A stretch of 63,031 nt of DNA, the filler included, from Stramenopiles sp. TOSAG23-6 (Eukaryota): NCBI GenBank assembly GCA_900128565.1. It is 18 parts of 18 records of this genome, joined end to end, with 100 filler letters (N's around TTAATTAATTAA, not from the genome) between each part and the next. Parts side by side here need not be neighbours in the genome. Positions count along the whole stretch, not along the records: positions 24,684 to 28,094 come from LT637513.1; 17 more parts are not named here. One strand, 5' to 3'. Below are positions 1 through 63,031 of the stretch, piece after piece; the stretch's first letter is position 1; each line of letters starts with the position of its first letter. The notes under the pieces were generated by a model. The model was not told the origin of the DNA, ran no database searches, and saw nothing but the letters and a program-made list of their open reading frames with translations. Made by a program: the position numbers and the translations under genes.

Positions 1-487
1 CTTTAAAAAGCACTTTAAAAATATTTTTTTTGTACCTAAATTTTGTACTTGTTTTCAAAAAAAATTTGAAAAGTAATTTTGACATCTTCGCTTGAGGTCT
101 AATTTCTATGGCCATTGGCCTCTTACACCAAGTTACACACGACAGCCTTTATTTATTTAAACTGTTGCTACTCCATATTAATATCTACACTGCGTAAAGT
201 TTGACTACGGTACTATATTTCCAATGTATTTACCCCGTGTAGGTGTTAGCTGCCGTGCCATCACTGGTTATTGCAGGTTTTTTTCTCGCCTGCAACAAGT
301 TAAAAGTCCATTCCTNNNNNNNNNNNNNNNNNNNNNNNNNNNNNNNNNNNNNNNNNNNNNNNNNNNNNNNNNNNNNNNNNNNNNNNNNNNNNNNNNNNNN
401 NNNNNNNNNNNNNNNNNNNNNNNNNNNNNNNNNNNNNNNNNNNNNNNNNNNNNNNNNNNNNNNNNNNNNNNNNNNNNNNNNNNNNNA

Positions 488-888
488 CATTACAGCCAAT
501 AACAGAGGATGAAGTAATTCGTCTCCAAGATAACTGGGCAAGTGCGATCAAGAACATTAGCAAAACGTACATGGACCAAGGTGATTATATTTCAGTCGCG
601 GGAGCTGCCGCAGCGGAGTTATACGGCTATGGACATATGAATGTTCTTTTCAAACCAACAAAGGCAACTGATCATCCTTTCCGTTCGACTGGTGAAGAAG
701 CAATGTCTTACTTTGTCGGTGGAGATGTTGTGGATGGAGGTTATGTAGAAGATGCAGGCTTTGCTATTAATGGAGGCCAAGGCTGGAATGAAGTAGTCTT
801 TACAAATCATCAAGTTGATCTTAATGGCCCCATTGCAGTAGCAATGGGCTCCTATGATTTTACTTGTGCAACTTCAGGCGAAAAAGCT
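488..888 (+). CDS. COG4337-family (iota-like, metal-independent carbonic anhydrase-type) protein fragment
   Basis: Frame reads ITEDEVIRLQDNWASAIKNIS...LYGY...VLFKPTKA...FR...AMSYFVGG...EDAGFAIN...W..VVFTNH...AMGSYDF, motifs recalled for this family; truncated by N gaps. Confidence 0.65.
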
Positions 889-1608
889 NNNNNNNNNNNN
901 NNNNNNNNNNNNNNNNNNNNNNNNNTAATCATCGATTTTTAATTTTTTGAATTTAAATAATTTAAATTTAAATTTAAATTGAATGAAAATAAAATCTTTC
1001 GGCTTTATCCTTCTCCACATATCCCAATTTCGGAATACATCTTTGATATCATATTTAACGCGAGAAGTATTTTTATTGAAAAAAAAAATAAATAAATAAA
1101 AGCTTAAAAACACGAAATCTAAATAAAGTTTGATTTAAGGAATTTAAATTCGAATATTTGAGCGCGAAAGTACTTTGATGTGCCGCTCTTTTTCACTTTA
1201 AGTTACATAGTAGTATACCTTACTGAATCCTCCNNNNNNNNNNNNNNNNNNNNNNNNNNNNNNNNNNNNNNNNNNNNNNNNNNNNNNNNNNNNNNNNNNN
1301 NNNNNNNNNNNNNNNNNNNNNNNNNNNNNNNNNNNNNNNNNNNNNNNNNNNNNNNNNNNNNNNNATATTTCTATACTCAAAACGTGGCTGTGATAAAAAG
1401 AGTACACAGGATGAGTGAGTTTTCCTAAGCATACCTCTAATTTATTCCTAAATCCTTGCTCCAGGGAATATCTAAACTGAAACAAAGTCTTGGAGAGAGC
1501 TAAAATTAGAGCACCAATCGACACATCCCTCTCCTTCAGACAAAGTTTGCCAAAAATAGAATCCCCCATACATTCCTATACATCCAAATCAAAGAGAACA
1601 TAGCAGAT

Positions 1609-3436
1609 ATGTCTCGTTCTAATAATATGCAGGAGAAAAAAATACGGCAAAAAGAAAGATTTAACTTTTTCTTCAAAATGGTATTAATGGTTGTAACTCC
1701 TATGTTTATGAGCGGTGCATTTCTGTTCTATCAGATAGAATATACTATAGTCCCTACTATTTCGCCATCAGATCCTGCTAAATGTAATGAGCGTATTCTT
1801 GGTGTGGTATGGGATAATGGTGAATGCAAATGCATGCCTGGNNNNNNNNNNNNNNNNNNNNNNNNNNNNNNNNNNNNNNNNNNNNNNNNNNNNNNNNNNN
1901 NNTGCGGCGTGCGACTATACGTCTGTGAATGATACATGTGACATAAATTGTCCCCTTGGTCAAAAAGGGATATTGAAGTGTAATGCCGACAAGAGTTGGA
2001 CTATAGAAAAAAAATGTCAAGACATAAAGGGTTTTTGTAGTCTAATCAAAAATGAGTTTAGTCTTAAGGATCCAAACTGCCCTAACAGCAGCTTTATATT
2101 TCAAAAATGTTTGACTACATGTAATATAGGAGAGGAAGGAGGACTTATACAATGTCAAGAAAATAAAAAATGGAAAAGAATCAAAGATTGCACTCCCATA
2201 AAAGGATACTGTGCGGATGATTGCACTACAAACGGATATAACGTCGAGAAAAGCTGTTGTATTAATTCAACGGTAAATGCAACGTGCAAAACAACATATC
2301 GTGGAAAGAGCAATGATCTTTGTAAAGATGGAGAATATTTACTTTTGACATGCACAGATAGACAAACCTGGAATTCGGAGTGTAAGAAAATCAATGGCTA
2401 TTGTAAAAATGATGTTCGTTTTCCGTCAGTCATTTCATTTCTTTTATTATGAAAATTTTGGTAAAGCAACATGTACTAAAGATGGAACGTTTGAGAAAAG
2501 TGACGAAGAGAAGGATCAGTATTGTTTAGAAAATCAAGGCTATAAATTTTCTGATAAAAGCATCTGTACAATAACAGGTATAAGTCAATTCTTGAGCAAA
2601 TATAACTCATGGTTGTATTGGATGAAAAATACAGAGTCAGTTTCAAACAGAAGTTGCGCGGACGAATTTCATACATTTACACATCAAGGTGATTGCGCAT
2701 ATAGCAAAGCGTTCTGCTACTTACCAAAAATAACAAAAATGATAAACACGCAAAAATGTTATACATATACAAAAGCTGAAAAGCGTCATTGCGATGTAGA
2801 AATTAATGGATTATCTATTCTGTATAGCTGCTTTACAAATGATAATACTAAAATCCAAATTAATAGAAATGATCAACCGTGCCCCCAAAATACTGCTATT
2901 TTAACTGCTCTTTTGAAGGACTTAACTGCTCTTTTAAATTCAAAGGTCGAAGAAAACATTTCTAAAAAAATAGTATTTCTGTACGTCAAATATCTACAAA
3001 TATCTACAATCAATATACACGTTTATAACTTTCTTAATTATTTTTTTCATACAAAATTTCGTACGTAAAGAAAAAGAAAAATTAGTTTTTTTTACGAGCA
3101 GAAACAAAAATTCTCACAAGAAAGAACTTTGAAATATTTCGTTACAGTGAAAAAAAATCGACAACTGTAACATACAACGTGACATAAACACAAAAGGGCT
3201 AAATCAACTAACTTACTTAAATTTAGAGAACAATAAATTCATTGGAATAATGCCTACTACAATTAGTAACTTGAGCAATTTAGTCGACTTTGATTTGAGC
3301 AATAACAAAATAAGTGGTACTCTGCCGACTGGTATAAACACATTAACAAAATTAACACTACTTGATTTGAGTTCAAATAGCAGCTTGAGTGGAACATTAC
3401 CCACTGACACATTGACAAAGTTAGTTCATTTTGATT
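1609..3436 (+). CDS. Membrane-anchored Cys-rich protein with C-terminal leucine-rich repeats (partial, interrupted)
   Basis: N-terminal TM segment, Cys-rich repeats (ORFs 1787-2452, 2394-3068), LxxLxLSxNxxSGTLP repeats from ~3190; probable intron from GTACGT at 2981; frame break near 2413-2460. Confidence 0.55.
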
Positions 3437-3480
3437 NNNNNNNNNNNNNNNNNNNNNNNNNNNNNNNNNNNNNNNNNNNN

Positions 3481-3492
3481 TTAATTAATTAA
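3481..3492. other. Artificial contig linker N-TTAATTAATTAA-N (recurs about every 3.5 kb: 7013, 10541, 14067, 17588, 21108, 24628, 28139, 31650, 35158, 38652, 42146, 45639, 49130, 52617, 56104, 59591)
   Basis: Identical stop-in-all-frames 12-mer flanked by N runs; contig lengths decrease steadily. Confidence 0.97.
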
Positions 3493-3549
3493 NNNNNNNN
3501 NNNNNNNNNNNNNNNNNNNNNNNNNNNNNNNNNNNNTTCCACAATACAT

Positions 3550-3696
3550 GATGCTCCCCTCATTGAAGGCCGCGGGGATGAAGAACAACCAGAACAAGTT
3601 GGTGGTTCATATCGCCTTTTAAGGATTGATTTAAAAAGTCTGCCCACTGAAAGCGTTGCTCGGCTCCCAGCAAATTGGACAAGTTCCTCTAGATAG
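3550..3696 (+). CDS. Terminal exon of unknown protein (DAPLIEGRG...WTSSSR*)
   Basis: Open frame starts directly after the intron-end motif CACAATACAT. Confidence 0.5.
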   Translation, partial: DAPLIEGRGDEEQPEQVGGSYRLLRIDLKSLPTESVARLPANWTSSSR

Positions 3697-3947
3697 TGTT
3701 GGTGTATTTCAATTTTTCAGGTTAGGGTTAGGGTTAGGGTTAGAGGTAAGAAGAAGGTGTGCTGCACCTGGTAATCTGAAAAGTGCCTTCTTTGTTTGAA
3801 GTAAAATATGCTGAGGAAAAAAGAGATAATCTTGATGACAAAATGAAGTGAGAAAATGAATAGATGTTAGTTATATTTGTAGTTCATTTGTTTCTTTAAA
3901 AAAAATGAAGTTAAAAATAAGTGTTTCATTGTTTTACATTTAATTCT

Positions 3948-4652
3948 TCATAAAGTTGCATACATATCGGCAGCACTACTACTATTTCTCAAATCTGTAC
4001 CAGAATCCCCAAAATCGAAAGGTATATCTTCTTCAAGTGAATTGAAATCTATATAACTTGATCCTCCAGCACCAGTATCATCAAAGTGTTTCCCATGACC
4101 TTTTATCAACCACATTAGCCGAAAGACCATATAACCAGACCTGAAAAAGAGAAGCAGTGAATTAAAAACTTCGGCAACATTATCTCCCATATTAGCAGTA
4201 ATAGATCCATTGTTGAAATCAACACAAAATACTATAAAGGCTACACCACAAATAACTAAAACAATAAAATCAAACTTATTGCTCCAACTTTGAAAGAACT
4301 TTCCTCTCATTGCCACAATTCTAAAACTAATCTCGGCAAAGACAACAATATTTACAAAAAATACTAAACAAAGAACTACCTTTGAGCTTACAGCTTCGTT
4401 AGAACTCACATAAACAAGCATAACAATAGCATCCAAAATGCTGAAAAACAGCATTGTAGCGTACAATATGGTGTAAAAACGACTGTATAAAATTCTTGAA
4501 GCTATGACACCACTGAATTCTCCGTAAATTGAACTTCGCAAAGAACTCTGCCATCCTATACGAGCAGCTTCACCATCCGAAAGGATACCATCATCTAATA
4601 CATGTGATGCTCTATCTGCTGCAGCGGCTAATCGAGGGTCATAATCAGTCAT
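3948..4652 (-). CDS. Voltage-sensor/ion-transport-like 4-TM membrane protein
   Basis: Hydrophobic helices with EISFRIVA and FFQSWSNKFDFIV (Ion_trans S2-S3-like), basic S4-like RSGYMVFRL. Confidence 0.7.
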   Translation of the reverse strand: MTDYDPRLAAAADRASHVLDDGILSDGEAARIGWQSSLRSSIYGEFSGVIASRILYSRFYTILYATMLFFSILDAIVMLVYVSSNEAVSSKVVLCLVFFVNIVVFAEISFRIVAMRGKFFQSWSNKFDFIVLVICGVAFIVFCVDFNNGSITANMGDNVAEVFNSLLLFFRSGYMVFRLMWLIKGHGKHFDDTGAGGSSYIDFNSLEEDIPFDFGDSGTDLRNSSSAADMYATL

Positions 4653-4905
4653 TATTGGAAAAGTGAAAAACGGCTACAAAATAAAGGATTGGACTTTTCG
4701 TATTACTTTTGGATGACCGCGGGTCAACCCGGTCAATAATTGCAACGTCAAAGATTCAAAGAAAAAAAAAAAATCACAATTAACTTTTCTTTGAGTTTTC
4801 GTTTTGACTTAACTCCCGCAGGTATTTATACGGTAACTCGTGTCACCGCTTGATGTGGTACTCTAGTAGCAATAGTATACACAGTAATACTAGTACCTTA
4901 CCCTT

Positions 4906-5400
4906 ATGACTATAATACCTTACTTGATGAATCTCTTCATCATTCTACTCATGACCGCAACATGTGACGCTGCAAGATCACCAACCCAACAAGAATATAT
5001 TGATGGGCTAACGGCTCATAACGAGATGGTGCGCAGACAATATAGGCAGAGTCAAGTTGAAAAACACCATCCTCATTTTAGGGTCCAGCGGGCTAGCCAG
5101 CGGGTACAGCGTGAGAAGCAGGCCAGAAAAGAATCCGAAAGAATGCGAACAGAACAAGCAGAACGAAGAATGGATCAGCAAAGACACAGTAAACCATACC
5201 ACATTAAGCCTCATCAGCCTCATCATCGTCCATTACTACTTGAATACACGCCCTTCGCTCTTGGCAGAGAGCTCAACAAGCCCATTGTAAAACCACATCG
5301 GAATCGCGGAAGACGGGCGCATTCACATGGACGACAGGATACTCCTAGACCTTCCTTGGAAAATGATAGATCCAAAATTTCGTATAAAAAAAAAAGCTGA
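4906..5400 (+). CDS. Hypothetical secreted basic protein
   Basis: 164-aa ORF with signal-peptide-like N-terminus. Confidence 0.45.
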   Translation: MTIIPYLMNLFIILLMTATCDAARSPTQQEYIDGLTAHNEMVRRQYRQSQVEKHHPHFRVQRASQRVQREKQARKESERMRTEQAERRMDQQRHSKPYHIKPHQPHHRPLLLEYTPFALGRELNKPIVKPHRNRGRRAHSHGRQDTPRPSLENDRSKISYKKKS

Positions 5401-5493
5401 TGCTTGTGCGACAATTCTTCGACAACTTTTCATACCTCGAAGTTAAATCAATACTAAATTTCAAATTTATGTTTTTGAATCATTTATTACTTT

Positions 5494-6438
5494 TCAGACA
5501 TTTTTGTGAATGTCAACTAAATATGGAATAGAATGCCGATCTTGCTGAGGTCCACTTGAAGTTTTGATATCAACTTTATGCAACACTGCACACTGAACAG
5601 GTTTGTCCCCTTTAAAAGAATTTTGGACAAAAGTTGATTTTAAGAACGCATTTCCAATTGTGAAGAGTATGTATTCATCATATTTACCAGGTAAGCGATC
5701 AATGCCACAATTTATGAAATGAGAATTTTCTATGAAAAAATCTTCACTATCAACGGCACAAATTTTTGGCAGTCCAAATTGAAGAATACTATCAATTGGA
5801 ATTTTACTACTTAAGGCAGGATTGAGTACCTTTAGCCCTGGTTGATCAGCCCACAAAAGAGTAAATAAGTTGCCATCAATGTGCGCACCAAGCTGATTTC
5901 CTAAATTCTTATTGTTGCCGGGATAATATCGAAGAGACAGACGTCCATCAAGTGTTTCATTTCTAATTGCTAGTGCATCTTCAAAAGTTTTCCCAAGAAG
6001 TATTCTACTTAATCGAAGAGCTAAGCTTCGCATTGCGGTACGAACCGCTTGTGAGGCGACTGGCACATTTGAGTCAATGTTTGATTTATCAACTGCATGC
6101 AGAACAATCACTGCTGAACTATTGTAACTAGCGCCTTCGACAATTTCACTAGCAACTTTATCTAAATTGTGACTTTTATGAGTCTCTTTCACAACTTTTC
6201 TGAGTAAGTCCAAAAATCCAAAGTTTTTGACAGCAAACATAGGAGAAATTCCATTTGATATAGCGTTTATAGCATCTTTCTCTAATTCACAATCTGGTCG
6301 CTGGAGATCTAAAACTGTAAGGGCATGTTGACACTTTTCAAGAGCTTCCGTAACTTCAGAAGTTACACGCTCACACTCACTTCTTTTCAAAATATTCTGA
6401 GATTTCCTTTTATGATGTGAAGTATCAATGGTGACCAT
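5494..6438 (-). CDS. 2-oxoglutarate/Fe(II)-dependent dioxygenase (IPNS-like)
   Basis: LRYYP, HxD (AHIDGNLFTLL), distal His (VLHKV), RxS (RHSIPY). Confidence 0.8.
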   Translation of the reverse strand: MVTIDTSHHKRKSQNILKRSECERVTSEVTEALEKCQHALTVLDLQRPDCELEKDAINAISNGISPMFAVKNFGFLDLLRKVVKETHKSHNLDKVASEIVEGASYNSSAVIVLHAVDKSNIDSNVPVASQAVRTAMRSLALRLSRILLGKTFEDALAIRNETLDGRLSLRYYPGNNKNLGNQLGAHIDGNLFTLLWADQPGLKVLNPALSSKIPIDSILQFGLPKICAVDSEDFFIENSHFINCGIDRLPGKYDEYILFTIGNAFLKSTFVQNSFKGDKPVQCAVLHKVDIKTSSGPQQDRHSIPYLVDIHKNV

Positions 6439-6684
6439 ACCTGTAGCAAAGAACTAAGATATGATATTGAGCATATAAAAGCTTTCGGAATATAATTTAC
6501 TATTGATACTAAATACCCAACTATAAAACAAATGTGACTACCAGTAGCTACCTGCAGTAGTACCTAACAAAAACAAACAACTCTCAACACGTGTACACTA
6601 AGTTACACACACAGGTATACTTGAGTATTACTTACTCAGTCTTACTGGTGTCAACACACAGCCCGACAGGTTTGTTTCCGGTTT

Positions 6685-6886
6685 TTAGAGATAACCTAAA
6701 CCGAGTATACATCTAACTTGTTCCCATATTGGTAATGCAATGATAAAATGAGGACCAAGGCGCAGATAGCTTGCTACCCATCCTCTATATACTCCGTGAA
6801 AGAGTCCATCATGTTTCAGAGTCTTGAGTAGACAATCTAAAGGACTCTTATATAAACCTTTTGAACCTCTTGTAGAAACGTCCGTC
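6685..6886 (-). CDS. Mitochondrial carrier (SLC25) terminal exon
   Basis: YKSPLDCLLKTLKHDG...YRGW..SYLRLGPH; preceded by intron end GACAATACAT. Confidence 0.8.
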
Positions 6887-7132
6887 ATGTATTGTCAAAA
6901 AATATATTTTTTTTAGTAAAAAAATTTCTTAGGTACAAAATTTTCTACCAAAAAAAAATCGAAATTCANNNNNNNNNNNNNNNNNNNNNNNNNNNNNNNN
7001 NNNNNNNNNNNNTTAATTAATTAANNNNNNNNNNNNNNNNNNNNNNNNNNNNNNNNNNNNNNNNNNNNAAATCGTTAGGTACGAAATTTCGTATGAAAAA
7101 AAAATTAAATTAGAAATTCATATCAAACGTAC

Positions 7133-10100
7133 ATATTCACCAGTTTCCTCAACTTGCATTACTTTACACATCATTTCAAAATTCATTTCACCTGATCCTG
7201 TAGCATCAAATTCTTGAAATTTTACAAATGCAAGTTCTAAAAAGTCTACATCTACATTATTATCTGACTGGAATTTTCGCATAAGTTGTTTCTTTTCAGC
7301 TTTAACTACTGCCCGTTTTTGTTTATCAGATGTACCTTCGGCTTTTGTTAATAATGCACCAACTTTATCGGCTGCAGGTGGACCAGCGATTGCAGGGGGT
7401 GGTGGAACTCCAGCAGCACCAAAGCTTGGAGGAGGTGGGATCCCACCAGGACCAAAACCAGCACCTGGACCAACTGATGTTGAATTGAAGTCATGACGAC
7501 TAGGATCAGGATGTTTGCATAATTTATAAAATTCTTCATATGAAACTTGTCCATCATGTATTGTGAATTTTTTTTTTTTTTTGGTTTAAAAAAATCGTTA
7601 GGTACAACATTTCGTATGAAAAAATAATTAGATACAATATTGAAATGAAAACGTACACCATCCAAATCAACCATTTTAATCATTTCATTGATTTCTTCAT
7701 CTGTGATCATTTCACCCATACATATGAGACAATGCCGCAACTCTGCCGCACCTATAAACATATTTTTATCTAAATCTAAGAACCGAAATGCATCAAAAAT
7801 TTCCTTATCTGAAAATTCATCTGATGCTGCAAAAGTACCCTCTTGAATATCAGCTTTCTTTTCCTCAAGTTCTTCTTCATTTCTTTCCGCTTGTAACTCT
7901 GCTTCTTCCTCCTCAGCTTCTTTATCGATTCTATCTCGTTCATCAAATGCATCAACAAGGGGTTGTCGTTGAGGAAACGCAGCACCAGCAGGAGCTGTAA
8001 AATCAAATCTAATTAATAATTCACCAGCTGTATCCTCCTGACCCCATCCTCTTTTCTTATTATAAATGGGTATCCATTCTTCTATATAGCCTTTTTTGAA
8101 ATATGGAAGTAAACTGATTTTTTGTTTTCCTATTAAATCATCACTAGAGATCATATCTTCATCAAATACTTCTAATATTAATTCATATTGATCAACAATC
8201 ATAAATTCTACAACTTCATCCCACATTGGTTCAGTACCACCATCAGTATCCGTTTTTGTTCTCTTTACTTCCTTGCCTGTGTTTGCACCCTCTAATGTAA
8301 ATTTAATATAAGGATCTTGTCTACCTAATGAATCTGCATCAAATAGTTTACGTCCTTGTTTAGGAGTAATTTTTAATTTACCTGCAGCAAAAAATTCAAA
8401 TGCAAATTCAATTTCACCTGCATCTTTCTTTTTTTTATCAAATATTTTGATGAATTTCTTATCTCTTTGACCAACGTCCATTCTAGTATACGGAACTACA
8501 GATAATTCAGTTTCACCTATTAAATCATCCGCGCCCACATCTTCATCATAACATGAAAGTTTTAGTGGATGTTGCCATATTGTATTATCAATATAAAACT
8601 CAAACTCTTCCTCCTTAAAGTATGGATTCTGTCCACCATCTTTTATAGTCTTTCCCCGACGTTTAAATGTTTTATTTGAACCTAAAGAAAATTTCAAATA
8701 TGGATCTTGCTTCCCCCAACTATCCATATTCTTAAGATTTCGACCATCAAATGCAGTTAGAACTAATGTACCTTGTTTTACTGGTTCAAACCATATTTCT
8801 AATTCTAATTCTCCAGCAGGTTGCTGTTGTCCTGATTTCTTATGAATCCAAGTTAAGTCATACCAGTCTCTTTCTGCTTCTAATCCTTCAAAAAAAGGTA
8901 ACATTGAAATCGCCGTTTCCCCAAGTAAATCATTACTAAAGCTACCTTTATTCCAAACACGAAGTAAGAGAGGCATGTCATTGTCTTTTAACATATGCTC
9001 TGGATTAAATAAATTGAAAAAGCAAACTTGCTTTTTAAAATCAGGAAACATTGATTGACCTTTCACCACTTTTGTTTTCTTTACAGGTCCTTTTTTCAAA
9101 GAGGAAACTTTGAACTCACAAAATATATTTAATTTTTCTTCTTTACCTACTTTTGTACTTCGACCAGCAGAATGTTTATGAATGTCTCGTCCTTGATGTA
9201 ATCGTACCATAAAACGACCAGGTCGAGGGACCCAACTTTCTTGCATATCTGGTGGTGGTGGCGGAGGAGGTGGACCACCAACACCTGAAGCACCATCTGC
9301 TCCTGGTGGTGCAAATGAAGGAGGTGCCATAGTAGGTGGTGGCGGAATATCACTTGGTGGTGGTGGAACACCAGGCGCAGCTGTTGGCGGCGCATCAGGT
9401 TTTGGTGGAGGCGAACCAGGCTTTGGTGGTGCACCAGGTGCACCTTCTTTTGCTGCTACAGTTGCTGCATCTTCTGATGGCGGAGGTGCTGATGGTGCTG
9501 GTGGACGAGCTGGTGGTCCTGGTCTTGCTGGTGGTCCTGGTCTTGCCTGTGGTGGGAGCGGACGTCCAGCACCCACTTGGGCAGTCTTTGGAGCACTACC
9601 ATCAGGGGGTCTTTTAGATGGTGGCGGTGCTCGTTTGGTTGGACTACTAGGAGCTTTTGGTTTTGGCCTTGGACCAGGTGGACCAGGTCGTTTGGGTTTT
9701 GCTTGTGCAGCTAAAGCTCTTGCATTTGGTTTAGGTGGCGGCCTTGATGGTGCAGGTCGCTTCGATTTTGCTACAATTTTAGCTGCCATTGGCGGTGCTC
9801 TACCCTGACTTTCTAATGGTGCCGCTCCCGCTGGTGCCTGACTTTGTGATGGCGGCGCAGTAACTGGTGCAGATATTCCAGGTGAAGCTCCAGGTGGTAA
9901 AGGTCGACCTATTGCAGCAGATGGTAATTTCATTGGTGCTGCACCCTGAGGCATTGAGGGTGGAGGTCTTCTGCCCGCCGGACTTCGAGGTGGAGGTCTC
10001 TTTGTTGGTATCGTAGTAGTAGTAGTTGTAGTTGTTGGTGCAGCTGAAGGTGCAGGTCGTTGAGGGGGGAGCGGTCTTTTACCTCCACCTGGCATCCCCA

Positions 10101-10496
10101 AAGGTGCAGGAGGCTTTGATGGTGGAGCTCGTTTAGTTGGTGGAGCTCGTTTGTTTGGTGGTGCTCTTTTAGTTGGTGGAGCACGACCAGCAGCTGCTAC
10201 ATTTGCATTACTGTCTGTTGAAGCACCCATCTTTCTATTTGCACCACCTGGCATTCCTAAAGGTGCGGGTGGTTTCGATGGTGGTGCTCGTTTTGTGCTT
10301 TGAACTTTTTCTAATGACATCGGAGGAGCTTTATTCGGTGGCGGCCTCTTGGTTGCAATTGTAGCTTGACCAGGTATTGGTTTATTTGGTGGCGGCCTCT
10401 TTGTTGCAATTGTAGCTTGACCAGGTATTGGTTTATTTGGAGGCGGCCTCTTGGTTGCAATTGTAGCTTGACCAGGTATTGGTTTATTTGGTGGCG
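7133..10496 (-). CDS. Pro-rich, triple-C2-domain, EF-hand protein (partial at both ends)
   Basis: Three C2 domains (e.g. DSWGKQDPY, DSLGRQDPY); EF hands DLDKNMFIGAAE and DLDG|DGQVSYEEF restored by intron 7556-7656; frame open upstream of 10320 to the contig edge. Confidence 0.85.
7556..7656 (-). other. Non-canonical GT-AT intron (101 nt)
   Basis: GGT|GTACGT...GTACCTAAC...CACAATACAT|GATGGA; removal restores EF-hand loop DLDGDGQVSYEE. Confidence 0.85.
10340..10496 (-). repeat. 51-bp coding tandem repeat (PPNKPIPGQATIATKRP), about 3 copies
   Basis: Direct inspection; in frame with the C2 protein. Confidence 0.85.
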
Positions 10497-10603
10497 NNNN
10501 NNNNNNNNNNNNNNNNNNNNNNNNNNNNNNNNNNNNNNNNTTAATTAATTAANNNNNNNNNNNNNNNNNNNNNNNNNNNNNNNNNNNNNNNNNNNNCAAT
10601 ATT

Positions 10604-10636
<33 letters not shown>

Positions 10637-10641
10637 GGGGA

Positions 10642-10696
<55 letters not shown>

Positions 10697-10711
10697 TTTT
10701 GCAATACCTAC

Positions 10712-22201: not shown

Positions 22202-23261
22202 TAATTTTTACGGTGGAGGGTTAGGGTTATGAATATACTTGGTTAGGGTTAGGGTTTGGAGATTTAAATTATTTGAAAAAAAAATTCAATGAACGATGCT
22301 GTTCGTTCTGTTCGTCGGTTGGCACACAAACAATTTCTTGCAAAAACTTTGTCATTAAAAGTTGTAAAGGCACAACAAAGTTATAATTAGAAATAAACAT
22401 TGTTCAATTTGATATTTTTTATTTTTTTTTTTGTTCAATTACAAAATGTAGTTTAATCATGATTCTTCAAATTCATGTTCAATCATGGTAAATGTAAATT
22501 ATGTAAATTTTACCAAAAGAATTTCTATTGTAGCTTGCAGTATAAGATCTGTCTCTTCAGATGTCGTGTTGTCCATTCTTTTTTCATCATCACTATCAAA
22601 AGGTCTCTCTATTGGTGACGTTGAGGGATTTTATGAATGTACAAGTGCTTGAAGTTTTTTTTATGGTTGGTATTTCTGGTGCCGCATTATTTTTTTATTT
22701 TTCCTAATTTTTATATTGTTTTTTTATTTTTCCTAATTTTTGTATTTTTTTTTTTATTTTACCCAATTTTGCTTGCATTATTTTTTTATTTTTCCTAATT
22801 TTTATATTGTTTTTTTATTTTTCCCAATTTTTTTTCTAATTTCAAATCAATGTGATATGGTGGCGAAAATATTGCAATATCCAAATATTGGATTTTGTAT
22901 TTTTCTACTTCTTGAAAAATTCCCTCATGATTTTTTCCCTCAAGTACTTTCAGGGATCTTCTTTATTTTCCAATACTTGAACGGGACGACCCACATTTTT
23001 TTTTTCAACTTGAAATGAAAAATAACTGATTTGAGATTTCGTGTTTCAAAATTAAGAAAGTGTGACGTCACTTTTCGACTTTTCAGAGACGAACGACACG
23101 CGGTCCACTTTTACAGATCTTGATCGTCTTGATCACCCAACTAATGTTAACAGTAACTTTAGTAGTAGGTACATATTTTTTCAACTGAACGTAGTGTACA
23201 ATTAGCTAATAGGGTCAAACTACAGTCTTCCGCGTACCTTTCTGTCACATAGCATAAAATA

Positions 23262-24194
23262 ATGATATTATCCACAAAATTTCACGTCACCAAGGGGTTT
23301 TCATCTTTGGTTCTTCGAAGTTTTGCCACAAGAGCTGCCGAAGTTAACGCTAATATTATCTTTCAACCATTTCACGAGGCACCGAAGGAGTCGATTTTTT
23401 CGAGTAATCCACTCAAAACTCTTCGACTAAATTTGGCATCCACCAGAGGATTGTGTGTTGGTCTATACTCTGCGTACCAAATTAAGCGAAAAGTAAAGGG
23501 TTTTGATGGGGGAAAGTTCGCAAAACAAGTGGAGCCTTTGATGAAGCGTTTTATGGAAGCTTACGTACTACGAGATGATGCGGCGCTCAGGTTAATGGTT
23601 ACCACAACACTTGCGGATAAGCTCAAGCTAAGCACAGGAAAAACTGGTGGTAAAGGAAGACGTTATCAAAAGGGTAGGAAAGTACGTAGTAAACAATCAA
23701 ATAGCTATGATGGATTTAGACTTATTGGCTATGACAAACCTTCAACTGTGCGTCAAATGCGTGTGTTTTCAGATGATAGAACCGTTTCTTATGGTCAAGT
23801 TACGTGCAGATTTCATGCTCAATATGTCCCTGTTCGATATTTACAAAATGGTGACATTGACATGAATGCCCCATTAACTCTTGAGAATAATAAAGGTGTT
23901 CAACTAGTAGAAAAGGAATATGAATGGGAACCTGCATATAATGAACATGGTTTGCGTTTCTTCTATAATAAATCAAATGAAACGACTTGGCAACAACCAG
24001 TTGAATGGCAATCACAGTACACAAGTATAAATTTTGGTCCTAGTGAACTTAACAAAAAAGATTTAGAATTCGTGAGTAATAATGATGAAGAACACCACCC
24101 TCATCCAGAAATAATTCATATGACGCATCATGTAGTTTTTGAGATAAAATTATTGAACAACCAACCAACGTGGCAGATCGCAGGTTTTCTGTAA
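23262..24194 (+). CDS. Tim44-like mitochondrial protein with inserted WW-like domain
   Basis: Transit-peptide-like N-terminus, GQVTCRFHAQ, HVVFE...WQIAG; WEPAYNEHGLRFFYN..NETTWQQP. Confidence 0.6.
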   Translation: MILSTKFHVTKGFSSLVLRSFATRAAEVNANIIFQPFHEAPKESIFSSNPLKTLRLNLASTRGLCVGLYSAYQIKRKVKGFDGGKFAKQVEPLMKRFMEAYVLRDDAALRLMVTTTLADKLKLSTGKTGGKGRRYQKGRKVRSKQSNSYDGFRLIGYDKPSTVRQMRVFSDDRTVSYGQVTCRFHAQYVPVRYLQNGDIDMNAPLTLENNKGVQLVEKEYEWEPAYNEHGLRFFYNKSNETTWQQPVEWQSQYTSINFGPSELNKKDLEFVSNNDEEHHPHPEIIHMTHHVVFEIKLLNNQPTWQIAGFL

Positions 24195-24773
24195 CCACTT
24201 TTATAATACTAGTTAATTACTAAAAGATAAAATAAATCCTTTTTTATTTCGAAATTCGAAGTATTTCATAAATTTAAATTTATGAAATTTAAAATTTTGA
24301 TTTTCGTTCTCATTTGACATATATTTATACGAGTCACTCGTAACTTCTTCGCACTCGCTCCGGATAGTCGTAGTCGACTTCGGGATCCCGTGCCGCATGA
24401 AAATTTTAAATAAAAGCTAGTTGAAATTCTCTGGATTTTAGATTAGCTAGGTTAGGTGTATTTGGTATATTGTGTGCTTTATTTACATTGTGCACAAAAT
24501 GGATCCAGCTTTTTCAGATCTGTCTATCTCATCAGTTTCACCACCGTCATCAGTTTCACCACCCTTGACACCAGAACCAAAAGNNNNNNNNNNNNNNNNN
24601 NNNNNNNNNNNNNNNNNNNNNNNNNNNTTAATTAATTAANNNNNNNNNNNNNNNNNNNNNNNNNNNNNNNNNNNNNNNNNNNNTGGAAAAATATTTCAAA
24701 AAAACCCGNTANGGTANAAANTTTCGTANAAAAAAAAACCAATTAATTCGAAATTAAAAAAAAAAAAACATAC

Positions 24774-26453
24774 ATACAATCACGACATTCGTTCATTGCA
24801 CGAAGAAATGATGAGGATACATTTGCACCCATTGTAAAATCATGATCTCTCACACACTGCTGGAACTCACGCACTATGCATTGTGAAAAAATATTTTTTT
24901 TTGAATTAAAAAAATTGTTAGGTACAAAACTTTCATAGTAAAAAAAATACTTTACATTAAAACATACATCCACATAAGAACAATATCTCGAGAGTATAAA
25001 CCTGAATTATGCATTTTTGAAGCTTTCAATGCTGTTAACTCATCTTTTTCCAAAAGTCCACAGATGACAAGGTCCTCATATATTGTAAAATTTGTTTTTT
25101 TGTAAAATTTGTTAGGTACAAAATTTAGTGCGAAAAAAAATTCGAACTTGAAAAAAAATAAAACATACATTTGTGGATTCTTCATACGTTGGGTCGATAC
25201 CCTTGTAAGTTAAGAAATGTGCAACATTTAAATATCGGTATATCCGAAAGTGGATTTTATTTGTTGCTGCATTTTCATGGCGAAATGCCGCATATATTTT
25301 CGAAAAATATTTCAAAAAAAAATCGTTAGGTACAAAATTTACTATGAAAAAAAAATCGAATTTGAAAAAAAATAAAACATACACATCCGAAGACCATTCC
25401 TAAATCATGTAAACGACTCTGAACTTTCAGCATCAGGTTCAGCGCCTTGTAGAATCTACTACACATGTGACGGTGGAAATATTTCAAAATTTGAAATTGT
25501 TCGATATGGGATTTTTTATGAAAAAAGAAAAACGAAATTGATGATGAAAATGTATAGAATAAAAATTTTTAAAAAAGAATCAACATTTACAAAATTGCGA
25601 ACGAAAAATAAAAATAAATAAATTTGAAATGATGAAAACCTACTCATTGTAAAAGCAAAACACTGAAAATAAAATAGTAAATATAAAAAATCTATCGTAA
25701 AACGTTGCAAATGCTGAAAAGCCTAACTGCAGAGAAACGAGCGATAAGCTGTTTTGTGTCAGGTTTGAGTCTAACTTTGCAGCACTTGCCGTGGCAGCAT
25801 CTACTGTGTTGTGATAAAGTATATCAAATTCGAAGTTTGTTAGGTATGGAATTTTCCTCTCAAAACAAAAAATCAATTAGGTACAAAATTTCGTACGAAA
25901 AAATAAATAAATTTGAAATGCGTAATGAAAACGTACATGATAACTTAGTCACTTCTAAAGGGACACTTGTAAACTCAACATATCTCTGATACCATGAAAT
26001 TAACGCAGAAACTCCAGCCATAGACAATGCTCCAAGAATGCTACCACTAAAAGAATGCCAAAGCCGGGTATATAGTTTCCATCGTGTATCCCAAAGGGCA
26101 ACGCTGTTCCGAAACTCGCAAATTGGCATTGGGGGTCTTTTATATTTTACAAAATCTTCAAATAGTCGAGAATATGTAAAGAATTCAGATATTCGCGCCC
26201 CCTTATTCTTCAGCAAGGACTTTCTGACGCATATCTTTGTCGCTCGATGTAGAGCTCGCCTGCAATGATGAACTTTGGTTAGTATTATTGTGGTAATGAA
26301 TACACATAGAACAAGTGCAGGAATCATTGCAAACCCAACTTGTTCTGATTGTTTCCAATTTTGAAGCTGGTTTGCTGAAGCCCCTCCATCCCATTTTAAA
26401 CCACTTTCACTTGAAGTTGTAGTTGACATAATGCAAAAATTAAAACTTAGCAA
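24774..26453 (-). CDS. Bestrophin-like membrane protein, multi-exon, partial
   Basis: Spliced model gives SRFYKAL..VQSRLHDL, RYLNVAHFLTY, GLLEKDEL; introns 25804-25936 (AG), 25465-25643 (CAT), 25292-25382 (TAT), 25078-25168 (TAT), 24876-24967 (CAT). Confidence 0.65.
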
Positions 26454-26731
26454 TAGTAGTATATCAATTTGAAATGTTATAAAACACTGCCGTCTGCTCG
26501 TTTCAACCGTCGTTCTACACTATTTCTAAGTGCACAAACTCCTAAACCTCCGATTGAAACGGTTACGTCGCACCAGTAACTGCTTTTTTACTAGACTCTA
26601 AAGTTTTCTTATTCGGTCGAAACAAACTAGCACAACATTGTAAAAAATAGTTGTGTAGTATGGTATAAGGATGTACACTATGAACTTATAGAAATATATA
26701 GATTCTTTAAAGTTGCATTTTTATTGGTAGA

Positions 26732-27623
26732 ATGAAAAAACAAGTATTATTCACTATTCTTTTCATCACACAGTGGAGACAAAACCAAAGTTTATTTATG
26801 AATTGTGAGTGTGAAGATAAAATTAATCCAGGTATATGCTATGCTACAACACGTGAATGTCACCGGGCGATTGCAATGTATCACTGGTATTATAAAGAAT
26901 TAAAGGGTAAAACGGGTGAATGCGGTGGTACATTACAACAAATAGTTGACGATGCAAAGAGCATCTGCACAAATGACTACTCAGTAGAAGACACAGACAT
27001 TGTGCGTGTCAAAGTTTGCGGTCCCACAGGGTTGGGTATCGGGGTAGAATTTGAGGAAATGCGTGTACACCGTGGCCAGTGTAGTGACTTATATACTACA
27101 AATAAATCAAAATGTATGGAGAGTGAAACTTGGACCCCAGGAATCTGCAGCGTCTACAATGATACACGAAATGACTCTCTTGATTGTGAAAAAAGTGGAG
27201 AATGGACCCCTCAAAAATGTTCAAATCCTGAATATACTACAAAGGAAGATTGTTTTTTAAATGTAGGTGCTGCTGGATGGACGCCTAATAAATGCAGTGT
27301 AGAATCACGAAGTGAATTAGGACAAGCTAATTGTATTGCAAAAGGTGTTTGTTTTCATCAATGCATTTCGAATTTTTTTTTTTTTACTACGAAATTTTGT
27401 ACCTAACGAATCTTTTTTTTACGGAAAAAAAAATATTTTTTCACAATACATACTTGGGTGGAAGGGATCTGCTCTGATGGGAATTCAAAAGATAAAGAAT
27501 CTTGTGAAAATAGTAAAGTTTGGATACCTTTCATGGATGTTGGTGTGTGTGATAATGCAACATCGCTTGATATCGCTACAGTATTAATTGTGCTTAGTAT
27601 CATTGTAAATCTTTACGCGGGTG

Positions 27624-27628
<5 letters not shown>
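26732..27628 (+). CDS. Secreted Cys-rich repeat surface protein (WTPxxCS repeats, hydrophobic C-terminus)
   Basis: Signal peptide; GT-AT intron 27347-27451 (GGT|GTTTGT...CACAATACAT|ACTTGG) continues the repeat as TWVEGICS. Confidence 0.75.
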
Positions 27629-27659
<31 letters not shown>

Positions 27660-28246
27660 ACATCTTAATAGTATCAGTGCAAATCTTTACGTCCTCTACA
27701 AAGGTGGCATTTAGCAAATTCAAAATTGAATCTATGCTAAAGTACTACATTTCGTTTACGTAAACAAAATCAAAATTGTCTATACAATAAAGGCCACAGG
27801 CAAACATTAAAAAAATAAAACCCTCATTGTCTTTTTGTCCTTGAATTATTTTATTCGAGAAAAAAATATATAAATATATAATATTACCCGGTTTACTATA
27901 GAAAAATAAATCTATTGAAAAAGAAAACAATAAGAGTAAATCCGCGCGAGGCTCTTGACCATTGCGAAACACGAAATACTACAAAAAACATCTCGTTACT
28001 CCTTCCCTTCAATGAAAAACAGACTGGGCAAAATTAAAGATATCAATCAGAGATTGAATATATAAAATAATGCAGACCCAGTCAGAAAAAAAAANNNNNN
28101 NNNNNNNNNNNNNNNNNNNNNNNNNNNNNNNNNNNNNNTTAATTAATTAANNNNNNNNNNNNNNNNNNNNNNNNNNNNNNNNNNNNNNNNNNNNACAAAA
28201 TTTCGTACGAAAAAAAAATCGAATTTGAAAAAAAATAAAACATACA

Positions 28247-29427
28247 TATCATCATTACATTTAGTAATAACTGAAGGATGCTGCATGGCTACTCGGTTTA
28301 AAGTACGATGTACTGTGAAATAATATTTCAAACATTTGATTTTTGAGTTAGGTACACGAAACCTTTGGATTTTCAAGAAAAAAAAACAATTTTGAAATTG
28401 AAATGCTGAAAAATATTTCAAAAAAAAATCGTTAGGTACGAAATTTCGTATGAAAAAAAANNNNNNNNNNNNNNAAAAAAATTGAAATTTGAAAAACGTA
28501 CAATAGCAGCGAAGCGCAAGGTCGCCCTTGGAGACGCCAAAAACATTTGAAGAACTGAAACAGCTGGAGCTAAATCACGTGGAGAAGCACCAGGTAAGGC
28601 ACAAATGCACCGAGCAGCTTCATAAACAACCAATTCACTCTTGTGCCGGAGACAAGATTCTAGAAAATCCATCAAGTGAGCTTCATTCACTTCTGCCATT
28701 CCTTGGTGCAATAATTGAGTGGCGTATTGCACAAGCTGATACATTGCCAATGGTGATCTTAACATTGAATTAGTTAGCTTCAAAACAAATTTTGAAACAG
28801 AAAGAATGTCACCCCTCCTAGACTCAAACAACAAACATAAAGCGTGATATTGTACCATGTCACTTGGCATGTTGAGTGCTTCTCGAATCTGACTAATCCA
28901 ACCACGAACGATGGAATTGTTATCTTTAGCAAGATGAAGACCAGCTACTAAGGATGCTGATGCTACCATTGGTGTCTTATCTACGATAGCAGACTGAAAG
29001 TAGCGCTCGATCTGTCCAAGAAAAGCAGAATCGATAATCTTTGATAGAACCCTAATAGAGTTAGCTTTCCGTAAGTCATCGTCACTAGTCATATCTTTTA
29101 CCAGACATGATATAACAATAATAACCTCTTCTGCAGAAGTAATATCTGCTATCTCTTTGATGAAAAGATACATCATACGTCGAAGGTCTGGATCGTGACT
29201 TTGGAAGAGCTTCGTGACACCGAAGAAAACATCAGAAGTTTCCGTCTGTGTAAATCTATCTCCATTGTAGAGAAGATATAACAACTCAGTAATTACTTGA
29301 CAACATCGTTTGGAAAAGGCGAGTACACTAAGTCCTCATCCTTCATCTTCAGCTTATCGCGCATACCACTAAACTCTTTCATGACGGAGTTCATTAAGGA
29401 ATCAGTCTGTTGCCCTGGAGATTGCAT
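28247..29427 (-). CDS. COPG: Coatomer gamma subunit, 5' part
   Basis: LLYLL..GDRFT..E..DVFFGVTKLFQS, LRHKSELVVYEAAR, LRFAAI|RTLNRVAM across GT-AT intron 28308-28501; apparent frameshift near 29315. Confidence 0.9.
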
Positions 29428-29959
29428 GAACCGATTGCTAATAAGTTCTACAGTGGATACACTATCCTCGCAATCTAATTGCCAATAATTTAATTAGACT
29501 GCTTGGCAATAAAGAAACACAAAATTAGCCACTCAGAAAAATTATTACGTAGTACGTGTATGTATTCGCGAGAGAACCTCTTTACCTTCGAGTCGAAACT
29601 TTGAAAAGCGAAGGATCCGCGAATCGAAACAAAAATTATGAGATTTCGTGCAAGTCAAAATGATCGATGCTCAAGTCCTGAAGGCCAAAGCAAGGTACCT
29701 TACGTAGGGTACCCTTTTGGATACCCATAGTGCTATACAGTAGCCACATTATTACGTAGTAGATACGAAGTAGCAAATCTATATATTATATAATACTGTA
29801 ATAATTAAAATTGGCAACAATACATATTCACTACAAAGAACATTCAGTATTAGGCCGAATAAATAGGATAAATTAAGGAACCTTATTTTATTTTATGTAA
29901 AGCAGGACATATACTCTCAAAACTCCCGTTTAATCTTTCTACTACGTGCAATATCAATT

Positions 29960-31605
29960 TTATTTAATCTTTCTACTACGTGCAATATCAGAACGAATAC
30001 CACTAACCTCACCTTGGTATTTTTGTGTCTCTCCAGTACGAACTTTTCGGATTTGACCACCTCGAGCTTTAACACGTTTTGCATAACGGATTCGTTTATC
30101 AACACGTGGATTGCGTTTTTGTTTTTTACGGTGAGCAGTAAGCCCACGATTTTTGAGAATAGTACGAGATGCTTTTCGGGCTTCGTTATCATCGACAACT
30201 TCATCTGCTCCAGTAAGCATTGGAGCAACGGCATACGCCTCGGCACGTTTTCGTTTCTTCTTCTGCTGACGGGCTTTTGTGGCTGAATAGAAAGCATCTT
30301 CACCAACGTCGCTATCAATATTTTTTTGTGTGCTACTAGAGATTGATCGGCTCCCGCTAAAATAATCATCAGAATCAGAGTCGTTTGTAGCAGCAAGTCG
30401 TTGGTTCTGGAGTCTGCGTTGATTTTCAACAACATCAGGATCTTTCATAAATACAGCATCAGCTGATTGACTTCCATTTTTCTTCTGTTTTTGACGTTGC
30501 TCAATTCTATTAACATGACTTTGAAGGGAGACTCTTCCTGAAAATGTTGCATCATCAGTTGTCAATCCATCCATTTCTTGTTGTTCATATAAAATTTCAC
30601 TATCACCAAAATCTGTAAGCTCTTGAAAGGCATTTGGCAATCTACCTGTTCTCGCAGCAGCTGCATGATTCTTTTGTTTCTTTGTCAATGTTAATCGGGT
30701 AAAGTTTTCTTCTTCGTAACGGCGCCGTTCAGCTGCTTCTTCGTCCGCTTCTTGGTCACCAGTCATTTCCTCACGCAATTCTTGTGGACGAGCACTCATT
30801 TCTTCACGCAATTCACGAAGAATCTTGCTTTTTTTCAATCGCTCACGACGTTTCGCTTCTTTTCGTTCAGCTTTCGCAGCACTACTTTGTTTTCCACCCT
30901 CTTCATCATAAGGTACAGCCATCATACGCGGTGCTTGGTATATACCTGGTACCGTATCATTTGCTTCGTCTGAGTCGCCACCAGCAAGATCATCCAAATT
31001 CGGAGCAAAATGTAAGGCATCGGCATCAGCTTTACCACTTGTCTTTTCTGATTCAACTGATGTTAAGTCCACCTTAAGCAATTTATCAATTTGATACTTT
31101 AACTTTTTATCAACAGGCTTCAGTTTATCCATTAAAACTCGGAGATGAATTAATTGGTCAATTACAGGGTGATCCTTAACAGAGATGCCTTTTGACTTTA
31201 GAAGCATATAAAAACCTACGTTAATGCAATAACTAAGAATAAGATGAAACTTCACATCTAAGTAACTCAATCCTTTTTCCGTCGCTAAGCCTCCTTCCTT
31301 CACCTTTTGAATCAGTGGTTCTACGGTACCTTTTAGCTGCTCGCTTTTACTCTTAAAATCATCGAGAAGAGTAAGTAACTCTGGAGCATCTGTTAAAATA
31401 CGCTGAAGTTTTGCACTGGTAGACATTTTACTAGCAACAACGTGACGCTCAATTTTGAAATCTGCTTTGTTTCTTGAGCTTTTTGTTTTTTTTGCAGATC
31501 GTTTTGCATTCTTCTGCGTATTTTTGTCCGTATTTGCAAGGTGTCCCATTGTTTTGTCTTCTGTTTCTTCATCTGAGTCTGAAATTTCAAAGTCAGCGTC
31601 CTCTA
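29960..31605 (-). CDS. UTP3: Sas10/Utp3 SSU processome component (5' truncated)
   Basis: YLDVKFHLILSYCINVGFY..LK, HPVI..L, C-terminal KNRGLT..RKK..RNPRV..R..Y, YQGEVSGIR. Confidence 0.9.
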
Positions 31606-31905
31606 NNNNNNNNNNNNNNNNNNNNNNNNNNNNNNNNNNNNNNNNNNNNTTAATTAATTAANNNNNNNNNNNNNNNNNNNNNNNNNNNNNNNNNNNNNNN
31701 NNNNNAAAAAAAAAAATTTTTTAAAAATAAAAAAAAACAAAATATCATTTTTTTTTAATTGTTCGTTTTCATCATACATGTATAATTTTTTTTTTTTTTT
31801 TTTTTTTTTTTAGTTTTCATACGAAAATTTGTACCTAACAAAATTTTTGATTTTTTTTCAATATTTTTTCACACCATTGGCAATCATATTGTATACACTA
31901 TACAT

Positions 31906-31988
31906 TATTTATGTCATTTGGGCTGCTATTAATTGTCCCTGTCAGTGCTATTGTTGATTATTATGTACATAATATAGTGATGACTAAT
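31906..31988 (+). CDS. Internal exon resembling a DMT/SLC35-type transporter helix
   Basis: LFMSFGLLLIVPVSAIVDYYVH between a TACAT end and a GTAGGT donor. Confidence 0.4.
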
Positions 31989-32622
31989 GTAGGTTCAAAT
32001 GTTATAATTTGAAAAGAAACACTGAAAAAAAAAATTTTGATTTTTTTTGAAAAATATTTTTTGAAAATATTTTTTGATTTTTTTTTTCAAAAATTTTTTT
32101 GAAATTTTTTAATTTTCTTTTTGGTTCTATTTTTCAAAAAATTTTCGTCACATTTTTTATACATATTTGTTATGTAATATGTTATATTAATAATCCTATT
32201 ATTATTTTTGTATGGACATTTCATACATGCTAATTTTATTCAAAACCAATGACACAATTTTTNTCCCNAANCCNAATNTAAAATTTTTATTTGAGTCTTT
32301 TGTATTTATTTTAATTTTTCTTAACCCTAACCCTAACGTTAAACCCTATATTTTTTATGNTACATTTGAGTCTGNTAGGAGTTCTTTTAATTATTTTAGG
32401 TTTACTTTTGTTTTTGTATTCAAATATTTTTGATCGTCAAATGCAGAATTCATGATNGNGTCTAGATTTTTTTNAAGTACGCATATATATATATAGAATA
32501 AAAACACACCAAAAAATATTGTCAATTTTTTTTTTAAATTTTTGTTAGGTACGCATCGAGTCAATCAATTAAAAAAAANAAATTCAGAATTTACCCATTT
32601 AATTTTTATTTTACCATGTTTA

Positions 32623-33840
32623 TTAAATTAACATGATAGTTACGTCGCTAATAGCACGTCGTGTTCGCATTTTCCAATATGCAGAGCTAGAANTATTTCT
32701 TCGCAATTGCCGCATCAATTGCCGCATCGTCGTATCATCGCCAAGCACTTCTCTCATAAAATACGCTAAGGAAAGATAAAAACAGTCCCCAGCACCACCT
32801 GCATCTACGACTCTGTACCTTTTCCCTGAGGGATAATGTCTTGTATCAGCATCAGTAGGTATTATTGCCTGATAGTGATTGTCATCGATTCGATTTAGAT
32901 AAACTATCCGATCCTTACCTTCGTCTGAACATTTTTTTTCGGCTTTAGCCATGTCATCAGCATTATAACCAACCACAAAATTTTCAAAGTTTTGTACGGC
33001 ATGCGGGTTTTGGTAATATTGGTAATATACGTAGTATGTAAGCTGTCCCGTCAGGTGAGGGGTATCCTGAATTATGAGACAAGTGTTTTGAGGTTGAATA
33101 GCAACAAAACTTTGTACTTCAATTTGGCCTGCCCACTCACGTGTTGATTTTACCATATATTGTAAAGCTCGTTGAAAAGGTGATGTACCATCGTTTGTAT
33201 TCACGGCGGCAACAAGCTCGGATTTAAAAACAGCTTTAGATTTGTCAATTATACCAGCACAACATTCATAAACGTTTCCTGCCGTTACGTTAGACATTTG
33301 TTGTGTATCATTTTCTACCATACTAACATTATAATGTGCCAAGCAACCTTTCGCATTATTCAGCGAAGGAGATTTGTCTTCCATTTCCGCAATCCTGCGC
33401 GATATCTCCTCTAGCGACATTCCCTCCTGATATTTAACACTTTTTGTATCTTTACTTTTTCCTCCCTCAAGCGACATCGCTAACGCTCTTGCCATATTGG
33501 CATCTTCTTGTTCTTCTCGAGTTCGTCCTCGCTCATGCTGTTTACGCGACATCTCTAACGCTCTTGCCAAATTGGCATCATCTTGTTCTTTTCGAGTTCG
33601 TGCTGCGATCCTCCCATGTTCACGCGACTCCCGTAACGCTCTTGCCAAAATGGCATCATCTTGTTCTTTTCGAGTTCGTGCTGCGATCCTCTCTTGTTCA
33701 CGCGACATCTCTAACGCTCTTGCCAAATTGGCAGTTTCTTCTTCTACAGTTCCTGGTGCGCTGTGCCTTTGCGCTAAAATAGATCCATATATTCCAAATG
33801 GTATTGCCGAAGCAAGAATCGTGAAAATAATAGCCTTCAT
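32623..33840 (-). CDS. Signal/TM + four UIM-like repeats + permuted OTU-like deubiquitinase domain
   Basis: EE/DDAxLARALxxS repeats; WAGQIE, NHYQAI, GAGDCFYLSLA motifs; likely start MKAIIF. Confidence 0.7.
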   Translation of the reverse strand: MKAIIFTILASAIPFGIYGSILAQRHSAPGTVEEETANLARALEMSREQERIAARTRKEQDDAILARALRESREHGRIAARTRKEQDDANLARALEMSRKQHERGRTREEQEDANMARALAMSLEGGKSKDTKSVKYQEGMSLEEISRRIAEMEDKSPSLNNAKGCLAHYNVSMVENDTQQMSNVTAGNVYECCAGIIDKSKAVFKSELVAAVNTNDGTSPFQRALQYMVKSTREWAGQIEVQSFVAIQPQNTCLIIQDTPHLTGQLTYYVYYQYYQNPHAVQNFENFVVGYNADDMAKAEKKCSDEGKDRIVYLNRIDDNHYQAIIPTDADTRHYPSGKRYRVVDAGGAGDCFYLSLAYFMREVLGDDTTMRQLMRQLRRNXSSSAYWKMRTRRAISDVTIMLI

Positions 33841-34115
33841 TGTAGTGTAAATAACTGTGTTAAATTCAAATTTCAAACTGCTGTTTGTTATTAAATAAAA
33901 AAGATACTTCCAACGGCCAAGATACCAAGGGATGCACAAAAAACCGTTAAAAATTTATTACACGACGGTTAAAATAAAACACAAGTCTTGAAGTCTATCA
34001 ATTTTATAACTAATATAATAATATCGATGATAGTATAACAGTAACATCGCTTATATACCACAAAATTGCNCTTTACATTTTCCTTTCTAGTTCTACTTTG
34101 ATTACTCTATAGAGN

Positions 34116-35026
34116 ATGTCAGTGGTACATATATATNACATGCTTATCATTCTCATAGCAGTGACTACTCTACAAATACAGTGTACGACAGTTCTTGGGG
34201 ATAATGTTAAAGCCACAGCTCAGCCAATTCAACGACAAGAGCAACGTGATGGATCTACTATAGAACAACTACAACACAGAGAGATATCTACAACAATACT
34301 CAAGGATGCATCAAAACCTTCATTTAATGCTACAGCAATACCATCACCACTACTAACAACAACAGCTAATAGTTCTCTTTTCTTTCAAAACATCTCCAAA
34401 CTATTACAAGNAAGAAAATTCACGGAAACNATGCAATTACTTAGTCAAGTCATTCACTCAGAAACACCAAAACAAACAAAAAAAACTTCTACTTTTTTGA
34501 TACATTCGAAACTTCGACGAGGAGCACTTTCATTACGAGGTAGGCTACATGTTGTATTTGGCGATTTTTCATCNGCTTTAGATGATTTTGTTAATGCAGG
34601 TGAAAATAATGATTTAATTTGGAAAGTATGTGTTCATTTTTTTTTTTTTTTTAATTCGTACGAAATTTTGTACCTAAACAATTTTTTTTTTTTTTTAATT
34701 TTTTAAATTCGTACGAAATTTTGTACCTAAATATTTTCATTTTTTTTAAAATTTTTTTTTCACAATACATACAAAACAAAAACGTAAAGATTTCGTGGAT
34801 GCAAAAGTAAAATTTTCTGAAGAAAGATATCCAGAGGCATGGCATGCCTTGAGTAAATTAATAAAAGCTGGAAGCATTGAAAGTTCAATTTTATATCTTA
34901 AAAGGGCTGAAGCTGCAAGATTAGATGGTGCATACACAGCTGCTCGAGGTGATGCAATTCGCGTTTTACAAAATGATCGATTTAATGCTGATGCGGCAGC
35001 TATTGTAGCAGATAGTTTTTTTTCCG
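34116..35026 (+). CDS. Secreted TPR-containing protein, partial
   Basis: Signal peptide, TPR-like helices (LYLKRAEAARLDGAYTAARGDA); GT-AT intron 34626-34770 joins WK|TKQ in frame. Confidence 0.6.
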
Positions 35027-35235
35027 GTACGTTTTTTTTTGTTCCTAAAAAAAATGAATTTTAATTTTTTTTTTCATACGAAATTTTGTACCTAACAAAT
35101 TTTTTAAATTTTTNNNNNNNNNNNNNNNNNNNNNNNNNNNNNNNNNNNNNNNNNNNNTTAATTAATTAANNNNNNNNNNNNNNNNNNNNNNNNNNNNNNN
35201 NNNNNNNNNNNNNAACATGTGTATTCTTTCTTTTC

Positions 35236-38165
35236 TTGGTTATATTGTATAACACAACAAGTGTTGTCGCAGCACCACCAGAAGCAAAAGCAGCACCAGC
35301 ACCAGAAGCAGCAGAAGCAAAAGCAACAGCAGAAGAAGAAGCACGAGCAGCATATTACGAACGCACATTGGAGTTTCTCGAACCGCTACGTGAGGCTAAG
35401 AATGCTCAACGTCGAAGAAACAAAGCAAAAAGAGCAGCACGGAAAGCGGCCAACACGATCCAAATGGCCGCAGCAGACGCAGCAAAAGCAGACGCAGCAC
35501 GAGCAGTACCAGAAGCAGAAGAAGAAGCAAAAGCAGGAGAAACAAAAGCAAACCCAGAACGTTTGCAAGCGTTCATCAATGGTCTCAAAGAAGTCTTCGA
35601 AAATGCTACTTCAGATGATATTCAACCAACTATGTGAGTTTTTTTTCGAATTTTTTTTTCGAATTTTTTTTTCATAGTAAATTTCGTACCTAACAAAAAA
35701 AAAATTTTGAAATATTTTTTAAGCTACATCGATGCTTCTGAAAACGTATTCGAAGAGATGAAAGAGGCTGTTTCTGGTGAATGTAGTTCGGAAGCTATTG
35801 TCCTCACTTTGAAAAATCATTTCGAAGAATTCAATACATTGTTTGTTTTTATCATTCATTTTAATTTCAATGTACAATTTTTTTTTACTACGAAATTCTG
35901 TCCAAAACTTTTTTTTTTTTTTTAATTTCAATGTATAATTTTTTTTTGCTGAAAAAAACCAAAAAAAACAAAAAAAACAAAAAAACTTTTTTTTTTTTTT
36001 TACTATGAAAATTTGTACCTAATTGTGTAAAAAAAAATTGGAATATTTTTCGGAAATATATATTGGCTCAAGGCAATGAAGAGAACAAGGAAGAGGAGAA
36101 GAAAGTCATTCTGGAAAAAGTCAAGGCTATCGCAAAAGGAAACTCTGGAAAATTGTATGTTTCTTCATTCTGAATTTTAAATTTATATTTATAGTTTTTT
36201 TTCATACGAAATTTTCATAGAAAACAAAAAAACATTGAGATTTTTTTTATAGAAGAATTAATTAATCCCAACATTTTCTTCCGTGTTTTTGATGTTTTTT
36301 ACTAAGTAGCGTTTCCGTCTTTTTCAATTGAAAAAACAAAAAAAAACAATCATTTTGTATTTTTTTTCATATCTTTTTTTTTTTTTTTTTTTTTTTTTTC
36401 ATACACTTTACACTAACAAAAATATTTTGATTGCATCAAATTTGAAATATTCTTTCATTATTCAGTTATGAAGCTATGCTAAAAGCCATTTTTTGTGATG
36501 CGCAAACGCTTATTGAAGAGTTGCATCAATCTACGACGCCAGAAGGAAAACCATCTTTGGCGACGATACAGGTACTGTGCGTCATCTATTATACATATAT
36601 ATATATATATATATATATTTGTAGTACGTTTTGTACTTAACAAATTTTTAAAATATTTTTGAAATATTTTTTCACAAAATAGGAAGGGCAGAGTAACGTT
36701 TTATCAAGAATTCATGGCAAGAGTGAAAGAAGCAGAAGCAACAGCAGCAGAAGCAAGAAAAGCAGAAGCAGCAGCACGAGCAGAAGCACCACCGGCGGGA
36801 GCACCACCAGCAGGACCACCAGCAGCACCACCAGCACCACGGCCACTGCCACATCCGGCGAATCTGCCACGCTGGAAAGACCCAGCAGAAGCAGCAGCAG
36901 CAGTACGCATTCAAGCTGTCTATCGTGGACACAAAGGAAGAGAAACAGCAACCGCCGCAGAAGCAGCAAGAGCAGAAGCAGAACGAATTGCTGCAGAAGC
37001 AGCAGCAGCAGCACACGCAGCAGCGGAAGCACCAGCAGCAAGAGCATTCTATGCTGTTCGACGAGGTCATGTTGGAGAAGTTGCACAACTTATCGCTGAT
37101 GGTGTTGATGTCAATCTGACTGATAACGATGGATCTACACTATTGTTTATTGCTTCAATGAATGGTTATGATGAAGTAGTTCAACTACTTCTCGGTGCAA
37201 AGGGAATTGATGTCAACGCGGTGAACTTTGATGAAGAAACCCCATTGTTAATGGCTTCATTTTTTGGTCATGTTGGAGTAGTTCAATTACTTCTCAATGC
37301 TGGTGCAAATGTCAATCAGTCAGATATCGACGGATGTACCCCATTGTTTAATGCTTCAAAGATGGGTTATGAAGGAGTAGTTCAAATACTTCTTGCTGCT
37401 GGTGCTGATGTCAATCAGGTTGATGAAGACGGATATACCCCATTGTATAAAGCTTCAGGGAATGGTCATGATAAAGTAGTTGAAGAACTTCTTGAAGCAA
37501 AGGAAATTGATGTCAATCAGGCTCCTAAAAGTGGATTCTGGAGTGGATATACCCCATTGTATATTGCTTCAGAGAGAGGTCATTATAAAGTAGTTCAACT
37601 ACTTATCGATGCTGGTGCAGAAGGGGAAATGAAAGGAGAAAACGTAGCAGCAGAAGCAGCAAAATCAGCCGCAGAAGCAAAAGCAGCACCAGCACCACCA
37701 GCAGCAGCACCACCAGCAGCAGCACCACCAGCAGCAGCACCACCAGCAGCAGGACCACCAGCAGCAGGACCACCAGCAGCAGCACCACCACCAGCAGCAC
37801 CACCAGCAGGACCACCAGCAGCAGCACCACCAGCAGCAGCACCAGCAGCACCACCAGCAGCACCACCAGCAGCACCACCAGCACCAGCACCAGCAGCACC
37901 ACCAGCAGGAGCACCACCAGCACCACCAGCAGCAGGACCACCAGCAGCACCACCAGCACCAGCACCAGCAGGACCACCAGCAGGAGCTCCACCAAATGCA
38001 CCAGCTCCACCAAATGCACCAGCTCCACCACCACCAGGAGCACCAACACCAACACCAACACCAGCACCAACACCAGCATCTGGTACGGGTTCAAAAGTTT
38101 CACACACTTATGTGCTAACTACTACGGCACTTTTGGGTGTTCTATCATTTGTCGCAATATTATAA
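35236..38165 (+). CDS. Ala/Pro-rich protein with IQ motif, about 6 ankyrin repeats and hydrophobic C-terminus, multi-exon
   Basis: IQAVYRGHKGR; TPLxxASxxGH repeats; introns 35634-35729 (CAT), 35841-36061 (TAT), 36155-36465 (AG), 36577-36682 (AG). Confidence 0.75.
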
Positions 38166-38707
38166 GGCAAAGAAGATCGTTTTTGTCGCATTATAAGGCA
38201 AAAAGTCTCAGAATATTCCATTTTATATTTATATTTGACTTTTTTTGAATTGTAGAATTTTCGTGAAAATAATTTGATACAAAAAAACGAGAGATATGAA
38301 GATAATTTTGTGAATCATGCTTTTTATATTTTTGAAAACTTCGTACTTTATATTTTATTCATGTGGTGTGGTTTAAAAATATGATTTACTTTATTTGATA
38401 AAAAAATAAAATCGATGCATGCAGAAAAAAATTCCTTTTGTTTTTTTGTCTTTCATGATTTTGTTTTCATACAAAATTGTATACAAAATTGTATACAAAA
38501 TTGTATACATGTTTTTTTGGGTTTTTTTCAAAGTTTCGTTGTGAGTTTTTTCTTTAATCCTAACCCTAATCTATCCTGCCATTCATTTTCATGTTTTATA
38601 TGATCTTNNNNNNNNNNNNNNNNNNNNNNNNNNNNNNNNNNNNNNNNNNNNTTAATTAATTAANNNNNNNNNNNNNNNNNNNNNNNNNNNNNNNNNNNNN
38701 NNNNNNN

Positions 38708-39638
38708 GTGTAGTATATTGTAAAGGGATTAACTTGACTGGAACTGATGGTAGCTGAGTTTCGACGGGTATGTATACGTCGTTACCCTCTGATCTGCTAA
38801 TATCAACATAGCAGTACGTAAACATTAAAGTTCCATCAGCAACCACTTTAAAAGAAACAACTTCTTTATATGAAACAGTCTGATTTTTATCAAGAACGAA
38901 CCTCGAGCTCAGTGGGTTGTTTTGACAGATCGGTGTCAACGCCAACGAGCCGTCAGAGAGCTTCAAGAAACTACATTGTGGCTTTGGTGGTTGTGTATTA
39001 CTATCGCTAACACAAATTACACCAGTTGATGTTGTACTTGGTGGAACGGCAATTGTAATCGTTGGATTTTCTTGACAGTTCTGACAATCCTGTTTCCCGC
39101 AACTGCACTTCAACGAAAACTTGGTTATAACATTTATATTTTTTTGTTTTACGTCATCCCTAGAAACTTTTATTGAATGTGCAAGGTTTGGTTGCTTTTT
39201 CGATACATCTGCTAACATTCCATTTTTAAATGTATAATGGTATTGATATATTTTGCGGTGTTGTGGTAATGCGAAGCAAGCTATTACCAAAATTGGTCCT
39301 TTTGTAAACAACTTCGTGTCTCCTTGTTTTTTACAAAATGAGTCAGCGGACGGTTTAATTGTTATTATCGGATATGTACTAAAGCTACAACCCCACACGT
39401 TAGGATCTGAAGCAGAGTCTATTTTGAATAATCCATAATGAATATTCTGAGGGATAAAGGCTAAAACATTTGTGCACGGCAAATAGAAACTTGTGCAATC
39501 CTTGTTTGAACAGAGAAAACCGGGAAGGTTAGGATTGTCGCACGTGCATGGAGTTAACACTCCCAAATTCGAACCACATACTCGTGATGGTTGAAGTTCA
39601 ATTATAATGGCTAGAAACAGGGGGAATAACTTCATCAT
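38708..39638 (-). CDS. Secreted Cys-rich protein, partial
   Basis: Signal peptide, many Cys, long intronless ORF. Confidence 0.6.
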
Positions 39639-39956
39639 AATCCAGTGTATTCTTGTGTTTTTACCCTATGATGTTCTTTTTTTCACAGCGTTACGGCTGA
39701 TGAGATCGATCGATCGAAATCCGAAAGTTCAAAAAATAATACCAAAAAGACGTTTGAAAAAAAAAATTTAAAAAAAAAAAAACACGAAAAATATTCCCTT
39801 TTTATTTTTGGAAATTAGTATTGAATTTCTAGAAAATAATGAAAGATAGAAACAAACCAATACTAGAATATGCTTTTTTTTTTCAACAGAAATAAAGCAA
39901 TTGTACTCTTTTTTTCAGAGTCACTCATCATTTCCAAAATTTTACGTAAAATTGAC

Positions 39957-41959
39957 TTAGAAGCTGGAATTCCTTCTGCGTCTACTTATGTTTTTTCCAA
40001 TTGCATGTATTGTGAAAAAAACAGGAAATAACAAAAAAAAATCGTTAGGTACGAAAGTTCGTACGAAAAAAATAATTTAGATAAAAATTGAAAAAAATAA
40101 AATAAAACGTACATGCACTTCAAATCCAATCGTTTCAACTTCTTCATGATTGAGTATATTTCTACCATCAAAAAGAAAAGCCGGTTTTTCCATACCATCA
40201 TAAATTTTTTGGTAGTCAAATTCTTTAAAACAGTCCCATTCAGTTAAAATTGCAATTGCATGAGCTTTCTTCATCGTGTCATATGGTTTATGATTTTCCA
40301 AAGAAATCATCTTTCGTAAACCGGGTACCGTTTCTTCAGTGATACCACAGGTGTACTTTAACTCTTTGAACATTTCTTCTTCAGTCACTTGTGGGTCGTA
40401 TACAGCAATAGTAGCTCTTTCGCCGAGTAATGCTTTAGCAATGTACGCAGCGGCTTGAAATGCAAAAAAATATTTGAAATTTTTTTTTTTTTTTTTTTGT
40501 TAGGTACGAAGTTTCCTATGAAAAAAAAAAGTCGACGTACAATAGCCATTATGTAAACATACAGTTTCTCGAGTATCGCCTGTATTTTTTTTAAATGCAA
40601 ATCCAAGTAATGCAATTTTCTTTCCCGTAACTGTGTTAAACATACTTATTTTGTAAAAAATATTTTTTTTTTTTTTGAAAAAATATTTTTTTGTTAGGTA
40701 CAAATTTTACTACAAAAAAAAATTTAAAAAAAAAAAAAAATTTGACATACTTTGAATAATTCTTTGAGAAAAACGATTTTTTTGATAATTATTCATTGTA
40801 ATCACAGATAGCCAATAGTCAGCAACTTCAGGTAAATTAAATGATTTACAAAGATATACCAAATTCAAAATATCTTTTTGAAAACAAGATCCTCCAAAGC
40901 CAACACTTGCTTGTAGAAAATTAGATGTATGAAAAAAAANATTTNAAAAAAAAAANTNGTTNGNTANGGTTGAATTCTCTAGGGTTAGGGTTAGATGTTG
41001 AGATTGAAAAAAAAATTTTAATTTTTTTTTTTAAATTAAAAATACGTCCAATACGTGGATCTGTGCCAATGGCATGAGCCACCTCAGCAACATTTGCATT
41101 CGTTTTTTCACACAATGCACTGATGGAGTTAATTGATGAGATCCGCTGTGCAAGGAATGCATTGGCCACTAATTTCGATAATTCTGAAGACCATGGACTA
41201 CAAAAAAAATATTTCAAAACAGTTTGAAATCGTTAGGTACGAAATTTCGTACGAAATGTTTTTTTTTGGAAAAAGGGGAAAATTAATGAATTATGAAAGC
41301 ATACACAATGATGATGTAATTATTTTAGCTTTGGGTACCCAATGCGCATAAATAGCACACAACTTCGCTATCGCTTTTTGTCCGCTGGGTGTTCCCTGAC
41401 CACCAATTAGAACTCGTGAAGGATTAGACAAATCGCGGATGGCAGTCCCTTCGGCTAAAAATTCAGGATTTGATAAAATATCGAAAGTGACACCATTCTT
41501 ACATGTTGATGATAAAATGCGTTGCAATGCGTAAGCTGTTTTTACTGGAACTGTAGATTTTTCAACCACAACTTTTGACGTTGTTGATACTTCTGCAATT
41601 TTGCGGGCCGCTTTCTCCAGATTTGTAAGATTTGAAGCACAACCAGCGCCAATACCGTACGCTTTAGTCGGAGTATTCACACAAACAAAAATGATTTCTG
41701 CATCAGCAATCTCTTTATCAATATTTGTATTAAAAAAAAGGTTTTTTCCACGTACTTTTTGAATAATTTCCTCAAGGCCAGGTTCAAATATTGGAAGTTT
41801 TTCTGAGTTCCAACGATCAACCTGAGCTTGACTAATATCTACAACTGCGACGCGGATATGAGGGCATTTGTTTGCAATCATTGCCATTGTTGGCCCTCCA
41901 ACATACCCAGCTCCAATGCAGCATATACGCGTCGTAAACTGATTTGATGCGGATGACAT
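39957..41959 (-). CDS. UGDH: UDP-glucose 6-dehydrogenase, complete, 6 exons
   Basis: [73 protein letters not shown]. Confidence 0.96.
40005..41304 (-). other. Five non-AG introns in UGDH: 41193-41304 (GT-AT), 40925-41045 (GT-AT), 40646-40750 (GT-AA), 40455-40562 (GT-AA), 40005-40112 (GT-AT)
   Basis: Removal restores ITSSL|WSSELSK, DPRIG|PNFL, IIQ|SMFNT, DTRET|AAAYIAK and FEVH|AIGK without indels against remembered UGDH consensus. Confidence 0.87.
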
Positions 41960-42287
41960 TATAAAACACTAAAATATTTTCAACTTTCTTGTTCAACAAG
42001 GACTTGAAGTTGATTGGTTGTTGATTGATGATTTTTAAACGTAGGTGGTAATATTTTGTTTAAAATGTTTTCGGGTTAGGGTTAGGGTTTGAGAAATAAA
42101 TNNNNNNNNNNNNNNNNNNNNNNNNNNNNNNNNNNNNNNNNNNNNTTAATTAATTAANNNNNNNNNNNNNNNNNNNNNNNNNNNNNNNNNNNNNNNNNNN
42201 NTTTTTTTTTTTTTTTTTTTTTTTTGTTAGGTACGAAATTTCGTATGAAAAAAAAATGTAGATAAAAAGTTCATGATGAAAACGTAC

Positions 42288-42721
42288 AAATATCCTGGAC
42301 ATATCCGACAGGATTCAATTATTTCTCGAATGGTTAAAATTTGGTGTTCATTAATCCATATTTTTCCATTCATTTTAGATAAAAGAAGTTTCAACATTGT
42401 TGGAACGACACATTCAGTCTCTAAATCTTCAAGCTCTTTTAAATCGGCAGCAGATGCGCCTTCTACTCCTTCAAGTTCGGGTAGATTATCCTTATACCAC
42501 GACTGAATATCTAATACACATTGATGTTGTTCTTCAGAAGTCATGCCTCCTTCTCGCTCATTACCAGTTGACTCTATAGCCAAGACATTATCGTGTAGAG
42601 TTGATTTCTGAGGTTTCTGACGTGTTTTACTTTCTTTGTTTCTCATTTTCGTTGAGTTGCGTTTACTCTCAAATGAACGTTGCTGCTTGCTCTCAGAGCG
42701 ACTCTTTTTGGATTCCGGCAT
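42288..42721 (-). CDS. SMI1/KNR4-like protein, first exon
   Basis: GASAADLKELE...VPTMLKLLL..MNG; ends at a GTACGT donor. Confidence 0.55.
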
Positions 42722-43659
42722 CTATAGTATATTTATTATTTACTCCTATTTATTGGGAATGCTCAAGTGTATGTGCATGAACCAATCTTATTCTTTTGAA
42801 ATCAGCACAAGAGAGAGAGAGAGAGAGAGAGAGATGATGATGAAATTGAAAAAGAGATTTTTTTGGCATTTCGAAAATTTTGAAAATTTGAAAATTTTGA
42901 CTTTTTTTTTTCGTACGAAATTTCATAGCTAACAAAAACAATTTAAAAAAAATATATTTTCCTACAATAAATGTACAATAAATGTAAACGGATGTTTTGA
43001 TAGATATATTTTACACCCCATGAATATGGGTGTTCCAAGTATTTTTATATTGTAAGAGGCGTGGTGTCCGTTCGTTCGTTCGTTCGTTCGTTCGTCCGGT
43101 GTCCGATTTCTAAATTTCGTAGTTAATTGGTACAAAATCAATAAAATATGAGCTGAATTTATACTATATATTCAGACTATAGATATATACACTGACTATA
43201 TATAGCTGATCAAGTAGGATTAATCCATTGTCACTTTAAACCAGGTTTGTACATTTGTAACACTTAAATAAATAAGAAAAAAACAAAAATGGGGTGTTCA
43301 ACGTCGAACGACAATCTTTTATTTAATTTACAATTCGGTTTAGTAGAGAAAAAAGAACTCATAGCATTGAGTAAATTTTTGCAATTTTACAAAAAAGTGC
43401 TTACTATTAGATTGAATTTTTAAATTAGATCTCAGATAAAAAAAAATGAATTTCTTAATTTATCCATATAAGGGGGGAATTATATTTTGAGCAGGTTTGC
43501 GCCAATTTGTCTTCTGTACCAATTAAGTACGAAAAAAAATTTTGTTTGCGTTTTTTGACCACACGTGTCGTCGTGCGTACCCAACCAACAAAAACTTCGA
43601 AGTTCGGTACCACCAAGGTCTTCATATTACATAATACTTGCGCAACGTAAAAAAGCATT

Positions 43660-44758
43660 ATGTTACAAATTGAAATAAATGACCTTTGTTGTCCAATTAC
43701 ACTGGATATATATAAAGATCCAGTTGTTGCTGCTGATGGTCACACGTATGAACGAGCTGCAATTTTGCGCCACTTTCAAACAAAGAATACGTCGCCTTTA
43801 ACAAATGAAGTGTTGCCTAATAGAAATCTAGTACCAAACTTGCATTGTAAATCTCTATGTGTTGCATGGAAAGAAAAACAAGCAAGAATGAAGAGTGATA
43901 GTGTTGCTAAAGCCAAAAAAAGAATCTTTCAAGCGGTATACTATAGATGCAAATGCTGGTGATAGTATGGCACAATACAATCTTGCTTCTTGCTATTATT
44001 TTGGTAACGGTGTTGCTGTAGACAAAAAAGAAGCTTTTAAGTGGTATACTAAATCTGCAAATGCTGGTAATATTAAAGCACAATTCAATCTTGGTTGTTG
44101 CTATCTTATTGGTAATGGTGTTGCTAAAGACAAAAAAGAAGCTTTCAAGTGGTATTCTAAATCTGCGAATGCTGGTAATAGTAAGGCACAAAACCATCTT
44201 GGTTTTTTCTATCAACATGGTGATGGTGTTGCTGAAGATAAAAAAGAAGCTTTCAAGTGGTATTCTAAATCTGCGAATGCTGGTAATAGTAGTGCACAAT
44301 GTAGTCTTGGTTTATGCTATGAAAATGGTGATGGTGTTGCTGAAGACAAAGAAGAAGCTTTCAAGTGGTATACTAAATCTGCAAATGCTGGTAATAGAGA
44401 TGGACAATATAATCTTGGTTGTTGCTATGATGATGGTTATGGTGTTGCTGTAGACAAAAAAGAAGCTTTCAAGTGGTATACTAAATCTGCAAATGCTGGT
44501 TATAGTCTCGCACAATTTCAAGTTGGTGCTTGCTATGAAAATGGTAATGGTGTTGCTGAAGATAAAAAAGAAGCTTTTAAGTGGTATATGAAATCCGCTA
44601 ATTCTGGTGATAGTGACGCACAAAACAATCTAGGTGCTTGCTATTTTAATGGTCATGGTGTTGCAGTAGACAAAAAAGAAGCTTTCAAGTGGTTTACTAA
44701 ATCAGCTAATGCTGGTAATAAACATTCAAAGAATTGGATTCGTCGTTTTTTTTCCTAA
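43660..44758 (+). CDS. U-box + Sel1-like repeat protein (108-bp repeats) with a +1 frameshift near 43915-43921
   Basis: CPITLDIYKDPVVAADGHTYER, SPLTN; about 7 AQxNLGxCYxxGxGVAxDKKEAFKWYxKSANAG repeats. Confidence 0.85.
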
Positions 44759-45059
44759 AAAAGTATATATAACTGTATAAAGAGTAAGAATATACATAAT
44801 TATTTTAAATAAAAAAAAATATTTTTAAAAAGTTTTATGAAAATAATTTAAAAAATTGTTTTTTTTTTCATCTTCTTCTCTTCTTCAATCAACACATCAG
44901 CATGGCTACTTTTATTTTATCTATCAAATCTTAAAATTAAATTAATAAATCCAAAAATACATTTCTTGAATTTTGGTACTGAGCATATATGAATCCTCCT
45001 TCTAATCAAGGTTATAGATTCTATAACCTTGTTCTAATTACTTACCAATTTCAAATCAC

Positions 45060-45400
45060 CATTTTTGCCCTCAAGCTCAGGTGAATCATCAACGCCTTGC
45101 ATTGTAAAATGTTTTCCCACACCATGTTTGTCCATACGCAAATATCGTACCATTAAAGCCTTGCATCACACTCTCTACAAGCTTATAACCAGTTTCCTCG
45201 TATGCTTCCTCTTGTGTGACATTCATGTCAAAGACACAATCAAACGTGAACTTTTTACTGTCTCCGTTGACTAGTTTTTGTTGAATATCATTAGATGAAC
45301 TATCACATTTTCCTGGATTATCAATAACACAATGATTAATGGGAAGATTCATTGAGACAATCTGTTGATGTCAGTTGCGTTTTTCTTGGGAATTAAAAGG
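45060..45400 (-). pseudogene. Degraded kinesin motor fragment
   Basis: FTFDCVFD...[18 protein letters not shown] then a corrupted P-loop (WCGKTF) and frameshift; no downstream motor sequence. Confidence 0.7.
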
Positions 45401-45811
45401 ACACAACCATACAACAACCTTCATGCAATCATCTCTTCTATGGTCACCCATTGCTTGAAGAAGCTTGCAATAACTTCTGATAGCCTGCAATGGCAACTAC
45501 TTACTAATATATTAATGATACATTATACTTTATTAAAGAAAAACTTAATAAAATCACATACCAATAAAAACCCATCCCAATACCACCCATCCCANNNNNN
45601 NNNNNNNNNNNNNNNNNNNNNNNNNNNNNNNNNNNNNNTTAATTAATTAANNNNNNNNNNNNNNNNNNNNNNNNNNNNNNNNNNNNNNNNNNNNAGGTAC
45701 AAAATTTCGTACGAAAAAAAAAAATCGAAGTTCCTACTGCAAATTTTGAAAAATCGTTAGGTACAAAATTTCGTACGAAAAAAAAAATCGAAGTTCCTAA
45801 TGCAAACATAC

Positions 45812-48040
45812 GTGAGAGTTTCGTGCAGCAATTGTTCTTTTTATCCTCAGCATTTCTCTGAACGTATCCTCATTACCATGACCAATCTCAAACTCCTGCC
45901 AAGATTTCCAAAATTCCAATGCAACACGAGGATCTGCGAATTGGGCACAATGAGTAAGAATCCCTCTAGCTCGATCAATTTCACCAAGTTTTCTCTCCAT
46001 TTCTGCATATCTCTGACACAAAGTTCGAATGCCAACGTCTTCAAGACCACTATCATCGCCTAAAGCTTTTTCGTATATATTCCGTGTTTTGTACACACCA
46101 TAATATTCTTCAACTTTTCGAAGCCACAATAAATATACTTGGAGTCTAGATTTGGAAGGTAGGATTCGCGAGGCTCTATCCAAAATGGACATGGCATGAC
46201 GTGTCATTCCATAAGTTTCTTCTAATTGAAAATAGTCAATATAAAATATAAAAGCATGTTCAACAGGAGCATCCGCAATAACTTCTTCATATAGTTCCCG
46301 GGATCTCTCTAATTTCGAACCATTATAATGCGAATTAAAATCTGAAAGATAAGACGTCCATAACTCTTTACGATGCGGCCAATCAAACAAAGATATTCCT
46401 TTTTCATAGACTCTATAACTATCTTCAAAATATTTATTCTCCTTCAAAAGAAGAGCATAATTCAGAACTGTGCGTACACTTGCTACCTTTAATGCAATCA
46501 TACGATCATAAGCATGTCTCGTAGAGTTCAAATCACCCAAATTCTCCTCTAAATCTAAACGTAATCTCCAGAGTCTTGAATTTTTGTGTAATTGCTTCTT
46601 GTATTTTTGACCATTTTCTAGATCTCGTCGATTGTGACGTCTCTGAGGTTCTGCAGTTGCTTTATGGACCAAACTTAAGGCTTTTGTATACGATTTATGT
46701 TTGATATGGCATTCAATCCAAGCACACCAAATACGAGCGAGGTGATCAGTATATTTGAAACGGACTTCTGTTGCTTTCTCGAAAATTACATCAGCGTTTT
46801 TTAAGTCGTCTTGATCAGAATAGTAGTGAGTAAAGTCAATCCAGAGGTCATGGGGATACCCTACAGCTTTAGCCGGATTAATTTTTGAGACACCTTCTGT
46901 ATAACACTCTACAATGTCGTACGGTGTATCATATAGCTTGACACGACTCTGCCACTCATGAACATTATGTGGGTTCTGACGAAGACGAACTGATGATAAC
47001 AAGATAGGTCTACGATCCATTAAGAGTTCTAAACGAGCTAAGCGAAGGTCAATATCATCTCCGAGCTCATCATTGCCGGAATCATTATCGTTACTTTTCT
47101 CTGCCACAACATCCATCTTGGCATGCAGCATTTGTTCTTCAAATTGCGCGTATGCTTCAAATACTAAAGAAAAATCTCTCACAGTCATCAGAACTGAAAT
47201 AGCTTCCTCGTAAATGTCTCTTGCTTTTGAAAACATACCAATTCGTATATAATAATCAGCGAGACTACACCATAGGGTTCCTACTTCATCAGAGAACCGA
47301 CAAATCCCAGCTCTAATAATCGCGTCGGCATCAAGAGAGACAATATGCGAAGATTTTGTGGACAATAAGTTACACAAATCCATCCACAGCTGGTGTTTAT
47401 TTTTCTTTTTTATTGATACAAATGTATCATCAGATGCAGCAATTGAAAGTTGTTTAGCGGCTTCATCGTATTGGCCAATGTCAAGGAGAAACTCAACATA
47501 ATCTTCCACCTGTTTAGGGTCAAATCGCATGTAGCGACGATACACGCGCAACGCAGTTTGCCATACGCCAATACTTTTGACCCATTTTACGTACAGCGCC
47601 CATACTCGATCGTGTTGTGTTACTGGCAATGCCTGTAGTGCTCGATCAAATGTATGCCGCGTGCGAGTGATTAGTTTTTGGGCTATGAGAAACTCACAAT
47701 AATTTGTCCACATACGAGGATACTTATGCATCGTGACCAAGGCACGTTCATATGCATTATTTGCAGCAGTAAATTTTTTGTGGCCTGGCTTTTTTCCTCG
47801 TGTTTCTTTTATACGATCCGTTAGATAACTGTTCCATAATTTATAACTTCCTGGAAGGTGTTTTACTGCCCGTTCATGTAGTACGTTGCGGCTCTTTGAT
47901 CCAGAGTTTGAAGATCCGCCCTTTTTCACACGCTTTGATCCAATATACGCACACCATTCCTTCACTGAGTACGGGTTCCGCATTAGAATATTTTCATAAT
48001 GCATGTCATCAGCAGTTGGCATCCATGACGAGGAGCTCAT
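45812..48040 (-). CDS. SYF1: Pre-mRNA splicing factor SYF1/XAB2 (first long exon)
   Basis: RNPYSVKEW..Y, LPGSYKLW, TRTRHTFDRAL..LPVTQHDRVW, LRQNPHNVHEW, HGNEDTFREMLRIKR; ends at a GTATGT donor. Confidence 0.93.
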
Positions 48041-48347
48041 ACTGCAACACGTCTAATTCAACAGCACCAGTACTATCTAACCTACCTGCAAGGAGAACGA
48101 GAGAGTCCATCGAAAAATTTCAAAGTGTTTTTCGCTTCGCCGCGAGTGAGGTAAAAAACACGAAATCCAATCCGAAATCTGGTACTCAAATATATGTTGA
48201 AACTGTAAACTACATCACGTTTGACACAACGTAAACTGAAAGATAGCACAATAAACTGAGTACAAATAAACTGAAAGATAGCACGGTTTATAACAGTAAA
48301 AAAGATTGGAAGCTGTTGCCAGTTACACCGAACTACCAGTCACATAC

Positions 48348-49085
48348 ATGAATGCATTAAAAATGGTGCAAAAGCCACCATGGCAGTATTTTCCAAGAAA
48401 GAAGCTGTTATCTAAAACACATGTTTTCCTAGGTTTGATAATGTGTACCTATTTTCTGTTAGTAAACCCACAGTCAGTAAGCACCGCAATATTACAGAAT
48501 ACTGATACGTCTTTAACGTATTCCTCGAAGCCAGATGAAGAGTTAATTGAGTTACGTGCAATTCAATCGCAGATGGATGGTATTGCTGATACAATGGCTG
48601 CAAAGGGAAACACTTTATATCAAGATTTATTTGGAATTGCTGATGGGAGTGCAGCTTTCCTAAAAGACGGTGTTGACCAAGAGATTGGCAAAGTTGGCAG
48701 TAAAGTACAAGACGTCCGCCGAAGGTATATTGAAGCTTATCCGACAACGTATACACCGGGTTTAATCGTCGATCCATGCAGAGGGAAACCATTCGATTGT
48801 TGCAAAGATACATACGGTGCATCAGAATATTTTGAAAAATTTCCATTAGAATCTCAACTGGAGAATGATGTCGTACAAGAAGAGCGTGTTTGTTATGATG
48901 GATTTGGATTAGATTGCTTATTAAATGCTAAAAATACAAGGTTACGTGCTCTAAATAGTCGATTGCCCTTTGACGATTTTCAGTATGATACAACTTGCAC
49001 TGGCTCAGGATTGCCTACATATGATTGTGTTAGTAAAAATTATCGTAGAGTTAGAAATCCATTATTTCCTGCTTGCTGGGATCGA
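48348..49085 (+). CDS. Hypothetical single-TM Cys-containing protein, partial
   Basis: Long ORF with a TM helix; truncated at the contig end. Confidence 0.55.
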
Positions 49086-49185
49086 NNNNNNNNNNNNNNN
49101 NNNNNNNNNNNNNNNNNNNNNNNNNNNNNTTAATTAATTAANNNNNNNNNNNNNNNNNNNNNNNNNNNNNNNNNNNNNNNNNNNN

Positions 49186-52100
49186 TCATTTTGATGTCAC
49201 TAAATGTAATTTTATCGTGTTTCAAAAGTATTTCTTTTATGTCGTCTGTTTTACAATTTAGTATATGCAATCCAAGTTTTTGTTTCTCTGGCCCATCCCA
49301 TGCTTTGGTTTGACCTGTCTGTTTATTACCTGAAGCGTTCCAATCAGCGTTGCTTTCTTCTGCATTGCCTTCTTCTCTCTTAAACATATTTGCTGCTGCA
49401 ATATTATTTGGTTCAACGTCGTCATGATTATTTGCTTCTCCTTGTGGTGCTGGTGCCACATTCTGCTGTGGTGTTGTATTTTCCGTCATTTTGTCTCCAA
49501 TAAGCAACGGGGTGGATCCTGCATTAGTATCCCGATCGACATCAGCACCAGCAGTGATAAGTTTTTCAACTACTCCAACATGACCATTCTGTGAAGCCTT
49601 CGACGCGCTGCTGATGCTGCCACCGCCGGGGCCGCTCTTCCCTCCGATTTTTTCGTTGCATTCGTTGAGTTCCTGGAACACCTCTTTGTTGCCACCTTTG
49701 TCCGGATGGAATTTACGGGCCATTAATTTATAGCACTCTCTCCACTCTGTTTGTCTCACGGGCTCGCAGAACTTTTTGAAGCAGTTGATCTTGATGCCAT
49801 CACCGCCGCCGCCACTTCCACCATCACTCGCATTAATGGCTTCCCCGTTTGTCTCAATTGAGGTGCTTTCTCCAAATTCATTCATCGCCTGAGCTGTGTG
49901 ACAATAGAATACCATGAATAGTACAAGTAATCTCGGCAATCTCATCGTTTTGAATATAGTATATTCAGAATAAATAAGGACGCGTTCGTCGATACAGTTG
50001 TAATTTCCATAGAGAGAGATTTAATAACAAATTCACTGGATAGAAACGCGTTAATACGTAACGCAAACGGTCCTTTTAAATTTCTTCGCTTCAAAAAGCA
50101 GGTTTGTCTTGAACAGACATGAAAACACACGTGTTTTCTTCGTCGTGTTTTTGTTTCTGTCCGAGGATGATGACCGATTTGAGTTTTTTGTAATATCGAT
50201 TTCTGTTATACAATTCCCACACATGCTGTATTCCATGGAGTAGCTAGGCCCTCACAAAATGCTACCACTTATTCCTTGCATTTTATCTGCCGCAGGATCA
50301 GTGATAGGGTTTGTGTCTCATTGGACGTATACTCAAATTAGTGGTTTGCGAGAAACTGTCCTGTCACTAGAAAATGCAGTTGTGAGAGAAGAACCAAGTT
50401 TCTGGAGTCAGTTATTCGAGCCTCTTGCAAAACAGTGTGGTGGGTCTCTAAAGACAATTGCATTATCTGCATGTATCGCGTCTGGGTCAGTCATGATGAT
50501 GTGTATTGGAACATGGTATGAGATGCGTTTATTACGCTTCTCTAATGCACAGCGGAAAGATTTGGAAAAAAGACTGGAGTCTCTACGCGAAATTAACCTT
50601 GCTTTGGCGAAGGACTGTGAAATATTGACGAATGAAAAAAAGAAATTAGTAGAAAAAGAAAACAGGTTAGTTCAAACGAGCAAAATTTTCCATGACAAGT
50701 CTTCCAAGATATCCCCACTCGTAGACTATCGCCAACCCCTGACGGTAAAATATATACAGAAAACCGAATGAACTAAGATTAGTGTTGTACGCATTGTGAA
50801 TGAATATAAGTATGGTCTTTAGTGAAATGTTTAAAAGAAATAGTTTTGTATACTATGAACTACTTCTACGTAATAAAAGGATTAGCTTTTTATTTTATGA
50901 ACTACTTCTACGTAATAAAAGGATTAGCTTTTTTTATTTTATGAACTACTCCTACGAAATAAAAGAAAAAGGATTCACACTTAAAGATAACATAATCAAG
51001 GTGTATCACAATACATGCTTTTCCCGTTACCCATCATATGCGTGGCAAATTCCTTATAATCGACCGTGCCTATTCCGTTAACGTCAGCAGCTTTCGTGAA
51101 TTCTACTACTTCCCCCTCTGTCAACGGATTTTCACCCATAGTTTTGAGTAGACTTCCAAAACTTTTTACATTTATTACACCAGGTGAACTCTCAAAAACT
51201 CCTAAAGCATCAATTATATTCTGAAGCGAGGTTGTTGGTTTTAGTTTCTTCATCATTTCTACAAAACTATTTTCATCTAAACTATCTCCTCCCATCATCT
51301 TTGCTATTGTTTCGTCGGAAGCTCCGAATAAAGAACCCCATACACCCTGCATATCTTCTTTTGTAACTTTCCCATCGCCGTCCTTATCGATAAAAAGAAA
51401 AAGTTGCTGAAACGTCTCGACGTCGGACATTTTAATATATGCTTTGTGGTGCGATGTAGTTTTGGTCAATGAAATGTATTTCGTATTTCCAAAGATATGC
51501 TGCTCGCGAGTAGCGCGCAAACGCAAACAACGGTCGACAGTTACTTTTTGTTCTTTTCCTTTTTCCTTTTCCTTTCCTTTCAGAAAATGAAAACCATGCG
51601 ATATTTCTCAAACAAGCATGGATTTTTTTAATATACATACTTAATACTACTACTGTTTTTAATGGCGGCAGTACAAGCTCTACAAAGAGGTGGGCAAAGT
51701 CATGTAGATTTTGGAGAATTTGAGAATACCATTTATGCTCAAGGAACAAAAGATCACGACAACGCTATTGCTGAGATAATTGAAATGCGACATTCACGAG
51801 CCGGAATTATTGCTGAGGAAGCAGATATAGACCATTCCCGCACTATTGATACAATAAATCAAAATAGCATTGAAACCAAAAATAATATAGATCTAAATTT
51901 TGCTGTTCGTAAAGAAAAAGTAAAGGAACAACTAGATGAAACCGAACTAGCTTCATTGGGTATGTTTACGAGTATGACAGAAAGTGACCTTATAGAACTC
52001 AATGAAGAGTGTGAAGAACAACTTCAAAGTGAAATTGCTATGGCAACCCAGATTTTCAAGGCTAAAAATGAAGCTCGAGAAAAGGCTGACAAAGAGTCTA

Positions 52101-55100
52101 GTGATACCAGGGCTGCAATCGCAAGAGATATAAAATATAATATAAAACAGAACTTAGAAGATAAAAAAATGAAACTTATAAAGTTAGAAACTTCACTTTC
52201 GAAGCTTAAGAGTAATGAAAGTAAAATGGCGGATATTTCACAAAGGTTACAAACAAAGAGAGCCAAGCAATCGCTTAGTGCGAAAATCAGAGCTACAAAA
52301 TGGGACATTGAACAATTACAGCAGAAAGATAAAGATGCATTCATGAAAAGTAGAGATATAGAAGTAGAGGCTTTAGTTAAATCACAAAATACTGCAAAAC
52401 TTCAGCTAGATCTTTTCACTGTAGCAAAATCAAAACTTAAGGCACAGGCGGCTGCTCAAAAACAAAAGCGGTTGGATCTGTTTAAACAATTCCAACAGAC
52501 TAAACAAAACTCCAGGAAGCAAGATGAAATGTTGTCATCATCAGTTAGGCAGCAAGATGAAATGTTGTCATCNNNNNNNNNNNNNNNNNNNNNNNNNNNN
52601 NNNNNNNNNNNNNNNNTTAATTAATTAANNNNNNNNNNNNNNNNNNNNNNNNNNNNNNNNNNNNNNNNNNNNTCATTTTGATGTCACTAAATGTAATTTT
52701 ATCGTGTTTCAAAAGTATTTCTTTTATGTCGTCTGTTTTACAATTTAGTATATGCAATCCAAGTTTTTGTTTCTCTGGCCCATCCCATGCTTTGGTTTGA
52801 CCTGTCTGTTTATTACCTGAAGCGTTCCAATCAGCGTTGCTTTCTTCTGCATTGCCTTCTTCTCTCTTAAACATATTTGCTGCTGCAATATTATTTGGTT
52901 CAACGTCGTCATGATTATTTGCTTCTCCTTGTGGTGCTGGTGCCACATTCTGCTGTGGTGTTGTATTTTCCGTCATTTTGTCTCCAATAAGCAACGGGGT
53001 GGATCCTGCATTAGTATCCCGATCGACATCAGCACCAGCAGTGATAAGTTTTTCAACTACTCCAACATGACCATTCTGTGAAGCCTTCGACGCGCTGCTG
53101 ATGCTGCCACCGCCGGGGCCGCTCTTCCCTCCGATTTTTTCGTTGCATTCGTTGAGTTCCTGGAACACCTCTTTGTTGCCACCTTTGTCCGGATGGAATT
53201 TACGGGCCATTAATTTATAGCACTCTCTCCACTCTGTTTGTCTCACGGGCTCGCAGAACTTTTTGAAGCAGTTGATCTTGATGCCATCACCGCCGCCGCC
53301 ACTTCCACCATCACTCGCATTAATGGCTTCCCCGTTTGTCTCAATTGAGGTGCTTTCTCCAAATTCATTCATCGCCTGAGCTGTGTGACAATAGAATACC
53401 ATGAATAGTACAAGTAATCTCGGCAATCTCATCGTTTTGAATATAGTATATTCAGAATAAATAAGGACGCGTTCGTCGATACAGTTGTAATTTCCATAGA
53501 GAGAGATTTAATAACAAATTCACTGGATAGAAACGCGTTAATACGTAACGCAAACGGTCCTTTTAAATTTCTTCGCTTCAAAAAGCAGGTTTGTCTTGAA
53601 CAGACATGAAAACACACGTGTTTTCTTCGTCGTGTTTTTGTTTCTGTCCGAGGATGATGACCGATTTGAGTTTTTTGTAATATCGATTTCTGTTATACAA
53701 TTCCCACACATGCTGTATTCCATGGAGTAGCTAGGCCCTCACAAAATGCTACCACTTATTCCTTGCATTTTATCTGCCGCAGGATCAGTGATAGGGTTTG
53801 TGTCTCATTGGACGTATACTCAAATTAGTGGTTTGCGAGAAACTGTCCTGTCACTAGAAAATGCAGTTGTGAGAGAAGAACCAAGTTTCTGGAGTCAGTT
53901 ATTCGAGCCTCTTGCAAAACAGTGTGGTGGGTCTCTAAAGACAATTGCATTATCTGCATGTATCGCGTCTGGGTCAGTCATGATGATGTGTATTGGAACA
54001 TGGTATGAGATGCGTTTATTACGCTTCTCTAATGCACAGCGGAAAGATTTGGAAAAAAGACTGGAGTCTCTACGCGAAATTAACCTTGCTTTGGCGAAGG
54101 ACTGTGAAATATTGACGAATGAAAAAAAGAAATTAGTAGAAAAAGAAAACAGGTTAGTTCAAACGAGCAAAATTTTCCATGACAAGTCTTCCAAGATATC
54201 CCCACTCGTAGACTATCGCCAACCCCTGACGGTAAAATATATACAGAAAACCGAATGAACTAAGATTAGTGTTGTACGCATTGTGAATGAATATAAGTAT
54301 GGTCTTTAGTGAAATGTTTAAAAGAAATAGTTTTGTATACTATGAACTACTTCTACGTAATAAAAGGATTAGCTTTTTATTTTATGAACTACTTCTACGT
54401 AATAAAAGGATTAGCTTTTTTTATTTTATGAACTACTCCTACGAAATAAAAGAAAAAGGATTCACACTTAAAGATAACATAATCAAGGTGTATCACAATA
54501 CATGCTTTTCCCGTTACCCATCATATGCGTGGCAAATTCCTTATAATCGACCGTGCCTATTCCGTTAACGTCAGCAGCTTTCGTGAATTCTACTACTTCC
54601 CCCTCTGTCAACGGATTTTCACCCATAGTTTTGAGTAGACTTCCAAAACTTTTTACATTTATTACACCAGGTGAACTCTCAAAAACTCCTAAAGCATCAA
54701 TTATATTCTGAAGCGAGGTTGTTGGTTTTAGTTTCTTCATCATTTCTACAAAACTATTTTCATCTAAACTATCTCCTCCCATCATCTTTGCTATTGTTTC
54801 GTCGGAAGCTCCGAATAAAGAACCCCATACACCCTGCATATCTTCTTTTGTAACTTTCCCATCGCCGTCCTTATCGATAAAAAGAAAAAGTTGCTGAAAC
54901 GTCTCGACGTCGGACATTTTAATATATGCTTTGTGGTGCGATGTAGTTTTGGTCAATGAAATGTATTTCGTATTTCCAAAGATATGCTGCTCGCGAGTAG
55001 CGCGCAAACGCAAACAACGGTCGACAGTTACTTTTTGTTCTTTTCCTTTTTCCTTTTCCTTTCCTTTCAGAAAATGAAAACCATGCGATATTTCTCAAAC

Positions 55101-58100
55101 AAGCATGGATTTTTTTAATATACATACTTAATACTACTACTGTTTTTAATGGCGGCAGTACAAGCTCTACAAAGAGGTGGGCAAAGTCATGTAGATTTTG
55201 GAGAATTTGAGAATACCATTTATGCTCAAGGAACAAAAGATCACGACAACGCTATTGCTGAGATAATTGAAATGCGACATTCACGAGCCGGAATTATTGC
55301 TGAGGAAGCAGATATAGACCATTCCCGCACTATTGATACAATAAATCAAAATAGCATTGAAACCAAAAATAATATAGATCTAAATTTTGCTGTTCGTAAA
55401 GAAAAAGTAAAGGAACAACTAGATGAAACCGAACTAGCTTCATTGGGTATGTTTACGAGTATGACAGAAAGTGACCTTATAGAACTCAATGAAGAGTGTG
55501 AAGAACAACTTCAAAGTGAAATTGCTATGGCAACCCAGATTTTCAAGGCTAAAAATGAAGCTCGAGAAAAGGCTGACAAAGAGTCTAGTGATACCAGGGC
55601 TGCAATCGCAAGAGATATAAAATATAATATAAAACAGAACTTAGAAGATAAAAAAATGAAACTTATAAAGTTAGAAACTTCACTTTCGAAGCTTAAGAGT
55701 AATGAAAGTAAAATGGCGGATATTTCACAAAGGTTACAAACAAAGAGAGCCAAGCAATCGCTTAGTGCGAAAATCAGAGCTACAAAATGGGACATTGAAC
55801 AATTACAGCAGAAAGATAAAGATGCATTCATGAAAAGTAGAGATATAGAAGTAGAGGCTTTAGTTAAATCACAAAATACTGCAAAACTTCAGCTAGATCT
55901 TTTCACTGTAGCAAAATCAAAACTTAAGGCACAGGCGGCTGCTCAAAAACAAAAGCGGTTGGATCTGTTTAAACAATTCCAACAGACTAAACAAAACTCC
56001 AGGAAGCAAGATGAAATGTTGTCATCATCAGTTAGGCAGCAAGATGAAATGTTGTCATCNNNNNNNNNNNNNNNNNNNNNNNNNNNNNNNNNNNNNNNNN
56101 NNNTTAATTAATTAANNNNNNNNNNNNNNNNNNNNNNNNNNNNNNNNNNNNNNNNNNNNTCATTTTGATGTCACTAAATGTAATTTTATCGTGTTTCAAA
56201 AGTATTTCTTTTATGTCGTCTGTTTTACAATTTAGTATATGCAATCCAAGTTTTTGTTTCTCTGGCCCATCCCATGCTTTGGTTTGACCTGTCTGTTTAT
56301 TACCTGAAGCGTTCCAATCAGCGTTGCTTTCTTCTGCATTGCCTTCTTCTCTCTTAAACATATTTGCTGCTGCAATATTATTTGGTTCAACGTCGTCATG
56401 ATTATTTGCTTCTCCTTGTGGTGCTGGTGCCACATTCTGCTGTGGTGTTGTATTTTCCGTCATTTTGTCTCCAATAAGCAACGGGGTGGATCCTGCATTA
56501 GTATCCCGATCGACATCAGCACCAGCAGTGATAAGTTTTTCAACTACTCCAACATGACCATTCTGTGAAGCCTTCGACGCGCTGCTGATGCTGCCACCGC
56601 CGGGGCCGCTCTTCCCTCCGATTTTTTCGTTGCATTCGTTGAGTTCCTGGAACACCTCTTTGTTGCCACCTTTGTCCGGATGGAATTTACGGGCCATTAA
56701 TTTATAGCACTCTCTCCACTCTGTTTGTCTCACGGGCTCGCAGAACTTTTTGAAGCAGTTGATCTTGATGCCATCACCGCCGCCGCCACTTCCACCATCA
56801 CTCGCATTAATGGCTTCCCCGTTTGTCTCAATTGAGGTGCTTTCTCCAAATTCATTCATCGCCTGAGCTGTGTGACAATAGAATACCATGAATAGTACAA
56901 GTAATCTCGGCAATCTCATCGTTTTGAATATAGTATATTCAGAATAAATAAGGACGCGTTCGTCGATACAGTTGTAATTTCCATAGAGAGAGATTTAATA
57001 ACAAATTCACTGGATAGAAACGCGTTAATACGTAACGCAAACGGTCCTTTTAAATTTCTTCGCTTCAAAAAGCAGGTTTGTCTTGAACAGACATGAAAAC
57101 ACACGTGTTTTCTTCGTCGTGTTTTTGTTTCTGTCCGAGGATGATGACCGATTTGAGTTTTTTGTAATATCGATTTCTGTTATACAATTCCCACACATGC
57201 TGTATTCCATGGAGTAGCTAGGCCCTCACAAAATGCTACCACTTATTCCTTGCATTTTATCTGCCGCAGGATCAGTGATAGGGTTTGTGTCTCATTGGAC
57301 GTATACTCAAATTAGTGGTTTGCGAGAAACTGTCCTGTCACTAGAAAATGCAGTTGTGAGAGAAGAACCAAGTTTCTGGAGTCAGTTATTCGAGCCTCTT
57401 GCAAAACAGTGTGGTGGGTCTCTAAAGACAATTGCATTATCTGCATGTATCGCGTCTGGGTCAGTCATGATGATGTGTATTGGAACATGGTATGAGATGC
57501 GTTTATTACGCTTCTCTAATGCACAGCGGAAAGATTTGGAAAAAAGACTGGAGTCTCTACGCGAAATTAACCTTGCTTTGGCGAAGGACTGTGAAATATT
57601 GACGAATGAAAAAAAGAAATTAGTAGAAAAAGAAAACAGGTTAGTTCAAACGAGCAAAATTTTCCATGACAAGTCTTCCAAGATATCCCCACTCGTAGAC
57701 TATCGCCAACCCCTGACGGTAAAATATATACAGAAAACCGAATGAACTAAGATTAGTGTTGTACGCATTGTGAATGAATATAAGTATGGTCTTTAGTGAA
57801 ATGTTTAAAAGAAATAGTTTTGTATACTATGAACTACTTCTACGTAATAAAAGGATTAGCTTTTTATTTTATGAACTACTTCTACGTAATAAAAGGATTA
57901 GCTTTTTTTATTTTATGAACTACTCCTACGAAATAAAAGAAAAAGGATTCACACTTAAAGATAACATAATCAAGGTGTATCACAATACATGCTTTTCCCG
58001 TTACCCATCATATGCGTGGCAAATTCCTTATAATCGACCGTGCCTATTCCGTTAACGTCAGCAGCTTTCGTGAATTCTACTACTTCCCCCTCTGTCAACG

Positions 58101-59546
58101 GATTTTCACCCATAGTTTTGAGTAGACTTCCAAAACTTTTTACATTTATTACACCAGGTGAACTCTCAAAAACTCCTAAAGCATCAATTATATTCTGAAG
58201 CGAGGTTGTTGGTTTTAGTTTCTTCATCATTTCTACAAAACTATTTTCATCTAAACTATCTCCTCCCATCATCTTTGCTATTGTTTCGTCGGAAGCTCCG
58301 AATAAAGAACCCCATACACCCTGCATATCTTCTTTTGTAACTTTCCCATCGCCGTCCTTATCGATAAAAAGAAAAAGTTGCTGAAACGTCTCGACGTCGG
58401 ACATTTTAATATATGCTTTGTGGTGCGATGTAGTTTTGGTCAATGAAATGTATTTCGTATTTCCAAAGATATGCTGCTCGCGAGTAGCGCGCAAACGCAA
58501 ACAACGGTCGACAGTTACTTTTTGTTCTTTTCCTTTTTCCTTTTCCTTTCCTTTCAGAAAATGAAAACCATGCGATATTTCTCAAACAAGCATGGATTTT
58601 TTTAATATACATACTTAATACTACTACTGTTTTTAATGGCGGCAGTACAAGCTCTACAAAGAGGTGGGCAAAGTCATGTAGATTTTGGAGAATTTGAGAA
58701 TACCATTTATGCTCAAGGAACAAAAGATCACGACAACGCTATTGCTGAGATAATTGAAATGCGACATTCACGAGCCGGAATTATTGCTGAGGAAGCAGAT
58801 ATAGACCATTCCCGCACTATTGATACAATAAATCAAAATAGCATTGAAACCAAAAATAATATAGATCTAAATTTTGCTGTTCGTAAAGAAAAAGTAAAGG
58901 AACAACTAGATGAAACCGAACTAGCTTCATTGGGTATGTTTACGAGTATGACAGAAAGTGACCTTATAGAACTCAATGAAGAGTGTGAAGAACAACTTCA
59001 AAGTGAAATTGCTATGGCAACCCAGATTTTCAAGGCTAAAAATGAAGCTCGAGAAAAGGCTGACAAAGAGTCTAGTGATACCAGGGCTGCAATCGCAAGA
59101 GATATAAAATATAATATAAAACAGAACTTAGAAGATAAAAAAATGAAACTTATAAAGTTAGAAACTTCACTTTCGAAGCTTAAGAGTAATGAAAGTAAAA
59201 TGGCGGATATTTCACAAAGGTTACAAACAAAGAGAGCCAAGCAATCGCTTAGTGCGAAAATCAGAGCTACAAAATGGGACATTGAACAATTACAGCAGAA
59301 AGATAAAGATGCATTCATGAAAAGTAGAGATATAGAAGTAGAGGCTTTAGTTAAATCACAAAATACTGCAAAACTTCAGCTAGATCTTTTCACTGTAGCA
59401 AAATCAAAACTTAAGGCACAGGCGGCTGCTCAAAAACAAAAGCGGTTGGATCTGTTTAAACAATTCCAACAGACTAAACAAAACTCCAGGAAGCAAGATG
59501 AAATGTTGTCATCATCAGTTAGGCAGCAAGATGAAATGTTGTCATC
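49186..59546. repeat. Three further copies (49186-52572, 52673-56059, 56160-59546) of contig 17644-21063
   Basis: Identical ORF translations; each copy bounded by the artificial linker; one fewer terminal 33-bp unit than the first copy. Confidence 0.95.
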
Positions 59547-59715
59547 NNNNNNNNNNNNNNNNNNNNNNNNNNNNNNNNNNNNNNNNNNNNTTAATTAATT
59601 AANNNNNNNNNNNNNNNNNNNNNNNNNNNNNNNNNNNNNNNNNNNNTTTTTTTTTCGTACGAAATGTTGTACCTAACAAAAATATTACAAAAAAAAAATA
59701 TTTTTCAAAATACAT

Positions 59716-60216
59716 GTATCTCTCGATTATTTAAACAACCAAAGTATTGTAATGGAAGAAATTACTGGTAAAATGCAGTTAATGCAAAGAGAACGAGATA
59801 AATATGAAAAAATGATTGAGGATGAAATATCACAAAATAAAGAGAAGAGAATAGCTTGTGTTAACCTGAATATGAACATTACAAACTTGGAAACCCAATT
59901 GATGGCATTAGAAGCAAAGCACAAGGACATTCACATCCAAAATACAACATTAAAAGCAGAGCTTGAAAGGAAGAAAAAAGATACTGACTCTAAAAAAGTC
60001 AAGGAATTAAAAAATACATTGTTTCAATTTAAATGCGAGCGAGACGAAGTAATAGCAGAAGTGGAAGAAACGAAAGCAAAATGTAAAAAAACAGATCTTT
60101 TGATAGAAGAAGCTCAACGAAAATCTGCAAGTTTGAATGTAGAGCTGGGTGAACTTAAAATTTTATTGGAAGGTATGAAATCTATTAATGTTTTAGATGA
60201 AAAAGATACAAAATAA
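59716..60216 (+). CDS. Terminal exon of a coiled-coil protein
   Basis: Frame open from directly after CAAAATACAT; GTACCTAAC upstream. Confidence 0.65.
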   Translation, partial: VSLDYLNNQSIVMEEITGKMQLMQRERDKYEKMIEDEISQNKEKRIACVNLNMNITNLETQLMALEAKHKDIHIQNTTLKAELERKKKDTDSKKVKELKNTLFQFKCERDEVIAEVEETKAKCKKTDLLIEEAQRKSASLNVELGELKILLEGMKSINVLDEKDTK

Positions 60217-60703
60217 TAAAGTAGATTTTTAATGTTTTAGATGAAAAAGATACAAAATAATAAAGTAGATTTTCAGATTATGTACCTCAATTTTCTTTTT
60301 ATTTTCATTGAAAACCTTAACCCCTAACCCTAATTTTGTGTTTCATTGTTTGAATTTTCAATTTTGCGTTTGTTTGCATCCATATATGCAAGCGGTTTGC
60401 GTGTGGGTTTGCTTACTTAGCCATCTCGAAAAATAAAAAATAATTTTGAGGAATTTTGAGAGTCTGATGTCGATGACGTCATATCGATCGATAATGACCG
60501 GACTTTAGTTCGACCAAGCAAAAAATAATAAAGCAAAAAGGTCCCAAAAGGTCTCTGAGTCTTAGACTGATTTGAAAATTAGATTATCAATAATAATAAT
60601 TCTGCTGCACTCTCACCTCTTTTGTCTATTCGTTCTAACTCTAGCAAGACATATTGACTTTTAATTGATAAACTATAGTGAGTGCAGTTATCTGCTATTT
60701 GGA

Positions 60704-61195
60704 ATGGCGGGTCCTTCTCAGCGTTATAGCAAAGTAGCTCAGGAAGAATCAATAGATGGAGAAGTTAAACCCAGTAGACCTTCAACAGAAGCTGATTTGA
60801 AAGTCCAGCGACATGCTATGATCGAAAAAATGAACAACAAAGCACATGCGTTCTTGTGGGTATCATTAATGTGTATTGTCGATTACTTATCGAATTTTTT
60901 AAATGTGGTTGTTAATGACGAGCGCCCCAATCGAAATTTTCTAAACGTTGGAATAATTAGCTTTGGTGTATGTTTTGTACTTATGTGTTACACCGTAATT
61001 GCCGAAAAAAAATCTGGTCAAGACATTCTTGATTACGCTCCTCGTGTAATTCCTGTGGCGGCGGTATTTGCCGTTACGTTTGTGATATGTATGATGATAG
61101 GACTTGCTCCAGTATTTGGATTACTCACTCCATTAATTTTAGGTTTAAACTTTTTTGGAGTAATTATGATGTTTCATTTTTTGCCTAGTATTTGA
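60704..61195 (+). CDS. TMEM128-like 4-TM protein
   Basis: HAFLWV, F..VV..D.R.NR.FL, Y..P..IPVA pattern; four hydrophobic segments. Confidence 0.6.
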   Translation: MAGPSQRYSKVAQEESIDGEVKPSRPSTEADLKVQRHAMIEKMNNKAHAFLWVSLMCIVDYLSNFLNVVVNDERPNRNFLNVGIISFGVCFVLMCYTVIAEKKSGQDILDYAPRVIPVAAVFAVTFVICMMIGLAPVFGLLTPLILGLNFFGVIMMFHFLPSI

Positions 61196-62811
61196 TTTGA
61201 GTGTAAAAATTATCTCTATTTTATGTTACAATAAAGTAGTCTATTATATGACGGTAAATTTATTTGAATGCTTTTTATTTTGGTTTAATTTTTTTTCTCA
61301 TTTCAATTGACAATTCGGATTTTTTGTGCATTTCAAAAGTAGAAGACACGAAATACAAGCGTTCATTGTAAACCCAAAAACAATATGTAATGTACTGCAT
61401 AAAGTAGAGAATGGCAATTCAGTATGAAAAACATAAAAACACAACAAAACTACAGTGTATGTAAAATAATTAAGAATGGATATAACTTTATTTTGTGGCT
61501 TTTTGTATTAAGTCAATTCCAATATTTTTATCGGGCTCCTTCGCCGGAAGCTACACGAATAATTTGAAGAATAGCTGTAAAGACCAAGAATATTTAGAAC
61601 AAGTTTTATGTTAGATATGAGTGGAGTTTGATATTGTATTGTTTGTACAGTATGGGAAGATATTATGCAAAAAATAAGTGGATAGTGCGAACTCAATGTC
61701 ACACAATATCCCAAATTTGATGCTCATAGTAAATTAGTAATGTAAAAAAAAAGAAGGGAATCAATTGACACATGCATACACCCACAAAAGAATAATATTA
61801 CAAAGAGTATTTTTAAAGGGATATTGTTACATACCTGAGCCACAAACGACAAAGAGGAAAAAAGCGAGAACAACTGGTCCAACAGTTGGGCCTTGTTCGC
61901 GTTCCTTTTTACCAGTTTGAACAATTCCTCTCTTGTTAATATTTTTAAGATGACGGTTGCTCTTTAAGCGCATCTTTGCTGGTGCATTGTTTCTTGGCAT
62001 ATTTAAAGTAATGAGAGGGTACGAGGGCCCAAGGAAATTATAATTGATGAGACAGAAAGAGTTTTCTAGCTCTAGCTAGTGAAGTTTTTCGTCGATCCTT
62101 TAGTCGCGTCGTATATACGAACGACACAGATAGTATAGGTAATATAGACGACGTGTCAACAAAAAAATGGTGACGTCATCGATCATCGTCATAATTTCTG
62201 TGGGGTTGGAACCCGGTAACGGGTTGGAACGACTAAAGTCTTTTCCGTAAAGGAATAGGTAAGGACAAAAGATCGCTTTTTTTTTCAGGTTTGTGCCACT
62301 CCGTACCAATTAAGTAACAAATATTTTTCAACAATTTTTTCATTTAAGAATAAAGTACATTGTATAATGTAGTTTATAAGCCTAAGGGTGTGTATTTGTA
62401 TTGTTATATGATGTAGTTTAATGCTACTTCTTTAGGTTGTTGTGTCTTGAGTTTTTAATGTAGTATTAAGCATTTAATTTTGGCCAGTTATTTTTCATTT
62501 ACAACAGGTACGTGCCATTTGTACCATTTAACTATGAATTTTTATTTAAAATTGATGAACGGCTGAATTGACAATCAAAACTATTTTTTTTTGACAAAAA
62601 CAAAAAACGTTTTTGACAAAACACAAAAACGTTTTTGTCATATATATGTTAATTTTCAAAAAACGTTTTTAGGCTTACATATTACATTTTTTGAAAAAAT
62701 AAGTACGAAATTTTGTACCAAAAAAAAATATTTAAGAAGTGTTTTCAAAACACTTCTCAAAAATGGCTTTACATATCACTTTACAAATCGCTTTACATTA
62801 TTTTATAGCAA

Positions 62812-63031
62812 CATTACGTACGAAATTTTGTACCAAAAAAAATATTTTGTCAAAAAAAAAAAAAGCAAATTTACATTTTTATGTAAATTGCTTTTCGTAC
62901 GAAATTTTGTACCAAAAATCGCATTACGTACGAAATTTTGTACCAAAAAAAATATTTTGTCAAAAAAAAAAAAAGCAAATTTACATTTTTATGTAAATTG
63001 CTTTTCGTACGAAATTTTGTACCAAAAATCG
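62812..63031 (+). repeat. 110-bp tandem repeat built from the intron-internal motif CGTACGAAATTTTGTACC
   Basis: Two units seen (period 110), each with two motif copies; an extra motif copy near 62703. Confidence 0.85.

Follow-up and report, generated by a model that had tools for sequence, protein, structure and literature searches.

A high-copy, probably introner-like family of introns ending mainly in AT in a marine stramenopile

The DNA analysed here (the window; 63,031 nt, filler included) is an AT-rich set of 18 short contigs from a marine eukaryote, and protein matches point to a MAST-3-type stramenopile as the host. On the minus strand of contig 24684-28094, introns 25382-25292 and 25168-25078 both lie whole within 25078-25382, separated by an exon of 123 nt. 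When the first of these is taken out along with the two introns that follow it, a single frame (frame 2) stays open. Two RNA contigs (X6 record 9, X9 record 24) run directly from position 25076 to 25168 with 91 nt skipped, for which a GT..AT register yields the identical mRNA; X9 record 24 also joins 24875 to 24968, leaving unused an AG that lies 2 nt downstream. These RNA contigs with spliced junctions come from two samples of a single study, and none of the RNA contigs listed bridges intron 25382-25292.

Introns of the same kind interrupt genes for UGDH, a C2/EF-hand protein, a kinase and an ankyrin protein, which are not paralogues (Table 1). For UGDH, a five-intron model (GT..AT, AT, AA, AA and AT) gives a protein of 482 aa with 354 identities and 4 gap columns versus P0008; all five junctions are seamless in this comparison, and the five introns fall within a 1.45-kb coding sequence. 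The public UGDH gene model of the host has deletions of 18 and 20 residues and runs on into an intron. At the first UGDH intron (41304) a GT..AG alternative, adding one residue, is possible and is used in public model P0005. The second is without the GTACC box and has CTAACCCTAACCCTA; its two ends share no bases, and the GT..AT register is unambiguous. At the third, AA both precedes the GT and closes the intron, and GTATGT opens the intron as well as the next exon. Across the 7656 intron, position 53 of the EF-hand_7 profile closes the upstream exon and position 54 opens the downstream one. The kinase gene carries an insert after DFG, so the Pfam profile is uninformative on that junction. The tandem introns 11160-11065 and 11064-10964 both open with the rare GTAGGT, and their exons read ...DIWSVG/CTVIEMATGKN. 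In places only 66-111 nt of exon, as read by eye, separate one intron from the next, and the A/T-rich introns often remain open reading frames. The window also encodes SYF1, a spliceosome gene; an Rfam scan of the window matched no snRNA or other RNA family, so we only infer the splicing machinery.

Table 1. Family introns and related copies located in the window (lengths in nt; positions count along the whole stretch).
Feature	Position	Strand	Length	Ends	Support and remarks
Intron inside EF-hand loop	7556..7656	-	101	GT..AT	Pfam EF-hand_7 profile
Two introns head to tail, no exon between	10964..11160	-			11160-11065 and 11064-10964; by eye
Kinase intron after DFG	11546..11670	-	125	GT..AG (CTACAG)	degenerate box CATACCTAAC
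Intron, nearest relative of 25382 intron	21410..21501	+	92	GT..AT	sequence, alignment
Intron	24876..24967	-	92	GTATGT...TGCAT	spliced in RNA contig X9 record 24
Intron	25078..25168	-	91	GT..AT	spliced in RNA contigs X6 record 9, X9 record 24
Intron	25292..25382	-	91	GT..AT	profile match E=1.5e-11
Intron with two branch boxes	25804..25936	-	133	GT..AG, end CACAACACAG	motif and frame only
Intron in plus-strand gene, contig 24684-28094	27347..27451	+	105	GTTTGT...CACAATACAT	
Intron 5' half, cut by contig end	28195..28245	-			GTATGTTTTATTTTTTTTCAA and profile match
Four-intron gene stretch	35634..36682	+			all four removed: one open frame, 0 stops
First intron of stretch	35634..35729	+		GT..AT	
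Second intron of stretch	35841..36061	+		GT..AT	internal duplication
Third intron of stretch	36155..36465	+		GT..AG	
Fourth intron of stretch	36572..36682	+		GT..AG	
UGDH intron 5	40005..40112	-	108	GT..AT	86.7% identical to L001 intron
UGDH intron 4	40455..40562	-	108	GT..AA	TA..AG register gives identical mRNA
UGDH intron 3	40646..40750	-	105	GT..AA	seamless junction vs P0008
UGDH intron 2	40925..41045	-	121	GTATTT...CATACAT	junction G/P/N vs P0008
UGDH intron 1	41193..41304	-	112	GT..CCAT	seamless L/W junction vs P0008
Family copy without 5' splice site, between genes	42897..42967	+			
Non-intronic tandem repeat (2.0 copies of 110 nt, 100% matches)	62812..63031				profile matches both strands

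Twenty-six introns were delimited in the window and a twenty-seventh on L001, a metagenome contig. Their termini are GT..AT in 21, GT..AG in four and GT..AA in two, so that a canonical YAG end is absent from most (AG in only 4/27). Two introns have boundaries supported by spliced RNA contigs and six by protein homology, while 12 of the 27 were set by motif and reading by eye only. Intron 21576 was kept outside the counts, as a strict GT..AT reading shifts the frame and it would need GT..TA or TT..AT (by eye), as were introns 21750, 21950 and 31761 with uncertain 3' ends. The 5' site is GT in 24/24 with G at +5 in 20/24, and these U2-type 5' features are accompanied by a predicted CTRAY-type branch motif. 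The change at the 3' end is limited to the last base, ordinarily a G but here T, with A or G in some introns. Three AT-ended introns skip AGs lying 5-6 nt upstream of the end. The 3' site is set by the 3' block of the family and not by AG, as shown for the two introns by RNA and for the six by homology.

All 26 window introns have up to three common blocks, visible in the alignment, in the order GTAYGTTTT, then a T-run with CRTACGAAATTTYGTACCTAAC, then ATATTTTTTCACAATACAT, whose final base is the final base of the intron. A CTAAC-like box is present in 25/27 introns, at 32-59 nt from the 3' end. With at most one mismatch, TTTGTACCTAAC occurs 35 times in the window versus 0.42 expected, and a profile built from the introns finds 52 matches in 61 kb, making up 5.6% of the contig bases. 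In an all-vs-all BLAST of 23 introns, 144-145 of 253 pairs matched at E<=1e-5 (a lenient value, given so tiny a database), placing 22 of the 23 in one cluster, and 20 dinucleotide shuffles gave a mean of 2.15 matching pairs (maximum 5). The window introns thus include at least four mutually similar introns at BLAST E<=1e-5, which is how introners are delimited in the account of Gozashti et al. (2022). The family seems to make up essentially all of the recognisable introns of this MAST-3-like host. Low complexity and a high T/A content characterise the intron sequences; the shuffle control was passed and the 22-nt core is complex, but T-runs and A-runs fill much of each copy.

Single alignments that span both boundaries were obtained for 6 pairs, linking 5 introns, the other pairs matching mostly block by block. 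Alignments end at the exon borders, and one of 94 nt, over a 92-nt intron, stops at the exons. The best pair (21410 versus 25382), on different contigs, is 90.4% identical over 94 nt, and UGDH intron 5 is 86.7% identical over 113 nt to the L001 intron, which lies in an unrelated host gene. Compared over their full length, copies are at most 90% identical (median 61%), and no two introns of the window are identical. Variants within the box are linked (CA..C versus CG..T; table 6/4/2/13, Fisher p=0.028), and the spacers have motifs common to copies, TTCAAATTCGA and TATCTAMAT. We set aside local duplication or gene conversion as the principal origin of the copies, because introns on the same contig were not significantly more alike than those on different contigs (identity 0.630 versus 0.606, permutation p=0.09). 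No RNA fold was common to the 10 introns folded (z -0.17 to -1.97, with one at -4.75 because of U-run/A-run pairing), and the palindrome GTACGAAATTTCGTAC is disrupted without compensation in the TAGTA variant, as judged by eye in the alignment.

These results bear on an earlier note on this DNA, made from sequence, which had proposed that introns here form a sequence family with introner-like, recent copy-paste spread. The likeness of 5' halves that it described for introns at 25382, 25168, 28245 and 21410 is real: GTATGTTTTATTTTTTTTCAA is exact at 25362-25382(-), 25148-25168(-) and 28225-28245(-), and has one mismatch at 21410-21430(+), and with up to 3 mismatches it has 7 matches versus 0.07 expected from shuffles. 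The four introns do lie on three contigs (21164-24583, 24684-28094 and 28195-31605); three of the positions given were right and the fourth, 28246 on the minus strand, should read 28245, this copy lying only 33 nt before an N gap. Over 58 nt, to the CTAAC box, their 5' halves are 86-91% identical, the top of all pairs, against a median of 68% for the 5' halves of all intron pairs. Recurring 3' ends, CACAATACAT and CCAAAATACAT, were likewise found, and the recurring ...ACAT means, as the note had overlooked, that the introns are not AG-ended. Lengths had been said to cluster at 91-130 nt; the minimum is indeed 91 and the median 108, but the 27 delimited introns range over 91-314 nt, because several hold internal duplications.

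The family itself is borne out by its presence in unrelated genes and by likeness reaching both intron ends, and the all-vs-all alignment that had been suggested as a check was run on the window introns with the outcome given above. Likeness confined to short splice signals, which would have spoken against the proposal, is not what we found: the end-to-end pairs (90.4% and 86.7%), together with non-intronic pieces, show that likeness exceeds such signals. Introner-like spread is supported as regards a family in unrelated genes, but not as regards its recency and copy-paste mechanism, with identity at a median of 61%, a maximum of 90% and no identical pair.

Pieces of the family also occur outside introns. 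The repeat at 62812..63031 has no CTAAC but does contain the family core CGTACGAAATTTTGTACC, along with pieces resembling the 3' end that face both ways, and tandem and internally duplicated intron copies are present as well. Contig ends fall inside family matches in 8 of 36 cases versus 2.2 expected (p=0.0014). Contigs from a 2024 run of seawater DNA, 4887 in all, map to contig 24684-28094, with a depth of 6,461-58,963 in intron bins versus ~6 over exons; none of the DNA contigs listed on this contig is an intron-less allele or shows an empty site. A motif scan of a metagenome matched one contig (L001), and a scan of a viral collection gave no match.

We consider it probable (roughly 0.7) that the two introns of 25078-25382 are members of one high-copy, introner-like family that is removed by a spliceosome no longer needing AG. 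Each copy would carry its own splicing kit, comprising a yeast-like GTAYGTTTT, the T-run with CRTACGAAATTTYGTACCTAAC and then ATATTTTTTCACAATACAT; the CTAAC within CRTACGAAATTTYGTACCTAAC is the likely branch site, and UACCUAAC is the sequence that a U2 snRNA branch-binding site (GUAGGUA) would match. The RNA would be cut from GT to YAT, or in a minority to YAG or YAA. An introner-like origin, in which the family would have spread by copying into unrelated genes, is suggested by the subfamily structure, the end-to-end similarity, the non-intronic copies and the very high copy number.

It is improbable, in our judgement, that these are ordinary old introns without mobility, alike through long strict splice signals. 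In Ostreococcus-type genomes, introns are alike through long conserved 5' and branch/3' signals, and strict splice signals are said to accompany few introns. The three blocks here do correspond to the 5' site, the branch region and the 3' end, the spacers vary in length and sequence, and the full-length identity is modest (median 61%); part of the likeness may be due to selection and not descent, because the conserved blocks coincide with the places of splice signals. However, the conserved blocks sum to ~50-60 of ~100 nt per intron, well beyond known signals, and the linked-variant subfamilies with their common spacer motifs, as well as pairs that are 87-90% identical end to end in unrelated genes, extend the likeness further. 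Copies without a 5' site, outside genes or in a tandem/foldback array, the breaking of contigs at family introns, and the locally very high intron density of some genes (UGDH with 5 in 1.45 kb; exons of 66-111 nt) also stand against this explanation.

For an introner-like family, the most likely route of spread would be a short non-autonomous DNA element. On our hypothesis, the AT usually found upstream of the intron is copied as its last two bases, a target-site copy having turned into the 3' splice site. Exon position -2 is A in 16/24 and position -1 is T in 18/24. The last base of the exon equals that of the intron in 18/27, which is not significant (~15 expected from composition); the last two bases agree in 13/27, mostly as AT/AT, and among the non-AT introns in 2/6 (AG/AG at 36572, AA/AA at 40750). 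As for terminal inverted repeats, the search gave only a 4-nt GTAT...ATAC and loose T/A-rich complementarity, with folds pairing the ends in few copies, and no transposase was found in the 61-kb window among 9 long ORFs (Pfam) and the 6 ORFs of contig 17644-21063 (by eye). Target-derived 3' sites have been proposed elsewhere, for TAC in Fritillaria (PMC13326754) and for AG in Micromonas (PMC11282704).

Another candidate is an RNA route, in which an excised intron reverse-splices at ...AT/G and is copied back to the genome with neither a DNA transposon nor a target-site duplication. The 27/27 delimited genic copies read as sense, insertion sites have the AT/G context of existing junctions, and in one case a second copy begins precisely where the first one ends at its 3' junction; in the window, neither clear inverted ends nor a transposase was found. 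Even so we think it very unlikely, as the truncated intergenic copy and the foldback/tandem array are easier to obtain at the DNA level, and the AG/AG and AA/AA end repeats fit duplication.

Comparison with known systems places the family among introners while setting it apart in its ends. Like those described from Micromonas pusilla, Aureococcus and dinoflagellates (PMC9860276, PMC11282704), these many introns look alike, are similar in length and sit in unrelated genes of a marine protist, with similarity to both boundaries, and the element carries splice signals with one site possibly derived from a target copy. As those sources present them, most published families are GY..AG, whereas here 21/27 are AT-ended, and the family seems to be nearly all introns instead of a subset; a 2025 introner curation pipeline lists AG and AC only as 3' sites. 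In Fritillaria borealis and F. pellucida (PMC13326754), AT is given as the commonest 3' end (34% and 44%), introns finish in a YAY triplet, which is often also found before the 5' site, and an exon TAC is thought to have become the 3' site on transposon insertion, with removal by a modified major spliceosome. These animals, by the same account, also have non-canonical 5' ends (AG/AC, AG/AT), very diverse termini and only 5% GT/AG, in contrast to the strict GTAYGT, strong CTAAC box and one dominant family of this stramenopile protist. Amoebophrya introner elements (PMC7789003) resemble ours as repeated introns of a marine protist with non-GT-AG borders, where short direct repeats overlap the exon-intron boundaries; their terminal dinucleotides are described as following no preference and their ends as pairing through inverted repeats of 8-20 nt, whereas here the termini are uniformly GT..AT and neither end-pairing nor a hairpin recurred consistently among the folds.

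Mass intron creation with extended motifs is also described for the U12-type introns of Physarum polycephalum (bioRxiv 10.1101/2020.10.12.336362), which arose in their thousands and have GT-AT among their non-canonical termini (17% of 1,014). Their 5' motif, [G/A]TATC[C/T]TTT, and their branch motif, placed 9-12 nt before the 3' end, are absent here. Removal by an expanded, altered minor (U12-type) spliceosome of this sort would agree with GTATGTTTT being one base off the Physarum U12-type GTATCTTTT, with the resemblance of ACCTAAC to CCTTAAC, with variable 3' terminal bases (AT, AG, AA) as in U12-type introns and with a box at 32-59 nt where the limit cited for that type is ~45, but it is very unlikely given a +5 base that is G in 20/24 and never the C that defines the U12 type, [AG]TATCC or [AG]TATCT in 0/24, a branch box well away from the 9-12 nt given for Physarum, and GTATGT with TACTAAC-like signals, the classic major-type pattern.

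In the literature we found no GT-AT-dominated genome and no MAST-3 introners, though supplements may hold intron statistics, and unusual introns go unmentioned in the comparative papers checked.

Bursts of intron gain are explained foremost by introners, and Fritillaria, Amoebophrya and euglenids illustrate how such gain can drive a spliceosome to accept non-standard ends. The GT..AT family would add an independent and particularly clean example from a marine stramenopile that is free-living. As the strict GTAYGT and the strong branch box are kept and only the last base is altered, AG-free definition of the 3' site becomes directly testable. A further reading, which we offer tentatively and would not ourselves bet on, is that one mobile intron rewrote the splice code of its lineage: the element inserts after AT and copies it, so that the intron created ends in AT, and the major spliceosome dropped its need for AG and instead reads the 3' block that the element brings. 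Low gene counts have been published for MAST-3 single-cell genomes. If that further reading is true, introns of MAST-3-type stramenopiles would normally be GT..AT and the published gene sets of these abundant ocean grazers would be systematically wrong. A GT..AT-tolerant re-annotation could recover many genes of an abundant uncultured ocean group.

In the window the motif TTTGTACCTAAC occurs 35 times with at most one mismatch, against 0.42 occurrences expected, and the CTAAC-containing box, written GTACCTAA or GTACTTAA, marks 39 sites with a single shared architecture, two of which (6560 and 43530) we judged to be chance, non-intronic matches. Alignment of 19 introns gave the consensus GTATGTT, then a T-run, then CnTACGAAATTTTGTACCTAAC and finally AAAATATTTTTTCACAATACAT; a profile built from 18 introns found 52 matches at E<=0.01, spanning 3,445 of 61,331 contig bases, some of them on both strands because the family's core motif is nearly palindromic. 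Each of the 26 introns delimited in the window has at least two of the three family blocks, as found by a search that was seeded by family features, so that introns of other kinds could be missed. When the intron of L001, a metagenome contig, is added, the full GTACCTAA box is present in 21 of the 27 and a CTAAC-like box in 25, with a box-to-end distance of 32-59 nt. Telomere-like CCCTAA repeats (2-3 units) lie in or beside introns at 40985-41000, 21757-21772, 32320-32345 and 22210-22260; in intron 2 (41045-40925) of the UDP-glucose dehydrogenase (UGDH) gene and the intron starting at 21750, such repeats, which themselves include CCTAAC, stand in place of the usual GTACCTAAC box.

The earlier note had proposed that introns around 25078-25382 have near-identical 5′ halves and belong to a dispersed, introner-like family. 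The likeness is borne out: the 21-mer that it quoted is exact at 25382, 25168 and 28245 (minus strand) and has one mismatch at 21410 (plus), there are 7 matches with up to three mismatches against 0.07 expected, and the 5′ halves (58 nt) of 25382, 25168 and 21410 are 86-91% identical, the top values among all pairs (median 68%). The copy at 28245 is interrupted by a gap. That these introns form a family, and a dispersed one, is upheld by BLAST clustering, by end-to-end alignment between contigs and by the copy in an unrelated gene on L001, and we regard the introner reading as partly supported.

Several results favour relatedness by descent rather than strong splice signals alone. All-against-all BLAST of 23 introns matched 144-145 of 253 pairs and placed 22 of the 23 in one cluster, whereas dinucleotide shuffles gave 0-5 matching pairs (mean 2.15, against 144 in the real data). 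Six pairs gave a single alignment from boundary to boundary, the best (90.4% over 94 nt) across contigs. L001, the only metagenome contig with the core motif, has one GT..AT intron of 104 nt, which matches UGDH intron 5 at 86.7% identity over 113 nt. Subsets of introns share the spacer motifs TTCAAATTCGA and TATCTA[AC]AT, neither of which is a splice signal, and variants at two box positions are linked (Fisher p=0.028, n=25). Contig ends fall within family matches in 8 of 36 cases against 2.2 expected (p=0.0014, slightly conservative given three redundant contigs), and one internal gap has family matches on its flanks. In a 2024 seawater DNA run, 4,887 contigs align to a single 3.4-kb contig of the window, including 862 with at least 99% identity; summed depth in four intron bins is 6,461-58,963 against about 6 on exons, a figure to which other organisms contribute and which is not copy number.

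The most unusual result is that most of these introns have GT..AT boundaries. RNA contigs from two polyA metatranscriptome runs of a single study (sets X6 and X9) join 25168 to 25076 (X6 record 9 and X9 record 24) and 24968 to 24875 (X9 record 24). With the start set at the conserved GT, these junctions define introns 25168-25078 and 24967-24876, both AT-ended, and the AG that lies 2 nt beyond the end of the latter is kept in the RNA. Register ambiguity is limited to a shift of 1-2 bases (TG..CA or AT..GC), and the shifted registers lose the GT, which is invariant (24/24). Removal of the five UGDH introns, which begin with GT and end in AT, AT, AA, AA and AT, yields a 482-residue protein that aligns with the 478-residue relative P0008 at 354 identities with 4 gap columns, all five junctions being seamless. 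Intron 41045-40925 is without register ambiguity; for intron 41304 a GT..AG solution, adding one residue, also fits. Across intron 7656-7556 the Pfam domain EF-hand_7 continues from position 53, which ends the upstream exon, to position 54, which opens the downstream exon. Removal of introns 25382-25292, 25168-25078 and 24967-24876 leaves a single open frame, and removal of four introns from the gene at 35634-36682 leaves zero stops in frame.

Among the 26 window introns and that of L001, the termini are GT..AT in 21, GT..AG in four and GT..AA in two; these counts include corrections of 1-2 nt to two intron starts, and 12 of the 27 boundaries are set by motif and by-eye reading alone. At position -3, 26 of the 27 introns have C or T. 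Three AT-ending introns bypass an AG 5-6 nt before the end, and earlier AT dinucleotides are likewise bypassed, so taking the first AG or the first AT past the box does not give the site; the 3′ site is likely determined by the conserved 3′ block. In intron 21576-21683 (plus) the 5′ site, GTTTGT, abuts the CATACGAAATT box, the T-rich spacer is missing, and the frame requires GT..TA or TT..AT instead of GT..AT, reflecting either another 3′ variant or an exon sequencing error. The public UGDH gene model P0005, compared with 39980-41959 (minus), is without 18 residues in exon 1 and 20 in exon 5, differs from the window in its intron junctions and ends in translated intron 5. These defects probably arise because gene finders expect AG, and suggest that the annotators' tools failed to recognise family introns.

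We propose that every copy would bring a strong 5′ site, a branch box and a 3′ block, and that a spliceosome of the major type, as suggested by the G at +5, the CTAAC box and the SYF1 gene of the window, would excise from the GT to the YAT closing the 3′ block, the final intron base being free (T, G or A). The family has most likely multiplied into unrelated genes. We favour spread as a short non-autonomous DNA element, which would insert after AT and copy it; splicing out the element with one AT copy would then restore the coding sequence. The exon before the intron has A at -2 in 16 of 24 cases and T at -1 in 18 of 24; G opens the following exon in 14 of 24, which places AT|G at both junctions. 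The last base of the intron equals that of the exon in 18 of 27, with about 15 of 24 expected from composition alone; the exon's final two bases are repeated in two of the six non-AT introns (AG/AG, AA/AA) but not in the other four. The pattern is suggestive only of target duplication. Spread by reverse splicing of RNA is a possible alternative. Intron ends share GTAT/ATAC only, intron RNA folds are weak and inconsistent, and no transposase was found in the window. Full-length identity between copies has a median of 61% and a maximum of 90%, and similarity is not significantly higher within contigs than between them (p=0.09).

Also in favour of descent, some family sequence sits where a splicing role is impossible (see the table), and some copies adjoin one another or are internally duplicated. 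The 110-nt repeat has the palindromic core twice per unit and an inverted pair, GCAAATTTACAT and ATGTAAATTGC, and single cores also occur at 62700-62732; it looks like a non-genic foldback at a contig end, built from intron 3′ halves. At 11160-10964 two copies, both with the rare GTAGGT start, adjoin directly head to tail without an intervening exon, and internal duplications are present in the copies at 34626-34770, 21164-21298, 28501-28308 and 35841-36061. The GTAGGT site occurs in three delimited introns (the 10964-11160 pair and 12083, minus) and a candidate near 10720 (minus), all of one kinase gene, and may reflect within-gene intron duplication.

Family copies outside introns and long single-exon genes in the window
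Feature	Position	Strand	Description
5′-truncated family copy	42897-42967		between genes
Perfect 110-nt tandem repeat	62812-63031		core and 3′-end-like pieces in both orientations, without CTAAC
Single-exon SYF1/XAB2 gene	45800-48052	-	751 residues; splicing factor; Pfam E=2e-149
1,066-residue open frame	7348-10548	-	proline-rich; repeated PPNKPIPGQATIATKR units; C2-like regions; C-terminal EF-hand pair

Long single-exon genes are also present: two ORFs (1,066 and 751 residues) and those of the four-fold contig described below. The 1,066-residue frame is without introns up to its last EF-hand loop, and a family intron begins immediately downstream of the SYF1 gene, running from 45811 into 45695. 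The window (63,031 bases, GC 35%) is made up of 18 contigs, each about 3.4 kb long, joined by N44-TTAATTAATTAA-N44 spacers; those at 17644-21063, 49186-52572, 52673-56059 and 56160-59546 are one sequence (100% identity across 3,387 nt), which carries several intron-less genes, their products being a DnaJ/ankyrin-like, an EF-hand and a coiled-coil protein. This redundancy slightly inflates window statistics. The best named match of the first UGDH exon (41306-41959, minus) is a EukProt record with ‘MAST3’ in its label, whose exons are identical to the window; the next relatives are at 75% identity, and beyond these come stramenopile algae and plants. Two small 2015 runs and 2024 seawater metagenomes contain DNA of the stretch, and seawater metatranscriptomes contain part of it. 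On these matches we treat the host as a presumed uncultured marine stramenopile of MAST-3 type.

Our literature search found no report on MAST-3 introns and none of a genome with GT..AT as its main intron class; in the accessible text of PMC5778133 ‘intron’ occurs twice, both in methods, and in that of PMC8163842 it occurs 0 times, while the accessible part of a 2025 introner survey treats no 3′ sites other than AG and AC as familiar. In Fritillaria, AT is the commonest 3′ end (34-44%) and a YAY triplet closes the intron, but there the 5′ ends are non-canonical too, GT/AG making up only 5% (excerpts of PMC13326754). Amoebophrya differs in that its repeated introns have termini without preference and long end-pairing repeats (excerpts of PMC7789003), and in Physarum GT-AT is among rare U12-type variants (excerpts of bioRxiv 10.1101/2020.10.12.336362). 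The proposed AT duplication follows the same logic as in Micromonas introners, where the 3′ AG derives from the duplication, and in Fritillaria, where a TAC of the exon becomes the 3′ site (both from excerpts of PMC11282704). Introners are widespread in marine protists and are operationally defined, in excerpts of PMC9860276, as look-alike introns with similarity to both ends, as is seen in the window family. The window introns are best classed as an introner-like family with GT..AT splicing.

Follow-up and report, generated by a model that had tools for sequence, protein, structure and literature searches.

A repeated, introner-like intron family in contigs of a putative MAST-3-type stramenopile appears to start with GT and to end mostly in AT instead of AG

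The window, meaning the whole stretch of DNA that was analysed (63,031 bases, with a GC content of about 33%), consists of 18 eukaryotic contigs of about 3.4 kb, arranged with the longest first and separated by linkers of the form N44-TTAATTAATTAA-N44. The introns described below reside in mutually unrelated genes, which include those for UGDH, gamma-COP, a C2/EF-hand protein, a protein kinase and SYF1, the last of these a spliceosome gene, as well as others. The UGDH exons are identical to those of a public model, P0005 (438 residues), which carries the source label "GSMAST32...assembled CDS", and on the strength of this label the organism is treated here as a MAST-3-type marine stramenopile. 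In the search with the UGDH exon 1 translation that retrieved this model, the next relatives, P0008 and P0009, are 75% and 74% identical, respectively, and stramenopiles are found among the remaining best matches. An Rfam search of the whole 63-kb window returned no matches and no snRNA, which for such a small scope says little about the genome. A search for shorter proteins of the same species that would cross the junctions reached a best identity of 70% with the whole P0005 and 79% with its residues 283–352, and no same-species fragment spanning a junction was found with either query. Three seawater RNA runs share 5–7% of words, and over positions 38708–40939 they contain no joint and no record that extends 31 letters to either side of a junction, a result which is uninformative either way.

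Around 30 copies of one intron family, about 90–130 nt in length and built on an element of roughly 100 bases, interrupt the unrelated genes of the window, and most introns in these contigs appear to be copies of this one element, with a GT at the start and an AT instead of AG at the end. The motif GTACCTAAC is found 30 times in the window compared to 0.18 times expected from shuffles, and nearly all of the matches share one context, which consists of GTAYGTTTT, a T-rich stretch, C(G or A)TACGAAATTTYGTACCTAAC, a variable A/T spacer, often GAAATATTTTT, and then CAMAATAYAT. The family consensus reads GTAYGTTTT…GTACCTAAC…U-tract…CAMAATAYAT/, where, as throughout the text, a slash within or after a sequence marks the exon-intron junction. 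When 18 complete copies are aligned together with 10 nt of flank on each side, the likeness starts at T/GT and stops directly after the terminal A-T, and the flanks are unrelated to each other. At least seven contig ends fall within family copies, and tandem or double copies are present at 11160..10964, 28501..28308 and 25936..25804. A metagenome scan with a 19-nt core of the family returned four loci, of which L003 alone is a family copy, likewise with the end ...CACAATACAT/; the other three were discarded as chance matches in unrelated sequence. As in introners, many similar copies thus act as introns in unrelated genes. The initial annotation, which took the 3′ splice site to be defined by position, correctly recognized that AG does not mark the 3′ ends, but it missed that the introns form a single introner-like family, in which a longer block at the 3′ end is conserved.

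When the copies were examined for the TIRs and TSDs of DNA transposons, the sole trace of an inverted repeat was a 4-nt GTAT and ATAC pair without covariation, accompanied by a bias towards T in the upstream and G in the downstream flank. No constant target-site duplication was seen in the flanks: of 22 introns, 18 are preceded by an exonic T, and of 24, 14 are followed by an exonic G, with both seen in about 10 of 21 by eye. A target-site duplication of 1–2 nt was also considered as a model for the termini and rejected, as it is not constant across the copies.

The gamma-COP intron (28308..28501, minus strand) is composed of two family units and reads GTACGT...CACAGTACAT/, with 14 N inside. 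The branch-point-like box GTACCTAAC is located at 28347..28355 in the downstream unit, and the box of the upstream unit is at 28431–28439. The boundaries were determined in a rule-free scan, in which all donor and acceptor pairs within ±24 nt were combined without any splice-site rule and the joined translations were scored against homologs. Among 532 distinct products, scored against three homologs, the best one connects ...RFAAI with RTLNRVAM and corresponds to the registers 28501..28308 (GT..AT) or 28502..28309 (TG..CA); the GT..AT solution scores 475 versus 413 for GT..AG. The public model P0316 inserts the residues VLH at this junction (...AAIVLHRTLN). The 3′ end is the one already proposed in the initial annotation, ...TTTCACAG-TACAT/CGT on the minus strand with 28308 as the last intron base, and the AG that appears to be skipped, at 28313..28314, lies 5 nt upstream of it.

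The UGDH gene, likewise on the minus strand, was scanned against four homologs. Intron 1 (41193..41304; GTATGC...GTAGTCCAT/) yields as its best product ...IITSSLWSSEL..., which has the same length as the homologs and scores 678 versus 590 for GT..AG, with an AG 5 nt upstream of the end being skipped. Intron 2 (40925..41045; GTATTT...CATACAT/) contains single Ns and has telomere-like CCCTAA repeats in place of the TACCTAAC box, and GT..AT is its unique best register in the scan. Intron 3 (40646..40750; GTATGT...AAAATAA/) has nine equivalent registers, including GT..AA, TA..AG and GT..AT, and intron 4 (40455..40562; GTATGT...GCATTTCAA/) can be read as TG..CA, GT..AA or TA..AG, its product ...RETAAAYIAK... 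scoring 733 compared to 679 for the GT..AG model. For intron 5 (40005..40112; GTACGT...CACAATACAT/) the best product is ...FEVHAIGK..., followed by a stop codon. The end previously assigned to intron 1, ...TTTGTAG-TCCAT/GG with 41193 as the last base, coincides with that from the scan, and the AG reported 1 nt past the required ends of introns 3 (40646) and 4 (40455) is indeed found in the sequence. P0005 reads ...IITSSFPWSSEL and ...RETVSAAY at UGDH junctions where it makes use of nearby AGs, and at its other junctions it loses conserved residues and removes a part of exon 1.

The same pattern extends to the other genes. The EF-hand-loop intron (7556..7656, minus strand; GTACGT...CACAATACAT/) has no T-tract near its end, and the Pfam EF-hand_7 profile continues across it, with positions 2–53 ending at the last residue before 7656 and positions 54–66 starting at the first residue after 7556, so that at the ...ACAT/ junction no residue is gained or lost. 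In the kinase gene, two tandem units (11160..11065 and 11064..10964, minus strand) both end in ...ACAT/, and the frame is kept only when the two are taken out together; across 10964..11160 the product then reads ...DIWSVG+CTVIEMATGK, which we take to match kinase subdomain IX. Another intron of this gene (11546..11670, minus strand) ends in AG (...TACTACAG/), and its product ...KLADFG+ASK presumably represents a kinase motif. Further family introns on the minus strand are found at 10838..10931 (GTATGT...CCAAAATACAT/), 12776..12885 (GTATNT...CCAAAATACAT/), 13256..13386 (GTATGT...AAAATAT/, with an ambiguous downstream frame), 17176..17289 (GTATTT...CACAATTTAT/), 24876..24967 (GTATGT...CACAATGCAT/), 25078..25168 (GTATGT...ACAATATAT/, with an in-frame AG 3 nt downstream) and 25292..25382 (GTATGT...GAAAATATAT/), together with a double-unit intron at 25804..25936 which ends in AG (...CACAACACAG/). 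On the plus strand they are located at 21410..21501 (GTATGT...CCAAAATACAT/), 27347..27451 (GTTTGT...CACAATACAT/), 35634..35729 (GTGAGT...AGCTACAT/, with an ambiguous upstream frame and an in-frame AG 6 nt before the end) and 35933..36063 (GTATAA...ATATATAT/, with the exact end at 36061 or 36063). Three weaker cases had been thought to perhaps need TG or TT ends; judging by eye from the translations, a ...TTACAG/ end is available for the one near 3149, an in-frame GT...AG solution exists for that near 22108 and an in-frame GT...AT solution for that near 13553.

The signals at the start and in the interior of the introns are those of the major spliceosome. First, the 5′ site has G1 and T2 in all 22 introns, A3 in 20, G5 in 18 and T6 in 20, forming a GT splice site with an extended consensus for U1 and U6 pairing. 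Next, a branch-point-like box of the CTRAY kind is present as ACCTAAC in 17 of the 18 aligned copies and as ACCTAA in the remaining one. Judged by these motifs, the CTAAC box and the 5′ site are of the U2 type. Finally, the terminal AG of U2-type introns is not the rule among the 24 3′ ends, the junctions of which were set by homology, profile and reading frames: all 24 have an A at −2, preceded at −3 by a C (17 ends) or a T (seven ends), and most finish in T (20 ends), with two ends each in A and in G. Positions −10 to −4 are also strongly conserved. A-T ends are found in 18 of the 22 tabulated introns. Column for column, the AT ends align with the two AA ends, those of UGDH introns 3 and 4, and with the two AG ends, at 11670 and 25936, so that the variation in the last base concerns a single homologous position.

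The T/G microhomology at the intron borders makes most junctions slidable by 1–3 nt, and the register ambiguity amounts to 1–8 nt in most introns. GT...AT is the single register that fits nearly all introns, and it fails for UGDH intron 4. Termini of the TG...CA kind were rejected, as they are impossible for UGDH intron 2, for the introns at 13256..13386 and 17176..17289 and for copies without a T before the donor, and AT...AC termini were rejected as well, as the required AT before the donor is present in only about half of the copies. A rule by which the first Y-A-N after the tract is used does not hold either, as earlier TAT or CAA triplets are skipped in the introns at 25292..25382 and 25078..25168 and in the consensus.

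At the level of sequence, the family, its boundaries and the restoration of conserved proteins and reading frames upon removal of GT...A(T, A or G) segments can be regarded as established. The introns are probably major-spliceosome (U2) introns of one recently multiplied introner-like family, in which the 3′ site is Y-A-N and independent of AG. Each copy would bring along its own signals, namely a strong GUAYGUUUU 5′ site, the invariant branch box GUACCUAAC, usually a U-tract, and the CAMAAUAYAU/ block. The putative 3′ site would always carry A at −2, with C or U before it at −3, and would finish mostly in U, with A or G as alternatives at the homologous position, and nearby AGs would be ignored because the site is Y-A-N rather than AG. 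In such a system the host spliceosome may no longer need a G at the last intron position, and the right Y-A-N would likely be picked via the inherited 3′ block, comprising the U-tract and about 10 nt, with context and short-range spacing acting together, although the conservation of the block may merely reflect the youth of the copies. We know of no fit of a U as the last base with the contact to the first-base G that has been described for AG and AC ends. The family may have spread as a mobile element or through reverse splicing.

The most serious alternative is a pure ruler, in which the cut would be made a set number of nucleotides from either the T-tract or the branch point, after branching or binding of the polypyrimidine tract, regardless of the bases found there. 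A mechanism of this kind had been favored in the initial annotation, and the distances given there for four UGDH introns are correct, the ends lying 39–47 nt after CTAAC and, as counted here, 9–10 nt after the T-run. Measured from the branch box the ruler is not supported, as the CTAAC-to-end distance spans 32–59 nt over 22 introns. Measured from the tract the spacing is narrow, with the last run of at least four Ts lying 7–13 nt from the end in 17 of 22 introns, mostly at 9–11 nt, but this is inseparable from the common descent of the copies: since all introns copy one element, the 3′ block is inherited with few indels and a narrow spacing would be expected anyway. Moreover, five of the 22 introns have no run of at least four Ts in the last 30 nt, and the intron at 7556..7656, with a run of A in place of the tract, still ends in ...CACAATACAT/. 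The diverged UGDH introns 1, 3 and 4 speak rather for the ruler, as their terminal 10-mers match the consensus at only about half of the positions while the end is still homologous and 9 nt after the T-run, and they pass over an AG, or else a C-A-T or C-A-A that lies closer. On the other hand, the invariant A at −2 and the pyrimidine always present at −3 indicate that the bases do matter at the 3′ end, the upstream unit of the gamma-COP intron offers CTAAC, GAAATATTTTT and a further 11 nt and yet cannot be the end, and in the introns at 25292..25382 and 25078..25168 an equally good TAT two bases earlier goes unused. A pure ruler is thus unlikely, and we conclude that sequence context and short-range spacing probably both matter, which the sequence alone cannot separate.

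A different possibility is that splicing follows the ordinary GT-AG rule, that the junctions of the public models are true and that the proteins simply carry small indels at each intron. Two family members do end in AG, and in-frame GT-AG solutions exist for the gamma-COP intron and UGDH introns 1 and 4. The initial annotation had held that use of the AG would cause a frameshift, which is the case if the donor is kept, but GT donors 2–4 nt away give in-frame GT-AG products, and it is these that P0005 and P0316 use, at the cost of 1–3 extra residues which are absent in homologs and of lower alignment scores. If the donor is left unchanged, an in-frame AG from −25 to +12 is missing in 15 of the 20 non-AG introns, whereas in the other five one is present within 9 nt and would cost only 1–3 residues. 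The reading frames favor the motif end: when the 3′ end was taken as the best match to the terminal 15-mer of the family and the frames as the longest open stretch on each side, the motif-defined end was in frame in 16 of 19 introns, compared to 1–2 of 19 at offsets of ±1 and ±2, with all 12 unambiguous cases passing and all three misses having two open frames. Each of the tested GT-AG alternatives adds or removes conserved residues and scores lower in the scans described above, P0005 additionally lacks conserved residues at the remaining junctions, and only the ...ACAT/ end leaves the EF-hand profile uninterrupted. Because of these indels at every tested junction, ordinary GT-AG splicing is quite improbable. 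The AGs close to the 3′ ends, 5 nt upstream in gamma-COP and UGDH intron 1 and 1 nt downstream in UGDH introns 3 and 4, appear to be passed over as had been suggested, and we infer their skipping in the transcripts from protein homology and the reading frames.

The introns could also belong to the minor (U12) type and be processed by a transformed minor spliceosome, for which acceptance of A-N ends such as GT-AT and placement of the 3′ site by branch distance are known. In Physarum polycephalum, non-canonical U12-type ends include GT-AT (17%) and a changed branch motif lies 10–12 nt from the end (10.1101/2020.10.12.336362), and the long invariant branch box in the present family recalls the conservation of the U12 type. 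However, the 5′ site is GTAYGT, with G at position 5 in 18 of 22 introns and T at position 6 in 20 of 22, and not the [G/A]TATCCTT consensus given in that source, the box is 32–59 nt and not about 10–20 nt from the end, and no TTCCTT[G/A]AC-like box is present in the last 18 nt; a U12-type snRNA is not found in the window either, which for 63 kb says little. As neither the 5′ site nor the box distance fits, a U12 origin is very improbable.

Least credible is a definition of the ends by RNA structure, as proposed for Amoebophrya introners and for the non-conventional introns of euglenids, where paired intron termini would present both cut sites, or a removal at the DNA level. The two consensus ends could pair with each other (GUAU and AUAC at −6 to −3, in 84.7% of cells), and two of six single folds close the ends. 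Column shuffles, however, pair to 82.9 ± 1.9%, with 132 of 500 reaching the observed value, and only one cell of the alignment has a double change. RNAalifold on 18 copies gives no conserved pairs, and the folds of six single sequences, with z-scores of −0.2 to −2.5, are weak and mutually inconsistent. In Amoebophrya no terminal dinucleotide is dominant (PMC7789003), whereas the present family has an invariant GT and branch box. A hairpin definition of the intron ends is not supported.

It seems slightly favored that independence of AG extends to a whole marine stramenopile lineage (MAST-3 by the source label), the major spliceosome of which would no longer read AG but need only Y-A at positions −3 and −2 in a suitable context, so that most introns, spread as an introner family, would end in AU. 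If true, this would be the first case in which a 3′ end other than AG predominates although GU and the branch signals are canonical. A terminal AG ranks among the most constant signals in eukaryotic gene expression. It has been called nearly universal (10.1101/2022.01.29.478184). With its strong, yeast-like 5′ and branch signals, the system would then allow testing how the second splicing step locates its target, whether splicing can do without a contact of the first intron base with the last, and in what way the spliceosome and a spreading element become adapted to one another. Non-AG ends would also explain why the public gene models of this organism are damaged, as gene callers that force GT-AG yield defective proteins, with P0005 affected at every UGDH junction and P0316 by the VLH insertion. 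The published gene sets of these abundant ocean grazers would be systematically mis-spliced, and functional and ecological inferences drawn from them would need a re-annotation that allows GT-AN introns.

No earlier report of an AG-independent, YAN-ending introner family was found in the searchable literature. In the main texts of two MAST genomics papers (PMC5778133 and PMC8163842) and one on Incisomonas (PMC12614181), the terms "intron" and "splice" are absent or unrelated to splice sites. No literature combining introners with MAST-3 was found, and papers on MAST-3 that mention introns do not concern splice sites as far as their titles and the beginnings of their abstracts indicate.

Among the closest parallels are the introners of Micromonas, Aureococcus, dinoflagellates and others, which likewise are near-identical short introns in unrelated genes of marine protists that carry their own splice signals (PMC11282704, PMC7789003). 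Those of Micromonas and Aureococcus, however, have canonical ends with clear TIRs and TSDs, whereas the present family ends in A followed by T, A or G, and no consistent TSD was seen in it. In Fritillaria borealis (PMC11282704), many recent repeat-derived introns are processed by the U2 spliceosome and have A-N ends, as AG-AC and AG-AT, but these introns start with AG and possess TIRs and TSDs, while here the start is GT, the 5′ site and branch box are canonical and the last base alone departs from the rule. Amoebophrya is similar in being a marine protist with mostly non-canonical, repeated introns on which standard gene callers fail; over 60% of its introns are reported as non-canonical, with no dominant end, inverted repeats of 8–20 nt and direct repeats of 3–5 nt, for which a hairpin model has been proposed (PMC7789003). 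In contrast, GT and the A at −2 are invariant in the present family and no conserved hairpin is seen. The U12-type introns of Physarum polycephalum, for which the ends AT-AG, AT-AA, GT-AT and AT-AT are listed (10.1101/2020.10.12.336362), share with this family the GT-AT and other A-N ends, recognition by a short motif at a fixed distance and the suppression of all such ends in standard annotation, yet they keep a [G/A]TATC[C/T]TT 5′ site and such ends make up 0.8% of introns, whereas the family described here is U2-like and has A-T ends in the large majority of the tabulated introns. Human U2 introns, finally, also provide rare examples of a non-AG 3′ end, although these are reported as alternative TG sites in 36 genes (PMC2374985), while in the contigs analysed here a non-AG end is the main form of a whole family.

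The public gene models of the source organism that map by protein to the window, P0005 for UGDH (40080-41959) and P0316 for gamma-COP (28143-29335), both impose GT-AG boundaries on the introns. The resulting proteins have residues inserted or deleted at the junctions, introns are read through at their C-termini, and a false intron (41552-41497) is introduced into UGDH exon 1.

Copies of the intron family also occur as head-to-tail tandem units, at 10964-11160 and at 21164-21298, the latter pair lying at a contig start. At the junction 11065/11064 in the former, the ...ACAT end of one unit directly adjoins the GTAGGT of the next, so that a donor would be recreated if the first unit were removed, and recursive splicing of the unit pair at 10964-11160 is possible. 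In UGDH intron 2 the place of the TACCTAAC box is occupied by a (CCCTAA)n tract, which itself provides a CTAAC. Short telomere-like tracts of this kind are found within genes of the window at 3706-3738, 13590-13650, 13770-13802, 22205-22253, 32320-32337, 40970-40995, 42070-42086 and 60318-60335, and the one at 13770-13802 is translated in frame as PNPSPNPN inside a long ORF.

The window is made up of length-ordered contigs of about 3.4 kb linked by N44-TTAATTAATTAA-N44 (for example, 28095-28194). At least seven contig ends, those at 7074, 21170, 28195, 35088, 42226, 45756 and 59669, lie within intron-family copies, and it therefore appears that the assembly was broken by this repeat. A 3,387-nt sequence is common to four contigs at 100% identity (17644-21063, 49186-52572, 52673-56059 and 56160-59546), the first of which exceeds the other three by 33 nt owing to one extra copy of a terminal repeat; these seem to represent either one contig entered four times or a multi-copy element, and the sole matches of their ORFs are an EF-hand and a weak DnaJ. 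The window also contains a full-length gene for a SYF1/CRNKL1-type splicing factor (45797-48052, minus strand), which matches three HAT-repeat Pfam families with E-values down to 2e-149; an intron-family copy follows the gene itself at 45811.

In the seawater RNA sequencing run X1, 117 contigs aligned at 40033-40072 in UGDH intron 5, mostly matching the family's 40-nt core at 90-95% likeness. This library may contain DNA, and the matches thus show no more than that the sample is rich in the core motif. Finally, the exon bases flanking the introns are biased, which may reflect an insertion-site preference or a component of the signal: the 3′ flanking base is G at 14 of the 24 scored ends, and of the 22 tabulated introns, 18 are preceded by an exonic T, as opposed to the usual G.

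Follow-up and report, generated by a model that had tools for sequence, protein, structure and literature searches.

A family of repeated, probably introner-like introns that begin with GT and mostly end with AT in a stramenopile assembly

The stretch of DNA analyzed here, hereafter the window, is 63,031 nt long and consists of 18 contigs of 3,385-3,436 nt, arranged from longest to shortest, with 100-nt linkers (N44-TTAATTAATTAA-N44) between them. It carries a gene for UDP-glucose 6-dehydrogenase (UGDH), whose exons and introns are listed in Table 1 together with introns of EF-hand, MSP-domain, gamma-COP, MAP3K-like kinase and ankyrin/IQ genes and with a gene for a pre-mRNA splicing factor of the SYF1/XAB2 type. 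Exon sequence of two of the window's genes is shared with public gene models labeled GSMAST32.ASY1.ANO1.*, and in protein searches the best homologues of UGDH exon 1 are stramenopile and plant proteins. The window comes from a stramenopile, and the label of the public models suggests an affiliation with MAST-3 (Nanomonadea).

Table 1. Genes, exons and introns in the window (a slash marks a junction)
Feature	Position	Strand	Remarks
UGDH gene	39957..41959	-	6 exons and 5 introns; ATG at 41959, stop at 39957
UGDH exons	41959-41305, 41192-41046, 40924-40751, 40645-40563, 40454-40113, 40004-39957	-	
UGDH intron 1	41193..41304	-	112 nt, GTATGC..TCCAT; box GTACCTAAC at 41240-41232
UGDH intron 2	40925..41045	-	121 nt, GTATTT..ACAT
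UGDH intron 3	40646..40750	-	105 nt, GTATGT..ATAA
UGDH intron 4	40455..40562	-	108 nt, GTATGT..TCAA
UGDH intron 5	40005..40112	-	108 nt, GTACGT..ACAT; public model reads into intron
EF-hand gene intron	7556..7656	-	GTACGT..ACAT; within EF-hand loop ..VDLDG/DGQVSYEEF..
MSP-domain gene intron	12776..12885	-	GT..AT; within MSP domain
gamma-COP intron	28308..28501	-	GT..AT; ..LRFAAI/RTLNRVA..; 1.5 element copies
MAP3K-like kinase intron 1	11546..11670	-	GTATGT..CTACAG, AG-ended; related box CATACCTAAC
Kinase intron 2	10964..11160	-	two complete tandem elements, GTAGGT..ACAT/GTAGGT..ACAT
Kinase intron 3	10838..10931	-	GTATGT..ACAT; 186.3 bits vs 174.1 for best GT-AG
Element member, ankyrin/IQ gene	36577..36682	+	ends CACAAAATAG (AG); ORF continuity only
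SYF1/XAB2-type splicing factor gene	45800..48052	-	three Syf1 HAT-repeat families, 498, 273 and 213 bits

The spliced UGDH product has 482 aa and is colinear with two full-length relatives, P0008 and P0009, to which the 218 codons of exon 1 are 75% and 74% identical, respectively. These relatives set the residues expected at the five junctions (..IITTNLWSSE.., ..RIGPNFLKASVGFGG.., an 11-residue stretch, ..TRETAAAYVAK.. and ..FEVHAIGK..). Placed with homologues as the guide, all five introns start with GT and end with CAT, CAT, TAA, CAA and CAT, the same ends that a sequence-only reading of this DNA had assigned to them. We scored the junctions with an HMM of 105 homologues, taking all frame-keeping donor/acceptor pairs within -15..+15 / -30..+30 nt (554-631 pairs per intron). 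The GT..AT/AA placements tie for the highest score, 832.2 bits. The junctions slide as that reading had claimed: intron 2 does not move at all, intron 4 can be written GT..AA or TA..AG, and intron 3 admits nine placements, GT..AT and TA..AG among them, because an 8-nt direct repeat, AAGTATGT, stands at both of its junctions. A CG..CA or AC..AC placement of intron 2 changes one residue and scores 0.4 bit lower. TG..CA and GT..AT are indistinguishable by homology wherever the exon ends in T.

GT..AT introns had also been claimed for unlinked genes, and besides UGDH we find them in the EF-hand, MSP, gamma-COP and kinase genes. The EF-hand_7 profile closes the upstream exon with positions 2-53 and begins the downstream exon with positions 54-66, so that the join is seamless; the MSP profile crosses its junction without gap or overlap, with positions 2-50, two residues and then positions 53-100. 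In gamma-COP, GT..AT tops 771 pairs with 396.0 bits, and the best GT-AG pair reaches 386.2. A single kinase gene houses introns of both kinds. Its intron 1 scores 186.3 bits as GT..AG and 181.8 as the best GT-AT, while its intron 2 scores 186.3 bits as GT..AT and 140.2 as the best GT/GC-AG. A search of the PDB with two exon pieces of this kinase gave zero matches.

Across the window we delimited 18 introns, 11 of them by homology (five in UGDH, three in the kinase and one each in the EF-hand, MSP and gamma-COP genes) and the other seven by ORF continuity and family alignment, a weak basis in AT-rich sequence. As an acceptor statistic the ORF-continuity test was dropped in favor of homology: its controls passed in 5-9 of 16 cases, against 15 of 16, because the 3' parts of AT-rich introns are often open in two frames. 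Fourteen introns end in AT, two in AA and two in AG, which leaves the terminal AG of U2-type introns in 2/18. The sequence-only reading had counted about 28 introns (about 21 ending YAT, 2 YAA and 5 YAG); that count was not fully reproduced, its split is plausible, and about eight additional candidates are truncated by contig ends or unplaceable. Its proposed signals, GTAYGT donors, a CTAAC box and a YAN end (N being T in 14, A in 2 and G in 2), hold at the level of sequence. A GT start is possible in all 18 introns, as it had stated. The donor consensus is GTAYGT, with A at +3 in 16/18, G at +5 in 16/18 and T at +6 in 17/18; at the 3' end, position -2 is A and position -3 is C or T, each in 17/18. 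CTAAC is present in 17 introns, 33-48 nt before the end in 15 and 60 and 94 nt before it in two, and only the intron at 36577..36682 is missing the exact pentamer. Introns are poorer in GC than the UGDH coding sequence (0.18 vs 0.38), and in 14 of 18 their length is not divisible by three. Retention disrupts the reading frame in every case, through an in-frame stop in 17 and a frameshift in one, and the introns must therefore be removed. As an observation on the sequence, these intron ends are confirmed, and chance falls far short of explaining them.

What these introns have in common is a single AT-rich element, GTAYGTTTT...RTACGAAATTTY-GTACCTAAC...TTTTYCACAATACAT, about 90-120 nt long and with 18% GC, of which they are copies and which interrupts most genes in the window. 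Its 9-mer GTACCTAAC occurs 30 times in the window, where 0.18 occurrences are expected and none of 100 shuffles reaches 30. When 24 copies are aligned, similarity runs from GTAYGT to YAT and ceases at the splice junctions, with unrelated flanks on either side. The order of parts is GTAYGTTTT, a T-run, often TTCAAATTCGAA, then RTACGAAATTTY-GTACCTAAC, an A/T spacer, GAAATATTTTT and the terminus YCACAATACAT. The member at 36577..36682 ends with CACAAAATAG where its relatives end with CACAATACAT, and UGDH intron 2 includes CTAACCCTAACCC and seven single N. Tandem or nested copies lie at 21164-21290, 11160..10964 and 28501..28308. In UGDH intron 4 the element proper is nested inside the intron (40540..40460, GTACGT..GCAT); a splice at the ends of that element, GTACGT..CAT, was tried and rejected, as it adds nine residues that are absent from the relatives and scores 14.4 bits worse.

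The two ends of the element are related to each other: reverse-complementing the 5' junction AT/GTAT gives the 3' end ATAC/AT. The direct repeats over the borders are short, 1-4 nt (T, AT, CAT), and among the 18 introns we saw no clear case of a target-site duplication, the one 8-nt repeat being that of UGDH intron 3. Exon and intron close with an identical dinucleotide in 9/18 introns, where about six are expected from base counts. Similar introns stand in unrelated genes with their similarity confined to the intron, which is how an introner family is recognized. On sequence similarity, the copies appear to be an introner-like family that would have been mobile. With a single repeated element behind all the copies, the "dominant class" may record one introner-like burst and not a rule that holds in general. 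The sequence-only reading had overlooked this common element, the exon-final T and the complementary ends.

The RNA data come from three seawater metatranscriptomes that contain only 5-7% of the words. Over the region examined, 38708-40939, where their cover is thin, the three runs contain zero spliced joints. The only near-identical contigs of this organism from RNA libraries that reach exon-intron boundaries are unspliced: record 6 spans 40047-40159 and crosses the donor of UGDH intron 5, and record 7 reaches 40463, 9 nt inside UGDH intron 4, where a repeat mask ends it. These contigs may be DNA carry-over or pre-mRNA, and the metatranscriptome data neither back nor exclude splicing. The X2 and X3 contigs, which match UGDH exons 3 and 4, were rejected as RNA of this organism; they are less than 90% alike and so represent UGDH of other organisms. 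Protein searches yielded no transcript product of the same species, either with UGDH exon 1 among longer lengths (best match 75% identical) or with exon 5 among near lengths (best match 66% identical). In metagenome contigs 80 UGDH loci matched, at 54-62% identity, and none came from the TOSAG23-6 organism.

In an independent seawater RNA library, about 167 contigs resemble the UGDH intron 5 core (85-99% alike) and differ in their flanks. Their borders read ..T/GTATGT and ..ATACAT/.., and this library also holds copies with the ends ..CCAT/GTATGTTTTTT and ..CCAAAATACAT/CC. Since other copies in an independent library have the same ends, assembly error is improbable, and the intron ends are probably not miscalled. 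The element pattern is absent from the viral_contigs collection, and in prokaryote genomes it has a single match, in a Bacteroidales MAG, which we estimate to be about the chance level.

U2 spliceosomal introns nearly always end in AG, and few signals in the expression of eukaryotic genes are as constant as this one. Against this background, the window introns are probably introner-like introns of U2 type that the major spliceosome cuts at YAT and, less often, at YAA or YAG. We infer the major spliceosome because the donor is of consensus type, CTAAC lies at the usual distance, positions -3 and -2 are Y and A, the family has AG-ended members, and the window encodes SYF1. Copies would have spread as an introner-like element into (A/G)T/G sites. 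U1 and U6 would read the donor GTAYGT, usually after an exon T; U2 would act on the CTAAC box as a putative branch point; and the second step would use a 3' splice site that reads Y-A-T in most cases and Y-A-A or Y-A-G in fewer. The sequence signals fit the earlier proposal of a spliceosome with "relaxed" recognition of the last base, and they do not separate a relaxed base from one re-set to T.

One could envision a wider change, in which G gave way to U at two places in a free-living marine stramenopile lineage, the base that ends the intron and the base that ends the exon before it. GU-AU introns removed by the major spliceosome would then make up some three quarters of the introns of this lineage, and the change would have traveled with, or been enabled by, one introner burst with reverse-complementary ends. 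Nature would in that event have re-specified a second-step contact, between G+1 at the 5' end and U-1 at the 3' end of the intron, and the published gene sets of these uncultured grazers, with the ecological inferences drawn from their apparent gene poverty, would need to be redone. We give this scenario an even chance. The terminal complementarity itself may reflect inverted repeats combined with duplication of a 2-nt target, a helix in the RNA, or one reader that serves both sites.

Such a shared reader could account for the last base without the element. A U1 snRNA, or another factor that reads the last base of both exon and intron, may have been re-specified from G to U, with the mobile element irrelevant; AT/GT and AT/ would in this lineage stand in for AG/GT and AG/. 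The last exon base is T in 16 of 18 introns, including both AG-ended ones, and the exon consensus (A/G)T at -2,-1 shifts in parallel with the intron consensus AT. In fission yeast, U1 pairs with the 3' AG of the intron. The parallel between exon and intron ends would, however, also arise from a 2-nt target duplication, and AG ends remain in use, as in the kinase gene. Scans of the window for Rfam families and for tRNAs gave no hits, snRNAs included. We consider an element-independent change of reader unlikely.

Very unlikely, in our judgment, is ordinary GT-AG splicing at nearby canonical sites, as in the public models, with proteins that carry small indels at these places. GT-AG pairs do lie within a few nucleotides of UGDH introns 1, 3 and 4, where the best canonical pairs score 824.8, 826.6 and 825.7 bits (7.4, 5.6 and 6.5 bits lower) and add one residue each. 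The sequence-only reading had held that the UGDH protein is restored only if the introns run from GT to YAT or YAA; this stands for introns 2 and 5 and is too strong for introns 1, 3 and 4, because such a pair is available there at the price of one residue. A GT-AG pair is also available in gamma-COP, where it adds three residues, a spurious VLH, for 9.8 bits. Canonical pairs of this kind were adopted by the public models P0005 (UGDH) and P0169 (gamma-COP), which force GT-AG and both score below the GT..AT/AA models; the choice of P0169 is the best GT-AG pair in gamma-COP.

Elsewhere the canonical alternative comes at a greater cost. The best GT/GC-AG pair at UGDH intron 2 forfeits the conserved NFLQA (811.4 bits, 20.8 lower), and that at intron 5, where the 20 nt downstream of the intron end contain no AG, loses the conserved AIGK tail (821.5 bits, 10.7 lower). 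With all five best canonical pairs UGDH scores 781.0 bits, a joint cost of 51 bits, and P0005 itself scores 703.6. Kinase intron 2 is without a usable AG and drops by 46 bits. By eye, without a scan, use of the first AG downstream would throw the EF-hand gene out of frame and bring an immediate stop at the MSP intron. Thirteen of the 18 introns have no AG between box and end, and two more have one only at more than 40 nt before the end. At the window's genes, the errors of the public models consist of skipped conserved residues, inserted residues or read-through of an intron, the last of which P0169 also contains.

Removal without a spliceosome, by excision via the inverted ends from RNA or from the DNA of an expressed nucleus, would reduce GTAYGT and CTAAC to mere family sequence; non-spliceosomal removal has been suggested for the introners of Amoebophrya, and DNA excision is the fate of the eliminated sequences of ciliates. 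The exact complementarity of the ends speaks for such a process, as do the direct repeats at the borders. Four of six copies also form a 6-10 bp terminal helix in their minimum-energy or centroid structure, within which the two cuts would be offset by 2 nt. This helix is nevertheless very short, and the folds as a whole have weak z-scores (-4.6 to +0.8). The donor agrees with spliceosomal signals at every position from +1 to +6, as does CTAAC, AG-ended copies share the same design, and a conserved SYF1 gene lies in the window. An element-free (joined) form of the DNA or RNA was not seen in the runs examined, whose cover is very thin. We hold excision of this kind to be highly improbable.

The donor of U12-type introns is (A/G)TATCCTT, a TCCTTAAC box precedes their 3' end by 10-20 nt, and the minor spliceosome accepts a range of dinucleotides at the 3' terminus. 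The borders seen here can be written as AT..AC, like those of U12 AT-AC introns, where the exon ends in AT (7/18), but not in the other 11, and the donor is GTAYGTTT with the box GTACCTAAC at least 33 nt from the end. As both the U12 donor and the TCCTTAAC box at its proper distance are absent, this class was rejected; nonconventional introns of Euglena type were considered and set aside, as was DNA elimination of the ciliate IES type, for which the thinly covered runs show no joined form.

Among canonical systems, the U2 introns of hemiascomycetes (GTATGT ... TACTAAC ... YAG) resemble the window introns in their strong GTAYGT donor, CTAAC-type box, short length, pyrimidine at -3 and A at -2. 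They differ in that here the last base is T, the box GTACCTAAC stands 33-48 nt from the end, and an exon T precedes the donor.

Introners are widespread in marine protists, including Micromonas and Aureococcus (PMC9860276). As characterized in the sections of that study drawn on here, introners share several features with the window family: unrelated genes carry many short introns that are nearly identical and richer in AT than the exons, the ends are the splice sites, copies can be tandem or nested, and short direct and inverted repeats stand at the borders (PMC9860276). On splice sites, those sections go no further than GC/GA variation of the donor and core sites of the GY/AG form (PMC9860276). 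The window family departs from that description in that 14/18 introns end in AT, a clear target-site duplication is lacking and mobility is deduced from similarity.

In Amoebophrya, most introns are non-GT-AG, some are repeated elements, and standard gene predictors fail (PMC7789003). Its introners, in the portion of that report used here, have ends joined by inverted repeats of 8-20 nt, direct repeats of 3-5 nt and no standout terminal dinucleotides (PMC7789003). Repeated introns, inverted repeats that link the two termini, and borders overlain by short direct repeats recur in the window. Unlike the introners so described, the window introns have fixed GTAYGT..YAT ends, a conserved CTAAC, terminal complementarity of about 6 nt and direct repeats of 1-4 nt, and with these fixed ends and this short complementarity they do not belong to the Amoebophrya type.

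Intron ends in the tunicate Fritillaria are reportedly diverse (AG-AC, AG-AT), with donors other than GT. According to the part of the source considered, its spliceosome handles a majority of non-GT/AG introns, with a changed U2AF and snRNA modification (PMC13326754). The window belongs to another lineage, and in contrast to Fritillaria its GT donors stay and the last base alone changes. The literature searched describes, in its main texts, no GT-AT intron class in MAST-3/Nanomonadea or in other protists. The MAST-3 genomics papers searched do not discuss the splice sites of those genomes, and their supplements may mention gene-prediction problems. Introners themselves are known; what appears new is a set of introner-type spliceosomal introns in which a non-AG terminus is the main class.

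If our reading is right, a lineage whose introns mostly end in AT behind a normal donor and branch box would be a natural experiment on the way the second catalytic step reads the base that closes an intron, and would bear on which factors must change for this (U2AF35, Prp8, Slu7, Prp18, U1, U6). A new kind of introner that imports a non-AG end would also bear on intron gain. An altered splicing rule would, in addition, explain the faulty public gene models of this organism. MAST-3 assemblies yielded few predicted genes in one study, with too few complete protein matches for the training of a predictor, as stated in the part of the source consulted (PMC5778133). If the rule is general for MAST-3 assemblies, their predicted proteomes would be badly incomplete, and trophic inferences from "missing" enzyme families would for this reason be unsafe.

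Some smaller features of the window can be added. In UGDH intron 1 an AG lies 5 nt upstream of the intron end and is unused, and an AG stands 5 nt before the end of the gamma-COP intron as well. The next intron of the SYF1 gene (GTATGT at 45811) is truncated by the contig end. A 16-nt palindrome, RTACGAAA/TTTYGTAC, adjoins the CTAAC box; it retains at least 7 of 8 pairs in 14 of the 30 boxes, and its variation mostly breaks pairs rather than compensating for them.

Both public gene models, P0005 for the UDP-glucose dehydrogenase gene (UGDH) and P0169 for gamma-COP, force GT-AG introns. P0005 takes out two conserved coding stretches of UGDH as false introns and reads on into the last intron. 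In P0169, VLH is inserted and the model reads through into the following intron.

Within the repeated ~100-nt AT-rich introns (start GTAYGT, end mostly YAT), a palindrome, RTACGAAA/TTTYGTAC, lies in the 16 nt before the GTACCTAAC boxes and directly abuts the CTAAC box, the candidate branch point (e.g. 41256-41237, minus strand). At least 7 of its 8 pairs are present in 14 of the 30 boxes of the window, and no compensatory changes were seen among these 30. Short telomere-like blocks, (CCCTAA)2-3 or (TTAGGG)2-3, occur within introns and between genes; where they sit in introns, they supply a CTAAC.

Kinase intron 2 (11160..10964, minus strand) consists of two complete elements head to tail, with zero exon between them (..ACAT|GTAGGT..). 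Removal of the first element recreates a donor for the second, and the tandem could therefore be spliced recursively. In UGDH intron 3 (40750..40646, minus strand), an 8-nt direct repeat, AAGTATGT, is found at each of the two junctions, and the conserved S-M-F codons form part of it. This repeat may be a target duplication or a coincidence; a third possibility is that homology with the donor of the element itself guided the insertion.

The window is not a single molecule; it comprises 18 separate contigs of ~3.4 kb each, ordered by falling length, and every linker interrupts genes and introns. Four contigs are identical and may represent assembly redundancy or a multi-copy unit. They carry ORFs of 296, 175, 203 (EF-hand) and ~330 aa on alternating strands, and the GTACCTAAC box is absent from all four. 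Contig 17644-21063 has 33 additional bases at its end compared with the other three, and these overlap a near-exact 59-nt repeat of terminal sequence.

The gene called 'TPR' in the sequence-only reading is probably the SYF1/XAB2-type gene, whose ORF matches three Syf1 HAT-repeat Pfam families (498, 273 and 213 bits).

Features located in the window
Feature	Position	Strand	Description
Identical contigs (n=4)	17644-21063, 49186-52572, 52673-56059, 56160-59546		identity over 3,387 nt
Cysteine-rich long ORF	38708-39665	-	intronless; adjoins UGDH, runs past contig end
SYF1/XAB2-type pre-mRNA splicing factor	45800-48052	-	751-codon ORF without interruption
Linkers	3437-3536, 6969-7068, ..., 59547-59646		N44-TTAATTAATTAA-N44
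Telomere-like blocks	40985-41000, 42070-42095, 21755-21772, 22216-22262, 32320-32340, 60315-60335
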